Origin: a virus
Lineage: Duplodnaviria > Heunggongvirae > Uroviricota > Caudoviricetes
DNA length: 34,781 nucleotides
Virus record (IMG/VR): IMGVR_UViG_2713896902_000006
Direction: 5' to 3' (one strand)
The notes under the pieces were generated by a model, which saw nothing but the letters and a program-made list of their open reading frames with translations, made no database searches and was not told where the DNA came from. This document shows positions 1-34,781 of the stretch, piece after piece (positions within the stretch are counted from its first letter, which is position 1; each line of letters opens with the position of its first letter). Position numbers and translations under genes: made by a program.

Positions 1-160
1 TGAGTTTGAAATGATTACTCCTGCGCCTACAGGAATCTATGCCACCTGAAACAGAGAGTAAAAAAAGGGTGCAGGAAGCCAACCATCACAATTCAATACG
101 CGGGGTTTTACCCCCGCGTGATGGCTACTTCTTCGATTCGTAAGCGAGAACTGCCTTAAA

Positions 161-235
<75 letters not shown>

Positions 236-236
236 T

Positions 237-293
<57 letters not shown>

Positions 294-322
294 CAGAACT
301 CGCGCCAGCCTGATTGCAGATA

Positions 323-712
323 TTACTCTTTTTTCTCCGTATCTGCATCGGGTTCATCAGCAAATAGCTTGCCCTGCATCCGATCCAGTTCTTCTTTTCT
401 TACCCGCTTAACCACGCTGTAGACCCACTGAAGCGAAACACCAAATTTGCGGGCCAGTTCGTGGTGGTTGCGTCCGTTAAACTCCCTGAAGATTTCCCGG
501 TCGCGCTGACTGACCTTCCATACCATGCCCATCGGGAAATAAACGTTTTGCCCGCCCCAGACCTGCATCATTCGGTTCGCGACGGCCTGACCAATCTGGT
601 CGGCAATTGCGGGCTCAATATCAATAATCTCGCGAACGGTCTCAGAGGTATGCTGTGCCAGTTCCACCAGGAGTTCCGGCCCTTTACTTCGAAACTGATT
701 CAGGTCGCTCAT
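323..712 (-). CDS. mor: Mor/C-family transcriptional activator (middle or late operon regulator)
   Basis: 129 aa, same length class as Mu Mor; C-terminal HTH-like segment (ARKFGVSLQWVYSVVKRVRK); last gene of the early operon directly after the GemA-like gene; GGGAG RBS 6 nt upstream of ATG. Confidence 0.7.
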   Translation of the reverse strand: MSDLNQFRSKGPELLVELAQHTSETVREIIDIEPAIADQIGQAVANRMMQVWGGQNVYFPMGMVWKVSQRDREIFREFNGRNHHELARKFGVSLQWVYSVVKRVRKEELDRMQGKLFADEPDADTEKKE

Positions 713-1136
713 GTTTTACTCCCGTAGCTCTGCGCTGCCACTTCTTCAGTTTCTCAATAACACTGCTTGCCTGTTCAGTACTGAGCCAGCGCAGGGCGCT
801 GATGCCCGTTTCCCGCTTGATCCACCGCGCTAATGCATTTTCTGAACGGTCACGAACAATGCCGGCAGCAGCCATTTCAAGCCATAGAGCACGGATTTTC
901 CTGGACTGCGGATGGTTATCCTGCTGTAAACCGGAGCTGGCTTTTCCGGCAAGCTTAACGCGAAAGCCTTTCCTTTTCATGGATTCCAGCACGCAGTTTA
1001 GTTGTGTGGTATCCATTCCTTTGGTTGAGGCTTTACCGGTCAGCCCCTCTAACATCTGGCGGTAGGTGTCTTCATCCATACCCAGTTCATTACGGGCAAT
1101 ATGAATGAGCTGGATAAGACGTTGTTTAGTCATCAT
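684..1136 (-). CDS. gemA: GemA-like protein (Mu gp16 family)
   Basis: Position immediately upstream of the Mor-like gene as in Mu; start placed at internal ATG 1136 (MMTKQRL...) because it has an AGGAG RBS, whereas the 1175 ATG has none; family call from recollection of Mu GemA. Confidence 0.55.
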   Translation of the reverse strand: MMTKQRLIQLIHIARNELGMDEDTYRQMLEGLTGKASTKGMDTTQLNCVLESMKRKGFRVKLAGKASSGLQQDNHPQSRKIRALWLEMAAAGIVRDRSENALARWIKRETGISALRWLSTEQASSVIEKLKKWQRRATGVKHERPESVSK

Positions 1137-1341
1137 CGTTGCTCCTTTTACCTGCGCCACCGATATAATCGACATATAAAGGAAGCGCCACAGGCCAGCA
1201 CAGGAACATCACCGACCAGCTAATCCAGTAGCCGGCACCACTGTAACGTGAATAAAACCCTGAACGGCGGTGCAGTTCAGCAGTACACCAACCGACAAAA
1301 CAATACCAGAACAGGGCACTTACAACAGATTCAGCAGTCAT
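1126..1341 (-). CDS. small hydrophobic protein (two predicted TM segments), hypothetical
   Basis: Internal ATG of ORF 1126..1497 preceded by a G-run; hydrophobic stretches FWYCFVGWC and WISWSVMFLCWPVALPLYV; compact coupling with neighbours. Confidence 0.35.
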   Translation of the reverse strand: MTAESVVSALFWYCFVGWCTAELHRRSGFYSRYSGAGYWISWSVMFLCWPVALPLYVDYIGGAGKRSNDDD

Positions 1342-1561
1342 TCTGAATATCCCCCCAACTGATATGAATATTACGGGCAGCAATGACAGGGTCGTTATTC
1401 CACCATGCACCTGACATGTATTTTTCAACCTGTTCGCGTCCGGCAATAACACCAATTGTGATCCCCGGCCTGACGTTCTTAAAAAAGGCGCGGGCAAAAA
1501 GGTATCTGGCAGATATTCGGCAGGCTTTTAATTTCCGGCTGTTACCTGATAGCGTAATCAT
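1331..1561 (-). CDS. hypothetical early protein
   Basis: 76-aa ORF whose start overlaps the stop of the upstream gene, consistent with translational coupling; no recognisable motif. Confidence 0.4.
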   Translation of the reverse strand: MITLSGNSRKLKACRISARYLFARAFFKNVRPGITIGVIAGREQVEKYMSGAWWNNDPVIAARNIHISWGDIQNDC

Positions 1562-2241
1562 CTGACCTCCAGTTTCTGTTGTTCCTGCCCACTGACCGGG
1601 CGGTGCAGTCTGACGTTCTGCCCTTCAAGAAACCCCGCATAGCGCGAGGCGTCGCCATTGCGGCTTCTTCCCGGTTTACGCGCCCTGGTGGTTTGCGTTT
1701 GCGGGTATTTATGCTCCAGCCACTGCTGCATCAATTCACGTTCGTCATCGGTCAGGGCGAAGGACTGTATTTCACTGATAACGGCCAGCACCCAGCCTTC
1801 AGCAAACTGGTCACCACGGCTGGTACGGGTGGCAGTTTTTATTCTTTTGTTCTGTGCGCTGATATACTGCTGACGCGCCTTTTTCAGCTGGCGGGCCAGC
1901 ACTTTCCAGGTGTACGCAGCCAGTGCGGCCCGTTCCCGGTTGCCGTAGAACCCCACACCCGGATATGTGCCGGGGTGAATGATGGAGTTAACACCAAATG
2001 CCTCGCGGATGATGTTCATCAGGCCCAGCATGTAGCGCGGTGGACGGAGGCTGCCTGTCGGCCAGTAGTGACTGATGGTTTCATCAATATCACTCATGGC
2101 GATGTCGGAATGTGTGATGCCGTGAACATCCATCAGTTTACGGGCACGGCGCAGTGCCAGAGCGGCCTCGTGCGGGTTGCCGGATGCGGCCAGCGCCAGC
2201 AACTTTTTCAGTTTCTCAATGTGTTTATCTTGGTCTGTCAT
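1558..2241 (-). CDS. DUF2786-like phage early protein
   Basis: N-terminal KLKKLLALAASGNPHEAALALRRARKLM motif that I recall as characteristic of DUF2786; ATGA start/stop overlap with upstream gene; GGAGA RBS. Confidence 0.55.
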   Translation of the reverse strand: MTDQDKHIEKLKKLLALAASGNPHEAALALRRARKLMDVHGITHSDIAMSDIDETISHYWPTGSLRPPRYMLGLMNIIREAFGVNSIIHPGTYPGVGFYGNRERAALAAYTWKVLARQLKKARQQYISAQNKRIKTATRTSRGDQFAEGWVLAVISEIQSFALTDDERELMQQWLEHKYPQTQTTRARKPGRSRNGDASRYAGFLEGQNVRLHRPVSGQEQQKLEVR

Positions 2242-2543
2242 TGTTCAGTATCTCCGGTGTACATGACGCCCAGCCGTGCGGCAAGGCGTTCCAGTTTTTT
2301 CTGTTTGTGGAAGTCAATCAGCCGGTCCATCCCCTGAAGGCGCAGCTGCTCTGTCATGATTTCCACATCTGCCAGCTCTGCCGCGAGGTCACTTTCGCTG
2401 CCCTGTCCGTTCAGGTTGCGGGCAGCACAGGCTGCCAGTTCAGCGGCCTCTTCTGTCAGTTTCAGGGCCTGTGCGTCCGGCCCGAAACGCTGCAGGGCCA
2501 GACGGTAGAGGGCGGTGCGGGTGAGTATGGTGTTCCGTGTCAT
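2238..2543 (-). CDS. MazG-like nucleotide pyrophosphohydrolase-fold protein (small, all-alpha)
   Basis: 101 aa with paired acidic helical motifs (TEEAAELAA... and ELADVEIMTEQL) typical of the MazG/HisE-like family; coupled to flanking genes. Confidence 0.5.
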   Translation of the reverse strand: MTRNTILTRTALYRLALQRFGPDAQALKLTEEAAELAACAARNLNGQGSESDLAAELADVEIMTEQLRLQGMDRLIDFHKQKKLERLAARLGVMYTGDTEQ

Positions 2544-2552
2544 GCTGCGACC

Positions 2553-2825
2553 TCAGTGTTTCCGGCTGACGGTGATGTGCAGACCACCTTCTGCAGTGGT
2601 TTCCATCCGGTACGGCACCTCGTGCTCTGCCGTGTGGGTGAGTGTGTTCACCAGTACCTGCAGGGCAGCCGCCTTTCCGTTGGTCGCCACAATGGCCTGA
2701 GCGGCCATGCTGATTAGCGCCGTAAGGACGTGCTTCACATCGGTGAGGTCGCGGCATTCACACTCGTTGACATAGTGTTCAACAAGGGTTCGGGTGCGCT
2801 GTCGTGCTTCCTGTGGGGTAATCAT
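2553..2825 (-). CDS. hypothetical early protein
   Basis: 90-aa ORF with strong GGGAGGA RBS 6 nt upstream; ATGA overlap with upstream gene. Confidence 0.5.
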   Translation of the reverse strand: MITPQEARQRTRTLVEHYVNECECRDLTDVKHVLTALISMAAQAIVATNGKAAALQVLVNTLTHTAEHEVPYRMETTAEGGLHITVSRKH

Positions 2826-3016
2826 TGCGCTTCCTCCCTGTCAGGGCGGGAGAATTCCATGACGGGCACGTCTGCCGAAAAATGCTGACTGCAGTACGGA
2901 CAGACCAGGGTGACGCGTACTGCAGGTACGTGGTACTTACCGGACATCACGGCGATGGCGCTGTGAAAACGCAGGGCTGTTATATCCCTCTCGCACTGAA
3001 TACATTTAAATATCAT
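2822..3016 (-). CDS. small zinc-ribbon-like protein (CxxC ... CxxC)
   Basis: 64 aa with CIQC near the N-terminus and CPYC later, a paired CxxC pattern; GAGGAG RBS before ATG at 3016. Confidence 0.5.
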   Translation of the reverse strand: MIFKCIQCERDITALRFHSAIAVMSGKYHVPAVRVTLVCPYCSQHFSADVPVMEFSRPDREEAQ

Positions 3017-3113
3017 GATTTAATTCTCCTCTGTTTCCGGCGTGCAGAAGCCCACGGCGCTGACGCCGGAATAAAAAAGAAAATGTTTTTATTAAATAAT
3101 TAACGTGGTGTGT

Positions 3114-3644
3114 TTACTGCACATCCTGCTCAAAAGGAATTATTGAAAAATCCTCAATATCGCTTTTTATGGTAATACCGGGAATATTTTTCACAGCCTC
3201 TTTTTCATTCAGAATGGCATCTTTATTTATTTCCTCCTTTACACGAATAAAGCGCTCAAGCCCCAGACGTCTCAGTAGTTCAATAACATTATCCGCCCCG
3301 CGAATGCTGACTGACGGTGGACGGTTTCGCCACTGCACCTCGCCAGTGGTGAGGTTAGCGAACTTCACCTTCCCGTTGCCGGTCAGTTCATCACGGTGTG
3401 CCTCACACCATGTCTGGATACCGGACTGCAGTTCGGCCATGCGTTTTTTCAGGCTCTCGGTGAGCGGGGCATAACGTGCGGTGATGTCGCCAATGGCGTC
3501 ATTCATTTCTGTTTCAGTCCTGACCAGTTCACGTTGTGCATCACCGAGCAGTCTGATTCCCTCAATGACCTCTTCGCGTGTCCCCGGTACCCAGAGTGCT
3601 GCTGCGGCCTTGATACGTTTTGCCCCTTTTGTACTTTTTGCCAT
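3114..3644 (-). CDS. gam: host-nuclease inhibitor Gam (Mu Gam family)
   Basis: 176 aa, matching the length and charged coiled-coil character of Mu Gam; location in the semi-essential region downstream of the B-like ATPase. Confidence 0.75.
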   Translation of the reverse strand: MAKSTKGAKRIKAAAALWVPGTREEVIEGIRLLGDAQRELVRTETEMNDAIGDITARYAPLTESLKKRMAELQSGIQTWCEAHRDELTGNGKVKFANLTTGEVQWRNRPPSVSIRGADNVIELLRRLGLERFIRVKEEINKDAILNEKEAVKNIPGITIKSDIEDFSIIPFEQDVQ

Positions 3645-3671
3645 ATTTTATGATTTCTCCAGTTATGCTGA

Positions 3672-3941
3672 TTACCACAAAGATTCCGGCCACACGACGC
3701 GACAGCCGTGCAGTTCGAAAACGCCCTGACGGAAATATCCCCTGTTGTCATGTCCGGTATACAGATAACAGGCCTTTCCCTGCTCAAGCATGCGCATGCA
3801 ATGCGCACTCCGGGAAACGCGAATGACAGGTTTGTTACCCCTGATGGTGATGCTTTGTACATCCGTGTTCGTGGCCTTAAGCGCCATAATGGCTGACTGC
3901 ACTTTGCTGATTTGCTGGTTGATACCTGTGGTGGATTTCAT
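3672..3941 (-). CDS. hypothetical early protein (occupies the kil position of Mu)
   Basis: 89-aa ORF starting 3 nt after the stop of the B-like gene; call is positional only. Confidence 0.4.
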   Translation of the reverse strand: MKSTTGINQQISKVQSAIMALKATNTDVQSITIRGNKPVIRVSRSAHCMRMLEQGKACYLYTGHDNRGYFRQGVFELHGCRVVWPESLW

Positions 3942-3943
3942 TA

Positions 3944-5110
3944 TTAAACCCCTTTGATAACGTCAGCGTTGACCTGTGGAACCCCGATTTCAGCAGCCAG
4001 ATTCATGGCGGCTATCACCAGGTTACTGACGGCCAGCGGATACAGCAGGCTGACCATATTTTTACGATGACTTCCCGGATTGCTCAGGCGGGCACGTATG
4101 GCATCCACTGCGCTGGCGTCCATAATGTCCGTCAGTTGTTTACCGGCCCGTTGCAGTTTGAACGTCAGAAATTCTTCAAGGTTATTGTCCAGAGGCAGAA
4201 GTTCGACCACCTCACAGCGCTGAACGACTTCACGGACTTCCATATTGCGTTCAGACAGTTTTGTCGCCAGTTCCGGCTGACCAATCAGCACGATGGACAG
4301 CAGTTTTTTGAAACCGGACTCCAGCTCAAAAAAGCGTTTGAGGTGTTTCAGTGTCGGAATGGGCAGACTGTGGGCCTCCTCAATCACCAGAACGTGGCTG
4401 AACCCCGCCTGGCTGCTGTCTTTCAGGACGCGATGCAACTGGCGAAAGCGGGCGTCCTGACTGCGTCTGATGCTTTCCAGTGGTGCGATGGTACTGATAA
4501 TGGCTTCGGCAATCGCTGCTGCCTTCAGAGTTTTCCCTTTCACATCGTTGTCTTCCATAGCGATGATGTATGGCTCGATAACAATCACCGGCGCATTCTC
4601 GCGGTTGATACGTTCAGTCAGGTCACGGCGCAGCGTGGATTTACCCGCACCGGACTCACCGATGACGGCCATAAACCCACCATGACGGGCTGTCTGGTAC
4701 AGCGCCTCACGCACGTAGCGAATGTCCGGGGTGGTGAACACATCATCAGAACCCTGCATGGCTTCGTCGGCGAACGGGTCACGGAAAAGACCAAACGCTT
4801 TTTTGGTTGCTGGAAATAACACCTGTTTTTTGAGTAACATATTCTCTTCCTCACTGAGGCTCGTTTTATCTGTGGTTCCCGCTGTACGGGGCGTGGCCGC
4901 GCCCTGTACAGCATCAAAACTCTTCGCTGTATCAATCCCCTGACTTTCCAGCCAGGACGCAAGACGCCGGCGCACTTCTCCGGGGCTGGTGCGGGGCCAC
5001 GCGTTATGATTCACAATCTGGGCCAGCGTGGCCTCAGAAACATCGACAGCTCTCGCCACCACCGCCTGTGAAATACGGGCCTCTTTCAGTTGCTGCTTCA
5101 GTACCAGCAT
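3944..5110 (-). CDS. transposition target-DNA activator, AAA+ ATPase (MuB/B3-B-like)
   Basis: Walker A GESGAGKST; N-terminal HTH-like segment; start set at ATG 5110 with GAGGAGG RBS (the 5149 start is GTG without RBS); directly follows the transposase. Confidence 0.8.
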   Translation of the reverse strand: MLVLKQQLKEARISQAVVARAVDVSEATLAQIVNHNAWPRTSPGEVRRRLASWLESQGIDTAKSFDAVQGAATPRTAGTTDKTSLSEEENMLLKKQVLFPATKKAFGLFRDPFADEAMQGSDDVFTTPDIRYVREALYQTARHGGFMAVIGESGAGKSTLRRDLTERINRENAPVIVIEPYIIAMEDNDVKGKTLKAAAIAEAIISTIAPLESIRRSQDARFRQLHRVLKDSSQAGFSHVLVIEEAHSLPIPTLKHLKRFFELESGFKKLLSIVLIGQPELATKLSERNMEVREVVQRCEVVELLPLDNNLEEFLTFKLQRAGKQLTDIMDASAVDAIRARLSNPGSHRKNMVSLLYPLAVSNLVIAAMNLAAEIGVPQVNADVIKGV

Positions 5111-5120
5111 GTTTTCCTCC

Positions 5121-6890
5121 TCAGTTGCCGTTAACAATGCTGATAACACTGCTGCGGGCCGGCGTGGTCAGCGTGGCCATGACTTCATCCAGTGCGGCTT
5201 CCGGTACGCCGTCCGGGTACTGTGCCGTTAACTGGCGGTAATGTTCCGGCGTCCAGGTAAGGCCGTTGGCGCTGAACTTCCCGCGCAGGGCTTTCGCGGC
5301 CTCCACATGAGTCATGGGACGCTGTTCAGTGCGCGGTCCGCGTACGTCAGAGGCCTGACCTCGCTTCGGCATATAGGCCGGAAGTGTGGCGTCATCAATA
5401 TGTTTATACGGGTCAAGCCGCCCGCCGAACGGCAGCGCCTTCGCCTTGCGTGCGGCAGCTGCATCTGCGGCGTTGTCTGTACCGGTGACCAGCTCTTCGG
5501 TTTCTTTTGCCGCCATCTGCGCCGGGGTTTCCGGCAGGGCTTTGTAACTTTCGCCAAATACCGCCGCGCCTTCAGCAAAGCCAAACTCGTTCTTTCTGAC
5601 CTCTTCGACCAGGAAGAACGTCTCGTGGCCGTCCTCACCGGTCAGAACCACCTGTGCCACATCGCTGCGCCACGGGTTACGGGTAATCATCAGTTTTTCA
5701 CCGACCAGTACGCCCGGTACCGTTGATACGTCAAATTCAGTGCCCCGGAACGAGACACGAAGTTTTGGCGTGACTTTGCGGAGTTCTGGTGCCGCCACAG
5801 CCAGTTCACGACATACCTCAACGGAAGGCGCTTTTTTCAGCTGCTCAGCAGTAATCTTCAGCCAGATATCCGTGCGGGTTTTACCGTGGCGGCTGTGAAC
5901 AGCCGTGGCGTTAAAGTGGCTGCGCCATTTCGCGGCCAGCGCGTTGAGTTCTTCCAGACTGTGAACCGGCCGGAACTTCAGACCCGGCTCCAGCTTGCGT
6001 TCGATAATGTCTCGCGCCTTTTCCACCTGTCCGGTGGCGCGGGCGTTATGCGGCTTGTGCGCTATCAGGTCAATGCCCAGTGAGCGGCACATGTTTTTCG
6101 TCATACCCGCGGTGTTTGCCGAGCCGGGGTCGAGATAGAGTATTTTTGGCACGCCGTGCAGCACGTCTGCGCCGCCACGCTCCTGCATGGCGTTGATAAG
6201 CACAGAACACAGGTTCTCACCAGATTCCGCACCCGTCACATACTCAACGTAAATCCAGCCGCTGGCATGGTCGGTAATCTCGTAACTCCACACGCGGTCA
6301 CTGGCGATACGGGCAAGGTTAGCTGGCTTGTTCTTGTAGAACTTTGCGCTGTCCATCACCTGCAGCCCTTTGTGCCCATTGCTCAGGTAGTAAAGCGTGC
6401 AGAGTGAGGCGTCAATCTGCCAGACATGATTGGGATGCAGACTGGCCACTTCGGTATGCGGTGCAGGGGCATCCAGTTGTTCCGGGTGCAGGCCATAGTT
6501 ACGCAGGGCACGGCTGATGGCATCTTCAGACAACGGGAAAAACTCACCGGTGGTTTCATCTGTTCTGCCTGCGGTGATAAAGCCGTTAGCCCGCAGGGTT
6601 TCCACTGCATCTGCGATGGAATAGAGGCGCTTACCGTTCTTGCGGGTGGCCTCACGCAGTGTGGCAGATATTAGCGCGGCTTCGTCGCGGGTCAGGGTGC
6701 TGCGTCCGGCATCGGCGCGTTTTTTGCGTTTATCAGTCACAGAGACCTCCTTCAGCCTGCGCAGCAGAGTGGCGCGGGACATGCCAAGTTCAGCACAGGC
6801 AGCGTCGTATATTGCACCGCGTTTACCATGCCCCGCGTCACGTGCCGCGCGGGCGACATAAACCAGTCGTTCAGTCAGGGCAGCATTCAT
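5121..6890 (-). CDS. DDE transposase, rve/integrase-core type (phage transposase A)
   Basis: 589 aa; N-terminal HTH; catalytic-core-like segments HVWQIDAS and LYLDPGSANT; GGAGG RBS; followed by the AAA+ partner. Looks rve/Tn552-like rather than MuA-like by eye. Confidence 0.85.
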   Translation of the reverse strand: MNAALTERLVYVARAARDAGHGKRGAIYDAACAELGMSRATLLRRLKEVSVTDKRKKRADAGRSTLTRDEAALISATLREATRKNGKRLYSIADAVETLRANGFITAGRTDETTGEFFPLSEDAISRALRNYGLHPEQLDAPAPHTEVASLHPNHVWQIDASLCTLYYLSNGHKGLQVMDSAKFYKNKPANLARIASDRVWSYEITDHASGWIYVEYVTGAESGENLCSVLINAMQERGGADVLHGVPKILYLDPGSANTAGMTKNMCRSLGIDLIAHKPHNARATGQVEKARDIIERKLEPGLKFRPVHSLEELNALAAKWRSHFNATAVHSRHGKTRTDIWLKITAEQLKKAPSVEVCRELAVAAPELRKVTPKLRVSFRGTEFDVSTVPGVLVGEKLMITRNPWRSDVAQVVLTGEDGHETFFLVEEVRKNEFGFAEGAAVFGESYKALPETPAQMAAKETEELVTGTDNAADAAAARKAKALPFGGRLDPYKHIDDATLPAYMPKRGQASDVRGPRTEQRPMTHVEAAKALRGKFSANGLTWTPEHYRQLTAQYPDGVPEAALDEVMATLTTPARSSVISIVNGN

Positions 6891-6893
6891 TGG

Positions 6894-7805
6894 TTATGCC
6901 TCCAGCCCGTTAATCTGTGGCGTCGGCTCAGTCAGCCATGAAGGCGCGGCATTGCCTGTTGGCTCATCCGGCAGGTCAAATGTGGAGCGCAGGCTACGCG
7001 CTGTGCTTTCCAGTTGACAGACCAGGCCTGCCATGAAGTCTCTGGGGGTATCAATCATGTTTTCAGCACAATATGCGCACAGCGTCTCAAAAGCGCTGGA
7101 CAGTCGGACGGCGATAGCAGATTCCGCCTCAACCGCTAATGCTGTCACTTCCGCCCGCAGCTTCTTAACCTCTTCATCAGGCTCAGGCGGCTGAATACGG
7201 GATTTCTTCTCCAGTCTGGTGGAGAGTGAGTCAATTTTTTCATTTTTGTCAGCGAGTACGCGCTGTTGTGCTGCGTTGGTTTCGCGCGCTTCGCGCAGGG
7301 CCTGACGCAATTCACGTACTGACATGCGATCAACGTCGTCAAGCGTCAGGCCGGCAACTGTGCCGCCGTCGGCCAGTTCGGCAAGCTCTTCGTCGTCTTC
7401 TGTCATTAATTCGAAAAGTTTGGCTTTTCCCAAATGTGCCAACGTTGGCACATTTGGTTTCAGCGCCGGGGATAAGTATTTTGTCGATGCTTGCATCATT
7501 CTCACAGATGTCCGGTATGCCAGCCCCAACTCACTTTCAAGAATCTTTATAAACTCCCCGTGTGGTTCATTTTCCTTAAGGATTATCAGCCGCTTACCTG
7601 CCTCCAGCATGGCCTCAGCGCTCTGTGCCATATAAAAGCGTGCCTCATGGACAACACGATCGCGCTCATAGGGCAGACCATCGCCGAACTGTTGCATGAT
7701 TTCCATGCGATGCTGTGTCATGGCGTTTAGACTGACATTGAGATCATCCGACAGCGGTACCTCGACGTTCAGTTCAGTGCTAACCGGTGATTTGGTGCGT
7801 CCCAT
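6894..7805 (-). CDS. hypothetical coiled-coil protein upstream of transposase (possibly DUF3102-like)
   Basis: 303 aa; AAGGAG RBS; central charged coiled-coil region; family assignment uncertain. Confidence 0.5.
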   Translation of the reverse strand: MGRTKSPVSTELNVEVPLSDDLNVSLNAMTQHRMEIMQQFGDGLPYERDRVVHEARFYMAQSAEAMLEAGKRLIILKENEPHGEFIKILESELGLAYRTSVRMMQASTKYLSPALKPNVPTLAHLGKAKLFELMTEDDEELAELADGGTVAGLTLDDVDRMSVRELRQALREARETNAAQQRVLADKNEKIDSLSTRLEKKSRIQPPEPDEEVKKLRAEVTALAVEAESAIAVRLSSAFETLCAYCAENMIDTPRDFMAGLVCQLESTARSLRSTFDLPDEPTGNAAPSWLTEPTPQINGLEA

Positions 7806-7815
7806 TGATTACTCC

Positions 7816-8124
7816 TTACAAACGACTACCTGAAATAACACGTTGGTTGATTTCGTTAATGCGATCCTGTGCACGTGCCATCTCGTTACTGTGGGCCATG
7901 GCGATCTGCAGCAACTGGATGCCTGGTGCGAAACGCCCGTTTTCTAGTTTCAGAGCCAACCCTTCTTCAATGAGCGTGTTAAGTGCCCGGTTGATGTTTG
8001 CCGGTGATTCGTGCAGTGCAACCGCTAGTTCCCCGTTAGAAACACCGTTCAAAGCGTGGCCACGTAAGGCCTTAAGAACGCGCAAAATACGGGTACCTGA
8101 GCTTGATGTATTTGGTTTATTCAT
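7816..8124 (-). CDS. winged-helix DNA-binding protein (IclR-like N-terminal HTH)
   Basis: 102 aa; RILRVLKALRGHALNGVSNGELAVALHESPANINRALNTLIEEGL resembles a winged HTH; AAGGAGG RBS; ATGA overlap with the Ner-like gene. Confidence 0.45.
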   Translation of the reverse strand: MNKPNTSSSGTRILRVLKALRGHALNGVSNGELAVALHESPANINRALNTLIEEGLALKLENGRFAPGIQLLQIAMAHSNEMARAQDRINEINQRVISGSRL

Positions 8125-8345
8125 GACGCCTCCTTAAGGATACCGGGGGTAACTTCTTTACCTATTGCAACCGATAGATCTCGCAAAATCCGATAAGTCA
8201 AACGACCGCGAGGTAGTTCACTTTTACCAGCCCAGCGACTGACTGCCTGGGTGACTGTTCGTGGTTCATAGCCCGCGTTAAGCGCGAACTGGCGCAAGCT
8301 ACTGCCTCGTTCAACCAGCCGTGCCCGAACTTGTTGTTTGTTCAT
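8121..8345 (-). CDS. ner: Ner-like DNA-binding protein (Nlp/Ner family)
   Basis: About 74 aa; HTH-like LRQFALNAGYEPRTVTQAVSRW; first gene of the early operon, divergent from the repressor; ATG 8345 preferred over GTG 8351. Confidence 0.6.
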   Translation of the reverse strand: MNKQQVRARLVERGSSLRQFALNAGYEPRTVTQAVSRWAGKSELPRGRLTYRILRDLSVAIGKEVTPGILKEAS

Positions 8346-8433
8346 ATGCACCGTGTTCCTGTTAGGTTATGATGTACTCTATTGGGTCTATTGTACACAC
8401 CCAAATGAGTGTGTCAAATTGAGATATGTTCAA
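8346..8433. promoter_or_regulatory. divergent early promoter/operator region between ner-like and repressor genes
   Basis: 88-bp AT-rich spacer between divergent starts; direct repeat CAAATGAGT at 8402..8410 and 8431..8439 (second copy overlaps the repressor ATG). Confidence 0.4.
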
Positions 8434-8841
8434 ATGAGTACAAAAGAGAGATTGCGTGAAGTGATGGATGCTAATGGCATGACAATAAAGGCATTATCTG
8501 ACTTATCAAAAATTCCATATCGCTCACTTCAAAACTATTTGCGTGGAGAGAGAGAACCAAACGCAGAGGCTCTTGTTGCGCTAAGTACCCATTTGGGTGT
8601 ATCGATCGATTGGCTACTTACCGGTAAAGAACATATTCCATCTAAAGAAATTGTTGCTGTACCAACACAACATCAATTCAGCCCGTCAGACCTTAAAATG
8701 CTTGAACTTCTAAACCAGTTAGATCCTGAGGTTCGGCGAGATCTCATGCGAGGCGCTGAAGAAAAACAGCGTGTGATTGAGATGGAAAAACAACTGAAGG
8801 AATTATCCGCAACGATTGAGCGGTTAAAAAATGTGGGTTAA
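8434..8841 (+). CDS. phage repressor, XRE-family HTH
   Basis: 135 aa from ATG 8434; HTH TIKALSDLSKIPYRSLQNYLRGEREP...LVALSTHLGVSIDWLL; divergent from the early operon; AT-rich codon usage. Confidence 0.7.
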   Translation: MSTKERLREVMDANGMTIKALSDLSKIPYRSLQNYLRGEREPNAEALVALSTHLGVSIDWLLTGKEHIPSKEIVAVPTQHQFSPSDLKMLELLNQLDPEVRRDLMRGAEEKQRVIEMEKQLKELSATIERLKNVG

Positions 8842-8911
8842 TGTGTTCCTAACGAGAACATATAGCAGAAATTATTTGCCATTAAGCAATAAAAAATAAG
8901 GTGGATAGCCA

Positions 8912-9919
8912 ATGTCTGAGCAGACCATTGAAGTTAAACACGTTGTAGTTCACATTTTAGACAAACAACAAAATGGAGACGCTTCTGAGAGATTGAGTCC
9001 TGAAGAAGGTCTAGTTACTGAAGCCTCTCAGCGCCTTATAAACGATATTTGTGCAAAATATGCAGGACGCACAGGTAAAGGTTATGGCTATTTTGAAGGC
9101 GATACGGATAACTATCCTATGGAACGAATGGCTGGGGACTTTCTCGAAGGTGTTGATGATTTCTACCAAAGTTCCTGCCGAATGATGCATCACCTGACGG
9201 AACGTTCTCAGCGAGAAAACATGGCTACTGGTGGTTATGTTCTTTTTGCAAATATCGTGATAGGACACAATGAACACCTGTTGATAGCTATTGTAAGCGC
9301 TACCATTGGGTCCACTGTCACAGATGATTTTAACATCCAAGATAGTACCTACCTTGATATTGCTAAGCTGCGTATGGCTGGGCGCATTGACTTAACCGCG
9401 TGGGAAAGTGGCGCAGAGCGCTATATCAGTTTTCTTAAGGGGCAAGGTAATGTTTCAAACTATTTTAAACAGTTCCTCGGCTGTAATGATGTCTTAATCG
9501 CCAAACGAGAGTCTGAAAAGTTACGTGACGTTTTAAAAGCATTTGCGGCAGAGAAAGGACTTGACGGCGCTGAAAAAGATGCATTTCTTAAGAGTGCGTT
9601 TGAACACTTACATGCACTAAGTAAGGCTGGTGAACCACTTAGTCTTGAAACCCTTGTTAATGCCATTTGGCCCCAGGCTCCCGAGGAGTTATCTGGTAAA
9701 CTTGCTGCTGAAGAGTTGGAGTTATCGGATGGCTTCGTTCCTGATGGTCGAGTCATTCGGGCTCTGGTATCTTTTAAAGGCAAGTCTAAATATTGGGAAC
9801 TTAAGTTTGACCGGGAAGGGAAAACTGAAGGCTATATTGATTATGATCCGGAAACAAATATTATCACCCTACGTAATGTACCTGAAGAATTTAGGGAAAT
9901 GTGGATGACTGAGGTTTAA
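8912..9919 (+). CDS. YejK/NdpA-family nucleoid-associated protein paralogue
   Basis: 335 aa, the same length as E. coli YejK; shared blocks recalled from YejK: GG(Y/F)VLF, YLDI, (G/A)RIDLT.WE, RY(I/L).FLKG, and a C-terminal block ending DP.T..(I/L)T(L/I). AAGGTGG RBS. Confidence 0.7.
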   Translation: MSEQTIEVKHVVVHILDKQQNGDASERLSPEEGLVTEASQRLINDICAKYAGRTGKGYGYFEGDTDNYPMERMAGDFLEGVDDFYQSSCRMMHHLTERSQRENMATGGYVLFANIVIGHNEHLLIAIVSATIGSTVTDDFNIQDSTYLDIAKLRMAGRIDLTAWESGAERYISFLKGQGNVSNYFKQFLGCNDVLIAKRESEKLRDVLKAFAAEKGLDGAEKDAFLKSAFEHLHALSKAGEPLSLETLVNAIWPQAPEELSGKLAAEELELSDGFVPDGRVIRALVSFKGKSKYWELKFDREGKTEGYIDYDPETNIITLRNVPEEFREMWMTEV

Positions 9920-9921
9920 TC

Positions 9922-11127
9922 GTGGCGATTTCATTTGAGATGCTGACAGCTCTGTATCGTCGTATGGAATTCCAAGAGGGGTTTCGTGTCGGTTCGCTGT
10001 TGCTCTTAGATCAGTCCGATTGTGATCTGGTTGATACTTTGCTTGATGATCCTCGTGAATATGGTCTTTCTATTGATACAGGCACTATCGCTCCAGGTAA
10101 CACGATCATCCTACGTGTGACGTCACCACGGAGTGGACTGGGACTTGTGTTTTCCACCCATGAAAAATTGCTAAATGCTCCAAAGCATCAGTGCCTTGAG
10201 CCAGCTAATTACTTCATCCTAGAAACAAAATTTCGTAATGATGATGAAGATATCCCCGTTTTCATCAGCAACTACCGGAAGATTCTCGAGTTCGTTAACC
10301 TGCTAAAAGAGGCCGCGGCCTACTTTGATAACTCAACTTGTCAGTTAGTTTTTCTGAAAAAAGAAGTTATCAAGCTATTACCGCACTTCGCTGCAGAAAA
10401 TGTACAAAATTTGCAAAGGGAGTATCTTGATAACCTTATAGCTTGTTTCAATGATGATACCCATAAGGATCAGAAGCTAGATATTCTGATTGAAAGTATC
10501 CAAGCAGTTAGTGATGGAATTGATTCACCTCTAGTATTCGCTTATTTACTGGACAATATTCAGCGTCTGCATGAAAAGTTTCTGAAAGGGTATCGTATCT
10601 ACTCTTCTGGATTCTCTTATGACAAAGTAATGGATCAACTGCGTGCTGCAAAAGTCGAAGAAATGGGTAAAATCCACAAAGCGTTTTCAGATATCCAGAA
10701 CCATATACTTGGCATTCCTGTTGCCTCTGTTATCGTAGCTACCCAATTCAAAGTGGCTACGAAATGGTCAGGCCAAGGGATAACAAACACAATAATTCTT
10801 CTGGGATGCATTTTTGCTGCAACGTTAATCTGGCTGGCACTTTCGAACCAGATGCAATCTATAAAGGCCTTAGGCGAAGAAATTGAATACAAAGAAAAAC
10901 AGATTAATAAGGAATATTCCTTCATTAAAGATGACGTGGCTGGTGTATTTAGCAGTATTTCTGCGCGACTAGACACGCAGAAACGTACGTTCTGGATTAT
11001 ACGTGGTGTTCTAGTTATGGGAATTATTACCGCTATCACTGTTTATTTTTGGTACACAAAACCAGCCCTTGACTTCATGCAGTACTTGATTCACTGCATG
11101 AAGTCTTACTATTCGGTCAAAAGTTGA
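9922..11127 (+). CDS. hypothetical protein with two C-terminal transmembrane helices (partner of the NdpA-like gene)
   Basis: GTG start 2 nt after the upstream stop with GAGG RBS; 401 aa; hydrophobic segments ITNTIILLGCIFAATLIWLALS and FWIIRGVLVMGIITAITVYFWY near the C-terminus; very AT-rich. Confidence 0.6.
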   Translation: MAISFEMLTALYRRMEFQEGFRVGSLLLLDQSDCDLVDTLLDDPREYGLSIDTGTIAPGNTIILRVTSPRSGLGLVFSTHEKLLNAPKHQCLEPANYFILETKFRNDDEDIPVFISNYRKILEFVNLLKEAAAYFDNSTCQLVFLKKEVIKLLPHFAAENVQNLQREYLDNLIACFNDDTHKDQKLDILIESIQAVSDGIDSPLVFAYLLDNIQRLHEKFLKGYRIYSSGFSYDKVMDQLRAAKVEEMGKIHKAFSDIQNHILGIPVASVIVATQFKVATKWSGQGITNTIILLGCIFAATLIWLALSNQMQSIKALGEEIEYKEKQINKEYSFIKDDVAGVFSSISARLDTQKRTFWIIRGVLVMGIITAITVYFWYTKPALDFMQYLIHCMKSYYSVKS

Positions 11128-11887
11128 GGATAATGAGTTCCTTCTTGCGACTGGATTTGCCAGTGATCTTGAGGTTGTAGCTGATATCAACCGACTGAAT
11201 ATTTAGACCGTTGAATGCCTGCCGCATTTCCGGGATATCGTTCACCGATATAATCATATTCCCTTTGATCCTGCGTGCTAAATCTGCCATATGATCATAA
11301 TTTTCTAGTCCGAACTCCACACCATAACCTTCCGTTCCCCAGTATGGAGGGTCACAGTAGAACAACGTATGCGGGCGATCATATCGTTCTATGCACTGTT
11401 GCCAGTCCATGTGTTCTATGACCGTTCTGGAAAGCCGCAGGTGTGCCGCTGACAGTTCATCTTCAATACGCAGCAGGTTGAAGCGTGGCGGGGATATGGT
11501 GGAGGTACCAAAGCTGTGCTCCGCCACCTTGCCTCCAAACGCCTGCTTCTGAAGGTAGTAGAACCGTGCTGCACGCTGGATATCCGTCAGTGTTTCTTCC
11601 GGGGTGATCTGCAGCCATTTGTAGATCTGCCGGCTGACCAGCGCCCATTTGAACTGGCGTACAAATTCTTCCAGATGATGTTTTACCACCCGATACAGGT
11701 TCACCAGCTCACCGTTGATATCATTAATGACTTCGATCTTGCCGGGTACCTTAAGAAAATAGAGCGCTGCTGCCCCACAAAACGGCTCCACATAACATTC
11801 ATGCGCCGGAAACAGCGGCAGGATGTGTTTTGCAAGGCGGCGTTTGCCACCAATCCATGGAACGATGGGTAATGTCTGCATTTTCAT
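11117..11887 (-). CDS. dam: DNA N6-adenine methyltransferase, Dam-like (orphan)
   Basis: DPPYW catalytic motif and EPFCGAAA SAM-binding-like motif; 256 aa; no adjacent restriction endonuclease; 3' end overlaps the convergent cassette gene by 11 bp. Confidence 0.8.
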   Translation of the reverse strand: MKMQTLPIVPWIGGKRRLAKHILPLFPAHECYVEPFCGAAALYFLKVPGKIEVINDINGELVNLYRVVKHHLEEFVRQFKWALVSRQIYKWLQITPEETLTDIQRAARFYYLQKQAFGGKVAEHSFGTSTISPPRFNLLRIEDELSAAHLRLSRTVIEHMDWQQCIERYDRPHTLFYCDPPYWGTEGYGVEFGLENYDHMADLARRIKGNMIISVNDIPEMRQAFNGLNIQSVDISYNLKITGKSSRKKELIILNF

Positions 11888-11934
11888 AATCTGTAAGCCT
11901 TTTACAATTATAAAAAATATGGCAGGCTAGTCTG

Positions 11935-11946
11935 GTCTCGCGAGAC
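11935..11946. promoter_or_regulatory. perfect 12-bp palindrome GTCTCGCGAGAC in the divergent Dam / late-operon control region
   Basis: Read directly; lies between the Dam start (11887) and holin start (12135), next to an AT-rich stretch. Confidence 0.3.
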
Positions 11947-11992
11947 TGACTGAACCTTGGTCGGCTCACAGCGCATTCCTGTGGGGCGATGG

Positions 11993-12030
11993 CCAGCCCG
12001 GTGTTCGGGTACCGGGCTGGTCGTTCTTTC
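11993..12030 (+). terminator. stem-loop (10-bp perfect stem CCAGCCCGGT/ACCGGGCTGG, 8-nt loop) followed by a U-rich tract; possible attenuator upstream of the late operon
   Basis: Stem arms at 11993..12002 and 12011..12020, then TCGTTCTTTC; function not established. Confidence 0.3.
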
Positions 12031-12134
12031 AAAGCCATCATGCAGTGCACGTTTACATCTTCACTATTAACGCTGTTTAAAATCCGTATCCCGCCACATT
12101 TGTGATGCTGTCTCCACCAAACGAGGAGACACAC

Positions 12135-12485
12135 ATGAAAAACCTGAAAAAATTCATTCCCCCTGTTAAAAAACCTCGCCTCAGCGGCTGGCTGCTGACC
12201 TCAGTGCTGTTGCTGGGCATCATCGCTCTGGTCTCGCCACAGCAGTTGCCTGTTGTGATCTACAAGCTGGCACTCATCACGCTGGCAGCAGTGCTGGGTT
12301 ACTGGCTTGACCGTTCGCTCTTCCCCAAAGCCCGTCCCGGTCAGTACCTGAAACATGACGACAGACTGATGGCTGAAGGGCGTTTCCCTGTGCAGACCGG
12401 CCTTCACCTTGTATTTTCTGCTGCGTTAATCCGCCGTGCACTGATTGTTGCAGCAGTCTGTCTGGCCGTAGCGATGGGGCTTTAA
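12135..12485 (+). CDS. putative holin (multi-TM small membrane protein)
   Basis: 116 aa from ATG 12135 with GAGGAG RBS; several hydrophobic segments; immediately precedes the endolysin with a TAATG overlap. Confidence 0.55.
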   Translation: MKNLKKFIPPVKKPRLSGWLLTSVLLLGIIALVSPQQLPVVIYKLALITLAAVLGYWLDRSLFPKARPGQYLKHDDRLMAEGRFPVQTGLHLVFSAALIRRALIVAAVCLAVAMGL

Positions 12486-13228
12486 TGATGACTATTTATA
12501 TGTACTGGCCTCAGGTTGTCTGGGCCGTGCTGGTATTGCTGGGGCTGGGCAGCGAACTGGCCCGCCACGGGCAGGCCCGAACGGGTAAGCACAGTTTCTG
12601 GTGGCGGCTCTTTGGTTCAGTAACAGTAGCCTGGCTGCTCTGGTGTGGCGGCTTCTTCAGTCAGGCCCGCGCAGCGCAGCCTCCGCAGGCTGCGTTGCAG
12701 TATCGCGATGATGTGATCCGTAATGCCCGGCTTGAATGGGGACTGTCTGCGCCGGTGGCCGATTTCGCCGCGCAACTGCATCAGGAAAGCGGCTGGCGAC
12801 CTGATGCAGTCTCGCCGGCGGGCGCTCAGGGGCTGGCGCAGTTCATGCCCGCCACCGCCGACTGGATAAGTCAGTTGATGCCGATGCTGAGCAGTCATGA
12901 GCCGTTTAATCCGGCATGGGCCATCCGGGCGCTGGTCAGCTATGACCGCTGGCTGTGGCAGCGCGTCAGCGCCGCCAACGACTGCGAGCGTATGGCCATG
13001 ACACTGTCGGGCTATAACGGTGGTCTGGGCTGGGTACAACGGGACAGGCGGCTTGCATCACAGAAAGGTCTGGACAGCACCCGCTGGTTTGGTCATGTCG
13101 CCACGGTGAATGCCGGACGCAATGCTGCCAGCTGGCGGGAGAACCGTCATTATCCGCAACGCATCCTGCGCGAACTGGCGCCGCGATATCTCACATGGGG
13201 AGGCAGCAGTTGTGTGGCATCTGGTTAA
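12485..13228 (+). CDS. endolysin, lytic transglycosylase (SLT domain) with N-terminal signal-anchor (SAR-like)
   Basis: SLT motif block ESGWRPDAVSPAGAQGLAQFMPAT; hydrophobic N-terminus WAVLVLLGLG; follows the holin. Confidence 0.8.
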   Translation: MMTIYMYWPQVVWAVLVLLGLGSELARHGQARTGKHSFWWRLFGSVTVAWLLWCGGFFSQARAAQPPQAALQYRDDVIRNARLEWGLSAPVADFAAQLHQESGWRPDAVSPAGAQGLAQFMPATADWISQLMPMLSSHEPFNPAWAIRALVSYDRWLWQRVSAANDCERMAMTLSGYNGGLGWVQRDRRLASQKGLDSTRWFGHVATVNAGRNAASWRENRHYPQRILRELAPRYLTWGGSSCVASG

Positions 13229-13862
13229 AAAGCTGCCGTGGCGCGGCATTCTTCTGGCCATTCTTATCAATGCCTTTCTGATCGGCCTGTATGCCATGGG
13301 ATACAGAAGTGGTCATGACTCTGCAAAGCGTGACGGTGATACCGCGCTCAGTCAGTTACAGTCCGAGTTCGACACGTACAAAACGGAACAGACAAGGATT
13401 GAGAATGCTGCGCTACGGGCCTGGGCCAGACGGTATCAGGAGCAGGTGGCCGCCGGGCAACGGGCTGAGGCCGGTTATCTTGAGCAGATTGCTCAACTGG
13501 AGAGCCGGAACAAACAACTACAGGAGCAAATTAACGATGTCACACAGCGCTGGATTGATGAAAAAGGTAAGAGCCATCCCATTGAGTGCGTGTTTACTCG
13601 CGGTTTCGTGCGCCAGTACAACGCCGCACTCGGATATGACAACGCATCCGTCGACACCGGTCATTCAGACTCAGTTGCCGCCACTGGCACCCGCTCTGGC
13701 ACAGCGACCGGGCAACCTGAAACCACTGACACCCGGTTACGCGATTCGGGTGTCTCCCAGCGTGACGTTCTCGCCAACATCATCGACAACGCATGGCAAT
13801 GTCGTCGCTGGCGGAACCAGATAAACGCGCTGCTGGATGAACGGGAAGGATTACAGAAATGA
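13212..13862 (+). CDS. i-spanin (Rz-like): N-terminal TM plus periplasmic coiled coil
   Basis: GTG 13212 with GGGAGG RBS; TM segment ILLAILINAFLIGLYAMG; coiled-coil region; the o-spanin is nested within it. Confidence 0.6.
   Translation: MWHLVKKLPWRGILLAILINAFLIGLYAMGYRSGHDSAKRDGDTALSQLQSEFDTYKTEQTRIENAALRAWARRYQEQVAAGQRAEAGYLEQIAQLESRNKQLQEQINDVTQRWIDEKGKSHPIECVFTRGFVRQYNAALGYDNASVDTGHSDSVAATGTRSGTATGQPETTDTRLRDSGVSQRDVLANIIDNAWQCRRWRNQINALLDEREGLQK
13537..13824 (+). CDS. o-spanin (Rz1-like lipoprotein) embedded in +1 frame of the i-spanin gene
   Basis: Signal peptide with lipobox LSAC; proline-rich mature part (PSTPVIQTQLPPLAPALAQRP); entirely nested; alternative start ATG 13558. Confidence 0.55.
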   Translation: MSHSAGLMKKVRAIPLSACLLAVSCASTTPHSDMTTHPSTPVIQTQLPPLAPALAQRPGNLKPLTPGYAIRVSPSVTFSPTSSTTHGNVVAGGTR

Positions 13863-14185
13863 CACTGCAGGTTGAATTCTGGACGGTGGTGAGTTTTCTG
13901 CTCACCTTCATGGGGTTTGTTGGAGGGCTCGCCAAATGGTTGTTCAGTAAAACAGAAGAACGCCAGGCGGCACGATTCGCCTCCCTTGAACAGGCCCTGC
14001 AACAGTCCGCCTCCAACTGGGGCGAGCTGGAAAAAGAATTTATGCGCTTTAAAGCGGATTTACCGCTGAATTATGTCCGTCGAGAGGATTATATCCGTGG
14101 CCAGACAGTCATTGAGGCCAAACTGGACGCGCTTTATAACAAACTGGAAGTGGTACAGCAGTACCGCAATACCGGAGGTCAATAA
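13859..14185 (+). CDS. hypothetical protein with N-terminal TM helix
   Basis: 108 aa; ATGA overlap with i-spanin stop; TM segment FWTVVSFLLTFMGFVGGL. Confidence 0.5.
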   Translation: MTLQVEFWTVVSFLLTFMGFVGGLAKWLFSKTEERQAARFASLEQALQQSASNWGELEKEFMRFKADLPLNYVRREDYIRGQTVIEAKLDALYNKLEVVQQYRNTGGQ

Positions 14186-14496
14186 TGGTCGATATTACCC
14201 GGGTACGCCGCGAATCCCTGCGCTGGAGTCTGCTGGTTGCCCTGAACAAGACCCGCCCTTACACCGCCAGCGAGACGCTGCTGCTGGATGTGTCCCGTGC
14301 CATCTACCCGGACACCACACCGCTGGAACTGCGCCGCGAACTGGATTATCTGGCTGACCGTAAAATGGTTGATCTGGAGAAAAAACCTTCTGGCGACTGG
14401 TTTGCTGACCTGACCCGCCTCGGCGTAGACCTGGTGGAATACACCGTGGAATGTGGTCCGGGTATTGCCCGCCCGGAAAAGTACTGGAGTGAATAA
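14185..14496 (+). CDS. hypothetical late protein
   Basis: 103 aa; GGAGG RBS; TAATG overlaps on both sides. Confidence 0.5.
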   Translation: MVDITRVRRESLRWSLLVALNKTRPYTASETLLLDVSRAIYPDTTPLELRRELDYLADRKMVDLEKKPSGDWFADLTRLGVDLVEYTVECGPGIARPEKYWSE

Positions 14497-15041
14497 TGGC
14501 CAGACGCAGCACAATAGAAAAGCTGCCGGAAGACGTGCGCCGCTGGCTTGAACGGGCGCTGACTGAATCCGGCTTCAGCGGGTATAACGAGCTGGAGTCC
14601 CTGCTGCGTGAGCGGGGGTACGTCATCAGCAAATCCGCTATCCATCGCTATGGACAGAAGATTGAGCGCCGCTATGGTGCTATCCGTGCGGCAACAGAAG
14701 CGGCCCGCATGCTGACCGAAGGCGCAGCAGACGATCAGGATGCGCGTTCGGAGGCTGTGATAGCCCTTATTCAGACCGAGCTGTTCGAGAGTATTGTCCA
14801 GTTGCAGGAGGCGGAAGAAGGCGAAGTCGATCCTAAAGAACGCGTGGCCCTGCTGTCGAAGGTGGCGAAGAATGTGGCTACGCTGTCCCGCGCGTCCGTC
14901 AACCTCAAAAAGTTCCAGTCTGAAGTACGGGCCAGAGCGCAGCAGGCAGCCAGCAACGCCGAGAAAATTGCCCGTAAGGGGGGACTGTCAAGCGACGCAG
15001 TACAGGCGCTTCGTCGCGAGATTCTGGGGATTGCCACATGA
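14496..15041 (+). CDS. putative terminase small subunit (Mu gp27-like)
   Basis: 181 aa directly upstream of and overlapping (ATGA) the large terminase; call is mainly positional with recalled resemblance to Mu-like gp27. Confidence 0.5.
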   Translation: MARRSTIEKLPEDVRRWLERALTESGFSGYNELESLLRERGYVISKSAIHRYGQKIERRYGAIRAATEAARMLTEGAADDQDARSEAVIALIQTELFESIVQLQEAEEGEVDPKERVALLSKVAKNVATLSRASVNLKKFQSEVRARAQQAASNAEKIARKGGLSSDAVQALRREILGIAT

Positions 15042-16630
15042 CAAAATCATCCGGAGTGATTTTAAACGCCGCTGGCGGCGGCCCCGAAGGGATGAGTCCC
15101 ATGGACGGGAGGAATAACCTTGCTCCCGTTTTGCCTGATACCTCGGCGCTGGATGCCCCTCCCGTTCTGTTGCCTTACCAGCAGCGCTGGGTGGCAGACA
15201 CCTCTCCGCTTAAGGTGATAGAAAAGAGCCGTCGTACCGGTATTACATGGGCTGAGGCATCCGATAACGTACTGACCGCCGCCTCTTCTGCGCCAGCAGG
15301 CGGGATGAATGTGTATTACATCGCTTATAACCAGGACATGACCGTCGAATACATTCAGGCGTGTGCGATGTGGGCACGGGCATTCAACTATGCGGCCAGT
15401 GAAATTGAAGAAGGATTCTGGGAAGAGGACGACGACAAACACATCAAGACTTACACCATCAAATTTCCTGACTCCGGCTTTCGTATTGTTGCGCTCTCCA
15501 GCCGCCCGTCTAACCTGCGTGGCCGTCAGGGTATTATTGTTATCGACGAAGCGGCGTTCCATGAGCAACTGGACGAACTGCTGAAAGCGGCGCTGGCGAT
15601 GCTTATCTGGGGGGGAAAGGTACGCGTTATCTCCACCCATAACGGTGACGACAATCCGTTCAATACGCTTATCGGGGATATCCGTGCCGGACGTCAGGGA
15701 GGCAGCATACATCGCATCACTTTCCGGGAAGCCGTATCTGAGGGGCTGTTCCGGCGCGTCTGTCTGCGCACCGGGAAGGAATGGTCGGAGGCATCCGAGC
15801 AGGCCTGGATGGCATCGGTGTACAAATTCTACGGTGCCGGCGCATCCGAAGAGCTTGACTGTATTCCGGCCAACGGCGGCGGTGTCTGGCTGTCCCGTGC
15901 CCTGATAGAGTCCCGCATGTCCGCTGATACGCCGGTATTGCGTCTGACCTGCAAGGAAGGTTATGAACTGCTGTCTGATGAGGTTCGCTTCCGCGAGACG
16001 CAGGACTGGCTTGATGAGTATCTGAAACCATTGCTGGAGGCACTCCCCACTGATGCCCGCTCTTTCCTGGGGCGCGACTTTGGCCGTAGCGGTGATTTGT
16101 CGGTGGACTATCCCCTGCTGCAGGAGAAGAACCTGGTACGACGCGTGCCATTCGTACTGGAGCTGCGTAACGTGCCGTTCAGACAGCAGGAGCAAATCAC
16201 CTGGTATCTGATGGATGGCCTGCCCGGTCTGCTGGGTGCAGCGTTTGATGCCCGTGGTAATGGTGCCTATCTGGCTGAATACGCCATGCAGCGCTACGGC
16301 TCCAGCCGGGTTCAGCAGGTGATGCCAACTGAAGGCTGGTACCGGGAGCATATGCCTCCGGTCAAAGCTGCACTGGAAGACGGTAACCTGGTGGACTTAC
16401 CAAAGGATGAAGACACACTGGATGACCTGCGGGCCGTTCAGGTGGTGAACGGTGTCCCCCGCGTGCCGGAGCAACGCTCAAAAGCAAAGGCTGACGGTGG
16501 TAAACGCCACGGGGATTCAGCCATCGCACTGGCGCTGGCGTATTTCGCCAGCCGTGAAATTAACAAAGGGCCGGTGAAGGCAAGCTCACGCTGTCGTCGT
16601 CAGGCGGCCCGTATGCTGGAGGGATTCTGA
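15038..16630 (+). CDS. terminase large subunit (Mu gp28-like)
   Basis: 530 aa; Walker A-like KSRRTGIT and Walker B-like IIVIDEAAF; followed by the portal gene. Confidence 0.8.
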   Translation: MTKSSGVILNAAGGGPEGMSPMDGRNNLAPVLPDTSALDAPPVLLPYQQRWVADTSPLKVIEKSRRTGITWAEASDNVLTAASSAPAGGMNVYYIAYNQDMTVEYIQACAMWARAFNYAASEIEEGFWEEDDDKHIKTYTIKFPDSGFRIVALSSRPSNLRGRQGIIVIDEAAFHEQLDELLKAALAMLIWGGKVRVISTHNGDDNPFNTLIGDIRAGRQGGSIHRITFREAVSEGLFRRVCLRTGKEWSEASEQAWMASVYKFYGAGASEELDCIPANGGGVWLSRALIESRMSADTPVLRLTCKEGYELLSDEVRFRETQDWLDEYLKPLLEALPTDARSFLGRDFGRSGDLSVDYPLLQEKNLVRRVPFVLELRNVPFRQQEQITWYLMDGLPGLLGAAFDARGNGAYLAEYAMQRYGSSRVQQVMPTEGWYREHMPPVKAALEDGNLVDLPKDEDTLDDLRAVQVVNGVPRVPEQRSKAKADGGKRHGDSAIALALAYFASREINKGPVKASSRCRRQAARMLEGF

Positions 16631-18123
16631 TGGCGAGGGGTATCTGGGTTTCACCCGATGAATTTGTTGCTTTTTCTGAGCCTCAGAAATCACTGACCGC
16701 GCAGATTGCCTCCCGCAGCCGCGCGATCGACTTTTACGGACTGGGCATGTATCTGCCCAATCCTGATCCCATTCTCAAGGCTCAGGGACGGGATATCCGT
16801 ATCTACCGCGAACTGCGCACCGACCCGCTGGTTGGGGGCTGTATCCGCAGACGTAAAGCAGCGCTCAAATCACTGGAGCGTGGACTGGAGCGCGGTCACG
16901 CTTCTGCCCGGGTCTTCCGTTTCATCCGCGACATGCTCGACGATCTGGATCTGTCCCGCATCATCGGTGAGATGAGTGATGCCGTGCTCTACGGGTATCA
17001 GCCCTGTGAAATCATGTGGGGCCGTTCGGTCAGGGCGTGGGCAGTGACGGATATTGTCGGCAAACCGCCTGAGTGGTTTCAGTTTGATACGGACAACTGC
17101 CTGCGCTTCCGGGCACGTGATGCGGGTGTGGAGGGTGAGCTGCTGTCACCGTCAAAATTCGTGGTGCCGGCACAGGATGCCTCGTATGACAATCCTTACG
17201 GTTTCCCGGACCTGTCCATGTGCTTCTGGCCGGTCGCCTTCAAGAAAGGCGGGATGAAATTCTGGCTCCGCTTTGCCGAAAAGTTTGGCTCCCCGTGGGT
17301 GATCGGTAAGCACCCGAGGGGTGCAAATGATGCAGAGATTGAAAAACTGCTGGACTCCATGGAGCAGATGGTGGAGGACGCGGTGGCCGCCATCCCCGAT
17401 GACAGCAGCATCGAACTCAAAGCCGCGGATGGTAAGGCGGACAGCAGCGAGGTATTCCGCGAGCTGATCACACTGTCACGCAGTGAGATCTCCATTGCAT
17501 TACTTGGTCAGAATCAGACCACGGAAGCGAACAGTAACAAGGCCTCTGCACAGGCCGGGCTGGAGGTAACGGCTGATATCCGCGATGCGGATGCGGACAT
17601 CATTCAGGCAGCAGTGAATCAGGTTATCAGAACGGTGGTCACCCTGAACTTCGGCGATGTGCCGTGTCCGGTCTGGGCCATGTGGGAACAGGAGACCATT
17701 GATGACACCCGCGCCACCCGCGACGAAAAACTCACCCGCGCGGGACTGCGCCTGACCCCGCAGTACTTCATGCGGGAGTACCAGCTGCAGGAGGGGGATA
17801 TTGACCTCTCTGATGCACCGGTTGCGGACGGGGCAGTGCCTGCGGAATTTGCCGAGGCGATAAGCGCCGATCATGATGCACAACAGCAGCTTGACGACGC
17901 GCTGGACATTCTGATGAACGGAGGTGTGTTAAATAGCACGCTGGAACCCGTCCTGGCACCTCTGTTTAAGCGGGTCGAAAATGGGGTTAACCCGTCTGAG
18001 CTGCTGGGCGAACTGGCGGAGCTCTACCCTCAGATGAACACGGACGATCTGCAGGAACGGTTGGCCCGCATTCTCTTTGTGGCAAATATCTGGGGGCGTC
18101 TGCATGAGCGTGACAACGGCTGA
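16630..18123 (+). CDS. portal protein (Mu gp29-like)
   Basis: 497 aa; TGATG overlap with terminase; canonical position between terminase and head morphogenesis gene. Confidence 0.75.
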   Translation: MARGIWVSPDEFVAFSEPQKSLTAQIASRSRAIDFYGLGMYLPNPDPILKAQGRDIRIYRELRTDPLVGGCIRRRKAALKSLERGLERGHASARVFRFIRDMLDDLDLSRIIGEMSDAVLYGYQPCEIMWGRSVRAWAVTDIVGKPPEWFQFDTDNCLRFRARDAGVEGELLSPSKFVVPAQDASYDNPYGFPDLSMCFWPVAFKKGGMKFWLRFAEKFGSPWVIGKHPRGANDAEIEKLLDSMEQMVEDAVAAIPDDSSIELKAADGKADSSEVFRELITLSRSEISIALLGQNQTTEANSNKASAQAGLEVTADIRDADADIIQAAVNQVIRTVVTLNFGDVPCPVWAMWEQETIDDTRATRDEKLTRAGLRLTPQYFMREYQLQEGDIDLSDAPVADGAVPAEFAEAISADHDAQQQLDDALDILMNGGVLNSTLEPVLAPLFKRVENGVNPSELLGELAELYPQMNTDDLQERLARILFVANIWGRLHERDNG

Positions 18124-18925
18124 ACTGGCGTACTGCATGACGCTTCCCCCGAAGCGGGCAATCAGCTACCTGAAGTCCAAAGGGTATCAGATTACCTGGG
18201 ACTGGGAAGAAATGTGGCAGGAAGCCCATGCCCGCGCCTTTACCGTCGCTAAAGTGACCCGCCTGGATATCCTGGAAGATATTCGTGGGGCACTGCAGCA
18301 GGCTGTCGATGAAGGAAAAACCGATCGCTGGTTCCGACAGGAGCTGGAGCCGGCGCTGAAGCGCAAGGGATGGTGGGGACCGCGTGACACGACTGACCCG
18401 GTAACGGGTGAGCCGGTCACCATTCAGCAGGGCAGTCCGTGGCGGCTCGATACCATCTTTCGCACCAATATGTCCGTACTCTACAGCGCCGGTCGTTGGG
18501 CGGAACAGATGGAAAACGTCGACGACAGGCCGTACTGGATGTATACCGGCATCAACGACAGCCATACCCGCAGGAGCCATCTGGCGCTGCATGGTCTGGT
18601 GCTGCGCTGGGATGACCCGTTCTGGCAGGCATTTTACCCGCCGAAAGGCTGGCGCTGCCGCTGTAGTGTGATTGCCCTGAGTGCGGCGGATGTCCGTGCC
18701 CGTGGCCTGAAGGTTATCAGCTCCGGCTCTGCCATGGGCCAGGAACTGAAACTGGTCTCAGAGAAAACCGGCGAAATGCGGAACGTGGCCACCTTTAATA
18801 CCGGCACCACGAAGGTGACCACCGACGTCGGCTGGTCTTATGCACCGGGGGCAGCATACCGTCCCGACCTGGCCCGCTATCAGGGTACGCTTCAGCCACT
18901 GGCACAACAGGAACTGAGAGGATAA
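18104..18925 (+). CDS. head morphogenesis protein (Mu F / gp30-like)
   Basis: About 273 aa from internal ATG 18104; position after the portal; resemblance to the Mu F family is recalled, not searched. Confidence 0.6.
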   Translation: MSVTTAELAYCMTLPPKRAISYLKSKGYQITWDWEEMWQEAHARAFTVAKVTRLDILEDIRGALQQAVDEGKTDRWFRQELEPALKRKGWWGPRDTTDPVTGEPVTIQQGSPWRLDTIFRTNMSVLYSAGRWAEQMENVDDRPYWMYTGINDSHTRRSHLALHGLVLRWDDPFWQAFYPPKGWRCRCSVIALSAADVRARGLKVISSGSAMGQELKLVSEKTGEMRNVATFNTGTTKVTTDVGWSYAPGAAYRPDLARYQGTLQPLAQQELRG

Positions 18926-18927
18926 CA

Positions 18928-19386
18928 ATGGCTTCCGATAACCTGGTCAGTATCACCATTAACGATAAATCCCTGCGCCGGAGCCTCCGTGCGCTGGATC
19001 TTGCTGCCACAGACCTGGAGCCCGCGATGCGCAAAATCGCCGGAACCCTGCTGGCGGAAACACAGTTTAACTTTCTTGATGAGGGGCGTCCGGGGTGGAT
19101 CCCCTCGCTGGCAGCGGAAGAACGTGACGGGCAGACACTGCAGGATACCGGGCGTCTGATGGGGTCAGTATCAACCGACCATGACGACCGGCAGGCTGTT
19201 GTGGGGACCAACGTTGTTTACGGTGCCATTCACCAGTTCGGGGGTAAAACGGGGCGTAATGAGTCTGTTGAACTTCCGGCCCGCCCGTTCCTGCCGGTGA
19301 CGGGGGATGGAGAACTACAGCCTGAAGTGGTAATCCCCATCCTCGATACCATTGTCCGCCATCTTGAATCAGCGGCCCGTCGCTGA
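18928..19386 (+). CDS. virion morphogenesis protein (Mu G-like)
   Basis: 152 aa, position after the F-like gene as in Mu; typical size. Confidence 0.55.
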   Translation: MASDNLVSITINDKSLRRSLRALDLAATDLEPAMRKIAGTLLAETQFNFLDEGRPGWIPSLAAEERDGQTLQDTGRLMGSVSTDHDDRQAVVGTNVVYGAIHQFGGKTGRNESVELPARPFLPVTGDGELQPEVVIPILDTIVRHLESAARR

Positions 19387-19432
19387 GTTTTCTCTCTTCA
19401 GGCGGGTGATTTATCATTGCCAGCGAATGAGG

Positions 19433-19474
19433 GGCTGTATTACCTTTATAAAGGCTTTACAGCCTCTGTTTTAT
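19433..19474 (+). terminator. near-palindromic 32-bp element (GGCTGT-ATTA-CCTTTATAAAGG-CTTT-ACAGCC) followed by T-rich tract; terminator and/or activator-binding site in the G-I intergenic region
   Basis: Read directly; central perfect 12-bp palindrome CCTTTATAAAGG at 19443..19454; outer arms GGCTGT/ACAGCC; then TCTGTTTTAT. Confidence 0.35.
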
Positions 19475-19600
19475 AACCGCCTCCGGTTCACCGCATTGCT
19501 TTCCCTGTCCTTCTCCCCTGATGTTTTCTAAAGCAGATTAAAATCGCCGGGCCTGCATTTCTCACAAACTGTCTCCGACAACATAACGCGGGACAGCAAA

Positions 19601-20716
19601 ATGTCAGCCATTCACATTTTTAAAGCCGGTACTCATACCGATATGCACGGCAAAAAACTGCCGTTCACGCCAGACGATCTTGCCGCCTGCGTGAAAGCCT
19701 ATGACCCGTCCGTCCATGAAGCACCACTCGTGATTGGTCATCCCAGAACGGAAGACCCGGCGTGGGGCTGGGTGAAAGCCCTGTCGCTCAGCGGCGTCGA
19801 TCTGATGGCAGAGCCTGCCCAGCTGGACCCGCAGTTTGCTGAGATGGTCACCGACGGACGATTCAAAAAAGTGTCCGCCTCTTTCTACCTCCCGGATTCA
19901 CCGTCCAATCCGAAGCCCGGCGTGCTCTACCTTCGCCATGTGGGCTTTCTCGGGGCACAGCCACCTTCCGTCAAAGGGCTGAAACAGGTGTCCTTCAGTG
20001 AGCAGGAAGAAGGTGTGGTGGAGTTCGCCGACTGGCAGGCCATCACGAATGCCTCCCTGTGGGGAAAGCTGCGCGATTTTCTGATCGCCCGCTTCAGTCT
20101 GGACGAGGCAGAAAAAGTCCTGCCGGAATGGCAGCTCAACAGTCTGCGCGAAGAGGCGTACCGCGACACACTGTCGCAGGATGCAGCAGGTGCACAATTC
20201 AGTGAGACAGGCCCGGGGCCGTCTTCCGCAAGTAACGAGGAATCATCGATGACAAAAGAAGAGATTGAAGCCCTTCAGGAGGAGAACCGCCGCCTGAAGC
20301 AGCAGGCTGCTGATCGCGATGCGCGTGATGCACAGGTCAGACAGGAGCAACTGCATAAGGACAATGTGGCCTTTGCAGAAAAACTGGTCGCAGAGGGGCG
20401 TCTGGCTCCCCGCGCCTCCTCCGTGGTGGTTGCCCTGCTGGATGCCGTCGCCGGTGGCGACAAGCCGGTGGAGTTTGCTGAGGGGGAAAGCCGCACACCG
20501 CTGGCCACCGCCTTCCGTTCATTGCTCTCCGACGGGGAGCCGGTGATGAACTTCGCCGAACAGGCCACAAAGGATCGTGTCGGCGACGCGGTGAAGGTGG
20601 ATGTGGCGGAGTTTGCGGAAGCCGATCCTGAGCGTCTGGCCCTGCATCAGAAAGCAGTGGCCCTGTCCAAAAAAGAAGGCATCAGCTATGAGGCTGCTGT
20701 CGCACGCTGCCTGTAA
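19601..20716 (+). CDS. head maturation protease/scaffold (Mu I-like)
   Basis: 371 aa; position before the major capsid gene; C-terminal coiled-coil (EEIEALQEENRRLKQQAADRDARD). Confidence 0.65.
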   Translation: MSAIHIFKAGTHTDMHGKKLPFTPDDLAACVKAYDPSVHEAPLVIGHPRTEDPAWGWVKALSLSGVDLMAEPAQLDPQFAEMVTDGRFKKVSASFYLPDSPSNPKPGVLYLRHVGFLGAQPPSVKGLKQVSFSEQEEGVVEFADWQAITNASLWGKLRDFLIARFSLDEAEKVLPEWQLNSLREEAYRDTLSQDAAGAQFSETGPGPSSASNEESSMTKEEIEALQEENRRLKQQAADRDARDAQVRQEQLHKDNVAFAEKLVAEGRLAPRASSVVVALLDAVAGGDKPVEFAEGESRTPLATAFRSLLSDGEPVMNFAEQATKDRVGDAVKVDVAEFAEADPERLALHQKAVALSKKEGISYEAAVARCL

Positions 20717-20730
20717 TTTAAGGAGAGAGC

Positions 20731-21684
20731 ATGTCTGATTACTTAAAAGGTAAACGTGTCGTTGATCCGGTACTGACCAGTATCGCCCGAGGCTATAAAA
20801 ATGCCGCATTCATTGGCGAACGTATTTTCCCCGTCGTGCTGACGGACAAGGAAGGCGTGCGTGTGCCGACCTTCGGGAAAACCGCCTTTGTGGAATATGA
20901 CACCGAGCGTGCCGTCGGGGCGGACAGCAATGTTCTGGTCCGTGAGAAAACCGGCACGCTTGATCTGGTGCTGGGTGAGCACGATCTGGCTGCGCCAGTG
21001 GACTATCGCGAACAGGCGGAGTCCATGTTTAACGAGGAGAGCAAGGCCATCCGTCGCGCCACGAATGGCGTGAATCTGCGCCGTGAACTTATCGCCGCCC
21101 GTCTGGCTCAGGATGAAAAGGTCTACCGTACCGGGCACGTTAAAAAACTGACAGCCGGCGACCGCTGGGCCGGTGGTAAGGGGGATCCCATCGGGGTAAT
21201 TGAAGCCGGTATGGAAGCGGTCCGTACGGCCACGGGGCTGCGTCCTAACCTGATGACCATGGGGGCCGGCGTGATGGCGCTGCTGAAGTTCCACCCGGCA
21301 ATTCAGGCAGCCATCGGAGCCAACGAACGCAAGCGCATCACCACGGAGATCCTGCAGGACCTCTTTCAGATCGAAGAGATCGTCATCGGTGCTCCTGTCT
21401 CCCTGCCGTCCATGAAAGCGGCAATGGATAAGGACAGCGTGCCGACGGATATCTGGGGAGACAATCTGATGCTGCACTACGTCGGCAAGCCGCAGCCGGG
21501 GGCGGACAGCGCGGACGAGAACGAGCCGTCCTTCGGCTACACCCTGCGCCGTAAGGGGATGCCTGTTGCCGACAAGTACGACGGAGCCGGCGGCAAGGTG
21601 AAGTACTGCCGTTATACCGATATCTACAAAGTCGCCGTGGTTGGTGGCGATGCCGGGTATCTCATTACCGGTATCAGTAAATAA
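20731..21684 (+). CDS. major capsid protein (Mu T-like)
   Basis: 317 aa; AAGGAGAG RBS; position after protease/scaffold. Confidence 0.7.
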   Translation: MSDYLKGKRVVDPVLTSIARGYKNAAFIGERIFPVVLTDKEGVRVPTFGKTAFVEYDTERAVGADSNVLVREKTGTLDLVLGEHDLAAPVDYREQAESMFNEESKAIRRATNGVNLRRELIAARLAQDEKVYRTGHVKKLTAGDRWAGGKGDPIGVIEAGMEAVRTATGLRPNLMTMGAGVMALLKFHPAIQAAIGANERKRITTEILQDLFQIEEIVIGAPVSLPSMKAAMDKDSVPTDIWGDNLMLHYVGKPQPGADSADENEPSFGYTLRRKGMPVADKYDGAGGKVKYCRYTDIYKVAVVGGDAGYLITGISK

Positions 21685-21693
21685 GGAGGCGTT

Positions 21694-22032
21694 ATGGGAA
21701 CCACTCAGCAGGTCATTCTGATCACAACCGTAACGGCAGGGGCCGCACTGGCACAGCAGCGTTTTGTCGGGGCAGATAATACCCCCTGTAAAGCCGGTGC
21801 CGCAGCGCTCGGGGTTGCCGAAGTGGATGCTGTTACCGGCGACAGCACGCCGGTGAGCGTTCTGGGCATTATTGCTGTCGAGGCCGGGGCCGCTGTCAGC
21901 CGTGGTGTGGCTGTTCAGTCAGATGCTCAGGCCAGAGCCGTGCCGCAGTCCGGCGACGGTAAATCCTGTGGTATTGCACTTGATGAAGCCGGGGGTGAAG
22001 GCGACGTCATTCGTATCCTGCGCGGGATGTGA
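21694..22032 (+). CDS. small Ala/Gly/Val-rich head protein (DUF2190-like, possible decoration protein)
   Basis: 112 aa; strong AAGGAGG RBS; composition typical of small capsid-associated proteins that follow major capsid genes. Confidence 0.45.
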   Translation: MGTTQQVILITTVTAGAALAQQRFVGADNTPCKAGAAALGVAEVDAVTGDSTPVSVLGIIAVEAGAAVSRGVAVQSDAQARAVPQSGDGKSCGIALDEAGGEGDVIRILRGM

Positions 22033-22033
22033 C

Positions 22034-22480
22034 ATGTACTGCACCCTGGAGGATTTGCTTGCGCAGATGCCGGAACGAACGCTGATCGAGCTCACCAGTG
22101 AAGAGATGGACTTCGACTCGCCTGCAACAGTGAATACCCGTGTGGTGGACAGCTGTATCCGCTATGCCGACGAGCTGATTGATGCCCATCTGCGCGGACG
22201 CTATATCCTGCCACTGGCAGAGATACCGACTGTTCTGCGGGACATTGCCATCACGCTGGTCCGTTACCGGCTCTACGCCCGCCGCCCGGAAGGTGACCTC
22301 CAGGATACGGTGAAGGATGACCACAAAGAAGCGCTGCGGCAACTCAGGGAGTTACGTGATAACAGGCTCACGCTGGGGCTGCCGTCCACTCAGAAAGATG
22401 TGCCTGAGCCTGGCGAGTTTCGTGTACGCAGCCGCCCGGCCACTTTCGGCGGTCGTGACGGTTTACTGGAGAAATACTGA
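22034..22480 (+). CDS. head-tail connector-region protein (Mu gp36-like)
   Basis: 148 aa from ATG 22034 just after the upstream stop; positional assignment. Confidence 0.45.
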   Translation: MYCTLEDLLAQMPERTLIELTSEEMDFDSPATVNTRVVDSCIRYADELIDAHLRGRYILPLAEIPTVLRDIAITLVRYRLYARRPEGDLQDTVKDDHKEALRQLRELRDNRLTLGLPSTQKDVPEPGEFRVRSRPATFGGRDGLLEKY

Positions 22481-22944
22481 TGAACGTTCTGCCCGTCCTT
22501 GATGCGGTACTGGCCCGGTTACGCGAGAAGCTGCCGCAACTGCAGGTGGAGTACTTCCCGGAGAAACCGGCTGAATATCGCCTGAACCATCCGGTTGGCG
22601 CGTTGCTGCTGAGCTATGCCGGTTCGCGCTTTGACAGGCCGGATGATACCGGGGCGGTGATCCAGTCTCAGACTATCCAGCTCTGCGTCACGGTGGTCTT
22701 CCGCCAGCTCAACGGTAAAAAAGGGGCGATTAATGTCCTGGATGCTGTCCGCCGCATTCTCGGCGGCCACGCCCCGCCCGGCTGCCGCCGCCGTATCTGG
22801 CTGACCCGCGAGGTGTTTATCGGTGAAGTCAGGGGGCTGTGGCAATACGCCCTCGACTTCGCGACTGAAAGCGTCTTTATCGAAGACAGCGATTTACCGT
22901 CCGGCCCGCTGTTAACCGAAGTGAACTATGAGGAAAGCGAGTGA
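22480..22944 (+). CDS. Mu gp37-like protein (head-tail joining region)
   Basis: 154 aa; start overlaps upstream stop; positional assignment. Confidence 0.45.
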   Translation: MNVLPVLDAVLARLREKLPQLQVEYFPEKPAEYRLNHPVGALLLSYAGSRFDRPDDTGAVIQSQTIQLCVTVVFRQLNGKKGAINVLDAVRRILGGHAPPGCRRRIWLTREVFIGEVRGLWQYALDFATESVFIEDSDLPSGPLLTEVNYEESE

Positions 22945-23195
22945 TGAAAGAATACCGCTATTCCGGCCCGGCCAGCGGCGTCACGCTGTCGGACGGAACC
23001 GAAATCCTGCTCTGGCCGGGGAAGACGGTTTCCCTGCCGGAGGAGCATGACTACGTGAAGGTACTGGTGGCGCTGAAGCATCTGACGCCGGTATCTGAAG
23101 AGACTAAACCCGCCGTCACACCGGCTGTGCAGTCACCAAAGCGCAGAAGCAGCAGTGACAGCGAAGTGAAAACGGAGGACTCCCATGGCAGCTAA
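22941..23195 (+). CDS. hypothetical small protein preceding the tail sheath
   Basis: 84 aa; TGATG overlap upstream; overlaps the sheath start. Confidence 0.45.
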   Translation: MMKEYRYSGPASGVTLSDGTEILLWPGKTVSLPEEHDYVKVLVALKHLTPVSEETKPAVTPAVQSPKRRSSSDSEVKTEDSHGS

Positions 23196-24612
23196 CTATC
23201 TGCATGGCGTCGAAACCATTGAGGTGGAAAACGGAGCCCGCCCGGTTAAAACGGTGAAATCTGCCGTTATTGGCCTGATTGGTACCGCCCCGATGGGGGA
23301 TGTCAATACGCTGGTACAGTGCCTGTCTGAGAAAGACGCTGCGGCATTTGGCAGCCAGTTCACCGGCTTTACCATTCCGCAGGCGCTGGATGCGATTTAT
23401 GACCATGGTGCAGGCACCGTTCTGGTCATTAACGTACTCGATCCGTCTGTGCATAAAACCGCTGTGGTCAGTGAGAATGTGTCGTTCGACAAGGCGACAG
23501 GCAGAGCCCGGCTGGCTAATCCGGTGGTCGCGCAGCTGGTACTGAAACCGGACAGCGACGGTCAGCCTTATGTTGAAGGTCAGGACTACTCGCTTGATGC
23601 ACAGACCGGGGTGATTACTAACCTGGGTAAAAGCATTGCTGCAGATGCAACGGTGAAGGCCAGCTATAACTATGCTGATCCGACCAAAGTCACCCCGGCT
23701 GATATCATCGGTACCGTTAACGCTGCAGGCAACCGTACCGGCATGAAGCTGCTTAACGACAGTTTTAACCTGTTTGGCTACTTCGCCAAAATCCTGATTG
23801 CTCCGGTATTCTGCACCCAGAACAGCGTCTCGGTTGAGCTTATCGCCATGGCTGAGAAACTGGGAGCAGTAACCTATATTGATGCGCCGGTTGGTACCAC
23901 TTTTGCGCAGGCTCTGGCGGGACGTGGCCCGGAAGGCAGCATTAACTTTAATACCAGCTCTGACCGTGTCCGCCTGTGCTACCCGCATGTGAAGGTATAT
24001 GACCCGGTGACGAACACGGAACGTCTGGAGCCACTGAGCCAGCGTGCGGCGGGCCTGCGTGCCAAAGTCGACCTGGACAAAGGGTACTGGTGGTCATCCT
24101 CCAATCAGGAAATTCTGGGGATCACCGGCGTGGAGCGCCAGCTGTCGGCAATGATTGACGATCCGCAGAGCGAGGTGAACCTGCTTAACGAACAGGGGAT
24201 CACCACGGTATTCAGCAGTTACGGCAGCGGCCTTCGTCTGTGGGGTAACCGGACGGCAGCATGGCCAACGGTCACCCATATGCGTAACTTTGAGAACGTT
24301 CGCCGCACCGGTGATGTGATCAATGAGTCCATTCGTTACTTCAGCCAGCAGTACATCGACATGCCGATTACTCAGGCGCTGATTGATGCACTGACGGAGT
24401 CGGTCAACGCCTACGGTCGCAAAATGACTGGTGATGGCGCGGTACTGGGCTTCCGTTGCTGGTTTGATCCGGCCCGCAATCCGGAAACGGAGCTGGCCGC
24501 CGGGCACCTGTTGCTGAGCTACAAATATACGCCACCACCGCCGCTGGAGCGACTGACGTTTGAGACTGAGATCACCTCGGAATACCTGTTAACCCTGAAA
24601 GGGGGCAACTGA
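23185..24612 (+). CDS. tail sheath protein
   Basis: 475 aa; GGAGG RBS; followed immediately by the tube gene; N-terminus resembles Mu L / P2 FI-type sheaths. Confidence 0.8.
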   Translation: MAANYLHGVETIEVENGARPVKTVKSAVIGLIGTAPMGDVNTLVQCLSEKDAAAFGSQFTGFTIPQALDAIYDHGAGTVLVINVLDPSVHKTAVVSENVSFDKATGRARLANPVVAQLVLKPDSDGQPYVEGQDYSLDAQTGVITNLGKSIAADATVKASYNYADPTKVTPADIIGTVNAAGNRTGMKLLNDSFNLFGYFAKILIAPVFCTQNSVSVELIAMAEKLGAVTYIDAPVGTTFAQALAGRGPEGSINFNTSSDRVRLCYPHVKVYDPVTNTERLEPLSQRAAGLRAKVDLDKGYWWSSSNQEILGITGVERQLSAMIDDPQSEVNLLNEQGITTVFSSYGSGLRLWGNRTAAWPTVTHMRNFENVRRTGDVINESIRYFSQQYIDMPITQALIDALTESVNAYGRKMTGDGAVLGFRCWFDPARNPETELAAGHLLLSYKYTPPPPLERLTFETEITSEYLLTLKGGN

Positions 24613-25133
24613 TGTCAAAGATTGAGATAAACCGAATCACGAATGCCAACATCTATCTGGATGGTACTAACCTGCTGGGACGGGCTGAGGAAGTTAAACT
24701 CCCCGATGTCTCCATGATTATGCAGGAGCACAAGGCACTGGGGATGGTGGGTAAGGTGGAACTCCCGGCTGGTTTTGACAAACTGGAAGGCGAAATCAAA
24801 TGGAACAGCTTTTACCGCGATGCGATGCTGTCTGCCGCGAACCCGTACAAGTCGCTGGCGCTGCAGTGTCGCTCCAGCGTCCAGCGCTACAGCTCGCAGG
24901 GGCTGATCGACGAAATCCCGCTGGTCACCTTCCTGACAATTATGTTCAAGAAGAACCCGCTGGGGACGTTTAAACAGCACGAGAACGCCGAGTTCTCCAG
25001 TAGCTTCACCTGCACGTATATCAGACAGGTACTGGATGGTGAAGAGTTGCTGCAACTGGACTATCTGGCCAACATCTTCCGCGTCGGTGGCGTTGATCAA
25101 CTGACTGACTATCGGATCAATATCGGGGGCTGA
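24612..25133 (+). CDS. tail tube protein
   Basis: 173 aa directly after the sheath with a TGATG overlap; typical size. Confidence 0.75.
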   Translation: MSKIEINRITNANIYLDGTNLLGRAEEVKLPDVSMIMQEHKALGMVGKVELPAGFDKLEGEIKWNSFYRDAMLSAANPYKSLALQCRSSVQRYSSQGLIDEIPLVTFLTIMFKKNPLGTFKQHENAEFSSSFTCTYIRQVLDGEELLQLDYLANIFRVGGVDQLTDYRINIGG

Positions 25134-25135
25134 CG

Positions 25136-25417
25136 GTGAGTGTTGAACTGACTGACAAAGGAGGGCGATGTGCGTCACTGGGCATGTCAAATGGTACGTG
25201 GTTTACCCTCCTTGATATTCCGGGGGTGGAGACCCTCTTTAATACCCGTAAAACCAATGACCCGATTGACTGCACACGTTCAAAGGCCCGCAAACTGGCC
25301 GATTTGATTGAAGCATGGGAGCCGCCCGACCACTGGTTCTCCGGCACCGGCAAATCTGAGGGAAAGGCGCTTCTCATCGCTTTCCTGCGTAACTGCAAGG
25401 GTTTTCGCACTTGCTGA
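25136..25417 (+). CDS. questionable small ORF (GTG start) between tube and chaperone genes
   Basis: 93-aa ORF with no convincing RBS; terminator-like hairpin just downstream; could be non-coding spacer. Confidence 0.2.
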   Translation: MSVELTDKGGRCASLGMSNGTWFTLLDIPGVETLFNTRKTNDPIDCTRSKARKLADLIEAWEPPDHWFSGTGKSEGKALLIAFLRNCKGFRTC

Positions 25418-25423
25418 CATCAC

Positions 25424-25450
25424 AGGGGCTCCGGCCCCTTCTTCTTAATC
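25424..25450 (+). terminator. rho-independent terminator-like hairpin (AGGGGC-tccg-GCCCCT) followed by T-rich tract
   Basis: 6-bp GC-rich stem with tetraloop at 25424..25439, then TCTTCTTAATC; sits between the tube and chaperone genes. Confidence 0.4.
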
Positions 25451-25514
25451 CCCTTTAATATCCGTCACGTCCACCGCCAGACATACTGCTCTGAATTTAC
25501 AAAGGAGTATGATC

Positions 25515-25850
25515 ATGTCACAGACCCAGTCCGATACTTTTACGCTGTCTTATCCTTTCACCACTGCTGCAGGTACCAGAATTGAACAGATTGAACTGAA
25601 ACGCCTGACAGTAAAAGACCTGAAGCAGGTGCGCAAAATCAACAAAGACCCGGCAGACTGGGACGAACCACTGATTGCCCGTAGCACCGGTATCCTCCCG
25701 GAAGACCTCGATAACATGGATCTTGCCGACTATATGGAGCTGCAGAAACGATTTCAGAAAATCACTGGGCTGGGCAAGAGCGACAAAAACACTGATGCAG
25801 GCGCAGGGCCTGCTGGCGAGATGGTTCAGGTTTCAACCGGGGGAGATTGA
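25515..25850 (+). CDS. tail assembly chaperone (P2 E-like)
   Basis: About 111 aa from ATG 25515 (AGGAG RBS, 7-nt spacing); immediately upstream of the tape measure gene; overlapping alternative-frame ORF suggests a frameshift product. Confidence 0.6.
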   Translation: MSQTQSDTFTLSYPFTTAAGTRIEQIELKRLTVKDLKQVRKINKDPADWDEPLIARSTGILPEDLDNMDLADYMELQKRFQKITGLGKSDKNTDAGAGPAGEMVQVSTGGD

Positions 25851-25932
25851 TGCCCTCGATACTGACGATCTGGAGATGTGGCTGGAGCAGGCTGAAGAGC
25901 AAATCAAAAGCGAGTTCGGCGACAATCAGTAA
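25675..25932 (+). other. alternative-frame ORF overlapping the chaperone 3' end; candidate programmed-frameshift extension (E+E'-like)
   Basis: ORF in the +1 frame relative to the chaperone, extending 82 nt past its stop; G-run GGGGG at 25839..25843 where both frames read Gly codons. Confidence 0.4.
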
Positions 25933-26024
25933 CAACGTATCACTTAACAGCCGCCAGTCGCGGCTGTTCTGCATGGGTTTCAGACACTTCCCTTCCGTTT
26001 TTTTGCTTTCAGAGGATAGCCACC

Positions 26025-28490
26025 GTGGCCAGTGAATTTTCAGTCGGCGTCATTATTGGCGGCATTGTCGGGAGCAGCTTCCGCTCAGCCGTCAGTGGCA
26101 CCCGACGCGCCCTTGATTCCCTTGGTGATACCTCCCGCCGTCTGCAGGAACGCCAGAATGCCTTAACCCGGGCAACAGAACGTTATGGTCAACTGGGTTC
26201 TTCCCGGATGCAGCATCTCAACAGCGAGTTGCTGCGGGTAAGCCGCACCATGGAGCAAATTGAACGTCAGCAGCGCCGTCTGTCAGCAGTATCAGCCATC
26301 GGTGATGCGTTGAAGGCTAACCGCCTGGCGCTCTATGGTCAGGGTGCAGAAACCTATGCTATTGGCAGAACGCTGGGCGCACCGGTCATGGCCTCGGTTA
26401 AACAATATGCCTCGTTTGAATCACAGTTACGGGATATCAGTGTCACAGGAGACCTGGATGCAAAACAGGAACGTGCAATTGGCCTGGCTATCAGACAGGC
26501 CTCGCTGAAGGTTAACCAACTGCAGGAGTCTCTGTTAGGGGGAGTCGGACAGTTAGTTGCTGATGGTATGGCCCCCGAACGGGCAGCAACGTTTGCAGAG
26601 ATGCTTGGAAAGACCGCTACAGCAACCAAAGCCGATATGACCGACCTTGCCAAAATGACTTATGCCTTCAGCGATGCACTCAGAATCACTGATGCGAAAG
26701 AACTTGAACAGGCGTTTGGTATTGCGGCAACAGGAGCCAAACTTGGGTCATTTGAGCTGAAGGATATGGCAAAAGCATTACCCGGTATGGCTAAAGCCTT
26801 CGCTGCTCGTGGTATTTATGGAAAAGATGCGATTACCCAGATTGTTGCCAGTCTGGAGGTCGGTAAAGGTAGTGGCTCTGCAGAGGAAGCGGTCACCAAT
26901 ATGTCCAACTGGCTGGCAGCAATGGGCCGCGGAGATACCATCCAGAAATATGCTAAAGCCGGGGTGGATTACCAGGGGTCAATGCAGAATTACGTCGCTC
27001 AGGGTTTTTCGCAGTACGAAGCTTCACTGATGATTGCCAACCGTTTTATCGACAGTAAAGGCAAAGCGTTCTTGCAGCAATGGAAAGCTGCAGGAGCAAG
27101 AGGCGATCAGGAAGGTCAGCAGAAACTCATGGAGTCATTTGGTCTGGCTGAGGTCTTTACCGATATTCAGACTGTCAACCATTTACTGTCAATGCGACAG
27201 GGCTGGGATAAATACCTTTCCAGTAAGCAGGAAATGAATGCTCCGGCTGCAATGTCTACCCTGGATAAGGATGCCGCAAAGCAGAATGATACGCTTGAAG
27301 GTCGCTGGCGCAGAATGCAGATCGGCTTTAATGATTCTGCTATCAGCATCGGGCAATCCTTGCGTCCGGCTTTGCTCCAGTTGGGTGAAACATTGATTCC
27401 TTTAATGGACAGTGTTGGCAAATGGATAGCGGCAAATCCGCAGCTCGTCAGCAGCACCATAAAGGTTGTGGGCGCATTACTCGCTTTCAGGATGGCCACT
27501 ATCGGTCTCAAGCTTGGGCTGAATCTCCTTCTTTCCCCCTTTGTAAGCGTCTGGAAAAATGCTGTTTTACTTCGGGCCAACTGGCTTCGTCTGACGCTCG
27601 CACTGGGGGAAGGCGGTAAACTCCGCTGGCTGGTGACAGGCTTTGGTGCTGTCGCCAGAGGAGCCAGAACACTGGGTGGTGTGCTCTCAGGGGGGCTGGT
27701 TCGCGGAATTATGAGCGCCGGGCGTGCCGTTCTCTGGATTGGCCGGGCGCTGCTGATGAATCCCGTCGGTCTCGTTATCACCGCCGTCGCGGCAGCAGCT
27801 TACCTTATCTACCGCAACTGGGGCGCTGTCAGTAGCTGGTTTAAACAGCGCTGGGCTGACATTCAGGAAGCCTTTAACGGCGGCATCGCGGGAATTGGTA
27901 AACTGCTGGTTAACTGGTCTCCGGCTGGTCTGCTTTATAAAGCCTTTGCGGCTGCGCTGAAATATCTCGGCGTTGATCTGCCGGCGAAATTCACCGACTT
28001 CGGTGGACATCTTATTGACGGGCTGATAAATGGCATCAGAAACAAATGGGCGTCACTCAAAACCAGCGTAACCGGAATGGGTGACAGCATCAGTGACTGG
28101 TTCAGCGAAAAGCTGGGCATCCATTCACCGAGTCGCGTGTTTATGGGCTTTGGTGACAATATCGCGCAGGGTGCAGCCATTGGCCTGCAACGGACCACTC
28201 CGCTTGCTGCACTGGCCGGGCAGCGCCTGGCCGCTGAAATGACACCGGATGTTCCCCGTATCCCGTCGCCGGAAATCATGGCTGCCGGATATTCAGGCCG
28301 TGGCGCAACTGCAACTGGCGGTGGAGCGTCTGGCGGTATCCAGGTCAGCTTTAATCCTCAGTTTTTTCTCAATGGTAAGGAAACCGCAGCGCCTGCCGGG
28401 CTGACTGGTGCCCTGAATATGAGCCTGCATGAGCTGGAAAAAATGCTGGAGCGTCTGCTGGCTCAGAAACAACGTAAGGAGTACAGCTGA
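26025..28490 (+). CDS. tail tape measure protein
   Basis: 821 aa; GTG start with GAGGA RBS; largely alpha-helical with a C-terminal Gly/Ala-rich hydrophobic region; canonical position. Confidence 0.85.
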   Translation: MASEFSVGVIIGGIVGSSFRSAVSGTRRALDSLGDTSRRLQERQNALTRATERYGQLGSSRMQHLNSELLRVSRTMEQIERQQRRLSAVSAIGDALKANRLALYGQGAETYAIGRTLGAPVMASVKQYASFESQLRDISVTGDLDAKQERAIGLAIRQASLKVNQLQESLLGGVGQLVADGMAPERAATFAEMLGKTATATKADMTDLAKMTYAFSDALRITDAKELEQAFGIAATGAKLGSFELKDMAKALPGMAKAFAARGIYGKDAITQIVASLEVGKGSGSAEEAVTNMSNWLAAMGRGDTIQKYAKAGVDYQGSMQNYVAQGFSQYEASLMIANRFIDSKGKAFLQQWKAAGARGDQEGQQKLMESFGLAEVFTDIQTVNHLLSMRQGWDKYLSSKQEMNAPAAMSTLDKDAAKQNDTLEGRWRRMQIGFNDSAISIGQSLRPALLQLGETLIPLMDSVGKWIAANPQLVSSTIKVVGALLAFRMATIGLKLGLNLLLSPFVSVWKNAVLLRANWLRLTLALGEGGKLRWLVTGFGAVARGARTLGGVLSGGLVRGIMSAGRAVLWIGRALLMNPVGLVITAVAAAAYLIYRNWGAVSSWFKQRWADIQEAFNGGIAGIGKLLVNWSPAGLLYKAFAAALKYLGVDLPAKFTDFGGHLIDGLINGIRNKWASLKTSVTGMGDSISDWFSEKLGIHSPSRVFMGFGDNIAQGAAIGLQRTTPLAALAGQRLAAEMTPDVPRIPSPEIMAAGYSGRGATATGGGASGGIQVSFNPQFFLNGKETAAPAGLTGALNMSLHELEKMLERLLAQKQRKEYS

Positions 28491-29374
28491 TGTTTGCCGT
28501 ACTGGGTGATATTGAGTTTGAACTGATTACCTACTGGGACGGCTTCGAGGCCACGTTTGGCGTCGATTATGCGGAGCATGCCCGCATCGAGGGTAAACCC
28601 GGCCTGCAGTTCGTCGGCGACAGGCTGGACGAAATCCAGATAAGCCTGGTCTTTCATCAGCATTATTGTGTGCCCGACGAGGAGCTGGCGAGAGTGCGAA
28701 CAGCCATGAAGTCCCATCAGGCACTGGCGCTGGTCTTCGGCAACGGTGACTATCGCGGCTGGTTCGTGATTACCGATGTGACCGCAACCAGCGAGCAGAC
28801 AGACAGCACCGGTAACGTGCTGGCTGTCAGTGCCACCGTGTCTCTCCGGGAATACACCGGTGACCCGAAAAATCCTCTGCAACCGCCGGCAATACGCAGG
28901 CAGGTTCCCGGTGCCGGGGCCGTATCTGGTGCTGTTCCATCGCCTTCCGGGGTGGCGCAGTTCGTCCGTAACGGCGTCAACTATGCGAAACAGGCGCAGT
29001 CTGTACTCCAGACCACTATCAGTGCCGTTCGGGTGGCGCAGAAAATGAAGGGTAACCCCGTTGTCGCGCTGACCCGTGTGCCGGGACTGATGAGCGGACT
29101 GGGTAATATATCCGGAGCTCTGGGGAAAAGTGTTCCGGCGTTTAATGCACTCTCTGAATCCATGCCCGATGCCATCAGTCTGGCCAGAACAGCCAGTGAG
29201 GCAGCCACGTATGTACAGCAGGCGCAGTCGGCGCTGAGTGGTGTGGACAAAAGAAATATTGCAGGTGCTCTGGATACCGTTTCCGGGCAGCTTAACGCCG
29301 CCGGCACAGCATTCAACCGCATGTCTCCGGGATTAAGTGCAATGGCCGCCAGAATACTGACGAGGAGTGTGTGA
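28490..29374 (+). CDS. tail protein, P2 gpU-like with C-terminal extension
   Basis: Position after the tape measure gene (TGATG overlap) and before X- and D-like genes; N-terminus MFAVLGDIEF resembles gpU-type starts. Confidence 0.55.
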   Translation: MFAVLGDIEFELITYWDGFEATFGVDYAEHARIEGKPGLQFVGDRLDEIQISLVFHQHYCVPDEELARVRTAMKSHQALALVFGNGDYRGWFVITDVTATSEQTDSTGNVLAVSATVSLREYTGDPKNPLQPPAIRRQVPGAGAVSGAVPSPSGVAQFVRNGVNYAKQAQSVLQTTISAVRVAQKMKGNPVVALTRVPGLMSGLGNISGALGKSVPAFNALSESMPDAISLARTASEAATYVQQAQSALSGVDKRNIAGALDTVSGQLNAAGTAFNRMSPGLSAMAARILTRSV

Positions 29375-29586
29375 TGTTTCTTGAACATATTACCCGTGAC
29401 GGAGAGCGCTGGGATTCGCTGGCATGGCAGTACTACGGTGACCCGCTGGGCTATCCCCGGATTATTGCAGCCAATCCGCACGTGGCCATTACGCCGGTGC
29501 TGCCCTCCGGGTTGTTGTTACTGATCCCGGTTATTGAGGCTGAAGATGCCCGTACAGAAGAGGATATTGCCCCATGGCTGAGATAA
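29371..29586 (+). CDS. tail protein X (P2 gpX-like, LysM-like)
   Basis: 71 aa; recalled similarity to P2 gpX (YYG, AANP and LP.G blocks in the same order). Confidence 0.65.
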   Translation: MMFLEHITRDGERWDSLAWQYYGDPLGYPRIIAANPHVAITPVLPSGLLLLIPVIEAEDARTEEDIAPWLR

Positions 29587-30728
29587 ACAGTACTGCGCAA
29601 GCCACATCAGCGTTAACCGGCGTCAGCGATGTGCTGACGCCGGTATTCACTCTGTGGTATCTGCAGAAAAACATCACCTCTGATATCGCGCCTTATGTCA
29701 CCCGTGTGGTCTGGAGCGATAACATCAAAAATGAGTCCGATACCATTGAGGTGGAGCTGGACGACACCGATGGCCGCTGGCTGGATAAGTGGTATCCGGG
29801 CAAGGGTGACACGCTGACGCTGAAAATGGGTTATCAGGGCGAGAAACTGCTGTCCTGCGGTACATTCTCAATAGACGAGATCGAAGTGAGTTCGCCCGCG
29901 TCCGTTGTCGCTATCCGTGGGGTGGCTACCTCGGTTAACAGTGCTCTGCGGACTAAATCCAGCCGTGGTTTTGAGAACACCACGCTGGCAGCTGTTGCGG
30001 GGCGGATTGCCAGAAAGCACCGGCTGAAACTGGTGGGCAGCATTGAGTCCATCAGAATCGACCGGGTGACCCAGTATGCTGAAACCGACGTGGGTTTTCT
30101 GCGCCGGCTGGCCAGCGAGTATGGTTATGCAGTGAAAGTGGTCAGTGACCAGCTGATTTTTTCTCATCTGGCCACACTTCGCAGTCAGGAGCCGGTCAGG
30201 CAGTTAAAACCGCAGGATGTGGCCTGCTTTTCCCTGCGTGACACCATCAACCGGGTCTATAAATCTGCAAAGGTAAAACACCAGAAAAGCAGCAGTAAAA
30301 AACTGATCGTCTACGAAGCTGATGGTGGTACCCGTGAAAGCGACAAAAAGCTCAAAGGCGGTAAGGTTACCAGCGCTGACTCACTTAAAGTTAACAGCCG
30401 CGTCAGCGACCCGGACAGTGCCCGGATTAAAGCGGATTCAGCACTGGCCAAACATAACGAATACCAGCAGAACGGCTCCCTGACGCTGACGGGAACGCCT
30501 CAACTGACAGCAGGCAACAAAATTGAACTGGTGGGCTTTGGACAGTTATCCGGTCCATGGCTGATAATCACTGCCCGCCATGCGTTTGAGCGTAACAGCG
30601 GCTACACCACAGAGCTGGAAGTGGCACGGGGGCCAGTCACAAGAGGGAAAAAACAAAAAACTCAGAAACTCACGGTTTATCACCCGGATGGCAGTACATC
30701 GACGGTGATTAAGGAGAAGAAAAAATGA
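29574..30728 (+). CDS. tail protein D (P2 gpD-like)
   Basis: 384 aa, matching the gpD size class; position U-X-D. Confidence 0.7.
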   Translation: MAEINSTAQATSALTGVSDVLTPVFTLWYLQKNITSDIAPYVTRVVWSDNIKNESDTIEVELDDTDGRWLDKWYPGKGDTLTLKMGYQGEKLLSCGTFSIDEIEVSSPASVVAIRGVATSVNSALRTKSSRGFENTTLAAVAGRIARKHRLKLVGSIESIRIDRVTQYAETDVGFLRRLASEYGYAVKVVSDQLIFSHLATLRSQEPVRQLKPQDVACFSLRDTINRVYKSAKVKHQKSSSKKLIVYEADGGTRESDKKLKGGKVTSADSLKVNSRVSDPDSARIKADSALAKHNEYQQNGSLTLTGTPQLTAGNKIELVGFGQLSGPWLIITARHAFERNSGYTTELEVARGPVTRGKKQKTQKLTVYHPDGSTSTVIKEKKK

Positions 30729-31237
30729 CTGGTGTCACCCGTCAGGTCGGTACGGTCAGTGCCGTTGATGCCGACAGGGTTCAGGCCCGCGTTCGTCTGC
30801 CTGAATGCGATAATCTGCGCACAAACTGGCTTAACGTGCTACAGCGCAATACCCAGGATAACAAGGATTACTGGCTCCCTGACGTGGGGGAGCAGGTTGA
30901 GGTGCTGCTCGATGCCAACGGCGAGGATGGTGTTATTCTGGGCGCGGTGTACTCAGACGTCGATAAACCGCCGTTCAGTGATAAAAACGTCCGGGGCACG
31001 AAGTACGCTGATGGCGCGGAGTTCAGTTATGACCGCGCGACCCATACGCTGACGGTCAAAGGAGGTATCGAGCATGTGGTGATCGAGGTTGCAGTGGGTA
31101 TTAGTCTGAAAGGGAAAACCATTGATTTGACAGCTGACACTATCATGGTGAACGGCAATCTTGAAATCAAAGGGAGTACCCATGCGACTGGTAACATATT
31201 TGCAGATGGACAGAATTCCAATCATCACTCTCACTAA
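30725..31237 (+). CDS. baseplate assembly protein V (spike, P2 gpV-like)
   Basis: 170 aa; conserved block WLPDVGEQVEVL comparable to the P2 gpV region; ATGA overlap with the D-like gene. Confidence 0.7.
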   Translation: MTGVTRQVGTVSAVDADRVQARVRLPECDNLRTNWLNVLQRNTQDNKDYWLPDVGEQVEVLLDANGEDGVILGAVYSDVDKPPFSDKNVRGTKYADGAEFSYDRATHTLTVKGGIEHVVIEVAVGISLKGKTIDLTADTIMVNGNLEIKGSTHATGNIFADGQNSNHHSH

Positions 31238-31318
31238 TTTTTCAAGTATGTGACTCCATTTCCTCTCCCGCGGATATGATAGAATTTTTTAATTAACACT
31301 AATTTGGCGGGGACTTAA

Positions 31319-32194
31319 ATGCGGTTATCAAGATCCTTATGTAAAGTAGTTGGCGATGTCATTGCTAACTCAGGCTCTCATGCAGCTTTAGATACGTTAT
31401 TTCTTACTTCGGGAGCACCAGGAAACCCTCCGGCAGGATCTCATAGTACAAAATGGAAAGACTGGTTATTTCTTGCAGGGCAAGATCCAGATACAGATAG
31501 TCTGGCAGTTCTGGGCGGAGTAATTGAGGAGTTTATGGATTTACCTCCAAAAGAAGGTACTCCCGAATATGCAGAATGGAAGGAAAAACGAGACAGAATT
31601 GAAGCTGTGTTACAAGAGAATGGACTTAGATATTATCGTTTTGGTCGAGTGTTGCCTGAAGGCCACATCCCGTCACACAATATGGATTACCCAGAGACCA
31701 TAATTACTTATCAACAGCCAGTAATGCCAGAAAAAGTTGAGAACTTACTGGAAAGGCTGGTCAAAGGCTTACAGCGAGCAATGCATCCACTTACTCATAG
31801 GCGAAAAGGAAGCCAGTCATTATCTTTTAGCAATGAATATGACGTGCAAGACCTTCTCCATGCATTGCTCAGACCATGGGTTCAGGACATCCGCCCAGAA
31901 GAGTTTACTCCAAGTTACGCTGGTTCAAGTACTCGAATGGATTTTTTGTTACCTGCGCATAAATTAGTACTGGAAACCAAAATTGTTCGTGATCGTTCTC
32001 ATGCAAAGAAAATCGGCGATGAACTTATTATCGATATAGAGCATTATCGTCAGCACTCTGATTGCAAAAATCTCTGGTGTGTCATCTACGATCCGAACCA
32101 GTTTATTACTAATTCTGAGGGGCTGAAATCTGATCTTGAGGGGAAGAGAGTTTCTAAAGACGGAGAACTTATCGTCAAGGTTTTCGTAATTTAA
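31319..32194 (+). CDS. AT-rich moron ORF; protein with C-terminal PD-(D/E)xK-like nuclease motif pattern, function unknown
   Basis: 291 aa; inserted between V and W, which are adjacent in P2; flanked by 81-bp and 71-bp AT-rich non-coding spacers; C-terminal E (NEYDVQDLL), D (RMDFLL), ExK (VLETKIV) pattern. Confidence 0.6.
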   Translation: MRLSRSLCKVVGDVIANSGSHAALDTLFLTSGAPGNPPAGSHSTKWKDWLFLAGQDPDTDSLAVLGGVIEEFMDLPPKEGTPEYAEWKEKRDRIEAVLQENGLRYYRFGRVLPEGHIPSHNMDYPETIITYQQPVMPEKVENLLERLVKGLQRAMHPLTHRRKGSQSLSFSNEYDVQDLLHALLRPWVQDIRPEEFTPSYAGSSTRMDFLLPAHKLVLETKIVRDRSHAKKIGDELIIDIEHYRQHSDCKNLWCVIYDPNQFITNSEGLKSDLEGKRVSKDGELIVKVFVI

Positions 32195-32265
32195 CAAACG
32201 TATCAATAACTCCTTTTTAAATCCCTTTAATATCGTTCTTTTCTTACTGGGGCAATACTGCCCCC

Positions 32266-32613
32266 ATGAAAACGACCTCAGTATTCTGGCAACCGGCTCT
32301 GCAGGCTCCCGGCGAAATCGTCCGGGGGCTGGATGATATCCAGCAGTCCATCCAGATCATCCTGCGGACTCCCCGCGGCAGCGACCCGCATCGCCCAGAG
32401 TTCGGCAGCAATCTGCACCTTTATATCGACTGGCCTGTCGACCGGGCCATTCCGCATGTGGTTCGCGAATCCGTCGATGCCATCAGGCGCTGGGAACCCC
32501 GCTGCCAGCTTATGTCGGTTAAACCCGCCGTCGACGGCGAACATCTTACGCTCCGGGTGAGCTGGAAAGGCTCAGACGGACAACCCCGTACTCAGGAACT
32601 GCTATGGCGCTGA
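32266..32613 (+). CDS. baseplate assembly protein W (P2 gpW-like)
   Basis: 115 aa; ILRTPRGS and WEPR blocks as in gpW-type proteins; followed by an overlapping J-like gene. Confidence 0.75.
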   Translation: MKTTSVFWQPALQAPGEIVRGLDDIQQSIQIILRTPRGSDPHRPEFGSNLHLYIDWPVDRAIPHVVRESVDAIRRWEPRCQLMSVKPAVDGEHLTLRVSWKGSDGQPRTQELLWR

Positions 32614-33707
32614 CAGAACCCGATTTTATTGAACTCGATGCCGATAAAATCACGGCAGAAATGATTGCGAAATATGAAGCGGATACCGGCAAAACGTTGT
32701 ACCCGGCACAGGCAGAACGTCTGCTGATAGATCTGTGGGCCTATCGCGAAATGCTGGTCAGGGTGGCGGTACAGGAGGCGGCGAAGCTGAATCTGGTCGC
32801 CTTTTCCCGGGAGCCGATGATTGATTACCTCGGAGAACTGGTTGGTGTATACCGCCTTCCCGCGCAGCCTGCCACCACCACACTTCAGTTCTCTGTGGAT
32901 GAGGCACTGGCCATTGATGTGCTGATCCCGGCAGGCACCCGCGTCAGCGCTTCCGACAGCGTGATTTTTGCCACCGATACAGATGTAGTGCTGAAGGCCG
33001 GTTTGCAACTGGTCAATGCCCCTGCCACCTGTACTGAGCCGGGTACCTCTGGCAACGGCTGGCAACCGGCTCAGGTCAGTCAGCTGCTTGATGAGATTGA
33101 TAACGTTGACCTGCTGGTGACCAATCTGACGGCCAGCACTGGCGGTTCAGAGCAGGAAGACAATGACCGACTCCGGGAGCGTATCAGGCTGGCCCCGGAG
33201 TCATTCACCAATGCCGGAAGCCGTGGTGCATACCGTTTTCATGCCATGGGGGCGCATCCCAGTATTGTCGACGTCGCTGTTCTTTCTCCCGTTCCCGGTA
33301 CTGTCGAGCTGTATCCACTGCTCAGCACTGGTCTGCCAGACAGCAGTATCCTCACTCTGGTAGAGAGTTTCTGTTCTGACGAAAAAGTCAGACCACTCAC
33401 TGATACCGTGCGGGCTAAAACACCTGTTCAGGTGGATTACACCATTGAAGCCAGGATTACGATCTATCGTGATCAGGATGCAATGTCGGTAAAGGACAAC
33501 GCTAACAGCGCCATACAGAACTGGGTGGCATCACGTGCCGCCACGCTGGGACGCGATATTGTCCCCAGCCAGATTATCAGTGCATTGTCCGTTTCCGGGG
33601 TGTACCAGGTTGAACTGGTGACACCGGCACTGCGGGTGGTTGCAGAAAACGAATGGGCAAACTGTACGGCAATCACTCTTAACGTGACAGGGGTGTCCGA
33701 TGGCTGA
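32604..33707 (+). CDS. baseplate assembly protein J (P2 gpJ-like)
   Basis: 367 aa; position W-J-I; start overlaps the gpW stop. Confidence 0.75.
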   Translation: MALTEPDFIELDADKITAEMIAKYEADTGKTLYPAQAERLLIDLWAYREMLVRVAVQEAAKLNLVAFSREPMIDYLGELVGVYRLPAQPATTTLQFSVDEALAIDVLIPAGTRVSASDSVIFATDTDVVLKAGLQLVNAPATCTEPGTSGNGWQPAQVSQLLDEIDNVDLLVTNLTASTGGSEQEDNDRLRERIRLAPESFTNAGSRGAYRFHAMGAHPSIVDVAVLSPVPGTVELYPLLSTGLPDSSILTLVESFCSDEKVRPLTDTVRAKTPVQVDYTIEARITIYRDQDAMSVKDNANSAIQNWVASRAATLGRDIVPSQIISALSVSGVYQVELVTPALRVVAENEWANCTAITLNVTGVSDG

Positions 33708-34278
33708 GGCGCTACGACTACCGCCACCGCTTGAGGGTGATATCAGTCTCAAAACGCTGGGAAGACTGGCCGAACGGCTGGATAACATCGACCTGAGCGT
33801 ACTGATGGTCTGTCTCGTCGATATCGTCGACAGTTCCGCGCTGCCATGGCTGGGCGAGCAGTTCTCGTTGTTCGGCGATGGCTGGGAACTGGCGGAATCG
33901 GACGATGTACGCCGCATGCTTATCAAATCCGCTATCGAGCTACACCGCTATAAAGGAACGCCGTGGTCAATCCGGGAAATTATCCGCCGTTTTGGCTTTG
34001 GCGAAGTAGAGCTGATAGAAGGTACGGGGCAGATCGGCTACGACGGTAAACACAGTTACAACGGACTTTTCGTCCATGGCGATGCACAAGCCTGGGCAGT
34101 CTATCGGGTCATCCTTCAACAGCCCATCACTAATGATCAGGCAGCGCTGTTACGTCAGACGCTCGCTGCCTTTGCTCCGGCTCGCTGCCATCTGGCAAGC
34201 CTGGAATATCAGTCTGTCGCCATTCGATACAACAGTACTACCCGTTATGACGGTAGTTACAACCACGGGAGCAGTTAA
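33700..34278 (+). CDS. tail protein I (P2 gpI-like baseplate protein)
   Basis: 192 aa; position between the J-like gene and the tail fibre gene; overlaps the J stop. Confidence 0.65.
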   Translation: MAEALRLPPPLEGDISLKTLGRLAERLDNIDLSVLMVCLVDIVDSSALPWLGEQFSLFGDGWELAESDDVRRMLIKSAIELHRYKGTPWSIREIIRRFGFGEVELIEGTGQIGYDGKHSYNGLFVHGDAQAWAVYRVILQQPITNDQAALLRQTLAAFAPARCHLASLEYQSVAIRYNSTTRYDGSYNHGSS

Positions 34279-34280
34279 TT

Positions 34281-34781
34281 ATGGCAAATCTACCTGAAAC
34301 CCCACAGTGGGAAGACGGCATCTACCAGATTGAGGTCTCTGACCCCGTTCTGGGCGGGCCTGACGGAATTTCTAACCGTCAGGGTAAACAACTGGCCAGC
34401 CGCACGCTGTACCTGAAGCAACAGGTTGAAAAAGGCGGGGCTGACCTTGCGAAACACATCGCGGCAGCAGACCCGCATGCCCAGTATGCACCGAAAGCCA
34501 GTCCGGCATTCACCGGCACACCAACAGCACCTACACCTGCAAATGGCGATAACAGCAAAAAGCTGGCGACGACGGAGTTTGTGGCCAAAGCACTTGCGGC
34601 GCTTGCAGGCAGCGCCCCTGAGACACTGGATACGCTTAAAGAGCTGGCTGACGCTCTCGGTAATGATCCAAACTTTGCGACTACGGTACTGAACAAGCTG
34701 GCGGAAAAGCTGGCTAAAGACCAGAACGGCGCAGATATTCCTGATCCTGCGCTGTTTGTCAAAAACCTTGGTTTGGGAGAA
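34281..34781 (+). CDS. tail fibre protein, N-terminal part (runs off the window end)
   Basis: ATG 34281 three nt after the gpI-like stop; open frame to the window end; contains a fibre-type repeat block (DNSKKLATTEFVAKALAALAG). Confidence 0.6.
   Translation, partial: MANLPETPQWEDGIYQIEVSDPVLGGPDGISNRQGKQLASRTLYLKQQVEKGGADLAKHIAAADPHAQYAPKASPAFTGTPTAPTPANGDNSKKLATTEFVAKALAALAGSAPETLDTLKELADALGNDPNFATTVLNKLAEKLAKDQNGADIPDPALFVKNLGLGE

Follow-up and report, generated by a model that had tools for sequence, protein, structure and literature searches.

The two-gene cassette analysed here, which lies within a window of 34,781 nt (the whole stretch of DNA examined), is likely to be an abortive-infection system of the DS-1/type II PANGU kind, which a Mu-like, transposable E. 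coli prophage carries in its immunity region as accessory cargo. The DS-1/PANGU reading extends to this copy because both encoded proteins are homologous to the DS-1 pair and their architecture matches that of type II PANGU. The initial annotation had proposed a defence module at this position, pairing a DNA-associated sensor with a membrane effector and working by an abortive logic, and this proposal is now supported by the homologous DS-1 and by type II PANGU; the pair, which the initial annotation did not recognise as a named system, now belongs to a named kind. With this assignment, a very recent immune strategy, that is, nucleoid-loss sensing via a YejK-like protein, is placed on a common enterobacterial prophage. 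The features of the cassette and of its flanks are listed in Table 1.

Table 1. Positions in the window of the cassette, its parts and the flanking genes
Feature	Positions	Strand	Description
cI-type HTH repressor of the prophage	8434-8841	+	5' gene of the putative operon; longest ORF 8338-8841 (TTG 8338); RefSeq start at 8434
Cassette-specific DNA (moron)	8862-11135	+	Variable slot between repressor and Dam methylase; edges from comparison with cassette-less related prophages
Shine-Dalgarno of ORF1, AAGGTGG	8898-8904	+	Sequence reading; 7-nt spacer before ATG 8912
ORF1	8912-9919	+	335 aa; ATG 8912, TAA 9917-9919; NA37/YejK-family nucleoid-associated protein, proposed sensor (DS-1A/Pag2A-like)
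Ribosome-binding site of ORF2, GAGG	9911-9914	+	Sequence reading; within the 3' end of ORF1, ~7 nt 5' of the GTG
ORF2	9922-11127	+	401 aa; GTG 9922, TGA 11125-11127; DS-1B/Pag2B-like
ORF2 N-terminal soluble domain, aa 1-255	9922-10686	+	Alpha/beta domain with additional helices, acidic; putative 'DNA-mimic' domain to which ORF1 would dock
ORF2 membrane module, aa 260-378	10699-11055	+	From hydrophobicity; proposed effector part
Dam-type N6-adenine methylase	11117-11887	-	Right edge of the slot; PF02086, E 2.5e-27; convergent, overlaps the 3' end of ORF2 by 11 nt

ORF1 and ORF2 are located 3' of the repressor gene and are co-oriented with it, and the coordinates first reported for this tightly coupled arrangement (ORF1 stop at 9919, GTG at 9922) proved exact. 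Because only 2 nt separate the ORF1 stop from the GTG, translational coupling of ORF2 to ORF1 is suggested. At the GTG start of ORF2, residues 2-6, which precede the first internal Met, are kept in homologues, and both plus-strand cassette genes are kept as proteins across phyla. Antisense ORFs also occur inside the cassette (e.g., 10635-11039 on the minus strand). The GC content of the cassette is 41.6% versus 55.1% in the remaining window, with a GC3 of 0.35-0.39. No other stretch of 2.2 kb in the window has a lower GC content, although the repressor gene is as low (41.4%). The AT-richness described in the initial annotation therefore holds in direction, but its size was overstated, as 24% of the 60-nt windows of the cassette have a GC content of 38% or below. 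An Rfam search of the window gave no match, and no direct or inverted repeats that might explain insertion were found flanking the cassette.

The repressor matched the Pfam families HTH_3 (5.9e-12) and Phage_CI_repr (2.5e-6), and a 135-aa HTH protein is annotated by RefSeq at the corresponding position in strain M-17. The early lytic genes are divergent from the repressor, as is a strong minus-strand promoter (8417-8390). Only ~50 nt of cassette DNA precede the ATG of ORF1, and simple consensus scans between the repressor and ORF1 found neither a terminator-like site nor a strong promoter; given the lack of such signals in these scans, the cassette probably rides on the repressor transcript. 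Its position in the immunity region predicts expression in every lysogen. The Dam-type methylase at the other edge of the slot is outside the defence system.

For ORF1, the anticipated NA37 domain was recovered over the full length of the protein (PF04245, E 1e-80, 272.1 bits against a gathering cut-off of 24.6, profile positions 1-324 of 325). ORF1 also aligned end to end with the solved E. coli YejK (PDB 9be2, E 6.8e-30), in agreement with the initial description of a YejK-like protein of the same length, and matched phrog_3767 (E 7e-117). Judged by its score against the NCBIfam YejK equivalog NF001557 (186.2 bits, under the cut-off of 341), ORF1 is a paralogue-like relative that is non-orthologous to the housekeeping YejK. 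Public contigs encoding the identical ORF1 protein number at least 1,000 and come from E. coli, Salmonella, Klebsiella and further genera.

ORF2 matched phrog_5023 (E 2e-142) and no Pfam family, and some databases label it 'phage-related membrane protein'. Two strong hydrophobic helices were found at aa 285-311 and 356-378, as expected from the two C-terminal transmembrane helices reported initially, together with a weaker but highly conserved one at aa 260-280 (Kyte-Doolittle peaks of 2.33, 1.95 and 1.62, respectively) and an amphipathic helical stretch between the two strong segments. Because of the weaker conserved helix, ORF2 may have three membrane segments rather than two transmembrane helices. 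This membrane module includes the motif that is best conserved across the family, SDIQNxILGIPVAxV(I/V)VATQ; invariant motif residues of ORF2 are D257, Q259, P266, Q275, N309 and Q310. The N-terminal domain carries a net charge of -10 (pI 5.1), a modest acidity over 255 aa, and was acidic in 24 of 24 aligned family members (charge -2 to -14); an AlphaFold2 model reached a pLDDT of ~90 across aa 1-212. A profile search of the ORF2 family against PDB sequences gave no match, and fold searches for the effector gave no confident relative. CorA/Mrs2 Mg2+ channels, among them the CorA effectors of type III CRISPR systems, were also considered; a CorA-type channel, for which a significant structural match together with the GMN pore motif was the criterion, was rejected on that criterion. 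The pair was not recognised by PADLOC 2023, in which the sole match was a weak one to KwaA (E 8.1e-5) over ORF2 aa 262-394, corresponding to the hydrophobic region. Kiwa (KwaA/KwaB) was also rejected, as the KwaA match is weak and the partner gene encodes NA37 instead of KwaB (DUF4868).

DS-1 (DefensePredictor system 1), consisting of DS-1A (WP_000355468.1) and DS-1B (WP_000150292.1) and represented in NCBIfam by NF053868 and NF053869, was found in E. coli, where its anti-phage activity was validated, with a -log10 EOP of 7.6 on Bas1, 2.7 on Bas26, and 1.7 on Bas3 and T3; no mechanism is offered in that study (Science 2026, PMC13092281). Both proteins of the window were detectably homologous to their DS-1 counterparts. 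ORF1 matched DS1_1_antiphage (NF053868) with E 1.4e-17 and ORF2 matched DS1_2_antiphage (NF053869) with E 3e-21, both far short of the equivalog cut-offs (63.7 versus 330 bits and 75.9 versus 315 bits, respectively). In BLASTP, ORF1 showed 23% identity to the published DS-1A (E 8e-9) and ORF2 showed 23% identity to DS-1B across 302 aa (E 6e-10), and hhalign of the ORF2 family against DS-1B gave a probability of 95.6% (E 1.3e-8, 268 columns). On these sequence grounds, the pair is best described as a divergent new addition to the DS-1/type II PANGU kind and a distant relative of its members.

The distribution of the pair was consistent with a two-gene unit that moves as a whole. In 76 of 80 species loci an NA37 gene immediately preceded the partner in the same orientation, the two genes overlapped or abutted in nearly all homologous loci, and their identities to the window pair co-varied over 73 loci (Pearson r 0.96, Spearman rho 0.63). 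About 70 of the 80 loci had no genes in common with this phage, so that the co-occurrence of the pair outside the prophage, raised as a check in the initial annotation, was confirmed; the pair was also present in the unrelated Sinorhizobium phage phi2LM21. Likewise, a look at the neighbourhood showed the pair adjoining known defence genes at several loci, including those for type III REase (L033 and L017), Hachiman HamB (L051), and a type I methylase (L058), and ZorA, SduA, PtuA, and AbiJ were also among the 119 nearest neighbours in a descriptive count.

Within the prophage family, similarity to cassette-less related prophages ended at 8860/8861 and resumed at 11136 (EcPF16), 11176 (ST131 strain 5506), or 11196 (R4), which delimits a slot of variable cargo bounded by the repressor and Dam genes. 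This slot was either empty (the ST131 prophage) or filled by other genes in related prophages of E. coli, encoding 175 aa in EcPF16 and 297 and 139 aa in R4; these occupants gave no match in a Pfam search and are candidate defence genes. Megablast against phage genomes matched the repressor region only and left the cassette unmatched. Among 5,426 complete genomes, the prophage Dam gene was found in 556 and the cassette in 19, i.e., in 19 of the 556 E. coli genomes with a related prophage Dam gene, contrary to a pair conserved solely as phage core. The pair is a mobile unit and accessory cargo, not part of the phage core, and the cassette is dispensable for the phage cycle, because most related prophages are without it and that of ST131 has nothing in the slot.

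These observations bear on the possibility that ORF1 is the element's own nucleoid protein, silencing or timing prophage genes or aiding transposition, with ORF2 as an accessory membrane protein. Mu-type phages depend on host nucleoid proteins, and the cassette is placed in a regulatory region beside the repressor. Moreover, an NA37 protein carried by a mobile element can have a regulatory role, as is reported for NdpA2 of the P. aeruginosa ICE PAPI-1, which regulates transfer genes (PMC8565334). However, such a role in the biology of the element is improbable, considering that the cassette is dispensable, that the NA37 gene is tied to its membrane partner at loci mostly unrelated to this phage, and that a validated defence pair contains homologues of both proteins.

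Type II PANGU (Pag2A plus Pag2B, e.g., PANGU-Ecu) was described in a preprint as a bicistron in Pseudomonadota that is linked to defence genes and encodes a YejK-like NAP and an effector whose N-terminal domain is acidic and whose C-terminal region is transmembrane (bioRxiv 10.64898/2026.04.06.716658). In PANGU-Ecu, Pag2A relocates off the nucleoid upon T4 infection, the acidic N-domain of Pag2B binds Pag2A with a KD of 19 nM, both genes are needed, the behaviour is that of abortive infection, and T4 denA mutants escape. For PANGU, the single genes and the pair are all reported to be non-toxic, and the effector is reported to be activated by the NAP and not neutralised by it (bioRxiv 10.64898/2026.04.06.716658). 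More generally, in the DS-1/type II PANGU kind, described in 2025-2026, a DNA-bound protein is thought to sense the destruction of the host chromosome and to switch on a membrane protein by which the infection is aborted.

These properties also weigh on two further explanations. A Sie/Imm-like module that excludes superinfecting phages or blocks injection at the inner membrane, with neither cell death nor DNA-damage sensing, would fit a predicted membrane protein encoded in the immunity region, the classic site of exclusion genes, as well as the database name of ORF2, but a strictly coupled nucleoid protein would be superfluous for an injection blocker, the homologous PANGU-Ecu depends on both genes, acts abortively and is escaped by denA mutants, and chromosomal defence neighbourhoods that have no genes in common with this phage contain the pair as well; this explanation is accordingly considered quite improbable. 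Still less credible is an addiction (toxin-antitoxin-like) module stabilising the prophage, with ORF2 as a membrane toxin restrained by ORF1. Although a tightly coupled, mobile, low-GC operon with a membrane protein encoded second would suit such a module, the lack of toxicity of the PANGU genes and the activating role of the NAP speak against it, the proteins far exceed the size of typical type II TA components, and the validated anti-phage phenotype of DS-1 would be left unexplained.

For the preferred reading, an abortive-infection system, a course of events can be proposed. In the lysogen, the pair would be transcribed with the repressor gene or by read-through, and the anatomy suggests that ORF2 would be translated in coupling with ORF1. 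By homology and sequence features, ORF1 would sit on the chromosome as a YejK-like nucleoid-associated protein, and ORF2 would stay idle in the inner membrane, its acidic N-domain facing the cytoplasm. When a lytic phage degrades the host chromosome, ORF1 would come off the DNA and, by analogy with Pag2A and Pag2B of PANGU-Ecu, bind the acidic N-domain of ORF2, and this binding would activate the membrane module so that the infected cell is stopped before progeny release; as a guess, the effector may act by compromising the membrane. The carrier phage, as a Mu-like phage, would replicate by transposition into the intact host chromosome without needing to degrade it. Because Mu-like replication requires no such degradation, induction of the carrier phage itself would plausibly leave the sensor untripped, as general Mu biology suggests.

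A more far-reaching reading can be put forward only tentatively and is rather unlikely as a whole. Under it, the subfamily would be the first seen in a transposable-phage immunity operon and would form a rexAB-like module, the ORF2 oligomer would be a CorA-like gated channel opened by the freed nucleoid protein, and the Mu-like association, which spans E. coli through Chitinimonas and Jeongeupia, would be explained by the need of such phages for an intact host chromosome, so that they could carry a 'chromosome-integrity alarm' that kills DNA-degrading competitors and is never tripped by the phages themselves. The cassette provides a natural genetic system for asking how the membrane effector acts and by what means it is turned on by the nucleoid protein.

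Among known proteins, the housekeeping nucleoid-associated protein YejK (NdpA) of E. coli belongs to the same family as ORF1 and is collinear with it throughout, but ORF1 differs from YejK in being prophage-encoded and always paired with a membrane partner. The pair resembles DS-1 in that an NA37 gene comes first in a two-gene operon and is followed by a gene for a ~400-aa protein with a C-terminal hydrophobic region; the DS-1 genes (220602-221777 and 221780-222994) are tightly spaced, and the window pair has the same order with its 2-nt gap. Both proteins are collinear with their DS-1 counterparts, although at an identity of only ~23%. DS-1A (391 aa) has an N-terminal zinc ribbon (CxxC...CxxC) followed by the NA37 domain from residue 42, whereas the NA37 domain of ORF1 starts at residue 12 and neither the ribbon nor any Cys motif is present, the ribbon being a feature of the tested DS-1A that may or may not define the family. 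In addition, the hydrophobic helices of ORF2 are much stronger and better conserved than those found by a simple scan in DS-1B.

With type II PANGU, the pair shares the bicistron of a YejK-like NAP and a predicted transmembrane effector with an acidic N-domain. The copy described here is located in the immunity region of a prophage, whereas the word 'prophage' is absent from the main text of the type II PANGU preprint (bioRxiv 10.64898/2026.04.06.716658). The relation to PANGU-Ecu is one of architecture only, the sequence comparison having covered DS-1. In phage lambda, rexA-rexB is a co-oriented two-gene exclusion module 3' of the repressor, in which a cytoplasmic sensor and a membrane effector bring about an abortive outcome. 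The arrangement cI-rexA-rexB is thus an analogy in position and logic only, with no sequence relationship seen to the window pair, and the triggers would differ, that of rexAB being a phage replication or recombination intermediate and that proposed for the window pair being the loss of nucleoid DNA.

Essentially the whole window is a Mu-like transposable prophage of E. coli, in which ORF1 and ORF2 lie between the repressor and Dam genes (table). The two tightly coupled genes described behind the repressor in the initial annotation were confirmed at their coordinates, with Shine-Dalgarno sequences preceding both and a 2-nt gap from the ORF1 stop to the ORF2 start; the GTG start of ORF2 is supported by the conservation among homologues of the residues ahead of its first internal Met. 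The cassette has a GC content of 41.6% (GC3 0.35-0.39) versus 55.1% elsewhere and is the window's 2.2-kb stretch of lowest GC, so the reported AT-richness was right in direction, whereas the quoted 27-38% underestimates the average. Similarity to cassette-less prophages stops 20 nt downstream of the repressor stop codon (8860/8861) and restarts between 11136 and 11196, indicating that the cassette contributes only ~50 nt 5' of ORF1 and ends just beyond the ORF2 stop, overlapping the Dam 3' end. Crude scans found no terminator-like site between the repressor and ORF1, and the only promoter-like match near ORF1 (score 9/12) was within the repressor gene. Read-through from the repressor promoter is the simplest reading of ORF1-ORF2 transcription, which would suggest an immunity operon resembling cI-rexA-rexB. 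The final 60 nt of ORF2 contain a perfect inverted repeat of 13 nt (GACTTCATGCAGT, 9 nt, ACTGCATGAAGTC), positioned 12 nt past the stop of Dam, which is on the opposite strand; no T-run follows it on either strand, and it may form a transcript-end hairpin serving the convergent ORF2 and Dam genes.

Features of the window and, where named, of the compared stretches L002, L083 and L084
Feature	Coordinates	Direction or remark
DDE transposase	6890-5121	leftward, early
Ner-like gene	8351-8121	leftward, early
HTH protein, DUF3102, AAA/ExeA MuB-like ATPase, Gam and Mor genes		leftward, early
cI-type repressor	8434-8841	rightward
ORF1, 335 aa	8912-9919	between repressor and Dam
ORF2, 401 aa, GTG start	9922-11127	between repressor and Dam
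Inverted repeat	11071-11105	in ORF2
Dam methylase	11887-11117	leftward
Holin, SLT lysin, terminase, DUF935 portal, head and tail genes		rightward, past Dam
Baseplate V-like gene	30725-31237	
291-aa ORF, C-terminal REase_DpnII-MboI domain	31319-32194	+; PF18742, E 3e-47
gp25/W gene	32266-32613	
Repressor-Dam slot, variable cargo	window 8862-11135; L002 7587-8114; L083 2373-3663; L084 4832-4947	
Second variable slot, Dam-holin	window ~11888-12100; L002 9176-9742; L083 4674-5996; L084 5903-7225	

Among 5,426 complete E. coli genomes, the cassette was present in 19 and the prophage Dam gene in 556. The repressor-Dam slot is empty in ST131 strain 5506, and its occupants in relatives are a 175-aa protein (EcPF16) or a 297-aa and 139-aa pair (R4); none of these three has a Pfam match, and they are therefore counted as candidate unknown functions, possibly expressed in the lysogen. 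In EcPF16 the Dam-holin slot harbors a DUF2441 protein, and in R4 and ST131 it contains three ORFs of small or medium size; in the window it is nearly empty. The 291-aa REase ORF, wedged between the baseplate V-like and gp25/W genes, lies in a second low-GC island of the window (GC 0.43-0.44) and could constitute, with the prophage Dam, a split restriction-modification pair, or else another defence moron.

ORF1 encodes a complete NA37/YejK-family protein (Pfam, E 1e-80) collinear with the solved YejK structure 9be2, as expected for the paralogue initially proposed; since it scores 186 bits against the 341-bit cut-off of the NCBI YejK equivalog model, it is a relative of YejK and not the housekeeping gene. 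No Pfam family was found for ORF2, whose first 255 residues are acidic (net charge -10, pI 5.1) and whose C-terminal third contains hydrophobic segments at aa 260-280, 285-311, and 356-378. At least 1,000 contigs from various Enterobacterales carry a full-length protein identical to ORF1, and its protein cluster includes a truncated 266-aa form recorded on 428 Salmonella Typhi contigs.

Searching 1.84 billion representatives with a profile recovered 1,272 ORF2 relatives (E <=1e-3), and a one-genome-per-species scan yielded 80 loci from alpha-, beta-, and gammaproteobacteria and two MAGs of other phyla. In 76 of the 80, the ORF2 relative is directly preceded by an NA37 gene in the same orientation, the exceptions being due to a truncated partner in three cases and a contig edge in one. 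Identities to ORF1 and ORF2 rise and fall together (Pearson r 0.96, Spearman rho 0.63; 73 loci). Genes in common with the window's prophage family are present at only six loci (L003-L005, L009, L012, and L016), while ~70 have none; Sinorhizobium phage phi2LM21 is a further carrier of the pair (p68/p67). Given this spread, the 19 versus 556 genomes and the empty or variable slot, the pair is not merely part of a phage core, and the proposed check for its co-occurrence outside the prophage came out positive. In most cases the pair has a lower GC content than the DNA around it (e.g., Halomonas, 0.42 vs 0.62). Integrases, antiterminator Q, and transposases occur among the 119 nearest-neighbour ORFs, and so do defence genes, which the initial annotation had suggested looking for, with type III restriction enzymes (L033 and L017), Hachiman HamB (L051), and a type I methylase (L058) adjoining the pair and ZorA, SduA, PtuA, and AbiJ elsewhere. 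Betaproteobacterial Mu-like relatives carry the same kind of pair at the equivalent position with 37-45% identity (two prophage copies, L012 and L016, on the Jeongeupia wiesaeckerbachi chromosome, and L009 in a Chitinimonas MAG), suggesting that the association of phage type and cassette is old or repeated. In Cupriavidus (L074, L075, and L077), a 208-aa ORF corresponds to the C-terminal membrane half of the partner alone (match 8001-8606; 44% identical to ORF2 aa 191-392), with no NA37 gene nearby, and is either the remnant of a decayed system or an independent membrane module.

In the June 2026 NCBIfam release, ORF1 matched 'DS1_1 nucleoid-associated anti-phage protein' (E 1.4e-17) and ORF2 'DS1_2 anti-phage protein' (E 3e-21), both far under the equivalog cut-offs. 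DS-1, listed as system 1 in the DefensePredictor study, is an operon from E. coli in which the gene for an NA37 protein (DS-1A, WP_000355468.1) precedes, by 2 nt, that for a 404-aa protein (DS-1B, WP_000150292.1), and its cloned form under the native promoter protected MG1655, with -log10 EOP of 7.6 for Bas1, 2.7 for Bas26, 1.7 for Bas3 and T3, and ~1 for T5 and T7 (PMC13092281). The window pair has the same gene order and spacing. Against the sequences printed in the tables of that study, ORF1 showed 23% identity to DS-1A (E 8e-9) and ORF2 23% identity to DS-1B across 302 residues (E 6e-10), and a profile of 24 ORF2 relatives aligned with DS-1B at 95.6% probability.

Type II PANGU likewise combines a YejK-like NAP (Pag2A) with a transmembrane effector (Pag2B) that has an acidic DNA-mimic domain at its N-terminus; it requires both genes, none of its constructs was toxic, and its protection is abortive (preprint 10.64898/2026.04.06.716658). 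This published behaviour of homologues, together with the ability of related prophages to do without the cassette and the strict linkage of NAP and partner in contexts unrelated to the phage, argues against the pair serving the phage's own regulation (NdpA2-like), acting as a simple injection block, or being an addiction module, all of which are disfavoured. Upon T4 infection Pag2A-GFP departs from the nucleoid, Pag2A binds the Pag2B N-domain (KD 19 nM), and denA (EndoII) mutations let T4 escape, though the authors left Pag2B activation and action open (10.64898/2026.04.06.716658). With relocation, binding, and escape data from these PANGU homologues only, a defence mechanism can be proposed in which ORF1 would coat the host chromosome, be freed when a competitor phage degrades host DNA, and bind the acidic cytoplasmic domain of ORF2, thereby activating a membrane module that would arrest or kill the cell. 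Transposable phages require the host chromosome as their replication target, and the carrier should therefore not trip this alarm upon induction, which would make the cassette cheap cargo.

Homology to DS-1 and the architecture shared with type II PANGU, a comparison of architecture and not of sequence, support the defence-module interpretation of the initial annotation and the assignment of the pair as a divergent, prophage-borne putative member of the DS-1/type II PANGU kind. The pair, initially not recognised as a named system, is thus no longer an unnamed one, and if the sequences of PANGU-Ecu, a tested type II example, prove to be this cassette, it is already known.

Follow-up and report, generated by a model that had tools for sequence, protein, structure and literature searches.

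A prophage-borne gene pair of E. coli, encoding a YejK-like nucleoid-associated protein and a predicted membrane protein, is a divergent relative of DS-1 and type II PANGU

The closest described relatives of the locus considered here are DS-1 and type II PANGU, both of which pair a gene for an NA37/YejK-like protein with a partner gene. DS-1 was validated in the DefensePredictor study, where it protected E. coli; carried with its native promoter, it lowered plating by about 7.6 logs for phage Bas1, 2.7 logs for Bas26 and 1.7 logs for Bas3 and T3 (Science 2026; PMC13092281, Table S7). It consists of DS-1A (WP_000355468.1, a 391-aa NA37 protein) followed by DS-1B (WP_000150292.1, a 404-aa hypothetical protein), and residues 3–26 of DS-1A are listed in the authors' table with a weak NinF/Zn-ribbon-like match (PMC13092281). 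Type II PANGU comprises a YejK-like nucleoid-associated protein (NAP), Pag2A, and a transmembrane (TM) effector, Pag2B, which has an acidic N-terminal domain; both genes are required, neither is toxic alone, and infected cultures stall at high MOI in a manner resembling abortive infection (bioRxiv 10.64898/2026.04.06.716658). Pag2A binds the N-terminal domain of Pag2B with a KD of 19 nM, and a GFP-Pag2A fusion leaves the nucleoid upon T4 infection and is thereafter diffuse. How Pag2A activates Pag2B, and how Pag2B then acts, are left undetermined in the preprint itself (bioRxiv 10.64898/2026.04.06.716658).

The DNA analysed in the current study (the window; 34,781 nucleotides, IMG/VR record IMGVR_UViG_2713896902_000006) corresponds to a transposable E. 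coli prophage resembling BcepMu; it encodes Mor, Gam, a DDE transposase and Mu-type head and tail proteins. Its early operon runs leftward and its late genes rightward. The genes of interest are given below; the NAP gene and the 401-aa gene that follows it are together referred to as the cassette, and the product of the latter as the partner protein.

8434 to 8841, plus strand: prophage repressor-type HTH gene, directly upstream of the cassette and on the same strand (Pfam HTH_3, E = 6e-12; Phage_CI_repr, E = 2.5e-6; the RefSeq CDS starts at 8434)
8912 to 9919, plus strand: NA37/YejK-like NAP of 335 aa, the presumed sensor, equivalent to DS-1A and Pag2A
9911 to 9924, plus strand: putative translational-coupling junction (GAGG at 9911–9914, NAP stop codon TAA at 9917–9919, two nucleotides, then GTG at 9922–9924)
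9922 to 11127, plus strand: gene for the 401-aa DS-1B-like membrane protein, the presumed effector, with a GTG start
11117 to 11887, minus strand: Dam gene, convergent with the partner gene and overlapping it by 11 bp

The 401-aa ORF was first reported in an earlier note, made from the nucleotide sequence alone, and it is a real coding gene. The identical CDS is annotated by RefSeq in E. coli M-17, as hypothetical protein WP_001007984.1. The GTG start is credible because residue F5, which lies N-terminal to the first internal methionine (M7), is near-invariant across the family (62 homologues), because a GAGG Shine-Dalgarno sequence (9911–9914) is found 7 nt ahead of it, and because the preceding stop codon ends only 2 nt before. 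In 60 of the 61 distinct junctions compared across the family, with start codons estimated from the alignment, the NAP and partner genes overlap or are at most 7 nt apart. A word-indexed search returned 166 homologues of the partner protein, while an exhaustive profile search (E ≤ 1e-3) returned 1311 representatives of clusters formed at 50% identity. Among the DefensePredictor table rows covered, no predicted defence score was listed for WP_001007984.1 or WP_000003711.1.

The same note could assign the partner protein to no recognisable family, and this no longer holds. PHROG 5023, a phage-protein family to which no function is attached, matches it from end to end (E = 1.9e-142), and it is also matched by NCBIfam NF053869 (DS1_2_antiphage; E = 3e-21), a model that detects all 62 of the aligned family members. 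In Pfam, a scan at E ≤ 1 gave two sub-threshold and unrelated matches only, so that a large family (1311 clusters) is absent from that collection. BLASTP against DS-1B showed 23% identity, co-linear over residues 74–355 (E = 6e-10). When the 62-sequence alignment of the partner family was compared by hhalign with one of 40 DS-1B-family sequences (DS-1B taken from Table S8 of PMC13092281), the two matched over 350 columns with 99.2% probability (E = 8e-20). On the partner protein this match spans residues 5–368, that is, from the N-terminus through TM helix 1 and the charged linker to the start of TM helix 2, the last TM helix. The two families also have a motif block in common, FS.DK...L..AK.E..KIHK.FSDIQ..ILGIPVA, at residues 224–277. 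Given the BLASTP, hhalign and NF053869 matches and this block, the protein is homologous to DS-1B over its full length, though distantly and below the level of an equivalog. The distance is considerable, as the NF053869 score is 76 bits against an equivalog cut-off of 315, and with 23% identity to DS-1B the function could have drifted.

The NAP is a clear member of its own family (Pfam PF04245, E = 1e-80; PHROG 3767, E = 7e-117). Its score against the NCBIfam YejK model, 186 bits, lies under the cut-off of 341, which marks it as a paralogue distinct from the housekeeping yejK. Against the DS-1A model, NF053868 (DS1_1_antiphage), it reaches 64 bits (E = 1.4e-17; cut-off 330), and so scores higher as a YejK protein than as DS-1A. 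BLASTP gave 23% identity to DS-1A (E = 8e-9), in an alignment that begins only at DS-1A residue 64; the N-terminal extension of DS-1A, which may hold a zinc ribbon, therefore has no counterpart in the 335-aa NAP of the window.

That the partner protein belongs with an NdpA/YejK-like protein, as had been proposed, is well supported. Of 121 related loci drawn from viral and genome collections and scored mechanically, 116 could be evaluated; 111 of these had an NA37 gene directly upstream in the same orientation, and the five exceptions comprised one frameshifted copy and four truncated fragments. The same arrangement was present in every locus checked by hand, among them loci of Paraburkholderia, Shewanella and Xenorhabdus, a lambdoid prophage of Citrobacter, Sinorhizobium phage phi2LM21 and an Acinetobacter phage. 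Pairwise distances among the NAPs correlate closely with those among their partners (r = 0.92, a value reached in none of 999 Mantel permutations). This shows that, at the level of sequence, the two genes have been inherited as a unit and at similar rates, and it is compatible with physical co-evolution of their products.

In layout the cassette closely resembles DS-1. An NA37/YejK-like gene comes first and a partner of about 400 aa second (391 and 404 aa in DS-1, 335 and 401 aa here), and the two genes are spaced by 2 nt in both cases (221777/221780 in DS-1). Both partners have C-terminal hydrophobic helices and the motif FS..K...L...K.E..KI....S..Q..L.IP.A, and both pairs are prophage cargo. 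Unlike DS-1, which occupies the slot between Q and the lysis genes of a lambdoid prophage, the cassette of the window follows the repressor gene of a transposable, BcepMu-like prophage. The scores of both its proteins fall far short of the DS-1 cut-offs and place it in a distant subfamily. The cassette also resembles type II PANGU, Pag2B being compared by its described architecture: both are bicistronic, with a YejK-like NAP and a TM protein. The partner protein has the acidic N-terminal domain (net charge –11, pI 5.0) and, at residues 261–378, the hydrophobic helices expected of a Pag2B counterpart, and the cassette fits the type II PANGU architecture on every point that was compared. A prophage and repressor-operon setting does not figure in the discussion of the preprint. 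Judged by homology and gene organisation, the cassette is a divergent candidate member of DS-1 / type II PANGU and not a new kind of system.

The repressor gene (G+C content 0.414), the NAP gene and the partner gene form a low-GC block, the cassette itself having a G+C content of 0.41–0.43 compared with 0.53–0.62 for the phage backbone and 0.49 for the Dam gene. In two sampled relatives, with Dam genes 88.8–90% identical to that of the window (the identity band into which most matching E. coli genomes fall), the repressor is followed by the convergent Dam gene and the slot between them is empty. In phage KP12 the slot is filled by a different gene, of 177 aa. Since it is low in G+C, and since the slot is empty or differently filled in relatives, the cassette is, on compositional and comparative grounds, cargo, an insertion of 2.2 kb placed immediately after the repressor gene and before Dam, with Dam belonging to the backbone. 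The KP12 slot gene had no match in Pfam or PADLOC, and on that evidence the slot is not called a defence hotspot. Among complete E. coli genomes (n = 5426), the Dam gene occurs in 535 and the exact NAP-partner cassette in 19. In lambdoid prophages, relatives of the partner protein, including homologues of DS-1B, occupy the interval from Q to the lysis genes.

Transcription of the cassette in the lysogen is probably supplied from the repressor gene. No terminator-like site was found in the scan between the repressor and NAP genes. The promoter and terminator scan as a whole returned 11 sites, which is not above the shuffled expectation (7.8 ± 2.7), and for this reason a dedicated promoter is not claimed.

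The partner protein can be divided as follows; hydrophobic segments were taken from Kyte-Doolittle profiles with 19-residue windows, and the helical elements from AlphaFold2 models.

9922 to 10611, plus strand: N-terminal soluble alpha/beta domain (residues 1–230), acidic, presumed to bind the NAP and to be the counterpart of the Pag2B 'DMK' domain
10618 to 10746, plus strand: long juxtamembrane helix (residues 233–275, helical over this span in the model), the most conserved stretch of the family
10702 to 10761, plus strand: hydrophobic segment 0 (residues 261–280), less hydrophobic than the other two, which may cross the membrane as a third TM helix or enter it only halfway (Kyte-Doolittle maximum 1.62; family-mean hydropathy peak at 257–279)
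10780 to 10848, plus strand: predicted TM helix 1 (residues 287–309; Kyte-Doolittle maximum 2.33; family-mean peak at 284–314)
10849 to 10986, plus strand: charged helical linker (residues 310–355; 8 K/R and 8 D/E over 46 residues), a helical hairpin in the model
10987 to 11055, plus strand: predicted TM helix 2 (residues 356–378; Kyte-Doolittle maximum 1.95; family-mean peak at 350–382)

The earlier note described a soluble N-terminal domain of some 280 residues, followed by two strongly hydrophobic helices with a charged linker between them. The two helices (287–309 and 356–378) and the linker are confirmed by the hydropathy profile and the charge count, and a soluble domain is indeed present, its boundary falling near residue 230 and not 280, with residues 233–275 forming a helix. 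The full-length AlphaFold2 model (mean pLDDT 79) consists of an alpha/beta domain (1–228) and helices at 233–275, 284–331, 333–378 and 380–400. Structure prediction had been suggested in that note, and when the N-domain was modelled separately from a deeper alignment the result was confident (pLDDT 95, pTM 0.89); searches with this model detected no structural relatives in PDB or BFVD, and the family profile found nothing meaningful among PDB sequences (best E = 1.2). Residues 1–260 carry a net charge of –11 (pI 5.0; family median –9), an acidity that is modest for a DNA mimic.

Columns Y224 to K277 are invariant or near-invariant in the 62-sequence alignment, the motif of the juxtamembrane region being FSYDK...KIHK.FSDIQNQILGIPVA. 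Further conserved positions lie in or beside the linker (N309/Q310, E320, R349 and Q353). A third hydrophobic segment (261–280) was missed in the earlier description; it is retained family-wide and falls among the most conserved sequence of the protein. Over the family the linker carries a median of 8 K/R, compared with 0–1 in the other loops, and application of the positive-inside rule to these charges favours a cytoplasmic location for the 310–355 hairpin. With the hairpin on that side, the protein would have three membrane segments, or a re-entrant pair and one span, and not a simple two-helix hairpin.

Taken together with the published systems, and mostly by analogy to them, these features make it probable that the partner protein is the membrane effector of a prophage-carried abortive-infection module, triggered by the YejK/NA37-like NAP. 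A membrane effector had already been proposed in the earlier note, and this part of its reading gains from the membrane-anchored architecture and the homology to DS-1B; the coupling to Dam that it attached does not (see below). The likely course of events can be outlined. The cassette lies downstream of the repressor on the same strand and so is probably expressed in the lysogen, with the NAP and the partner protein translationally coupled across their 2-nt junction. In an uninfected cell the NAP would reside on the nucleoid, apart from the membrane protein, as reported for type II PANGU. A lytic phage that degrades the host chromosome, as T4 does with its EndoII in the preprint, would free the NAP (bioRxiv 10.64898/2026.04.06.716658). 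Homology and co-inheritance suggest that the freed NAP would then bind the acidic cytoplasmic N-domain (1–230) of the partner protein. Binding may switch the juxtamembrane helix and the two to three hydrophobic helices to an active state that would harm membrane integrity or energisation, a putative action for every member of the family, so that infection would be aborted before progeny are made. A more specific proposal, that a ligand-gated channel is built from the conserved helix beside the membrane, the hydrophobic segment of half length and the K/R-rich helical hairpin, and is opened by a protein signal from the chromosome, is offered only tentatively, and we regard it as rather unlikely.

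A precedent for this organisation is found in phage lambda, where RexA, a DNA-associated cytoplasmic sensor, and RexB, a multi-pass inner-membrane effector, bring about abortive infection of superinfecting phage. Their genes, like the cassette of the window, come immediately after the prophage repressor gene. RexB differs in that it has four TM helices and lacks a large soluble domain, RexA falls outside the NA37 family, and no Rex match was obtained for the cassette in scans against Pfam (E ≤ 1) or PADLOC.

Several other explanations can be considered. The one that survives best, itself improbable, reverses the roles in the manner of Kiwa: the membrane protein would be the sensor or anchor, detecting phage attachment or injection at the envelope, and the NAP would be the effector that coats and silences incoming phage DNA with no killing of the cell. 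Formally, a membrane protein combined with a DNA-binding one does recall KwaA and KwaB, and the PADLOC KwaA model gives a weak match to the hydrophobic region of the partner protein (residues 262–394, E = 8e-5). This match is reproduced in only 3 of 62 relatives and covers the hydrophobic helices alone, and homology to KwaA was rejected. KwaA also has nothing like the 230-residue N-terminal domain, and there is no KwaB/DUF4868 partner here, the NAP having no KwaB match in PADLOC. The behaviour reported for type II PANGU likewise speaks against the exchange of roles, as the NAP is nucleoid-bound before infection and diffuse after it, and cultures stall at high MOI (bioRxiv 10.64898/2026.04.06.716658).

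Inner-membrane proteins encoded beside prophage repressors often act in superinfection exclusion, and a cassette placed directly downstream of the repressor would be well situated for such a role. The partner protein might then stop the DNA of competing phages from crossing the inner membrane, with the NAP as an accessory or regulatory component. This would leave the near-obligate and coupled pairing with a NAP unexplained, as it would the two-gene requirement and the abortive-infection-like growth curves of type II PANGU (bioRxiv 10.64898/2026.04.06.716658), and it is accordingly given little credence. A function for the phage itself, such as holding nucleoid or prophage DNA at the membrane, or adjusting the timing of lysis during transpositional replication, is very unlikely, given that the cassette is missing from most related prophages.

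Least credible of all is that expression or function of the partner protein is coupled to the Dam methylase; the earlier note had suggested coupled expression from the overlap of the two genes. The overlap is real and is exactly 11 bp, and in Sinorhizobium phage phi2LM21 the NAP and partner genes are again met by a convergent gene for a Dam-family methylase, 44% identical to the Dam of the window. Against this, only 6 of 107 loci have a Dam gene in the 1.5 kb downstream, all six being close kin of the E. coli prophage; it keeps the same position in related prophages in which the slot is empty or holds other cargo; and its G+C content sets it apart from the cassette. A DS-1B homologue overlaps the convergent Q gene by 30 bp, which indicates that convergent overlaps are a by-product of tight cargo insertion. 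The phi2LM21 methylase is one independent recurrence, and the rejection of coupling stands on the comparative data, that is, the rarity of Dam neighbours and the presence of Dam where the cassette is absent.

The picture published in 2026 is left unchanged by the present analysis. A probable function can now be assigned to a 'hypothetical protein' of E. coli prophages and, with it, to a large family outside Pfam. DS-1-like modules comprise at least two deeply diverged subfamilies, and both use classic prophage cargo slots: Mu-like phages carry them behind the repressor gene, lambdoid phages in the interval from Q to the lysis genes. Helix 233–275, which leads into the membrane, is the place to seek the effector mechanism of type II PANGU. 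Were the channel proposal to hold, the protein would represent a 'dead-man switch' of the Rex type, resting on a soluble domain that has no fold relative in PDB or BFVD, and transposable and lambdoid prophages would have independently placed it under lysogenic control. The family, with about 1300 clusters at 50% identity, would then constitute a new class of membrane effector gated by a NAP, and would offer a tractable system in which to study how the membrane is informed that the nucleoid has lost its integrity.

In BcepMu-like enterobacterial prophages, the junction between the repressor and Dam genes serves as a slot for variable cargo, as seen when nt 8842–11127 of the window, which carry the NAP gene and its partner, are compared with two E. 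coli relatives (L136, L137) and phage KP12 (L002). Most of the matching genomes fall in the band of 88–90% Dam identity, and both of the E. coli relatives sampled from this band have an empty slot, while in KP12 it is occupied by a gene for an uncharacterised 177-aa protein. The cassette of NAP and partner is present in 19 of 535 Dam-bearing genomes.

A second slot is found in lambdoid prophages, where loci from Citrobacter (L006–L008) and Raoultella/Klebsiella (L010–L011) show that the partner protein's own subfamily and the DS-1B subfamily use the same site, flanked by the Q antiterminator gene and the holin/lysozyme genes, and are encoded there on the opposite strand. Morons classically occupy this position downstream of Q.

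A scan of genome contigs also recovered relatives of the partner protein (34–35% identity) beyond the Proteobacteria, in one metagenome-assembled genome each of Candidatus Yonathbacteria (CPR; L089) and Thermoanaerobaculia (L088), which suggests either broad horizontal spread or bin contamination. Three Cupriavidus loci (L117–L119) carry truncated copies consisting of the C-terminal half alone (residues 191–392), and no NA37 gene was found upstream of them. These copies may be what is left of decayed cassettes, or may instead represent a membrane module that stands alone.

The three-gene order of the window (the NAP gene, the partner gene and, convergent with them, a Dam-family methylase gene) recurs in Sinorhizobium phage phi2LM21 (L013, nt 628–3718), an alphaproteobacterial phage unrelated to the window prophage, and the two methylases are 44% identical (E=4e-68). 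Nevertheless, this arrangement may be a coincidence because, phi2LM21 apart, a systematic scan found Dam adjacency in only 6 of 107 loci, all from close relatives.

The window carries a second cargo gene, of low G+C content, between two other genes:

30725–31237, baseplate spike gene (one flank)
31319–32194, + strand, cargo gene (291 aa)
32266–32613, gp25/W gene (other flank)

A restriction endonuclease domain of the DpnII/MboI type (PF18742, E=3e-47) makes up the C-terminal half of the 291-aa protein, and the PADLOC 'Aga_Helical-REase' models match the protein (E=1.7e-30) only across this domain. DpnII and MboI cleave unmethylated GATC, and the prophage Dam (nt 11117–11887) may therefore be connected with this nuclease instead of with the TM protein.

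Follow-up and report, generated by a model that had tools for sequence, protein, structure and literature searches.

In phages of the P2/186/P4 system, late transcription depends on four sigma-70 promoters that lack a -35 element and need an activator, namely Ogr, Delta or B. The activators of phage P2 are zinc-finger proteins and bind a TGT-N12-ACA element near -55. The tail promoters of this phage precede V and FI. A different kind of control is found in IS10 and IS50, where bases lying shortly before the start of the element's own transcript pair with the ribosome-binding site. Transcripts that enter from outside, and no others, fold back in this way and stay untranslated.

The late promoters of phage Mu carry -10 hexamers and lack -35 ones (PMC2582627). 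The Mu C protein binds a 16-bp imperfect dyad that is centred at -43.5 and overlaps the -35 region (PMC2582627), and the consensus of the MuC box is TTAT-N5-6-ATAA (PMC12867686). Reporter constructs of the Mu promoter Plys covered the promoter bases -52 to +8 or -60 to +8 (PMC2582627).

Here, we analysed a stretch of 34,781 nt of phage DNA, called the window below, in which a short motif is repeated upstream of two tail genes. Judged from the sequence, and with a probability of roughly 80%, the motif makes up the right-hand part of a box at which an activator of sigma-70 late promoters binds. Four such promoters are predicted in the window and resemble those of Mu in their architecture.

A BcepMu-like prophage with a single Mor/C-family activator

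By its gene content the window is a Bcepmuvirus-type (BcepMu-like) transposable prophage with the gene order of BcepMu. In a sequence comparison, the surroundings of both motif copies are about 90% identical to Escherichia phage PhiKM (Bcepmuvirus) and similarly match a prophage-like clone deposited as Klebsiella phage KP12. A test stretch of the Bcepmuvirus-type prophages was matched in 636 of the 5426 complete E. coli genomes. The gene blocks are as follows.

Minus strand: early operon with the transposase gene (5121..6890), gam, gemA (684..1175) and, as the last one, the Mor-family gene.
323..712, minus strand: Mor/C-family transcription activator of 129 aa (Pfam Mor PF08765, E 1.3e-43).
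From about 12100, plus strand: late genes for the holin, transglycosylase, terminase, portal and head, continued by the P2-like sheath and tube, the chaperone, the tape measure, U, X, D and V, and finally by W, J, I and the fibres.

The gene at 323..712 encodes the sole Mor/C-family activator of the window and lies beside gemA, as in Mu. Its product shares 31-37% identity with Mu Mor and C and 54% with BcepMu gp01. The HTH segments of the window and BcepMu activators are nearly identical (ELARKFGVSLQWVY against ELARKFGVSLQWIY). This Mor homologue is the candidate for the protein that binds the box described below.

Near the C-terminus of the homologue, residues 113-117 read QGKLF, and BcepMu gp01 has QRDLF at the same place. 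Both resemble QPDLF, the C-terminal clamp-binding motif reported for the Mor/C family (PMC12867686). Elsewhere, two accessory ORFs of 335 and 401 aa lie within 8912-11127 on the plus strand, between a putative repressor gene (8338-8841, with HTH matches) and a methyltransferase gene. The 401-aa one has a weak KwaA-like match (PADLOC E 8e-5).

Four copies of a composite element

Copy 1 of the repeat reads AATCCCCTTTAATATCCGT at 25447-25465 and copy 2 reads AATCCCTTTAATATCGT at 32220-32236, both within 1-2 nt of the places given in an initial annotation of this DNA. That annotation took the repetition as a sign of shared function, and the repetition is indeed beyond chance. In the window, CCYTTTAATAYC with at most one mismatch has 4 matches against 0.21 expected, and the 15-mer of the motif with at most three mismatches has 5 matches against 0.5 expected. 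The two copies are real, but the count of two falls short, as four related copies exist, the others at 12067-12109 and 19528-19570.

The copies belong to a composite element. It consists of a T-rich run, the box (T/C)TAA-N6-TTAA-WATC, 23 variable nt, a -10-like hexamer nAnnCT and then G. The late region is tightly packed except for four gaps, each of which opens a late operon and holds one composite element, always on the plus strand. The elements are designated promoters P1 to P4 in the order of the operons.

12067..12109, plus strand: P1 of the lysis operon, with box TTAACGCTGTTTAA, 23 nt and hexamer GATGCT, before the holin gene; transcript start predicted near A12116, SD GAGGAG at 12123-12128 and holin ATG at 12135.
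19528..19570, plus strand: P2 of the head operon, with box CTAAAGCAGATTAA, 23 nt and hexamer CAAACT, identical to the hexamer of Mu PI; the downstream gene, with its ATG at 19601, is the equivalent of Mu I.
25445..25462, plus strand: activator box of P3, containing copy 1, TTAATCCCCTTTAA; its parts are TTAA (25445-25448), TCCCCT, TTAA (25455-25458) and TATC.
25482..25487, plus strand: predicted -10 hexamer CATACT of P3, followed by G; transcript start predicted near A25494, SD AGGAG at 25503-25507 and chaperone ATG at 25515.
32217..32234, plus strand: activator box of P4, containing copy 2, TTAAATCCCTTTAA; its parts are TTAA (32217-32220), ATCCCT, TTAA (32227-32230) and TATC.
32254-32259, plus strand: predicted -10 hexamer AATACT of P4; the W ATG is at 32266, 6 nt on.

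The four hexamers, GATGCT, CAAACT, CATACT and AATACT, each lie exactly 23 nt past the box. With the start set at 7 or 8 nt past the hexamer, the box is centred at -42.5 to -43.5 relative to this predicted start and overlaps the -35 region. The -35 position reads WATCSG, where a TTGACA-like hexamer is absent and a generic sigma-70 scan gave no match.

YTAA-N6-TTAAWA matches at the four promoter sites only, with 0.11 matches expected, and the palindromic box at P1 and P4 also matches the minus strand. A looser search, allowing up to one half-site mismatch and a hexamer at 22-24 nt, returned exactly four matches, all of them on the plus strand with 23-nt spacing; the chance level for the composite, from shuffles with the spacing fixed at 23 nt, averages about 0.2. 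Two look-alikes, at 25235 (CTCTTTAATACC, in a 93-aa ORF) and at 18791, were rejected, being within coding sequence and lacking both the first half-site and a hexamer at +23.

Two start codons deserve a remark. The chaperone ORF has in-frame ATGs at 25509 and 25515, and the latter is the likely start because the SD AGGAG lies 7 nt from it versus 1 nt from the former. In the longer holin ORF, the Pfam domain starts at residue 27.

The same layout in Mu and in relatives

The positions of the Mu promoters were taken from the GenBank promoter features and checked against the literature on the C box and Pmom. The four annotated late promoters of Mu all read ATAA, 24 nt and then a hexamer, which is TAGACT in Plys, CAAACT in PI, TATCCT in PP and TAAGAT in Pmom. 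In this register Pmom reproduces its published -35 (ACCACA), 19-bp spacer and centre at -43.5. A late-promoter or activator site had been among the functions first suggested for the motif, and this suggestion gains support, as the dyad box is placed as in the Mu Mor/C promoters and a Mor-family activator is encoded.

Relatives were collected in three sets of 80 loci each, namely IMG/VR loci round the sheath gene, IMG/VR loci round the lysis genes and loci from GTDB species genomes (Enterobacterales, Burkholderiales, Neisseriales and others). Their four upstream regions show two conserved blocks with free sequence between. The element is kept in 231 distinct promoters of Gamma- and Betaproteobacteria, ranging from Enterobacterales to Burkholderia and Chromobacterium. 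These promoters were anchored on the half-sites alone, so the hexamer result is not built in.

Among the 231 promoters, the first base of the first half-site is T (58%) or C (31%), followed by T (99%), A (94%) and A (98%). The second half-site TTAA is 97-100% conserved, and the 19 nt past the half-sites are nearly free, at 0.1-0.5 bit per position. The hexamer then has A at position 2 (92%), C or A at position 5 and T at position 6 (93%), and the next base is G in 83%. Although rich in G+C, BcepMu of Burkholderia carries these boxes upstream of its holin, I, chaperone and W genes as well.

The copy 2 site reads AAACGCCTTTAATATC in most relatives, and the near-identity of the two 17-mers is judged to be partly specific to this lineage. 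A T-rich run had been noted beside each copy. Such a run is part of the composite, but the one after copy 2 is not conserved in relatives. Table S3 of a dRNA-seq study of B. cenocepacia J2315, where the prophage was uninduced, lists no starts at the BcepMu late promoters.

Terminator and hairpins

A GC-rich hairpin accompanies each copy, as first noted, but the two lie on opposite sides of the motif and appear to have different roles, so they are not equivalent.

25424..25446, plus strand: predicted intrinsic terminator before copy 1, with stem-loop AGGGGCTCCGGCCCCT (25424-25439) and then TCTTCTT.
32249-32264, plus strand: P4 hairpin GGGGCA/TGCCCC (GGGGCAatacTGCCCC), downstream of copy 2, -11.1 kcal/mol.

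The hairpin before copy 1 folds as RNA with -12.8 kcal/mol (z -3.1) and was also found by a terminator scan. As a predicted terminator, it ends the transcription unit of the head, sheath and tube genes. Its T-tract merges into the T-rich flank of the P3 box. Through compensatory changes, relatives keep a hairpin and a T-run before P3 with other stems (GGGGCTTCGGCCCC, GGGAGCCTTACCGCTCCC and GGGGCCTGGTGGCCCC, and GGCCCGCttcgGCGGGCC in BcepMu).

The terminator is an element separate from the box, because it is 16 nt further off in one clade. In Mu Pm, the promoter feature overlaps a predicted terminator, and an activator site at the hairpin before copy 1 was considered by this analogy. It was rejected, given the unconserved stem and the same 16-nt shift. 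Another terminator-like hairpin is located upstream of P2 at about 19430-19468.

The predicted -10 hexamer lies inside the P4 hairpin, and 1 nt separates the hairpin from the W ATG. The hairpin is kept across lineages with differing stems, such as GGGGAT/GTCCCC, GCGGC/GCCGC, AGCGCC/GGCGCT and GAGGGC/GCCCTC. These variants were folded one by one, the MAFFT alignment being out of structural register for the divergent sequences. No family of Rfam was matched anywhere in the window.

The W ATG lies 6-8 nt past the hexamer in 68 of the 69 distinct W promoters from Gamma- and Betaproteobacteria (loci L167-L247), and there is no SD. From this spacing only, the P4 transcript is predicted to start at or next to the AUG, yielding a leaderless W mRNA.

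Accessory genes upstream of the promoters

Both copies have accessory DNA upstream and a core tail gene downstream, just as the initial annotation described. For copy 1 these are the 93-aa ORF and the chaperone gene, and for copy 2 a nuclease moron and the gpW (gp25) gene.

25136..25417, plus strand: 93-aa accessory ORF with a weak DUF7739 match below the Pfam cut-off.
31319..32194, plus strand: moron encoding a 291-aa protein with a C-terminal DpnII/MboI-type nuclease domain (Pfam PF18742, E 3e-47).

The moron protein also matches the Aga_Helical-REase (Argonaute-associated helical-REase) of PADLOC with E 1.7e-30. The inserted DNA extends from 31238, past the V stop codon (31237), to about 32212, short of the P4 box. 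In 64 of 65 loci V and W are separated by 51-63 nt, all of it promoter sequence, and only in the window does this gap reach 1028 nt. Matches covering the moron (at least 80% of the stretch) occur in 12 of the 636 matching E. coli complete genomes.

The insertion ends just upstream of about -52 of P4 and leaves -52 to +1 intact, which matches the extents of the Plys reporters (PMC2582627). The box pre-dates the insertion, since moron-free relatives have it too, in a short V-W gap of 54-63 nt. At the left end of the moron there is no duplicate of the box, only TTTTT microhomology. Judged from these comparisons, the nuclease moron was inserted just upstream of a pre-existing promoter and the motif is not a recombination site.

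The tube-to-chaperone slot before P3 (24612-25515 in the window) is variable, measuring 101-669 nt across 79 loci. It holds unrelated sequences among relatives and ends in every case with the conserved terminator and P3.

A candidate extended -10 promoter of the moron gene, tgaTAGAAT, is seen at about 31275-31290. A type II methyltransferase is encoded at 11117-11887 on the minus strand (PADLOC MTase_II, E 1e-114), and the PhiKM record has a DNA adenine methylase annotated in the corresponding accessory region. The moron nuclease and the methyltransferase could make up a split restriction-modification-like or defence pair.

Predicted fold-back pairing at P1-P3

At P1-P3, a segment that begins at hexamer position 5 or 6 and reaches about +1 can base-pair with the SD or the surroundings of the start codon. 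The pairing spans 12104-12137, 19565-19603 and 25482-25517 in the window. Its z-score is -3.4 at P1 and -4.5 at P2, and weak at P3 (-1.2). Plys and PI of Mu have the same pairing layout (10444-10492 and 18018-18060) with z-scores of -3.4 and -4.7.

The pairing is present in all the distinct leader variants (23/23, 25/25 and 31/31) and persists where the leader is 14-30 nt longer (loci L220 and L073). At P2 it shows compensatory changes together with G-U intermediates. If the promoter model holds, the anti-SD arms are missing from promoter-initiated RNA and present in read-through RNA only.

Tentatively, and at odds somewhat below even, the Mu-like late promoters may therefore carry built-in insulation. 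Read-through RNA, coming from lysogenic genes, morons or leaky terminators, would fold back and stay silent, while promoter-started RNA would be translated. The leaderless W at P4 would be the extreme case. There the AUG would stand at the predicted +1, and the read-through RNA would form the covarying hairpin that ends at the AUG.

Discussion

The motif would consist of the promoter-proximal half-site, the spacer and the adjoining bases of a 14-16-bp dyad, (T/C)TAA-N6-TTAA-WATC. This box, centred about 43 bp before the transcript start, would be the target of the sole Mor/C-family activator. Once bound, the protein would recruit the host sigma-70 RNA polymerase to a promoter with a weak -10 (nAnnCT, then G) and no -35. 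We infer the binding of the Mor homologue, the positions of the transcript starts and the dependence on the activator from sequence.

The four promoters would divide the late genes among them. P1 would serve lysis and packaging, P2 the head, sheath and tube, P3 the tail chaperone and the tape measure through gpV, and P4 gpW, J, I and the fibres. With the activator encoded at the end of the early operon, P1 to P4 would be turned on by early transcription with no step in between.

Several observations go against the promoter model. The box departs from the TTAT-N6-ATAA of Mu and lies 1 bp closer to the hexamer. The second half-site overlaps a good-looking -10, TAATAT or TAAAAT, and the covarying RNA hairpins begin inside the predicted -10 hexamer. 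Since they begin there, RNAs covering that region must matter, and the promoter model then needs read-through transcripts. The overlap and the hairpins are taken up by an alternative in which the motif itself holds the -10, overlapping the second TTAA, and RNA synthesis begins about 7 nt beyond it. In that case the conserved nAnACTG and the hairpins would belong to the 5'-UTR as RNA elements, such as anti-SD structures opened by a phage factor. TAATAT as the -10 was our initial reading and, besides the good match of both hexamers to a -10, two facts speak for it: a Pectobacterium-type clade has TTTACAATT, in which TTAA is broken yet TACAAT is created, and the downstream hairpins covary, the G-U intermediates seen on the sense strand meaning that they act as RNA. 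It was rejected as the main model after the comparison with Mu and the 231 relatives, and we now hold it unlikely. The would-be -7 base is T in 58% of the 231 distinct promoters but G in 38%, most head-operon promoters reading TAAAAG and others TAATAG, TAATAC or TAATAA. Moreover, the alternative leaves no role for the first half-site 10 bp upstream or for the exact 23-nt spacing to the hexamer, nothing resembling a -10 is present at the corresponding box of the Mu late promoters, and W would get a structured leader lacking an SD.

Two further explanations, both proposed at the outset, are far less probable. That the motif is a recombination or insertion hotspot marking moron acquisition is suggested by the accessory DNA directly upstream of both copies, with the nuclease moron abutting the P4 box, and by the varying length of the tube-to-chaperone slot. 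The accessory genes do lie directly upstream of promoters, and this part of the proposal stands. However, the coincidence of moron boundary and motif breaks down in the relatives, where the box sits in the identical place with no insertion, and the box is not repeated at the other end of the moron. The same box also precedes the lysis and head operons, and there are simple functional grounds to expect that cargo survives between operons. We therefore give the hotspot very little credence. An RNA-level signal in a polycistronic late transcript, that is, a processing or protein-binding site, receives slightly less still. The motif does lie between cistrons and adjoins RNA hairpins, but its conservation has the pattern of a dyad DNA site with 4-bp half-sites one helical turn apart and a free spacer. 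Besides the lack of an Rfam match, the P3 motif sits downstream of a terminator and the box is upstream of the predicted transcript start, which disfavours the RNA processing site originally offered.

The activator-box reading of the motif yields a testable late-control map for the Bcepmuvirus-type prophages, with four promoters, a box, a -10 type and a one-activator cascade. It assigns the motif to a well-known kind of phage control element, of which the box sequence itself was not found described. In the literature searched, to which the original BcepMu paper did not belong, no earlier description of late promoters or Mor sites in BcepMu-like phages was found.

The box differs from that of Mu in sequence and keeps the geometry, so it should be useful for work on DNA recognition by Mor/C proteins. 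The map also suggests that accessory genes are tolerated between the end of an operon and about -52 of the next promoter, with late expression unbroken. The predicted leaderless gpW and the anti-SD arms between -10 and +1, the latter seen at Plys and PI of Mu too, would interest a wider field if they are confirmed.

Among the known systems, the locus compares best with Mu. Both have their own Mor/C-family activator and four late promoters, with 4-bp half-sites that have a 6-bp spacer and are centred near -43, where they overlap the -35 position. Both have a weak nAnnCT-type -10 without a -35, CAAACT being common to Mu PI and P2 of the window. In both, a terminator directly precedes a promoter, and Mu has predicted terminators before Plys and PI. 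The assignment to the Mu type rests on this architecture, not on sequence identity.

The differences from Mu are also clear. The box (T/C)TAA-N6-TTAA-WATC is unlike the MuC consensus and thus no MuC site in the strict sense, and its distance to the hexamer is 23 nt instead of the 24 nt in Mu. This non-Mu sequence fits the divergent HTH of the activator, and the box and the HTH are both common to BcepMu. The window has one activator and no separate middle stage, whereas Mu has the Mor-dependent middle promoter Pm. The window promoters precede the chaperone E and W genes, other sites than in Mu, because the tail module is P2-like.

The likeness to the P2/186/P4 system lies in the number and type of the late promoters, as predicted here, and in the P2-type tail gene set that they drive, which is very similar in the window. 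Unlike in that system, neither a zinc-finger activator nor TGT-N12-ACA is involved, and the window promoters stand before W and E. Finally, the P1-P3 hairpins share the fold-back layout of IS10 and IS50. There the layout belongs to a transposase gene, whereas here the fold-back is predicted at internal late promoters of a phage.

Follow-up and report, generated by a model that had tools for sequence, protein, structure and literature searches.

Why does a lone, AT-rich gene lie between two baseplate genes of a temperate phage, and what could its product do there? The question is raised by the window studied here, the whole 34,781-nucleotide stretch of IMG/VR virus record IMGVR_UViG_2713896902_000006, in which a single open reading frame for a 291-aa protein separates the baseplate genes V and W. 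A sequence-only reading had described this region as a moron within a P2-type tail cluster, encoding a restriction-endonuclease-like protein and typical of defence or abortive-infection cargo. Judged by its genes, the host element belongs to the BcepMu-like transposable prophages and has a baseplate module of P2 type. It encodes a DUF935 portal, MuF, Mor, Gam, a DDE transposase together with an ExeA-type B protein, and a Gin-like invertase, and it is inserted within the pdu operon. This gene set and the pdu insertion rule out P2 as the identity of the phage, so that the P2-type description holds for the baseplate module and not for the phage itself. In the annotation of 99.7%-identical E. coli records the product of the left flanking gene is named 'phage baseplate assembly protein V'.

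Comparison of V-W junctions in related prophages, which had been proposed as a check, showed that the segment is an insertion of variable presence. V and W lie 54 bp apart in about 600 related E. coli prophages, and alignment with an empty site (L002) sets the borders of the insert at 31238 and approximately 32210; the insert is missing from a second empty site (L004) as well. The V-W region was present in 636 complete E. coli genomes, of which 12 carry the whole insert (one split by IS2) and 6 further genomes carry an IS-disrupted copy. The coordinates agree with the 81 bp of upstream and 71 bp of downstream non-coding sequence described for the open reading frame, and of the downstream flank the final 55 bp (32211-32265) proved to be native spacer outside the insert. 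The AT-rich character of the segment was likewise borne out, GC content being 0.37-0.44 over positions 31050-32250 versus 0.52-0.61 in the tail genes on either side (Table 1). The ends of the insert bear no noteworthy repeats, inverted or direct.

Table 1. Positions in the window of the features at the V-W junction and of the methyltransferase gene of the same prophage
Feature	Position	Strand	Basis or remark
Dam-family D12 methyltransferase (MTase) gene of the prophage	11117-11887		20 kb from the nuclease gene
Baseplate spike gene V (Mu gp45-like), left flank	30725..31237	+	Pfam Phage_base_V
AT-rich inserted segment (moron), 973 bp	31238..32210	+	Empty-site alignment and GC
Predicted extended -10 promoter element TGaTAGAAT	31277..31285	+	Invariant alignment columns
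Shine-Dalgarno-like GGGGA, 5 nt 5' of ATG	31309..31313	+	Sequence
Single open reading frame of the insert, 291 aa	31319..32194	+	
N-terminal domain, residues 1-115; putative sensor or regulatory module	31319..31663	+	AF2
Variable disordered linker, residues 116-139	31664..31735	+	pLDDT and identity
C-terminal PD-(D/E)xK nuclease domain (PF18742), residues 140-291 and stop	31736..32194	+	Pfam
Catalytic codon E173	31835-31837		
Catalytic codon D208	31940-31942		
Catalytic codon E219	31973-31975		
Catalytic codon K221	31979-31981		
Native V-W intergenic spacer, kept 3' of the insert	32211..32265	+	Aligns to empty and all occupied sites
Baseplate wedge gene W (gp25-like), right flank	32266..32613	+	Pfam GPW_gp25

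The junction as a general hotspot for cargo was considered and ruled out, as V and W stand directly next to each other in 58 of 60 E. coli records sampled down the match ranking. IS2 or IS100 disrupts the nuclease gene in about 7 of the 18 E. coli carriers. Such disruption could reflect a cost of the gene or its dispensability, and the IS-disrupted carriers may represent one clonal ETEC lineage. In the native spacer, a hairpin (GGGGCAATACTGCCCC, 32243-32258) adjoins the start codon of W; its predicted RNA fold has -14.2 kcal/mol (z=-2.67) and no T-run follows it. A search for terminators around the nuclease gene, V and W found none on either side, and no type III TA-like RNA antitoxin or ncRNA was detected within 30900-32500 with Rfam and Tandem Repeats Finder.

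The insert is predicted to carry its own promoter. The TATGAT and TAGAAT hexamers pointed out earlier are found at 31275-31285, and TAGAAT belongs to an extended -10 element, TGnTAGAAT, common to copies from three genera (E. coli, Yersinia and Pectobacterium). In the alignment of the upstream regions (E. coli, Yersinia, IMG/VR and Pectobacterium), T53, G54 and T56-T61 are invariant despite the diverged spacer, and adjacent positions have diverged. No canonical pair of promoter hexamers turned up upstream of the gene in a simple -35/-10 scan. The GGAC core of the Shine-Dalgarno-like site is kept in all four upstream regions aligned.

[quoted passage not shown] In a Pfam scan at E<=1, the sole match was PF18742 (REase_DpnII-MboI), with a score of 160.3 bits (cut-off 27; E=3.1e-47; residues 143-286, model positions 2-147 of 150). 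The PADLOC model Aga_Helical-REase matched at E=1.7e-30, and a profile search matched EcbAgaN (PDB 23wq) at E=3.1e-7 with the catalytic motif aligned, both matches being confined to residues 136-274. The three motifs named in the sequence-only reading are all present, NEYDVQDLL with E173, RMDFLL with D208 and VLETKIV with E219 and K221, and all of 33 homologues have these four residues, which reach at least 97% conservation among 64 sequences from many phyla. No NCBIfam model matches the protein, and its sole match in PHROGs is a family of unknown function. In the structure prediction suggested earlier as a check, the AF2 model of the nuclease half has helix 174-184, strands 204-211 and 216-223, helix 229-244 and strand 251-257, an order that fits the alpha-beta-beta-beta-alpha-beta core of PD-(D/E)xK nucleases, but pLDDT is only 58-87, and Foldseek with the full-length model against PDB returned only non-significant matches, to the nuclease domains of Shedu (8ti9_C, a weak resemblance at E=0.12) and Can2. 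The fold assignment of this half thus rests on sequence profiles, as the structure prediction is weakly informative.

The match to EcbAgaN gives the nuclease assignment a mutationally proven counterpart. EcbAgaN is a non-specific DNase of single- and double-stranded DNA that mediates abortive infection, and D298/E309/K311 mutation abolishes its activity (Song et al. 2023, PMC10620215). These residues align with D208, E219 and K221 of the protein here (D-EVK motif). EcbAgaN cuts Dam-methylated E. coli DNA non-specifically and kills the cell on activation (PMC10620215). The bAgaN proteins and the protein here are built alike, with helices in the N-terminal part, then a linker that lacks structure, and finally a C-terminal REase of one family with the D...E-x-K residues aligned, whereas their N-terminal halves are unrelated. 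Moreover, bAgaN depends for its activation on a guide-loaded long-B pAgo that is encoded next to it and acts in trans (the BPAN system), whereas the gene here is flanked by V and W; no long-B Argonaute gene stands next to the nuclease at this locus, and no neighbour recurs in 85 loci.

Indications of a role in abortive infection come in part from the N-terminal domain. Its AF2 model is of high confidence (pLDDT 93.3, pTM 0.85) and consists of five helices and a beta-hairpin, and it is followed by a linker in which residues 116-133 have pLDDT below 50. Mean pairwise identity is 61% for the N-domain, 19% for the linker and 71% for the nuclease domain (64 sequences, many phyla). The N-domain has no Pfam match at E<=10 and no match in a PDB profile search, and at the same threshold no Pfam-A family matches any of 35 N-domains. 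It was nevertheless found in 324 cluster representatives, and among the best 150 of these (79 being fragments) it is fused to Abi_C/AbiJ HEPN in 36, to the PF18742 REase in 13, to TIR in about 6 and to PNP_UDP_1 in 3. It takes the same N-terminal place on four classes of known suicide effectors (AbiJ-type HEPN, TIR, CAP12-type TIR and Cap17-like PNP) and is homologous to the N-domain of many Abi_C/AbiJ-HEPN proteins at E values of 1e-10 to 1e-20; plasmid homologues carry the annotation 'abortive infection family protein'. The published AbiJ-NTD5 is a mostly helical domain of about 100-115 aa that is fused to AbiJ and TIR, sometimes with a Zn ribbon ahead of it, and N-terminal domains of AbiJ have been proposed as sensor or antitoxin (Anantharaman et al. 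2013, PMC3710099). Compared by description only, our N-domain agrees with AbiJ-NTD5 in length, helical content, AbiJ/TIR fusions and Zn-ribbon-like extensions, the latter being CxxC...CxxC extensions in two relatives (P0177 and P0128). Its unusually high conservation across phyla (61%) counts against a sensor of fast-evolving phage proteins.

We hold with moderate confidence that the segment is a horizontally acquired single-gene module of the BcepMu-like temperate phage and that it encodes a two-domain abortive-infection or defence nuclease. The defence cargo proposed from the sequence is strongly suggested by the sharing of the N-domain and by the genomic contexts of the gene described below. 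The best reading of the architecture is that of an AbiJ-like variant, a stand-alone sensor joined to a DNase, and the gene is probably a single-gene anti-phage system rather than a new principle. A lysogen would transcribe the gene from its own predicted extended -10 promoter, and the N-domain would keep the DNase inactive until an infection cue, either a phage product or a conserved cellular component altered by infection. Once triggered, the DNase domain would degrade DNA without sequence specificity as EcbAgaN does, and this would block a superinfecting phage, the price being paid by the cell or by the DNA of the invader. Because there is no terminator between the gene and V or W, late transcription of the prophage would also read through the gene, and because of this read-through its own phage must either not trigger the protein or tolerate it. 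If the gene is protective, it would be a compact (291 aa) single-gene anti-phage system missed by current catalogues: PADLOC-DB 2023 contains no such system, and in the literature on PF18742 nucleases, AgaN and AbiJ-NTD5 no description of the 291-aa protein was found. The high conservation across phyla would make it a tractable model. If the cue of the N-domain were found, at least four effector families would be explained at once (DNase, RNase, NADase-type and ATP-nucleosidase).

Read-through is also the starting point for an alternative, that the nuclease serves the lytic cycle or acts late as a superinfection-exclusion or anti-competitor weapon, degrading competitor or host DNA or countering host defence. 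The gene shares its strand with the late tail operon around it and has no terminator before or after it, so it would be co-transcribed with V and W; its site is retained in diverged prophages, where the flanking proteins are only 54-74% identical; and in a P1-like contig it adjoins the anti-restriction genes ddrB and darA. However, about 97% of related E. coli prophages do not have the gene, and it is therefore dispensable for growth. A free DNase would also be harmful to a phage of the Mu type, whose replication proceeds through transposition into the DNA of the host. Homologues of the protein, 47-90% identical across many phyla, are encoded in prophages of three types as well as in integrase islands, and most members of the family sit in islands, outside prophages. 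Salmonella has the gene in an integrase island with TIR and DUF4365-TPR genes, Dickeya in a tmRNA-site island and E. coli in a satellite-like island, with unrelated genes downstream of the nuclease in the E. coli versus the Dickeya islands. A lambda-like viral contig has it between terminase and portal, adjoining a Schlafen/AlbA_2 gene. The other partners of the N-domain (HEPN, TIR and PNP) are effectors that kill the host. A late or lytic role seems quite improbable to us.

The N-domain could also be a death-fold or EAD-type adaptor, in which case the protein would be only the effector arm of a distributed system, and a gene at another place in the genome would encode the sensor, with its own copy of the domain. 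We regard this as very doubtful. Foldseek with the N-domain model against PDB gave no significant match (best E=1.4), and no N-domain linked to an NTPase or sensor was seen among the best 150 of the 324 representatives. Clustering of all open reading frames within 4 kb of the gene in 85 loci revealed no conserved partner gene, the most recurrent neighbour families (IS3 transposase and integrase among them) occurring in only 3-5 loci, and the trypsin-like protease and 234-aa protein that adjoin the gene in P. aeruginosa are without the N-domain. In addition, a moron relying on a host-encoded partner would fail after transfer between genera. A related idea keeps everything within one polypeptide: the N-domain would be an unrecognised bacterial death-fold (CARD/DD-like) module fused directly to DNase, HEPN, TIR and PNP effectors in single-gene systems, which are activated by cue-induced homotypic oligomerisation, and its conservation across more than 10 phyla would reflect a conserved cellular or nucleic-acid signal and not a phage protein. 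We offer this as a speculation that is rather unlikely to be right. Known bacterial CARDs belong to multi-gene NLR-protease systems, unlike the single-gene fusions of the N-domain here. If the cue of the N-domain were found, at least four effector families would be explained at once (DNase, RNase, NADase-type and ATP-nucleosidase).

A lone nuclease gene with its own predicted promoter, polymorphic in presence and placed between conserved phage genes, also resembles a free-standing homing endonuclease, which would have entered the V-W spacer as a selfish gene through cleavage of the allele that lacks it. The insert is, however, as diverged from the Yersinia copy as its flanks are (nucleotide identity 82% for the open reading frame versus 77-91%), and in Pectobacterium the nuclease is 77% identical while the flanking proteins are 54-74% identical. 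These values argue for old co-inheritance and not for recent invasion. The gene also occupies unrelated sites outside these prophages, its N-domain also occurs on toxins that do not cut DNA (TIR, PNP and HEPN), and its nearest characterised relative is non-specific, all of which make homing highly improbable.

The name of the Pfam family and the Dam-family D12 MTase encoded in the same window would fit a solitary DpnII/MboI-like type II enzyme, against which GATC methylation by the host Dam or by the prophage MTase protects. About 535 E. coli genomes have this MTase, and hardly any of them has the nuclease, its whole cassette occurs in 19 genomes that are all nuclease-negative, and the nuclease-positive prophage of JNEC-KY202 lacks it, which rules out a pairing of the nuclease with the prophage MTase. 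Around the gene in the 85 loci, many from phyla not known for Dam, an MTase is not conserved. No named restriction enzyme was matched in NCBIfam and PF18742 stood alone in Pfam, and EcbAgaN itself cleaves Dam-methylated DNA; a solitary restriction enzyme is hardly credible on these grounds. The name 'transposase', which NCBI records often give to the protein, has a negligible chance of being correct, since Pfam and NCBIfam find no transposase domain, the segment is without terminal inverted repeats or target duplication, and the three copies of the gene in Pectobacterium are three copies of the whole Mu-like prophage.

The abortive-infection nuclease that we favour has counterparts among known systems. 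AbiJ-like systems are likewise single polypeptides with a non-catalytic N-domain and a toxic C-terminal nuclease, stand-alone and carried on mobile elements, but their effector is the Abi_C HEPN RNase, marked by an R-x(4-6)-H motif, and here it is a PD-(D/E)xK DNase. No Abi_C or HEPN domain was found in the 291-aa protein with Pfam at E<=1, and the PADLOC AbiJ model matches neither this protein nor the shared N-domain of its Abi_C-fused relatives. Shedu (SduA, DUF4263) defends by means of a single gene, in which a variable sensing domain precedes a PD-(D/E)xK nuclease. It shares with our protein the combination of N-terminal regulatory and C-terminal nuclease parts in one gene, whereas the nuclease families differ, and neither PADLOC nor Pfam gave a Shedu or DUF4263 match. 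Taranis, from the V. cholerae integron, is possibly among the AbiJ-like systems (bioRxiv 10.1101/2024.07.02.601686). In some variants of Detocs, the PF18742 REase is an alternative cell-killing effector (Rousset et al. 2023, bioRxiv 10.1101/2023.01.24.525353). An effector of Detocs bears a phospho-receiver domain and depends on two further genes, the kinase DtcA and the buffer DtcB, all of which are absent at this locus; Pfam finds no Response_reg receiver domain in the 291-aa protein. If our reading is right, Mu-like late structural operons can stably carry such cargo, and the avoidance of self-triggering becomes a question. A parallel comes from Tha, a HEPN defence that is encoded by a prophage and that tail proteins activate (Rostol et al. 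2024, PMC11087260). Tha is an unrelated protein with a HEPN effector in a Gram-positive host, and no antitoxin partner was identified for the gene here. Like the candidate here, Tha is a prophage-borne abortive-infection effector that needs to escape triggering by the late proteins of its own phage.

The C-terminal half of the nuclease, the 291-aa protein encoded between the baseplate genes V and W, is, judged by its profile matches, a PF18742 REase-type domain with predicted activity. Residues 143-286 match this family (REase_DpnII-MboI in Pfam; E=3.1e-47, 160 bits, cut-off 27), and the 'Aga_Helical-REase' models of PADLOC match the REase part alone (E=1.7e-30). One solved structure, EcbAgaN (23wq, E=3.1e-7), was found by a profile of 33 homologues, with RMDFLLP...LVLETK of the nuclease opposite RIDLYLP...IIEVK. 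D208, E219 and K221 are the counterparts of EcbAgaN D298, E309 and K311, and together with E173, D175 and D178 they are invariant across the 33 homologues and at least 97% conserved across 64 sequences from many phyla. These results bear out the PD-(D/E)xK domain proposed by the sequence-only reading, whose quoted hexamers and peptide motifs are all present. Its call for a structural check was answered in part: the secondary-structure order of the C-terminal half in the AF2 model fits the fold, but the whole-protein model is mediocre (pLDDT 73.5; 58-87 in this half) and gave no significant Foldseek match, and therefore the fold assignment rests on sequence profiles. EcbAgaN consists of two domains with an unstructured linker between them, degrades ssDNA and dsDNA non-specifically, Dam-methylated E. 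coli DNA included, loses its activity on D298A or E309A/K311A mutation, and kills the cell once activated by its Argonaute (Song et al., PMC10620215).

The N-domain (residues 1-115) points to abortive infection. Residues 1-142 matched 324 clusters among 1.84 billion cluster representatives. Fusions were counted in the best-scoring 150 of these, 79 of which are fragments; the partners in the others were mostly the AbiJ-type Abi_C HEPN domain (36) and the PF18742 REase (13), followed by TIR (about six, TIR_2 or CAP12/Pycsar type) and PNP_UDP_1 (three), and a few are extended at the N-terminus by AbiJ_NTD3, an Hsp70 fragment or Zn-ribbon-like CxxC pairs. Plasmid-borne homologues of the domain are annotated as 'abortive infection family protein'. 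No Pfam family was found for it even at E<=10 with 35 members tested, and no PDB chain matched its profile. With a diverse alignment, AF2 very confidently predicted five helices and a beta-hairpin (pLDDT 93.3, pTM 0.85); conserved positions include H21, P34, K45, W49, G66 and the loop motif GAPGDPP. Compared by description only, the domain fits AbiJ-NTD5 as worded by Anantharaman et al. 2013 (PMC3710099), who suggested that NTDs of this kind hold the toxin domain in check and bind viral targets. Taranis, an experimentally active integron system, is described as combining Abi_C with an N-terminus 'distantly related to AbiJ_NTD5' (bioRxiv 10.1101/2024.07.02.601686).

We consider it fairly probable that the nuclease is a stand-alone sensor-effector protein aborting superinfecting phage. 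The N-domain would keep the DNase silent until it perceives an infection cue, and the released DNase would degrade DNA non-specifically and so abort the incoming phage. Such a working mode would resemble the single-protein Abi systems of the AbiJ type with the HEPN RNase swapped for a DNase domain; lacking HEPN, the nuclease is not an AbiJ member. The DNase domain is shared with bAgaN, but the locus has no pAgo and is not a BPAN system. PF18742 is also listed as an alternative effector of Detocs, whereas the nuclease has no receiver or kinase and does not belong there; nor, without a methylase, does it belong to R-M systems. None of the PADLOC systems or NCBIfam models covers the nuclease, and the accessible literature holds no description of it. 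It is a good and cheap candidate for experimental validation.

The proposal that the gene has its own promoter was upheld in one respect: a predicted extended -10 element was found upstream. The pattern TGnTAGAAT stays constant among the copies from E. coli, Yersinia, IMG/VR and Pectobacterium, whereas adjacent positions vary; a two-hexamer scan gave no canonical promoter at this site. A Shine-Dalgarno-like GGGGA lies 5 nt upstream of the ATG, and no terminators were found within 30700-32700. The gene would therefore probably be transcribed alone in the lysogen and, late in infection, by read-through. No Rfam families or tandem repeats occur around the insert, and nothing thus points to an RNA antitoxin. 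A role of the nuclease in the lytic cycle or against competitors, which would draw on the late read-through, seems unlikely to us.

Somewhat less likely still, the nuclease would serve a distributed death-fold or EAD network as its effector arm. Death-fold domains (DD, CARD, PYD, DED) were the commonest single fold class in the top 40 fold hits of the N-domain, but Foldseek with the same model gave a best E of 1.4 and no death fold; we regard the death fold as a lead rather than an established result. The death-like and CARD domains known from bacteria act alongside NLR-like ATPases and proteases in systems of several genes, and no such partner was found at the nuclease loci. In P. aeruginosa an identical four-gene block (a 234-aa unknown, a 483-aa trypsin-like protease, the nuclease homologue and a 104-aa unknown) occupies two different chromosomal sites (L005 and L007, 5516-9304 each), and the N-domain is absent from both the 234-aa protein and the protease.

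A word-indexed protein search gave 3,379 relatives, the best 120 of which are all full-length. A survey of 185,579 species, each represented by a single genome, gave 85 loci at 51-78% identity in Gamma-, Beta-, Alpha- and Deltaproteobacteria, Acidobacteriota, Planctomycetota, Verrucomicrobiota, Cyanobacteria, Chloroflexota, Bacteroidota and others, with no neighbour gene conserved across them. Among 64 full-length sequences, pairs are on average 63% identical (N-domain 61%, linker 19%, REase domain 71%). Homologues lie in integrase islands of E. coli, Dickeya and Salmonella (the last beside TIR and DUF4365-TPR genes), adjacent to ddrB/darA in a P1-like contig, and, in a lambda-like viral contig (L106 7293-8792), with a 500-aa Schlafen/AlbA_2 protein, another conflict-associated domain, in one terminase-portal insertion. 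Two full-length homologues (L049, L050; 62-63% identity) come from contigs of 2.3-2.7 kb that were assigned to Nanoarchaeota and Methanobacteriota MAGs; either mis-binning or a real transfer between domains could account for this.

Features of the nuclease locus and of the second accessory block
Feature	Coordinates	Strand	Source or remark
CI-like HTH protein	8338-8841	+	
NA37/YejK-like nucleoid-associated protein	8912-9919	+	
401-aa unknown protein	9922-11127	+	weak KwaA match
Dam-family D12 adenine methyltransferase	11117-11887	-	
V (Phage_base_V)	30725-31237	+	ORF list, Pfam
Predicted extended -10 element TGaTAGAAT	31277-31285	+	upstream alignment
Nuclease ORF, 291 aa	31319-32194	+	ORF list
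W (GPW_gp25)	32266-32613	+	ORF list, Pfam

D (Phage_GPD) and J (Baseplate_J) were also identified nearby by Pfam, and GC is 0.37-0.44 over about 31050-32250 against 0.52-0.61 on either side. The expected variability of the V-W junction was confirmed, as most related E. coli prophages have V and W adjacent. Of 5,426 complete E. coli genomes searched by megablast with 30725-32613, 636 have the V-W region. The query is present in full in twelve records (split by IS2 in one of them, strain B7A), and six more hold parts at >=99.7%, because IS100 and/or IS2 break up the gene; in the remaining ~600, V lies directly beside W (58 of 60 sampled down the ranking span just 915-999 bp, annotated as V and W alone). 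Three of three related phage records (KP12, PhiKM, Phi06_2974 B) also lack the insert. Alignment to an empty site places its left border at 31238, straight after the V stop codon, and the right one at about 32210, the 55 bp preceding W being native spacer; no terminal repeats were found at its ends. Only the first 362 nt of V align with the Yersinia prophage; the C-terminal third is replaced (31087-31237 here, compared with L016 5680-5920), and the whole of V has 170 aa, compared with 198-200 aa in ST131-type, PhiKM and Yersinia prophages. A recombination breakpoint thus adjoins the insertion site. IS2 interrupts the gene after about residue 239 in ETEC B7A (L109 1095-3306), and strain 503025 (L108 4095-8030) and relatives have an additional IS100 after about residue 145. 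Disrupted copies, in ~7 of 18 carrier records, may reflect a cost or merely one IS-rich clonal lineage. A perfect 6-bp-stem hairpin (GGGGCA-ATAC-UGCCCC, 32243-32258; RNA fold z=-2.67), ending 7 nt upstream of the W start codon, is kept in occupied and empty junctions and in the distant Pectobacterium prophage; it is not a terminator and may control W translation or mRNA stability.

A homologue with 90% identity fills the V-W slot in Yersinia, and one with 77% does so in a Mu-like prophage of Pectobacterium that is more distant (flanking proteins 54-74%). The chromosome of Pectobacterium colocasium CSR2 carries three such prophage copies (L022, L023, L024), and in each of them the gene separates V from W. 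Between E. coli and Yersinia, the insert (82% nucleotide identity) has diverged as much as its flanks (77-91%), and therefore the moron has long belonged to this phage lineage rather than having invaded it recently. That the nuclease is a homing endonuclease, as occupied and empty junctions might suggest, is thus in our opinion very doubtful.

The P2 setting first assumed applies only to the baseplate module; the element itself is a BcepMu-like transposable prophage. A 99.7%-identical locus in strain JNEC-KY202 sits within the pdu operon, in a prophage with a DDE transposase and ExeA-type partner, Gam, Mor, DUF935 portal, MuF-like and Mu G-like proteins, a Gin-like invertase beside invertible tail-fibre genes, and early and late operons in opposite directions; this gene content and the classification of the related PhiKM as Bcepmuvirus identify it as BcepMu-like. 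That the nuclease itself is a transposase is so improbable that we set it aside.

The immunity region and the lysis genes are separated by a second AT-rich block (8338-11887, GC 0.39-0.45). Its methyltransferase could protect DNA from a DpnII-like nuclease, but this Dam-type enzyme occurs in ~535 genomes, nearly all without the nuclease, and one nuclease-positive prophage lacks it; a Dam-protected restriction enzyme is accordingly a highly improbable reading. Nineteen complete E. coli genomes contain the entire cassette, all of them lacking the insert, and JNEC-KY202 has other genes at this position (DUF2441 and two hypotheticals); the block looks like the real variable hotspot of this prophage family. 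The exact combination of cassette and insert was found in none of the 5,426 genomes. Each part is matched at 99.6-99.8%, but not in the same strains, and the prophage is therefore evidently a mosaic.

Follow-up and report, generated by a model that had tools for sequence, protein, structure and literature searches.

The GC-rich hairpin GGGGCA-ATAC-TGCCCC, which lies immediately upstream of the gpW ATG, is native and widely conserved; it very probably forms the core of a phage late promoter and is not an insertion scar or a repeat. The promoter, designated P_W, is unremarkable as a regulatory element apart from its uncommon layout. It was found in a 34,781-nt stretch of DNA (the window) from a Caudoviricetes virus, IMG/VR record IMGVR_UViG_2713896902_000006, at the point where a moron separates the baseplate genes V and W. 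By analogy with the late promoters of phage Mu, P_W is very probably a Mor/C-type late promoter of a BcepMu-like (Mu-type transposable) prophage. The fuller reading, in which the same element is both a late promoter and the start of a leaderless gpW mRNA, is put forward with more reserve, as the probable one on balance. The features discussed below are collected in Table 1.

Table 1. Features of the window on which the interpretation of P_W is based.
Feature	Position	Strand	Basis or remark
Mor/C-family transcription activator	323..712	-	Pfam Mor PF08765, E = 1.3e-43
Predicted late promoter (box, 19 nt, GATGCT)	12067..12109	+	upstream of the holin/lysis genes; leader of about 19 nt, SD present
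Predicted late promoter (box, 19 nt, CAAACT)	19528..19570	+	about 24-nt leader
Predicted late promoter (box, 19 nt, CATACT)	25445..25487	+	before tail assembly chaperone gene; leader SD AAGGAG
gpV baseplate spike	30725..31237	+	Pfam PF04717
Moron cassette	31238..32211	+	low G+C: about 0.40 vs 0.55
Moron ORF, 291 aa, DpnII/MboI-like PD-(D/E)XK nuclease domain	31319-32194	+	Pfam PF18742, 3e-47
Native V-W spacer kept 3' of moron = predicted late promoter P_W (-54 to -1)	32212..32265	+	alignment
Predicted Mor/C-type activator box TTTAAA-TCCC-TTTAAT-ATC	32216..32234	+	pattern and conservation
Box-to-hexamer spacer, 19 nt	32235..32253	+	fixed length, variable sequence in all lineages
Dyad/hairpin GGGGCA-ATAC-TGCCCC	32249..32264	+	fold and lineage arm complementarity
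Predicted -10 hexamer AATACT (-12 to -7)	32254..32259	+	xAxxxT in relatives
GC-rich discriminator GCCCCC	32260..32265	+	first five bases finish hairpin 3' arm
gpW, GPW_gp25 baseplate wedge protein	32266..32613	+	Pfam PF04965

A first-pass annotation of the window had placed the hairpin at the downstream boundary of the moron. This position is correct, as all 54 nt of the sequence between the moron and gpW align ungapped with the native V-W spacer of insert-free relatives, a result equalled by 0/1000 shuffles. Because of this alignment, the insert can be delimited to the 31238-32211 interval; insertion took place precisely between the stop codon of V and position -54 and did not disrupt the promoter. 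In insert-free relatives, the V-W spacer measures 53-56 nt, has an identical layout and lies directly 3' of the gpV stop codon. Aligning these insert-free V-W junctions, the check that the annotation had proposed, showed the motif and the hairpin to be present there, and the whole spacer, including box and hairpin, was found in hundreds of insert-free relatives. The related suggestion that the native upstream signals of gpW were preserved at insertion is thereby supported. The insert itself is present in 12 of the 636 E. coli genomes that bear the V/W region, and no terminator was found 3' of the moron. In relatives, the V-W slot just upstream of the promoter carries varied cargo. Some enteric spacers also contain a native inverted repeat (AACGCC-N9-GGCGTT) that is unconserved and has been lost in the window.

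The sequence preceding the hairpin (32211-32248) had been described as the second copy of a repeated motif flanking the moron. The sequence exists, although the repeat is at chance level. Local alignment of the V-moron spacer (31238-31318) with the moron-W spacer (32195-32265) gave a score that 609/1000 shuffles equalled or exceeded, and the best 38-mer match inside 31201-31330 reached 19/38 by sliding identity, as did 519/1000 shuffles. By both methods the flanks of the moron were without significant similarity that would indicate direct repeats or a target-site duplication. True copies of the core of this motif lie elsewhere, at the late-operon starts at 12067, 19528 and 25445. The idea that motif and hairpin mark the junction is thus unsupported, since the element occurs in 185 loci with or without cargo.

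To define the element, we compared 83 distinct upstream sequences from these 185 related loci in Enterobacterales, Pasteurella, Burkholderia, Ralstonia and Pseudomonas. The same order of an AT-rich box, 19 nt, a hexamer of the form xAxxxT, 6-7 nt and the ATG was seen in 82/83. In the window, the two half-sites of the box (32216-32221 and 32226-32231) are centred at -42.5 relative to A32266, the predicted +1, and the box forms the core of the supposed second motif copy. It is conserved from Pasteurella to Burkholderia and Pseudomonas. An 18-mer pattern of the box had 12 matches at ≤3 mismatches against 1.3 expected, and a strict regular expression matched nothing but late-operon starts, four of them in the window and another four in PhiKM. 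A further box-like match at 3944 was rejected, as it is a minus-strand coding junction without a downstream hexamer. The 19-nt spacing recurs at four late promoters each of the window, a Pasteurella phage and BcepMu, as well as in 82 of the 83 W variants; its last five nucleotides, GGGGC, are the first five bases of the hairpin 5' arm. The predicted -10 hexamer consists of the four loop bases together with one base from each arm, namely the final base of the 5' arm and the initial base of the 3' arm. Its A at position 2 is conserved in 80/82 variants and its T at position 6 in 79/82, and hexamer and ATG are 6 nt apart in 69 variants, another 13 having 7 nt. A sigma-70 scan found no -35/-10 pair at P_W.

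The Mor/C-family gene at 323-712, whose PhiKM homologue is annotated as 'positive regulator of late transcription protein C', is the presumed activator of all four late promoters. We propose that its product would bind the AT-rich dyad at 32216-32234, about 42.5 bp 5' of the gpW ATG, and bring sigma-70 RNA polymerase to the hexamer AATACT (32254-32259), a -35 element being absent. Box, spacing and hexamer match at the four corresponding sites of Pasteurella phage AFS-2018a and BcepMu, and the hexamers of AFS-2018a are canonical (TATACT, TATTCT, TAAACT and TAATAT). The gene that follows the 19528..19570 promoter occupies the position of the head protease/scaffold gene and has no Pfam match. The three window promoters other than P_W carry no dyad around their -10 hexamers. 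In the literature that we searched, neither late promoters nor a leaderless gpW had been described for BcepMu-like phages.

From P_W, transcription would begin 7 nt past the hexamer, at the A of the gpW ATG (32266), and would yield a leaderless gpW mRNA. We consider this start likely, with +1 placed by the -10 geometry alone. The gpW start is ATG in all variants and reads ATGA in 81/82; all listed variants have a pyrimidine at -1 and A at +1 except one (L106), which has A at -1. Only at W does the ATG follow the hexamer by 6-7 nt, whereas the other three promoters precede leaders of 19-35 nt with an SD. No SD was found before gpW, the calculated anti-SD duplex (-4.7 kcal/mol) coming from a distant GGGG only, and we propose that the SD is missing because the gpW mRNA is leaderless. 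A misplaced start codon was considered and rejected: no in-frame ATG, GTG or TTG lies between the TAA at 32218 and the gpW start, codons 1-26 offer no in-frame substitute, and residues M1, Q9 and A11 belong to a conserved N-terminus. Leaderless mRNAs, of which lambda cI and the P2 V operon are examples, need an AUG start and not GUG or UUG. Their translation in E. coli is generally inefficient, which, if we assume the same for gpW, would suit a low-copy baseplate protein.

The hairpin itself had been described as a 6-bp GC stem-loop beside the gpW ATG, and this is borne out. Its 5' arm GGGGCA (32249-32254), loop ATAC (32255-32258) and 3' arm TGCCCC (32259-32264) are separated from the ATG by the single base C32265. 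The hairpin is the dominant local fold in a 28-nt segment (-11.1 kcal/mol, z = -2.55), with 3/300 dinucleotide shuffles equally stable, and is weaker in a 111-nt context (z = -1.47; 17/200 shuffles equally stable). Judged from the window sequence alone it is therefore mildly unusual, and the strong evidence is its conservation. The 16-mer is almost invariant among 25 enteric spacer variants, and analogous dyads were found in other genera. With respect to the promoter, the 5' arm lies just 5' of the -10 hexamer, the loop falls inside it and the 3' arm makes up the discriminator. No Rfam 15 covariance model matched the 31000-32800 region at E <= 1.

Across lineages the arms differ and yet remain complementary (GGGGCA/TGCCCC, GCGGC/GCCGC, GCCCTG/CAGGGC, CGGC/GCCG and GCGCCCA/TGGGCGC). 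Arms pair better with their own flank than across lineages, and 0/5000 permutations paired as well, a figure that overstates independence because the sequences are related. In the enteric clade, G.U-compatible variants were seen for each of the six core pairs, with a single break; of the 7 substitution events in the enteric stem, 6 yield G.U, and the outer pair switches between G-C and A-U. The hairpin thus appears, from this pattern of substitutions, to have been selected as a plus-strand structure, although the excess of C-to-T changes could stem from strand-biased mutation instead of selection for G.U pairs. Any tie between hairpin and cargo was rejected, since lineages with cargo have, on average, the weaker stems (mean -5.3 vs -9.4 kcal/mol, a comparison confounded by clade). 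Of 31 representative lineages, about 9 show little or no hairpin (dG above -2.5 kcal/mol) while retaining the promoter and the leaderless layout, which means that the core function can do without it.

What might a conserved stem in this position do? It ends 1 nt before the AUG and spans -17 to -2 of the ribosome footprint, the AUG itself lying outside. Both arms are upstream of the predicted +1, and the predicted P_W transcript would lack the hairpin because it starts at the ATG. The arms would pair as RNA only in transcripts arriving from upstream, either from the tail operon ending in V or from the moron. On such read-through RNA, a stable stem adjoining an SD-less AUG would keep ribosomes off gpW, so that gpW expression would be coupled to activator-dependent initiation, much as in T4 gene e and I-TevI. 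This read-through gate, built on that analogy, is the weakest step of our best explanation, and we advance it tentatively, as a possibility somewhat short of an even chance. The earlier proposal that the hairpin modulates initiation of gpW translation accordingly survives in part: it is plausible for read-through RNA from V or the moron, while the element is primarily a promoter.

Related geometries occur at other late promoters, where a 5' arm in the promoter core can pair with a 3' arm over the SD. Such stems were found at the lysis promoter of the window (GTCTCC/GGAGAC, z = -3.2) and at the lysis (z = -7.7) and tail (z = -5.0) promoters of the Pasteurella phage. With respect to the predicted starts, the stems of the window lysis and head promoters and of the Pasteurella-phage lysis and tail promoters have a T4 gene e-like geometry. 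One could extend this to a general insulation of BcepMu-like late operons, in which the core of each Mor-dependent late promoter encodes an arm that silences the first late gene on read-through RNA; this generalization we regard as rather doubtful. Were it true, the leaderless start would be an addition at P_W that restricts gpW synthesis to activator-initiated RNA, and untranslated read-through RNA would be exposed to Rho polarity. The site 5' of P_W would then be a safe place for constitutively expressed cargo, which would account for the varied V-W cargo, several examples of which are plausibly defensive or serve host-surface modification.

Apart from the read-through gate, the dyad might act on DNA. 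A GC dyad around the -10 could work on the promoter itself, RNA pairing being irrelevant, as a melting barrier that silences the promoter without activator, as a supercoiling- or replication-sensitive cruciform, or as a site for a dimeric protein. The dyad is indeed always centred on the -10 and not fixed to the ATG, its pair sums being -17, -19 or -21 according to clade, and perfect dyads surround the hexamers of the BcepMu holin and protease promoters (ATGCCGTC-CAAGAT-GACGGCAT and CGCCC-GATGAT-GGGCG). As these two late promoters are leadered, their GC dyads hint at a DNA-level role outside the RNA-gate model. Late transcription of Mu is, moreover, coupled to replication via the clamp (PMC12867686). 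However, the complete difference in arm sequence from one lineage to the next speaks against a conserved protein site, and the strand-asymmetric, G.T-compatible substitutions favour a single-stranded plus-strand structure over recognition of the duplex. The absence of a dyad from the -10 regions of the remaining three window promoters also weighs against this explanation, which we judge unlikely.

Quite unlikely, too, is a conventional leader hairpin. In that case, the gpW mRNA would start 5' of the hairpin, using TAATAT inside the box as its -10 element, and a stem in the 5'-UTR would tune initiation, for instance by hiding the SD-like GGGG. The stem is stable and conserved, its plus-strand substitutions are G.U-compatible, the box-internal TAATAT and TAAAAT resemble good -10 hexamers, and the GGGG may pair weakly with the anti-SD (-4.7 kcal/mol). 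However, the box hexamer is TAAAAG, without the key -7 T, in about 30 Pseudomonas-type variants, and its T is present in only 51/82 variants, whereas the A2 and T6 of the downstream hexamer are kept in about 80/82. The GGGG and the AUG are 13 nt apart, and the corresponding arms in Pasteurella (GCCCTG) and Burkholderia (GCGGC) are not SD-like. A leader hairpin would also leave unexplained why 12 promoters from three phages share a second conserved element, always spaced by 19 nt, and why the fixed 6-7-nt distance to the ATG is confined to W. Given the TAAAAG variants and the second conserved hexamer at fixed spacing, we rejected the box-internal TAATAT as a -10 element in favour of AATACT.

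A third proposal, that the stem is a terminator, an attenuator or a 3'-end stabiliser of the upstream V transcript, is very improbable. A GC stem-loop does stand at the end of an operon segment, and the mean stem is stronger beside V than after cargo, a difference confounded by clade. Nevertheless, no T run follows the hairpin on either strand, an intrinsic terminator scan of 31100-32400 returned 0 sites, and what lies beyond the hairpin is the A-rich 5' end of the gpW reading frame. With the U tract missing and the scan negative, a Rho-independent terminator was rejected. Hardly credible is a split ribosome-binding site of the T4 gene 25 and 38 type, in which the hairpin would bring a distant SD near the AUG and enhance gpW translation: gpW is a gp25 homologue and T4 gene 25 has such an SD-stem-AUG arrangement (PMC3014915), yet the bases preceding the stem are rich in C and T and include no SD in any of the enteric variants (CCCGCACA, CCCTTCC, TTCTTACT), Burkholderia and Pasteurella. 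Equally remote is the notion that motif and hairpin were made or duplicated by moron insertion, for although the element adjoins the right end of a low-G+C insert and the spacer at 32212-32248 is more diverged from relatives (11/37 mismatches) than the hairpin, it is refuted by the insert-free relatives carrying the whole spacer, box and hairpin, the moron flanks are dissimilar, and the 19-nt spacer varies in every lineage.

We conclude that an apparent junction signal of a moron becomes a testable promoter map, in which box, spacing and -10 are defined for four late promoters, and that this map applies to a large family of Mu-like prophages from Enterobacterales, Pasteurellaceae, Burkholderia, Ralstonia and Pseudomonas. 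Reading the element as P_W explains why annotation pipelines miss a ribosome-binding site at gpW, and the predicted leaderless gpW mRNA would suit a comparative study of leaderless translation late in infection. V-W cargo sits precisely outside the minimal promoter, which helps in recognising cargo hotspots and in engineering prophages. Current concepts are unchanged by these results; known mechanisms are extended to a new family.

The closest parallel is phage Mu. Its late promoters have a -10 and no -35, and C binds a 16-bp imperfect dyad centred at -43.5, with the bases just 3' of the dyad being critical (PMC2582627). Like Mu, with Pm, Plys, PI, PP and Pmom, the window has a Mor-family gene and four promoters heading late operons, and these promoters also have a -10 and no -35. 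Their imperfect dyad, about 16 bp long, is centred some 43 bp 5' of the predicted start, where it covers part of the -35 region and is followed directly by conserved bases. The centre of the window dyad is at -42.5 relative to the predicted +1, unlike the -43.5 of Mu. The likeness of the box TTTAAA-N4-TTTAAT to Mu is one of layout, the sequences of the Mu C/Mor sites being outside the comparison. Also unlike Mu, one window promoter lies inside the baseplate block, between V and W, and is predicted to be leaderless.

In this last respect P_W resembles PV of phage P2, as an activator-dependent late promoter, by prediction, before homologous baseplate and tail-fibre genes and without an SD. A conserved leaderless baseplate mRNA, as predicted here, would thus be a counterpart of the P2 V operon that is controlled by another family of activators. 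The P2 operon V-W-J-I-H-G is leaderless at V, whereas that of the window phage would be leaderless at W. For P2 this is based on the RefSeq record, which annotates the start of V-operon transcription at the first base of the V CDS; no paper stating that the V mRNA is leaderless was found in the literature searched. The activator of P2, Ogr, is of the zinc-finger type with a different binding site, and the presumed activator of the window phage is of the Mor/C family. PV has no GC dyad around its -10, unlike P_W.

Phage T4 offers two further precedents. In gene e, soc, 49 and I-TevI, early read-through RNA folds a stem over the initiation region, while transcripts from the late promoters lack the 5' arm and are translated (PMC3014915). 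At P_W, unlike the gene e type, both arms lie upstream of the predicted +1, the stem adjoins the AUG and does not cover it, and there is no SD to hide. The polymerase also differs, since T4 uses gp55 and sigma-70 with an activator is proposed for P_W. As in T4 gene 25, a hairpin stands immediately 5' of the start of a gp25/gpW-family gene. Gene 25, however, needs an SD 5' of the stem, which P_W does not have, and its stem enhances translation, whereas the stem of P_W is predicted to be absent from the mRNA that is translated.

Aligning the V-W junctions of insert-free relatives, a check suggested in the first-pass annotation, recovered the same spacer before gpW: all 54 nt of 32212-32265 align ungapped with the relatives' V-W spacer (0/1000 shuffles). 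Because of this match, and because the insert (the moron) occurs in only 12 of the 636 complete E. coli genomes that have the V/W region, we place it at 31238-32211, with the V stop codon directly on one side and the intact native spacer directly on the other. The annotation had set the downstream boundary of the moron here and supposed that the native gpW upstream signals were preserved, and both points are borne out. The repeat it saw flanking the moron is at chance level: the flanks are no more alike than shuffled sequence (609/1000 shuffles score as well), and nowhere in the V-moron spacer does the 38-mer match better than 19/38, a level that 519/1000 shuffles reach. Nor do motif and hairpin mark a junction, since insert-free relatives carry the same element.

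The prophage is a BcepMu-like transposable phage with P2-type baseplate genes at the window's right end. Its close relative PhiKM, classified Bcepmuvirus, has genes for a transposase, GemA and a 'positive regulator of late transcription protein C'; in the window, too, there are genes for GemA and an rve transposase, together with one of the Mor family. The early/regulatory region (8912-11127) holds two plus-strand ORFs, one for a nucleoid-associated protein of 37 kDa (NA37, 1e-80) and one for a protein of 401 aa without a Pfam match. Neither is clearly matched in the annotation of PhiKM, and they may represent additional cargo.

Features of the window and of related loci
Feature	Position	Sequence or remark
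D	29574-30728	
V	30725-31237	
Moron ORF	31319-32194	291 aa
W	32266-32613	
J	32604-33707	
I	33700-34278	
Hairpin 5' arm	32249-32254	GGGGCA
Hairpin loop	32255-32258	ATAC
Hairpin 3' arm	32259-32264	TGCCCC
Predicted late promoter, before holin and lysis genes	12067	hexamer GATGCT
Predicted late promoter, before gene at head protease/scaffold position	19528	hexamer CAAACT
Predicted late promoter, before tail assembly chaperone	25445	hexamer CATACT
Predicted late promoter, before W	32217	hexamer AATACT
Lysis promoter stem	12110-12130	GTCTCC (discriminator, anti-SD mimic) pairs with GGAGAC (SD); z = -3.2
Head promoter stem	19569-19596	z = -2.4
Pasteurella phage (L114) lysis promoter stem	9647-9690	12 bp; z = -7.7
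Pasteurella phage (L114) tail promoter stem	22288-22335	11 bp; z = -5.0
Cargo slot, window	31238-32211	other loci: L022, L024, L103, L136, L139, L144, L145, L147, L148, L163, L168, L189

The moron ORF lies in a low-G+C block (~0.40 vs 0.55 in the flanks). Its product carries a C-terminal DpnII/MboI-like PD-(D/E)XK nuclease domain (residues 143-286; Pfam PF18742, 3e-47) and an uncharacterised N-terminal half, and in PADLOC it matches only the C-terminal part of 'Aga_Helical-REase' models. No methyltransferase gene adjoins its ORF; that for a Dam-like D12 methyltransferase is distant (11117-11887, minus strand). The moron protein may be a restriction-like defence nuclease that acts alone. By eye, TGATAGAAT at 31277-31285 resembles an extended -10 promoter for the moron; a -35/-10 scan did not call it. 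There is no terminator after the moron, so its transcripts should run into gpW and the predicted promoter before it (P_W).

The V-W gap measures 53-56 nt in ~125 loci; ~40 others have a gap of 140-1548 nt or a V gene >1.1 kb distant. With short or long gap, the segment from the putative P_W activator box to the gpW ATG is intact in every locus. Across the BcepMu-like family, the stretch from the V stop codon to the box is a slot that repeatedly takes up cargo. The same nuclease is found in the window and in L103; other cargo comprises DUF4145 proteins encoded on the opposite strand, an acyltransferase (Acyl_transf_3), a PAAR protein, a CV_2116-like protein, several unknown ORFs and, in Apirhabdus, a small reverse ORF accompanied by a terminator. 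Since cargo differs by lineage and the box-to-ATG segment is always intact, independent insertions end just upstream of about -54. One decaying prophage, L022 (Apirhabdus apintestini, 1-3700), has frameshifts that break D, W and J, with box, hexamer and hairpin upstream of W all intact.

Judged by sequence, the element before gpW behaves as a predicted Mor/C-type late promoter. A V-W spacer of 35-63 nt is present in BcepMu, phiE255, a Pasteurella phage, two Pseudomonas phages, a Ralstonia phage and a Salmonella prophage remnant; the remaining baseplate gene junctions all overlap. From 185 loci gathered from genomes and IMG/VR we obtained 83 distinct 60-nt upstream sequences, 82 of which share one architecture: an AT-rich dyad box, TTTAAA-N4-(T/A)TTAA(A/T)A(T/G)C; a variable stretch of exactly 19 nt; a hexamer in which position 2 is A (80/82) and position 6 is T (79/82); a gap, 6 nt long in 69 variants and 7 nt in 13; and an ATG start, ATGA in 81/82. 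Placing the -10 element at TAATAT within the box was rejected, as ~30 variants read TAAAAG there, without the critical final T, and the second conserved hexamer would be left unexplained. The 5' part of the window's spacer is unusually diverged from its relatives (11/37 mismatches). Many insert-free enteric spacers (L001 1013-1067 and others) hold a further inverted repeat, AACGCC-TTTAATATC-GGCGTT, whose loop contains the second half-site of the box; this repeat varies among spacer variants and is destroyed in the window copy (32220-32245).

The box recurs at other operons. Its 18-mer pattern has 12 matches in the window at <=3 mismatches, against 1.3 expected, and a stricter pattern leaves only four sites, likewise four in PhiKM, with a box-to-hexamer spacing of 19 nt at all four in the window. 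The same four sites are found in Pasteurella phage AFS-2018a, with canonical hexamers (TATACT, TATTCT, TAAACT, TAATAT), and in BcepMu (CAAGAT, GATGAT, GACAAT, CAACAT). Several start codons at these sites look misplaced. In 12102-12137, the listed holin ORF begins at GTG 12102, within the predicted promoter, and the true start is likely ATG 12135, 7 nt past the SD GAGGAG; the tail chaperone probably starts at ATG 25515, not 25509; and the start of BcepMu gene 32 (L113, 18820-18860) is probably mis-annotated, because its ATG overlaps the predicted -10 hexamer GATGAT. A terminator-like hairpin, GGGGC-TCCG-GCCCC followed by TTCTTCTT (25425-25444), lies directly 5' of the tail-chaperone promoter box; P_W is not preceded by one like it.

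We infer that the gpW mRNA is leaderless, with the A of the ATG as predicted start. A distance of 6-7 nt is normal between a -10 element and the start of transcription, and among the four late promoters the ATG stands so close to the hexamer at W only; the other three have leaders of 19-35 nt with good SDs. No lineage among those compared has a Shine-Dalgarno sequence before gpW, where the window's only G-rich stretch is the hairpin 5' arm, 13 nt from the AUG. Every variant starts with ATG, the N-terminus is conserved and no alternative in-frame start was found. All listed variants but one (L106, A at -1) have a pyrimidine at -1 and A at +1. The homologous P2 operon offers a precedent that adds to this reading: the P2 RefSeq record places the start of V-operon transcription at the first base of the V CDS, so the predicted leaderless output of P_W parallels P2 PV.

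The hairpin GGGGCA-ATAC-TGCCCC is present beside the gpW ATG as first described, separated from it by a single C. Locally it dominates the folding, at -11.1 kcal/mol with z = -2.55 for a frame of 28 nt and z = -1.47 for one of 111 nt. In promoter coordinates its 5' arm spans -17 to -12 and its 3' arm -7 to -2, the discriminator except for the arm's first base; the -10 hexamer (-12 to -7) consists of the loop and its two closing bases. Arm sequences vary by lineage with complementarity kept: GGGGCA/TGCCCC in enteric phages, GCGGC/GCCGC and GCGGCA/TGCCGC in Burkholderia, GCCCTG/CAGGGC in Pasteurella, CGGC/GCCG in Ralstonia and GCGCCCA/TGGGCGC in one Pseudomonas lineage. Own-flank complementarity exceeded cross-lineage pairing in 5000/5000 permutations, a figure that overstates independence as the representatives are related. 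The enteric clade has variants at every core pair; of 7 substitution events, 6 are compatible with G.U pairing in the plus strand, and the outer pair is G-C in 7 sequences and A-U in 5. This pattern favours a plus-strand single-stranded structure, most simply RNA. Because ~9 of 31 representative lineages have a weak stem or none, the stem is an accessory feature outside the core promoter. It is unconnected with cargo; mean stem energy is -5.3 kcal/mol with cargo vs -9.4 without, a comparison confounded by clade.

As the P_W transcript would start downstream of both arms, they would be absent from the promoter's own RNA and present only in read-through from V or the moron. On such RNA, the likeliest role of a stem abutting the SD-less AUG, though we hold it somewhat doubtful, would be to keep ribosomes off gpW. 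Alternatively, the stem could act at the DNA level, as a GC clamp around the -10 hexamer or through supercoiling sensitivity; in support of this, perfect dyads also flank the -10 hexamers of two leadered BcepMu promoters, whereas the enteric substitutions favour RNA. At the BcepMu holin promoter (11515-11545) the flanking dyad is a perfect 8 bp, ATGCCGTC/GACGGCAT. A T4 gene-25-type split RBS was rejected for want of an SD upstream of the stem, a terminator because no U tract follows and a scan of 31100-32400 found no terminator-like sites, and a known RNA family because Rfam gave no match.

Other late promoters of these phages have stems in which the 3' arm covers the SD and the 5' arm belongs to the promoter core, which is not transcribed, so that at the window's lysis and head promoters and the Pasteurella lysis and tail promoters only promoter-started transcripts would have a free SD. 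PhiKM retains the lysis-promoter stem with a different loop. U runs follow the Pasteurella stems, which resemble terminators for read-through RNA.

In the searchable literature, which does not include the original BcepMu paper, we found no account of such promoters in BcepMu-like phages. Their closest likeness is to Mu, whose late promoters carry a recognisable -10 hexamer and lack a -35, whose C protein binds a 16-bp imperfect dyad centred at -43.5, with bases just downstream also mattering, and whose Plys was functional as a -52 to +8 fragment (PMC2582627). The predicted promoters resemble these in the presence of a Mor/C-family activator gene, in having a -10 but no -35 and in recurring at late-operon heads. 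They also carry a dyad box, which at P_W would be centred at -42.5 when the A of the gpW ATG is taken as the predicted +1. For the stem the parallel is T4 (genes e, soc, 49 and I-TevI), in which an inhibitory stem forms on RNA initiated upstream, and RNA from the late promoter, without the 5' half of that stem, is translated (PMC3014915). P_W would be a leaderless variant of this gene e-type gating.
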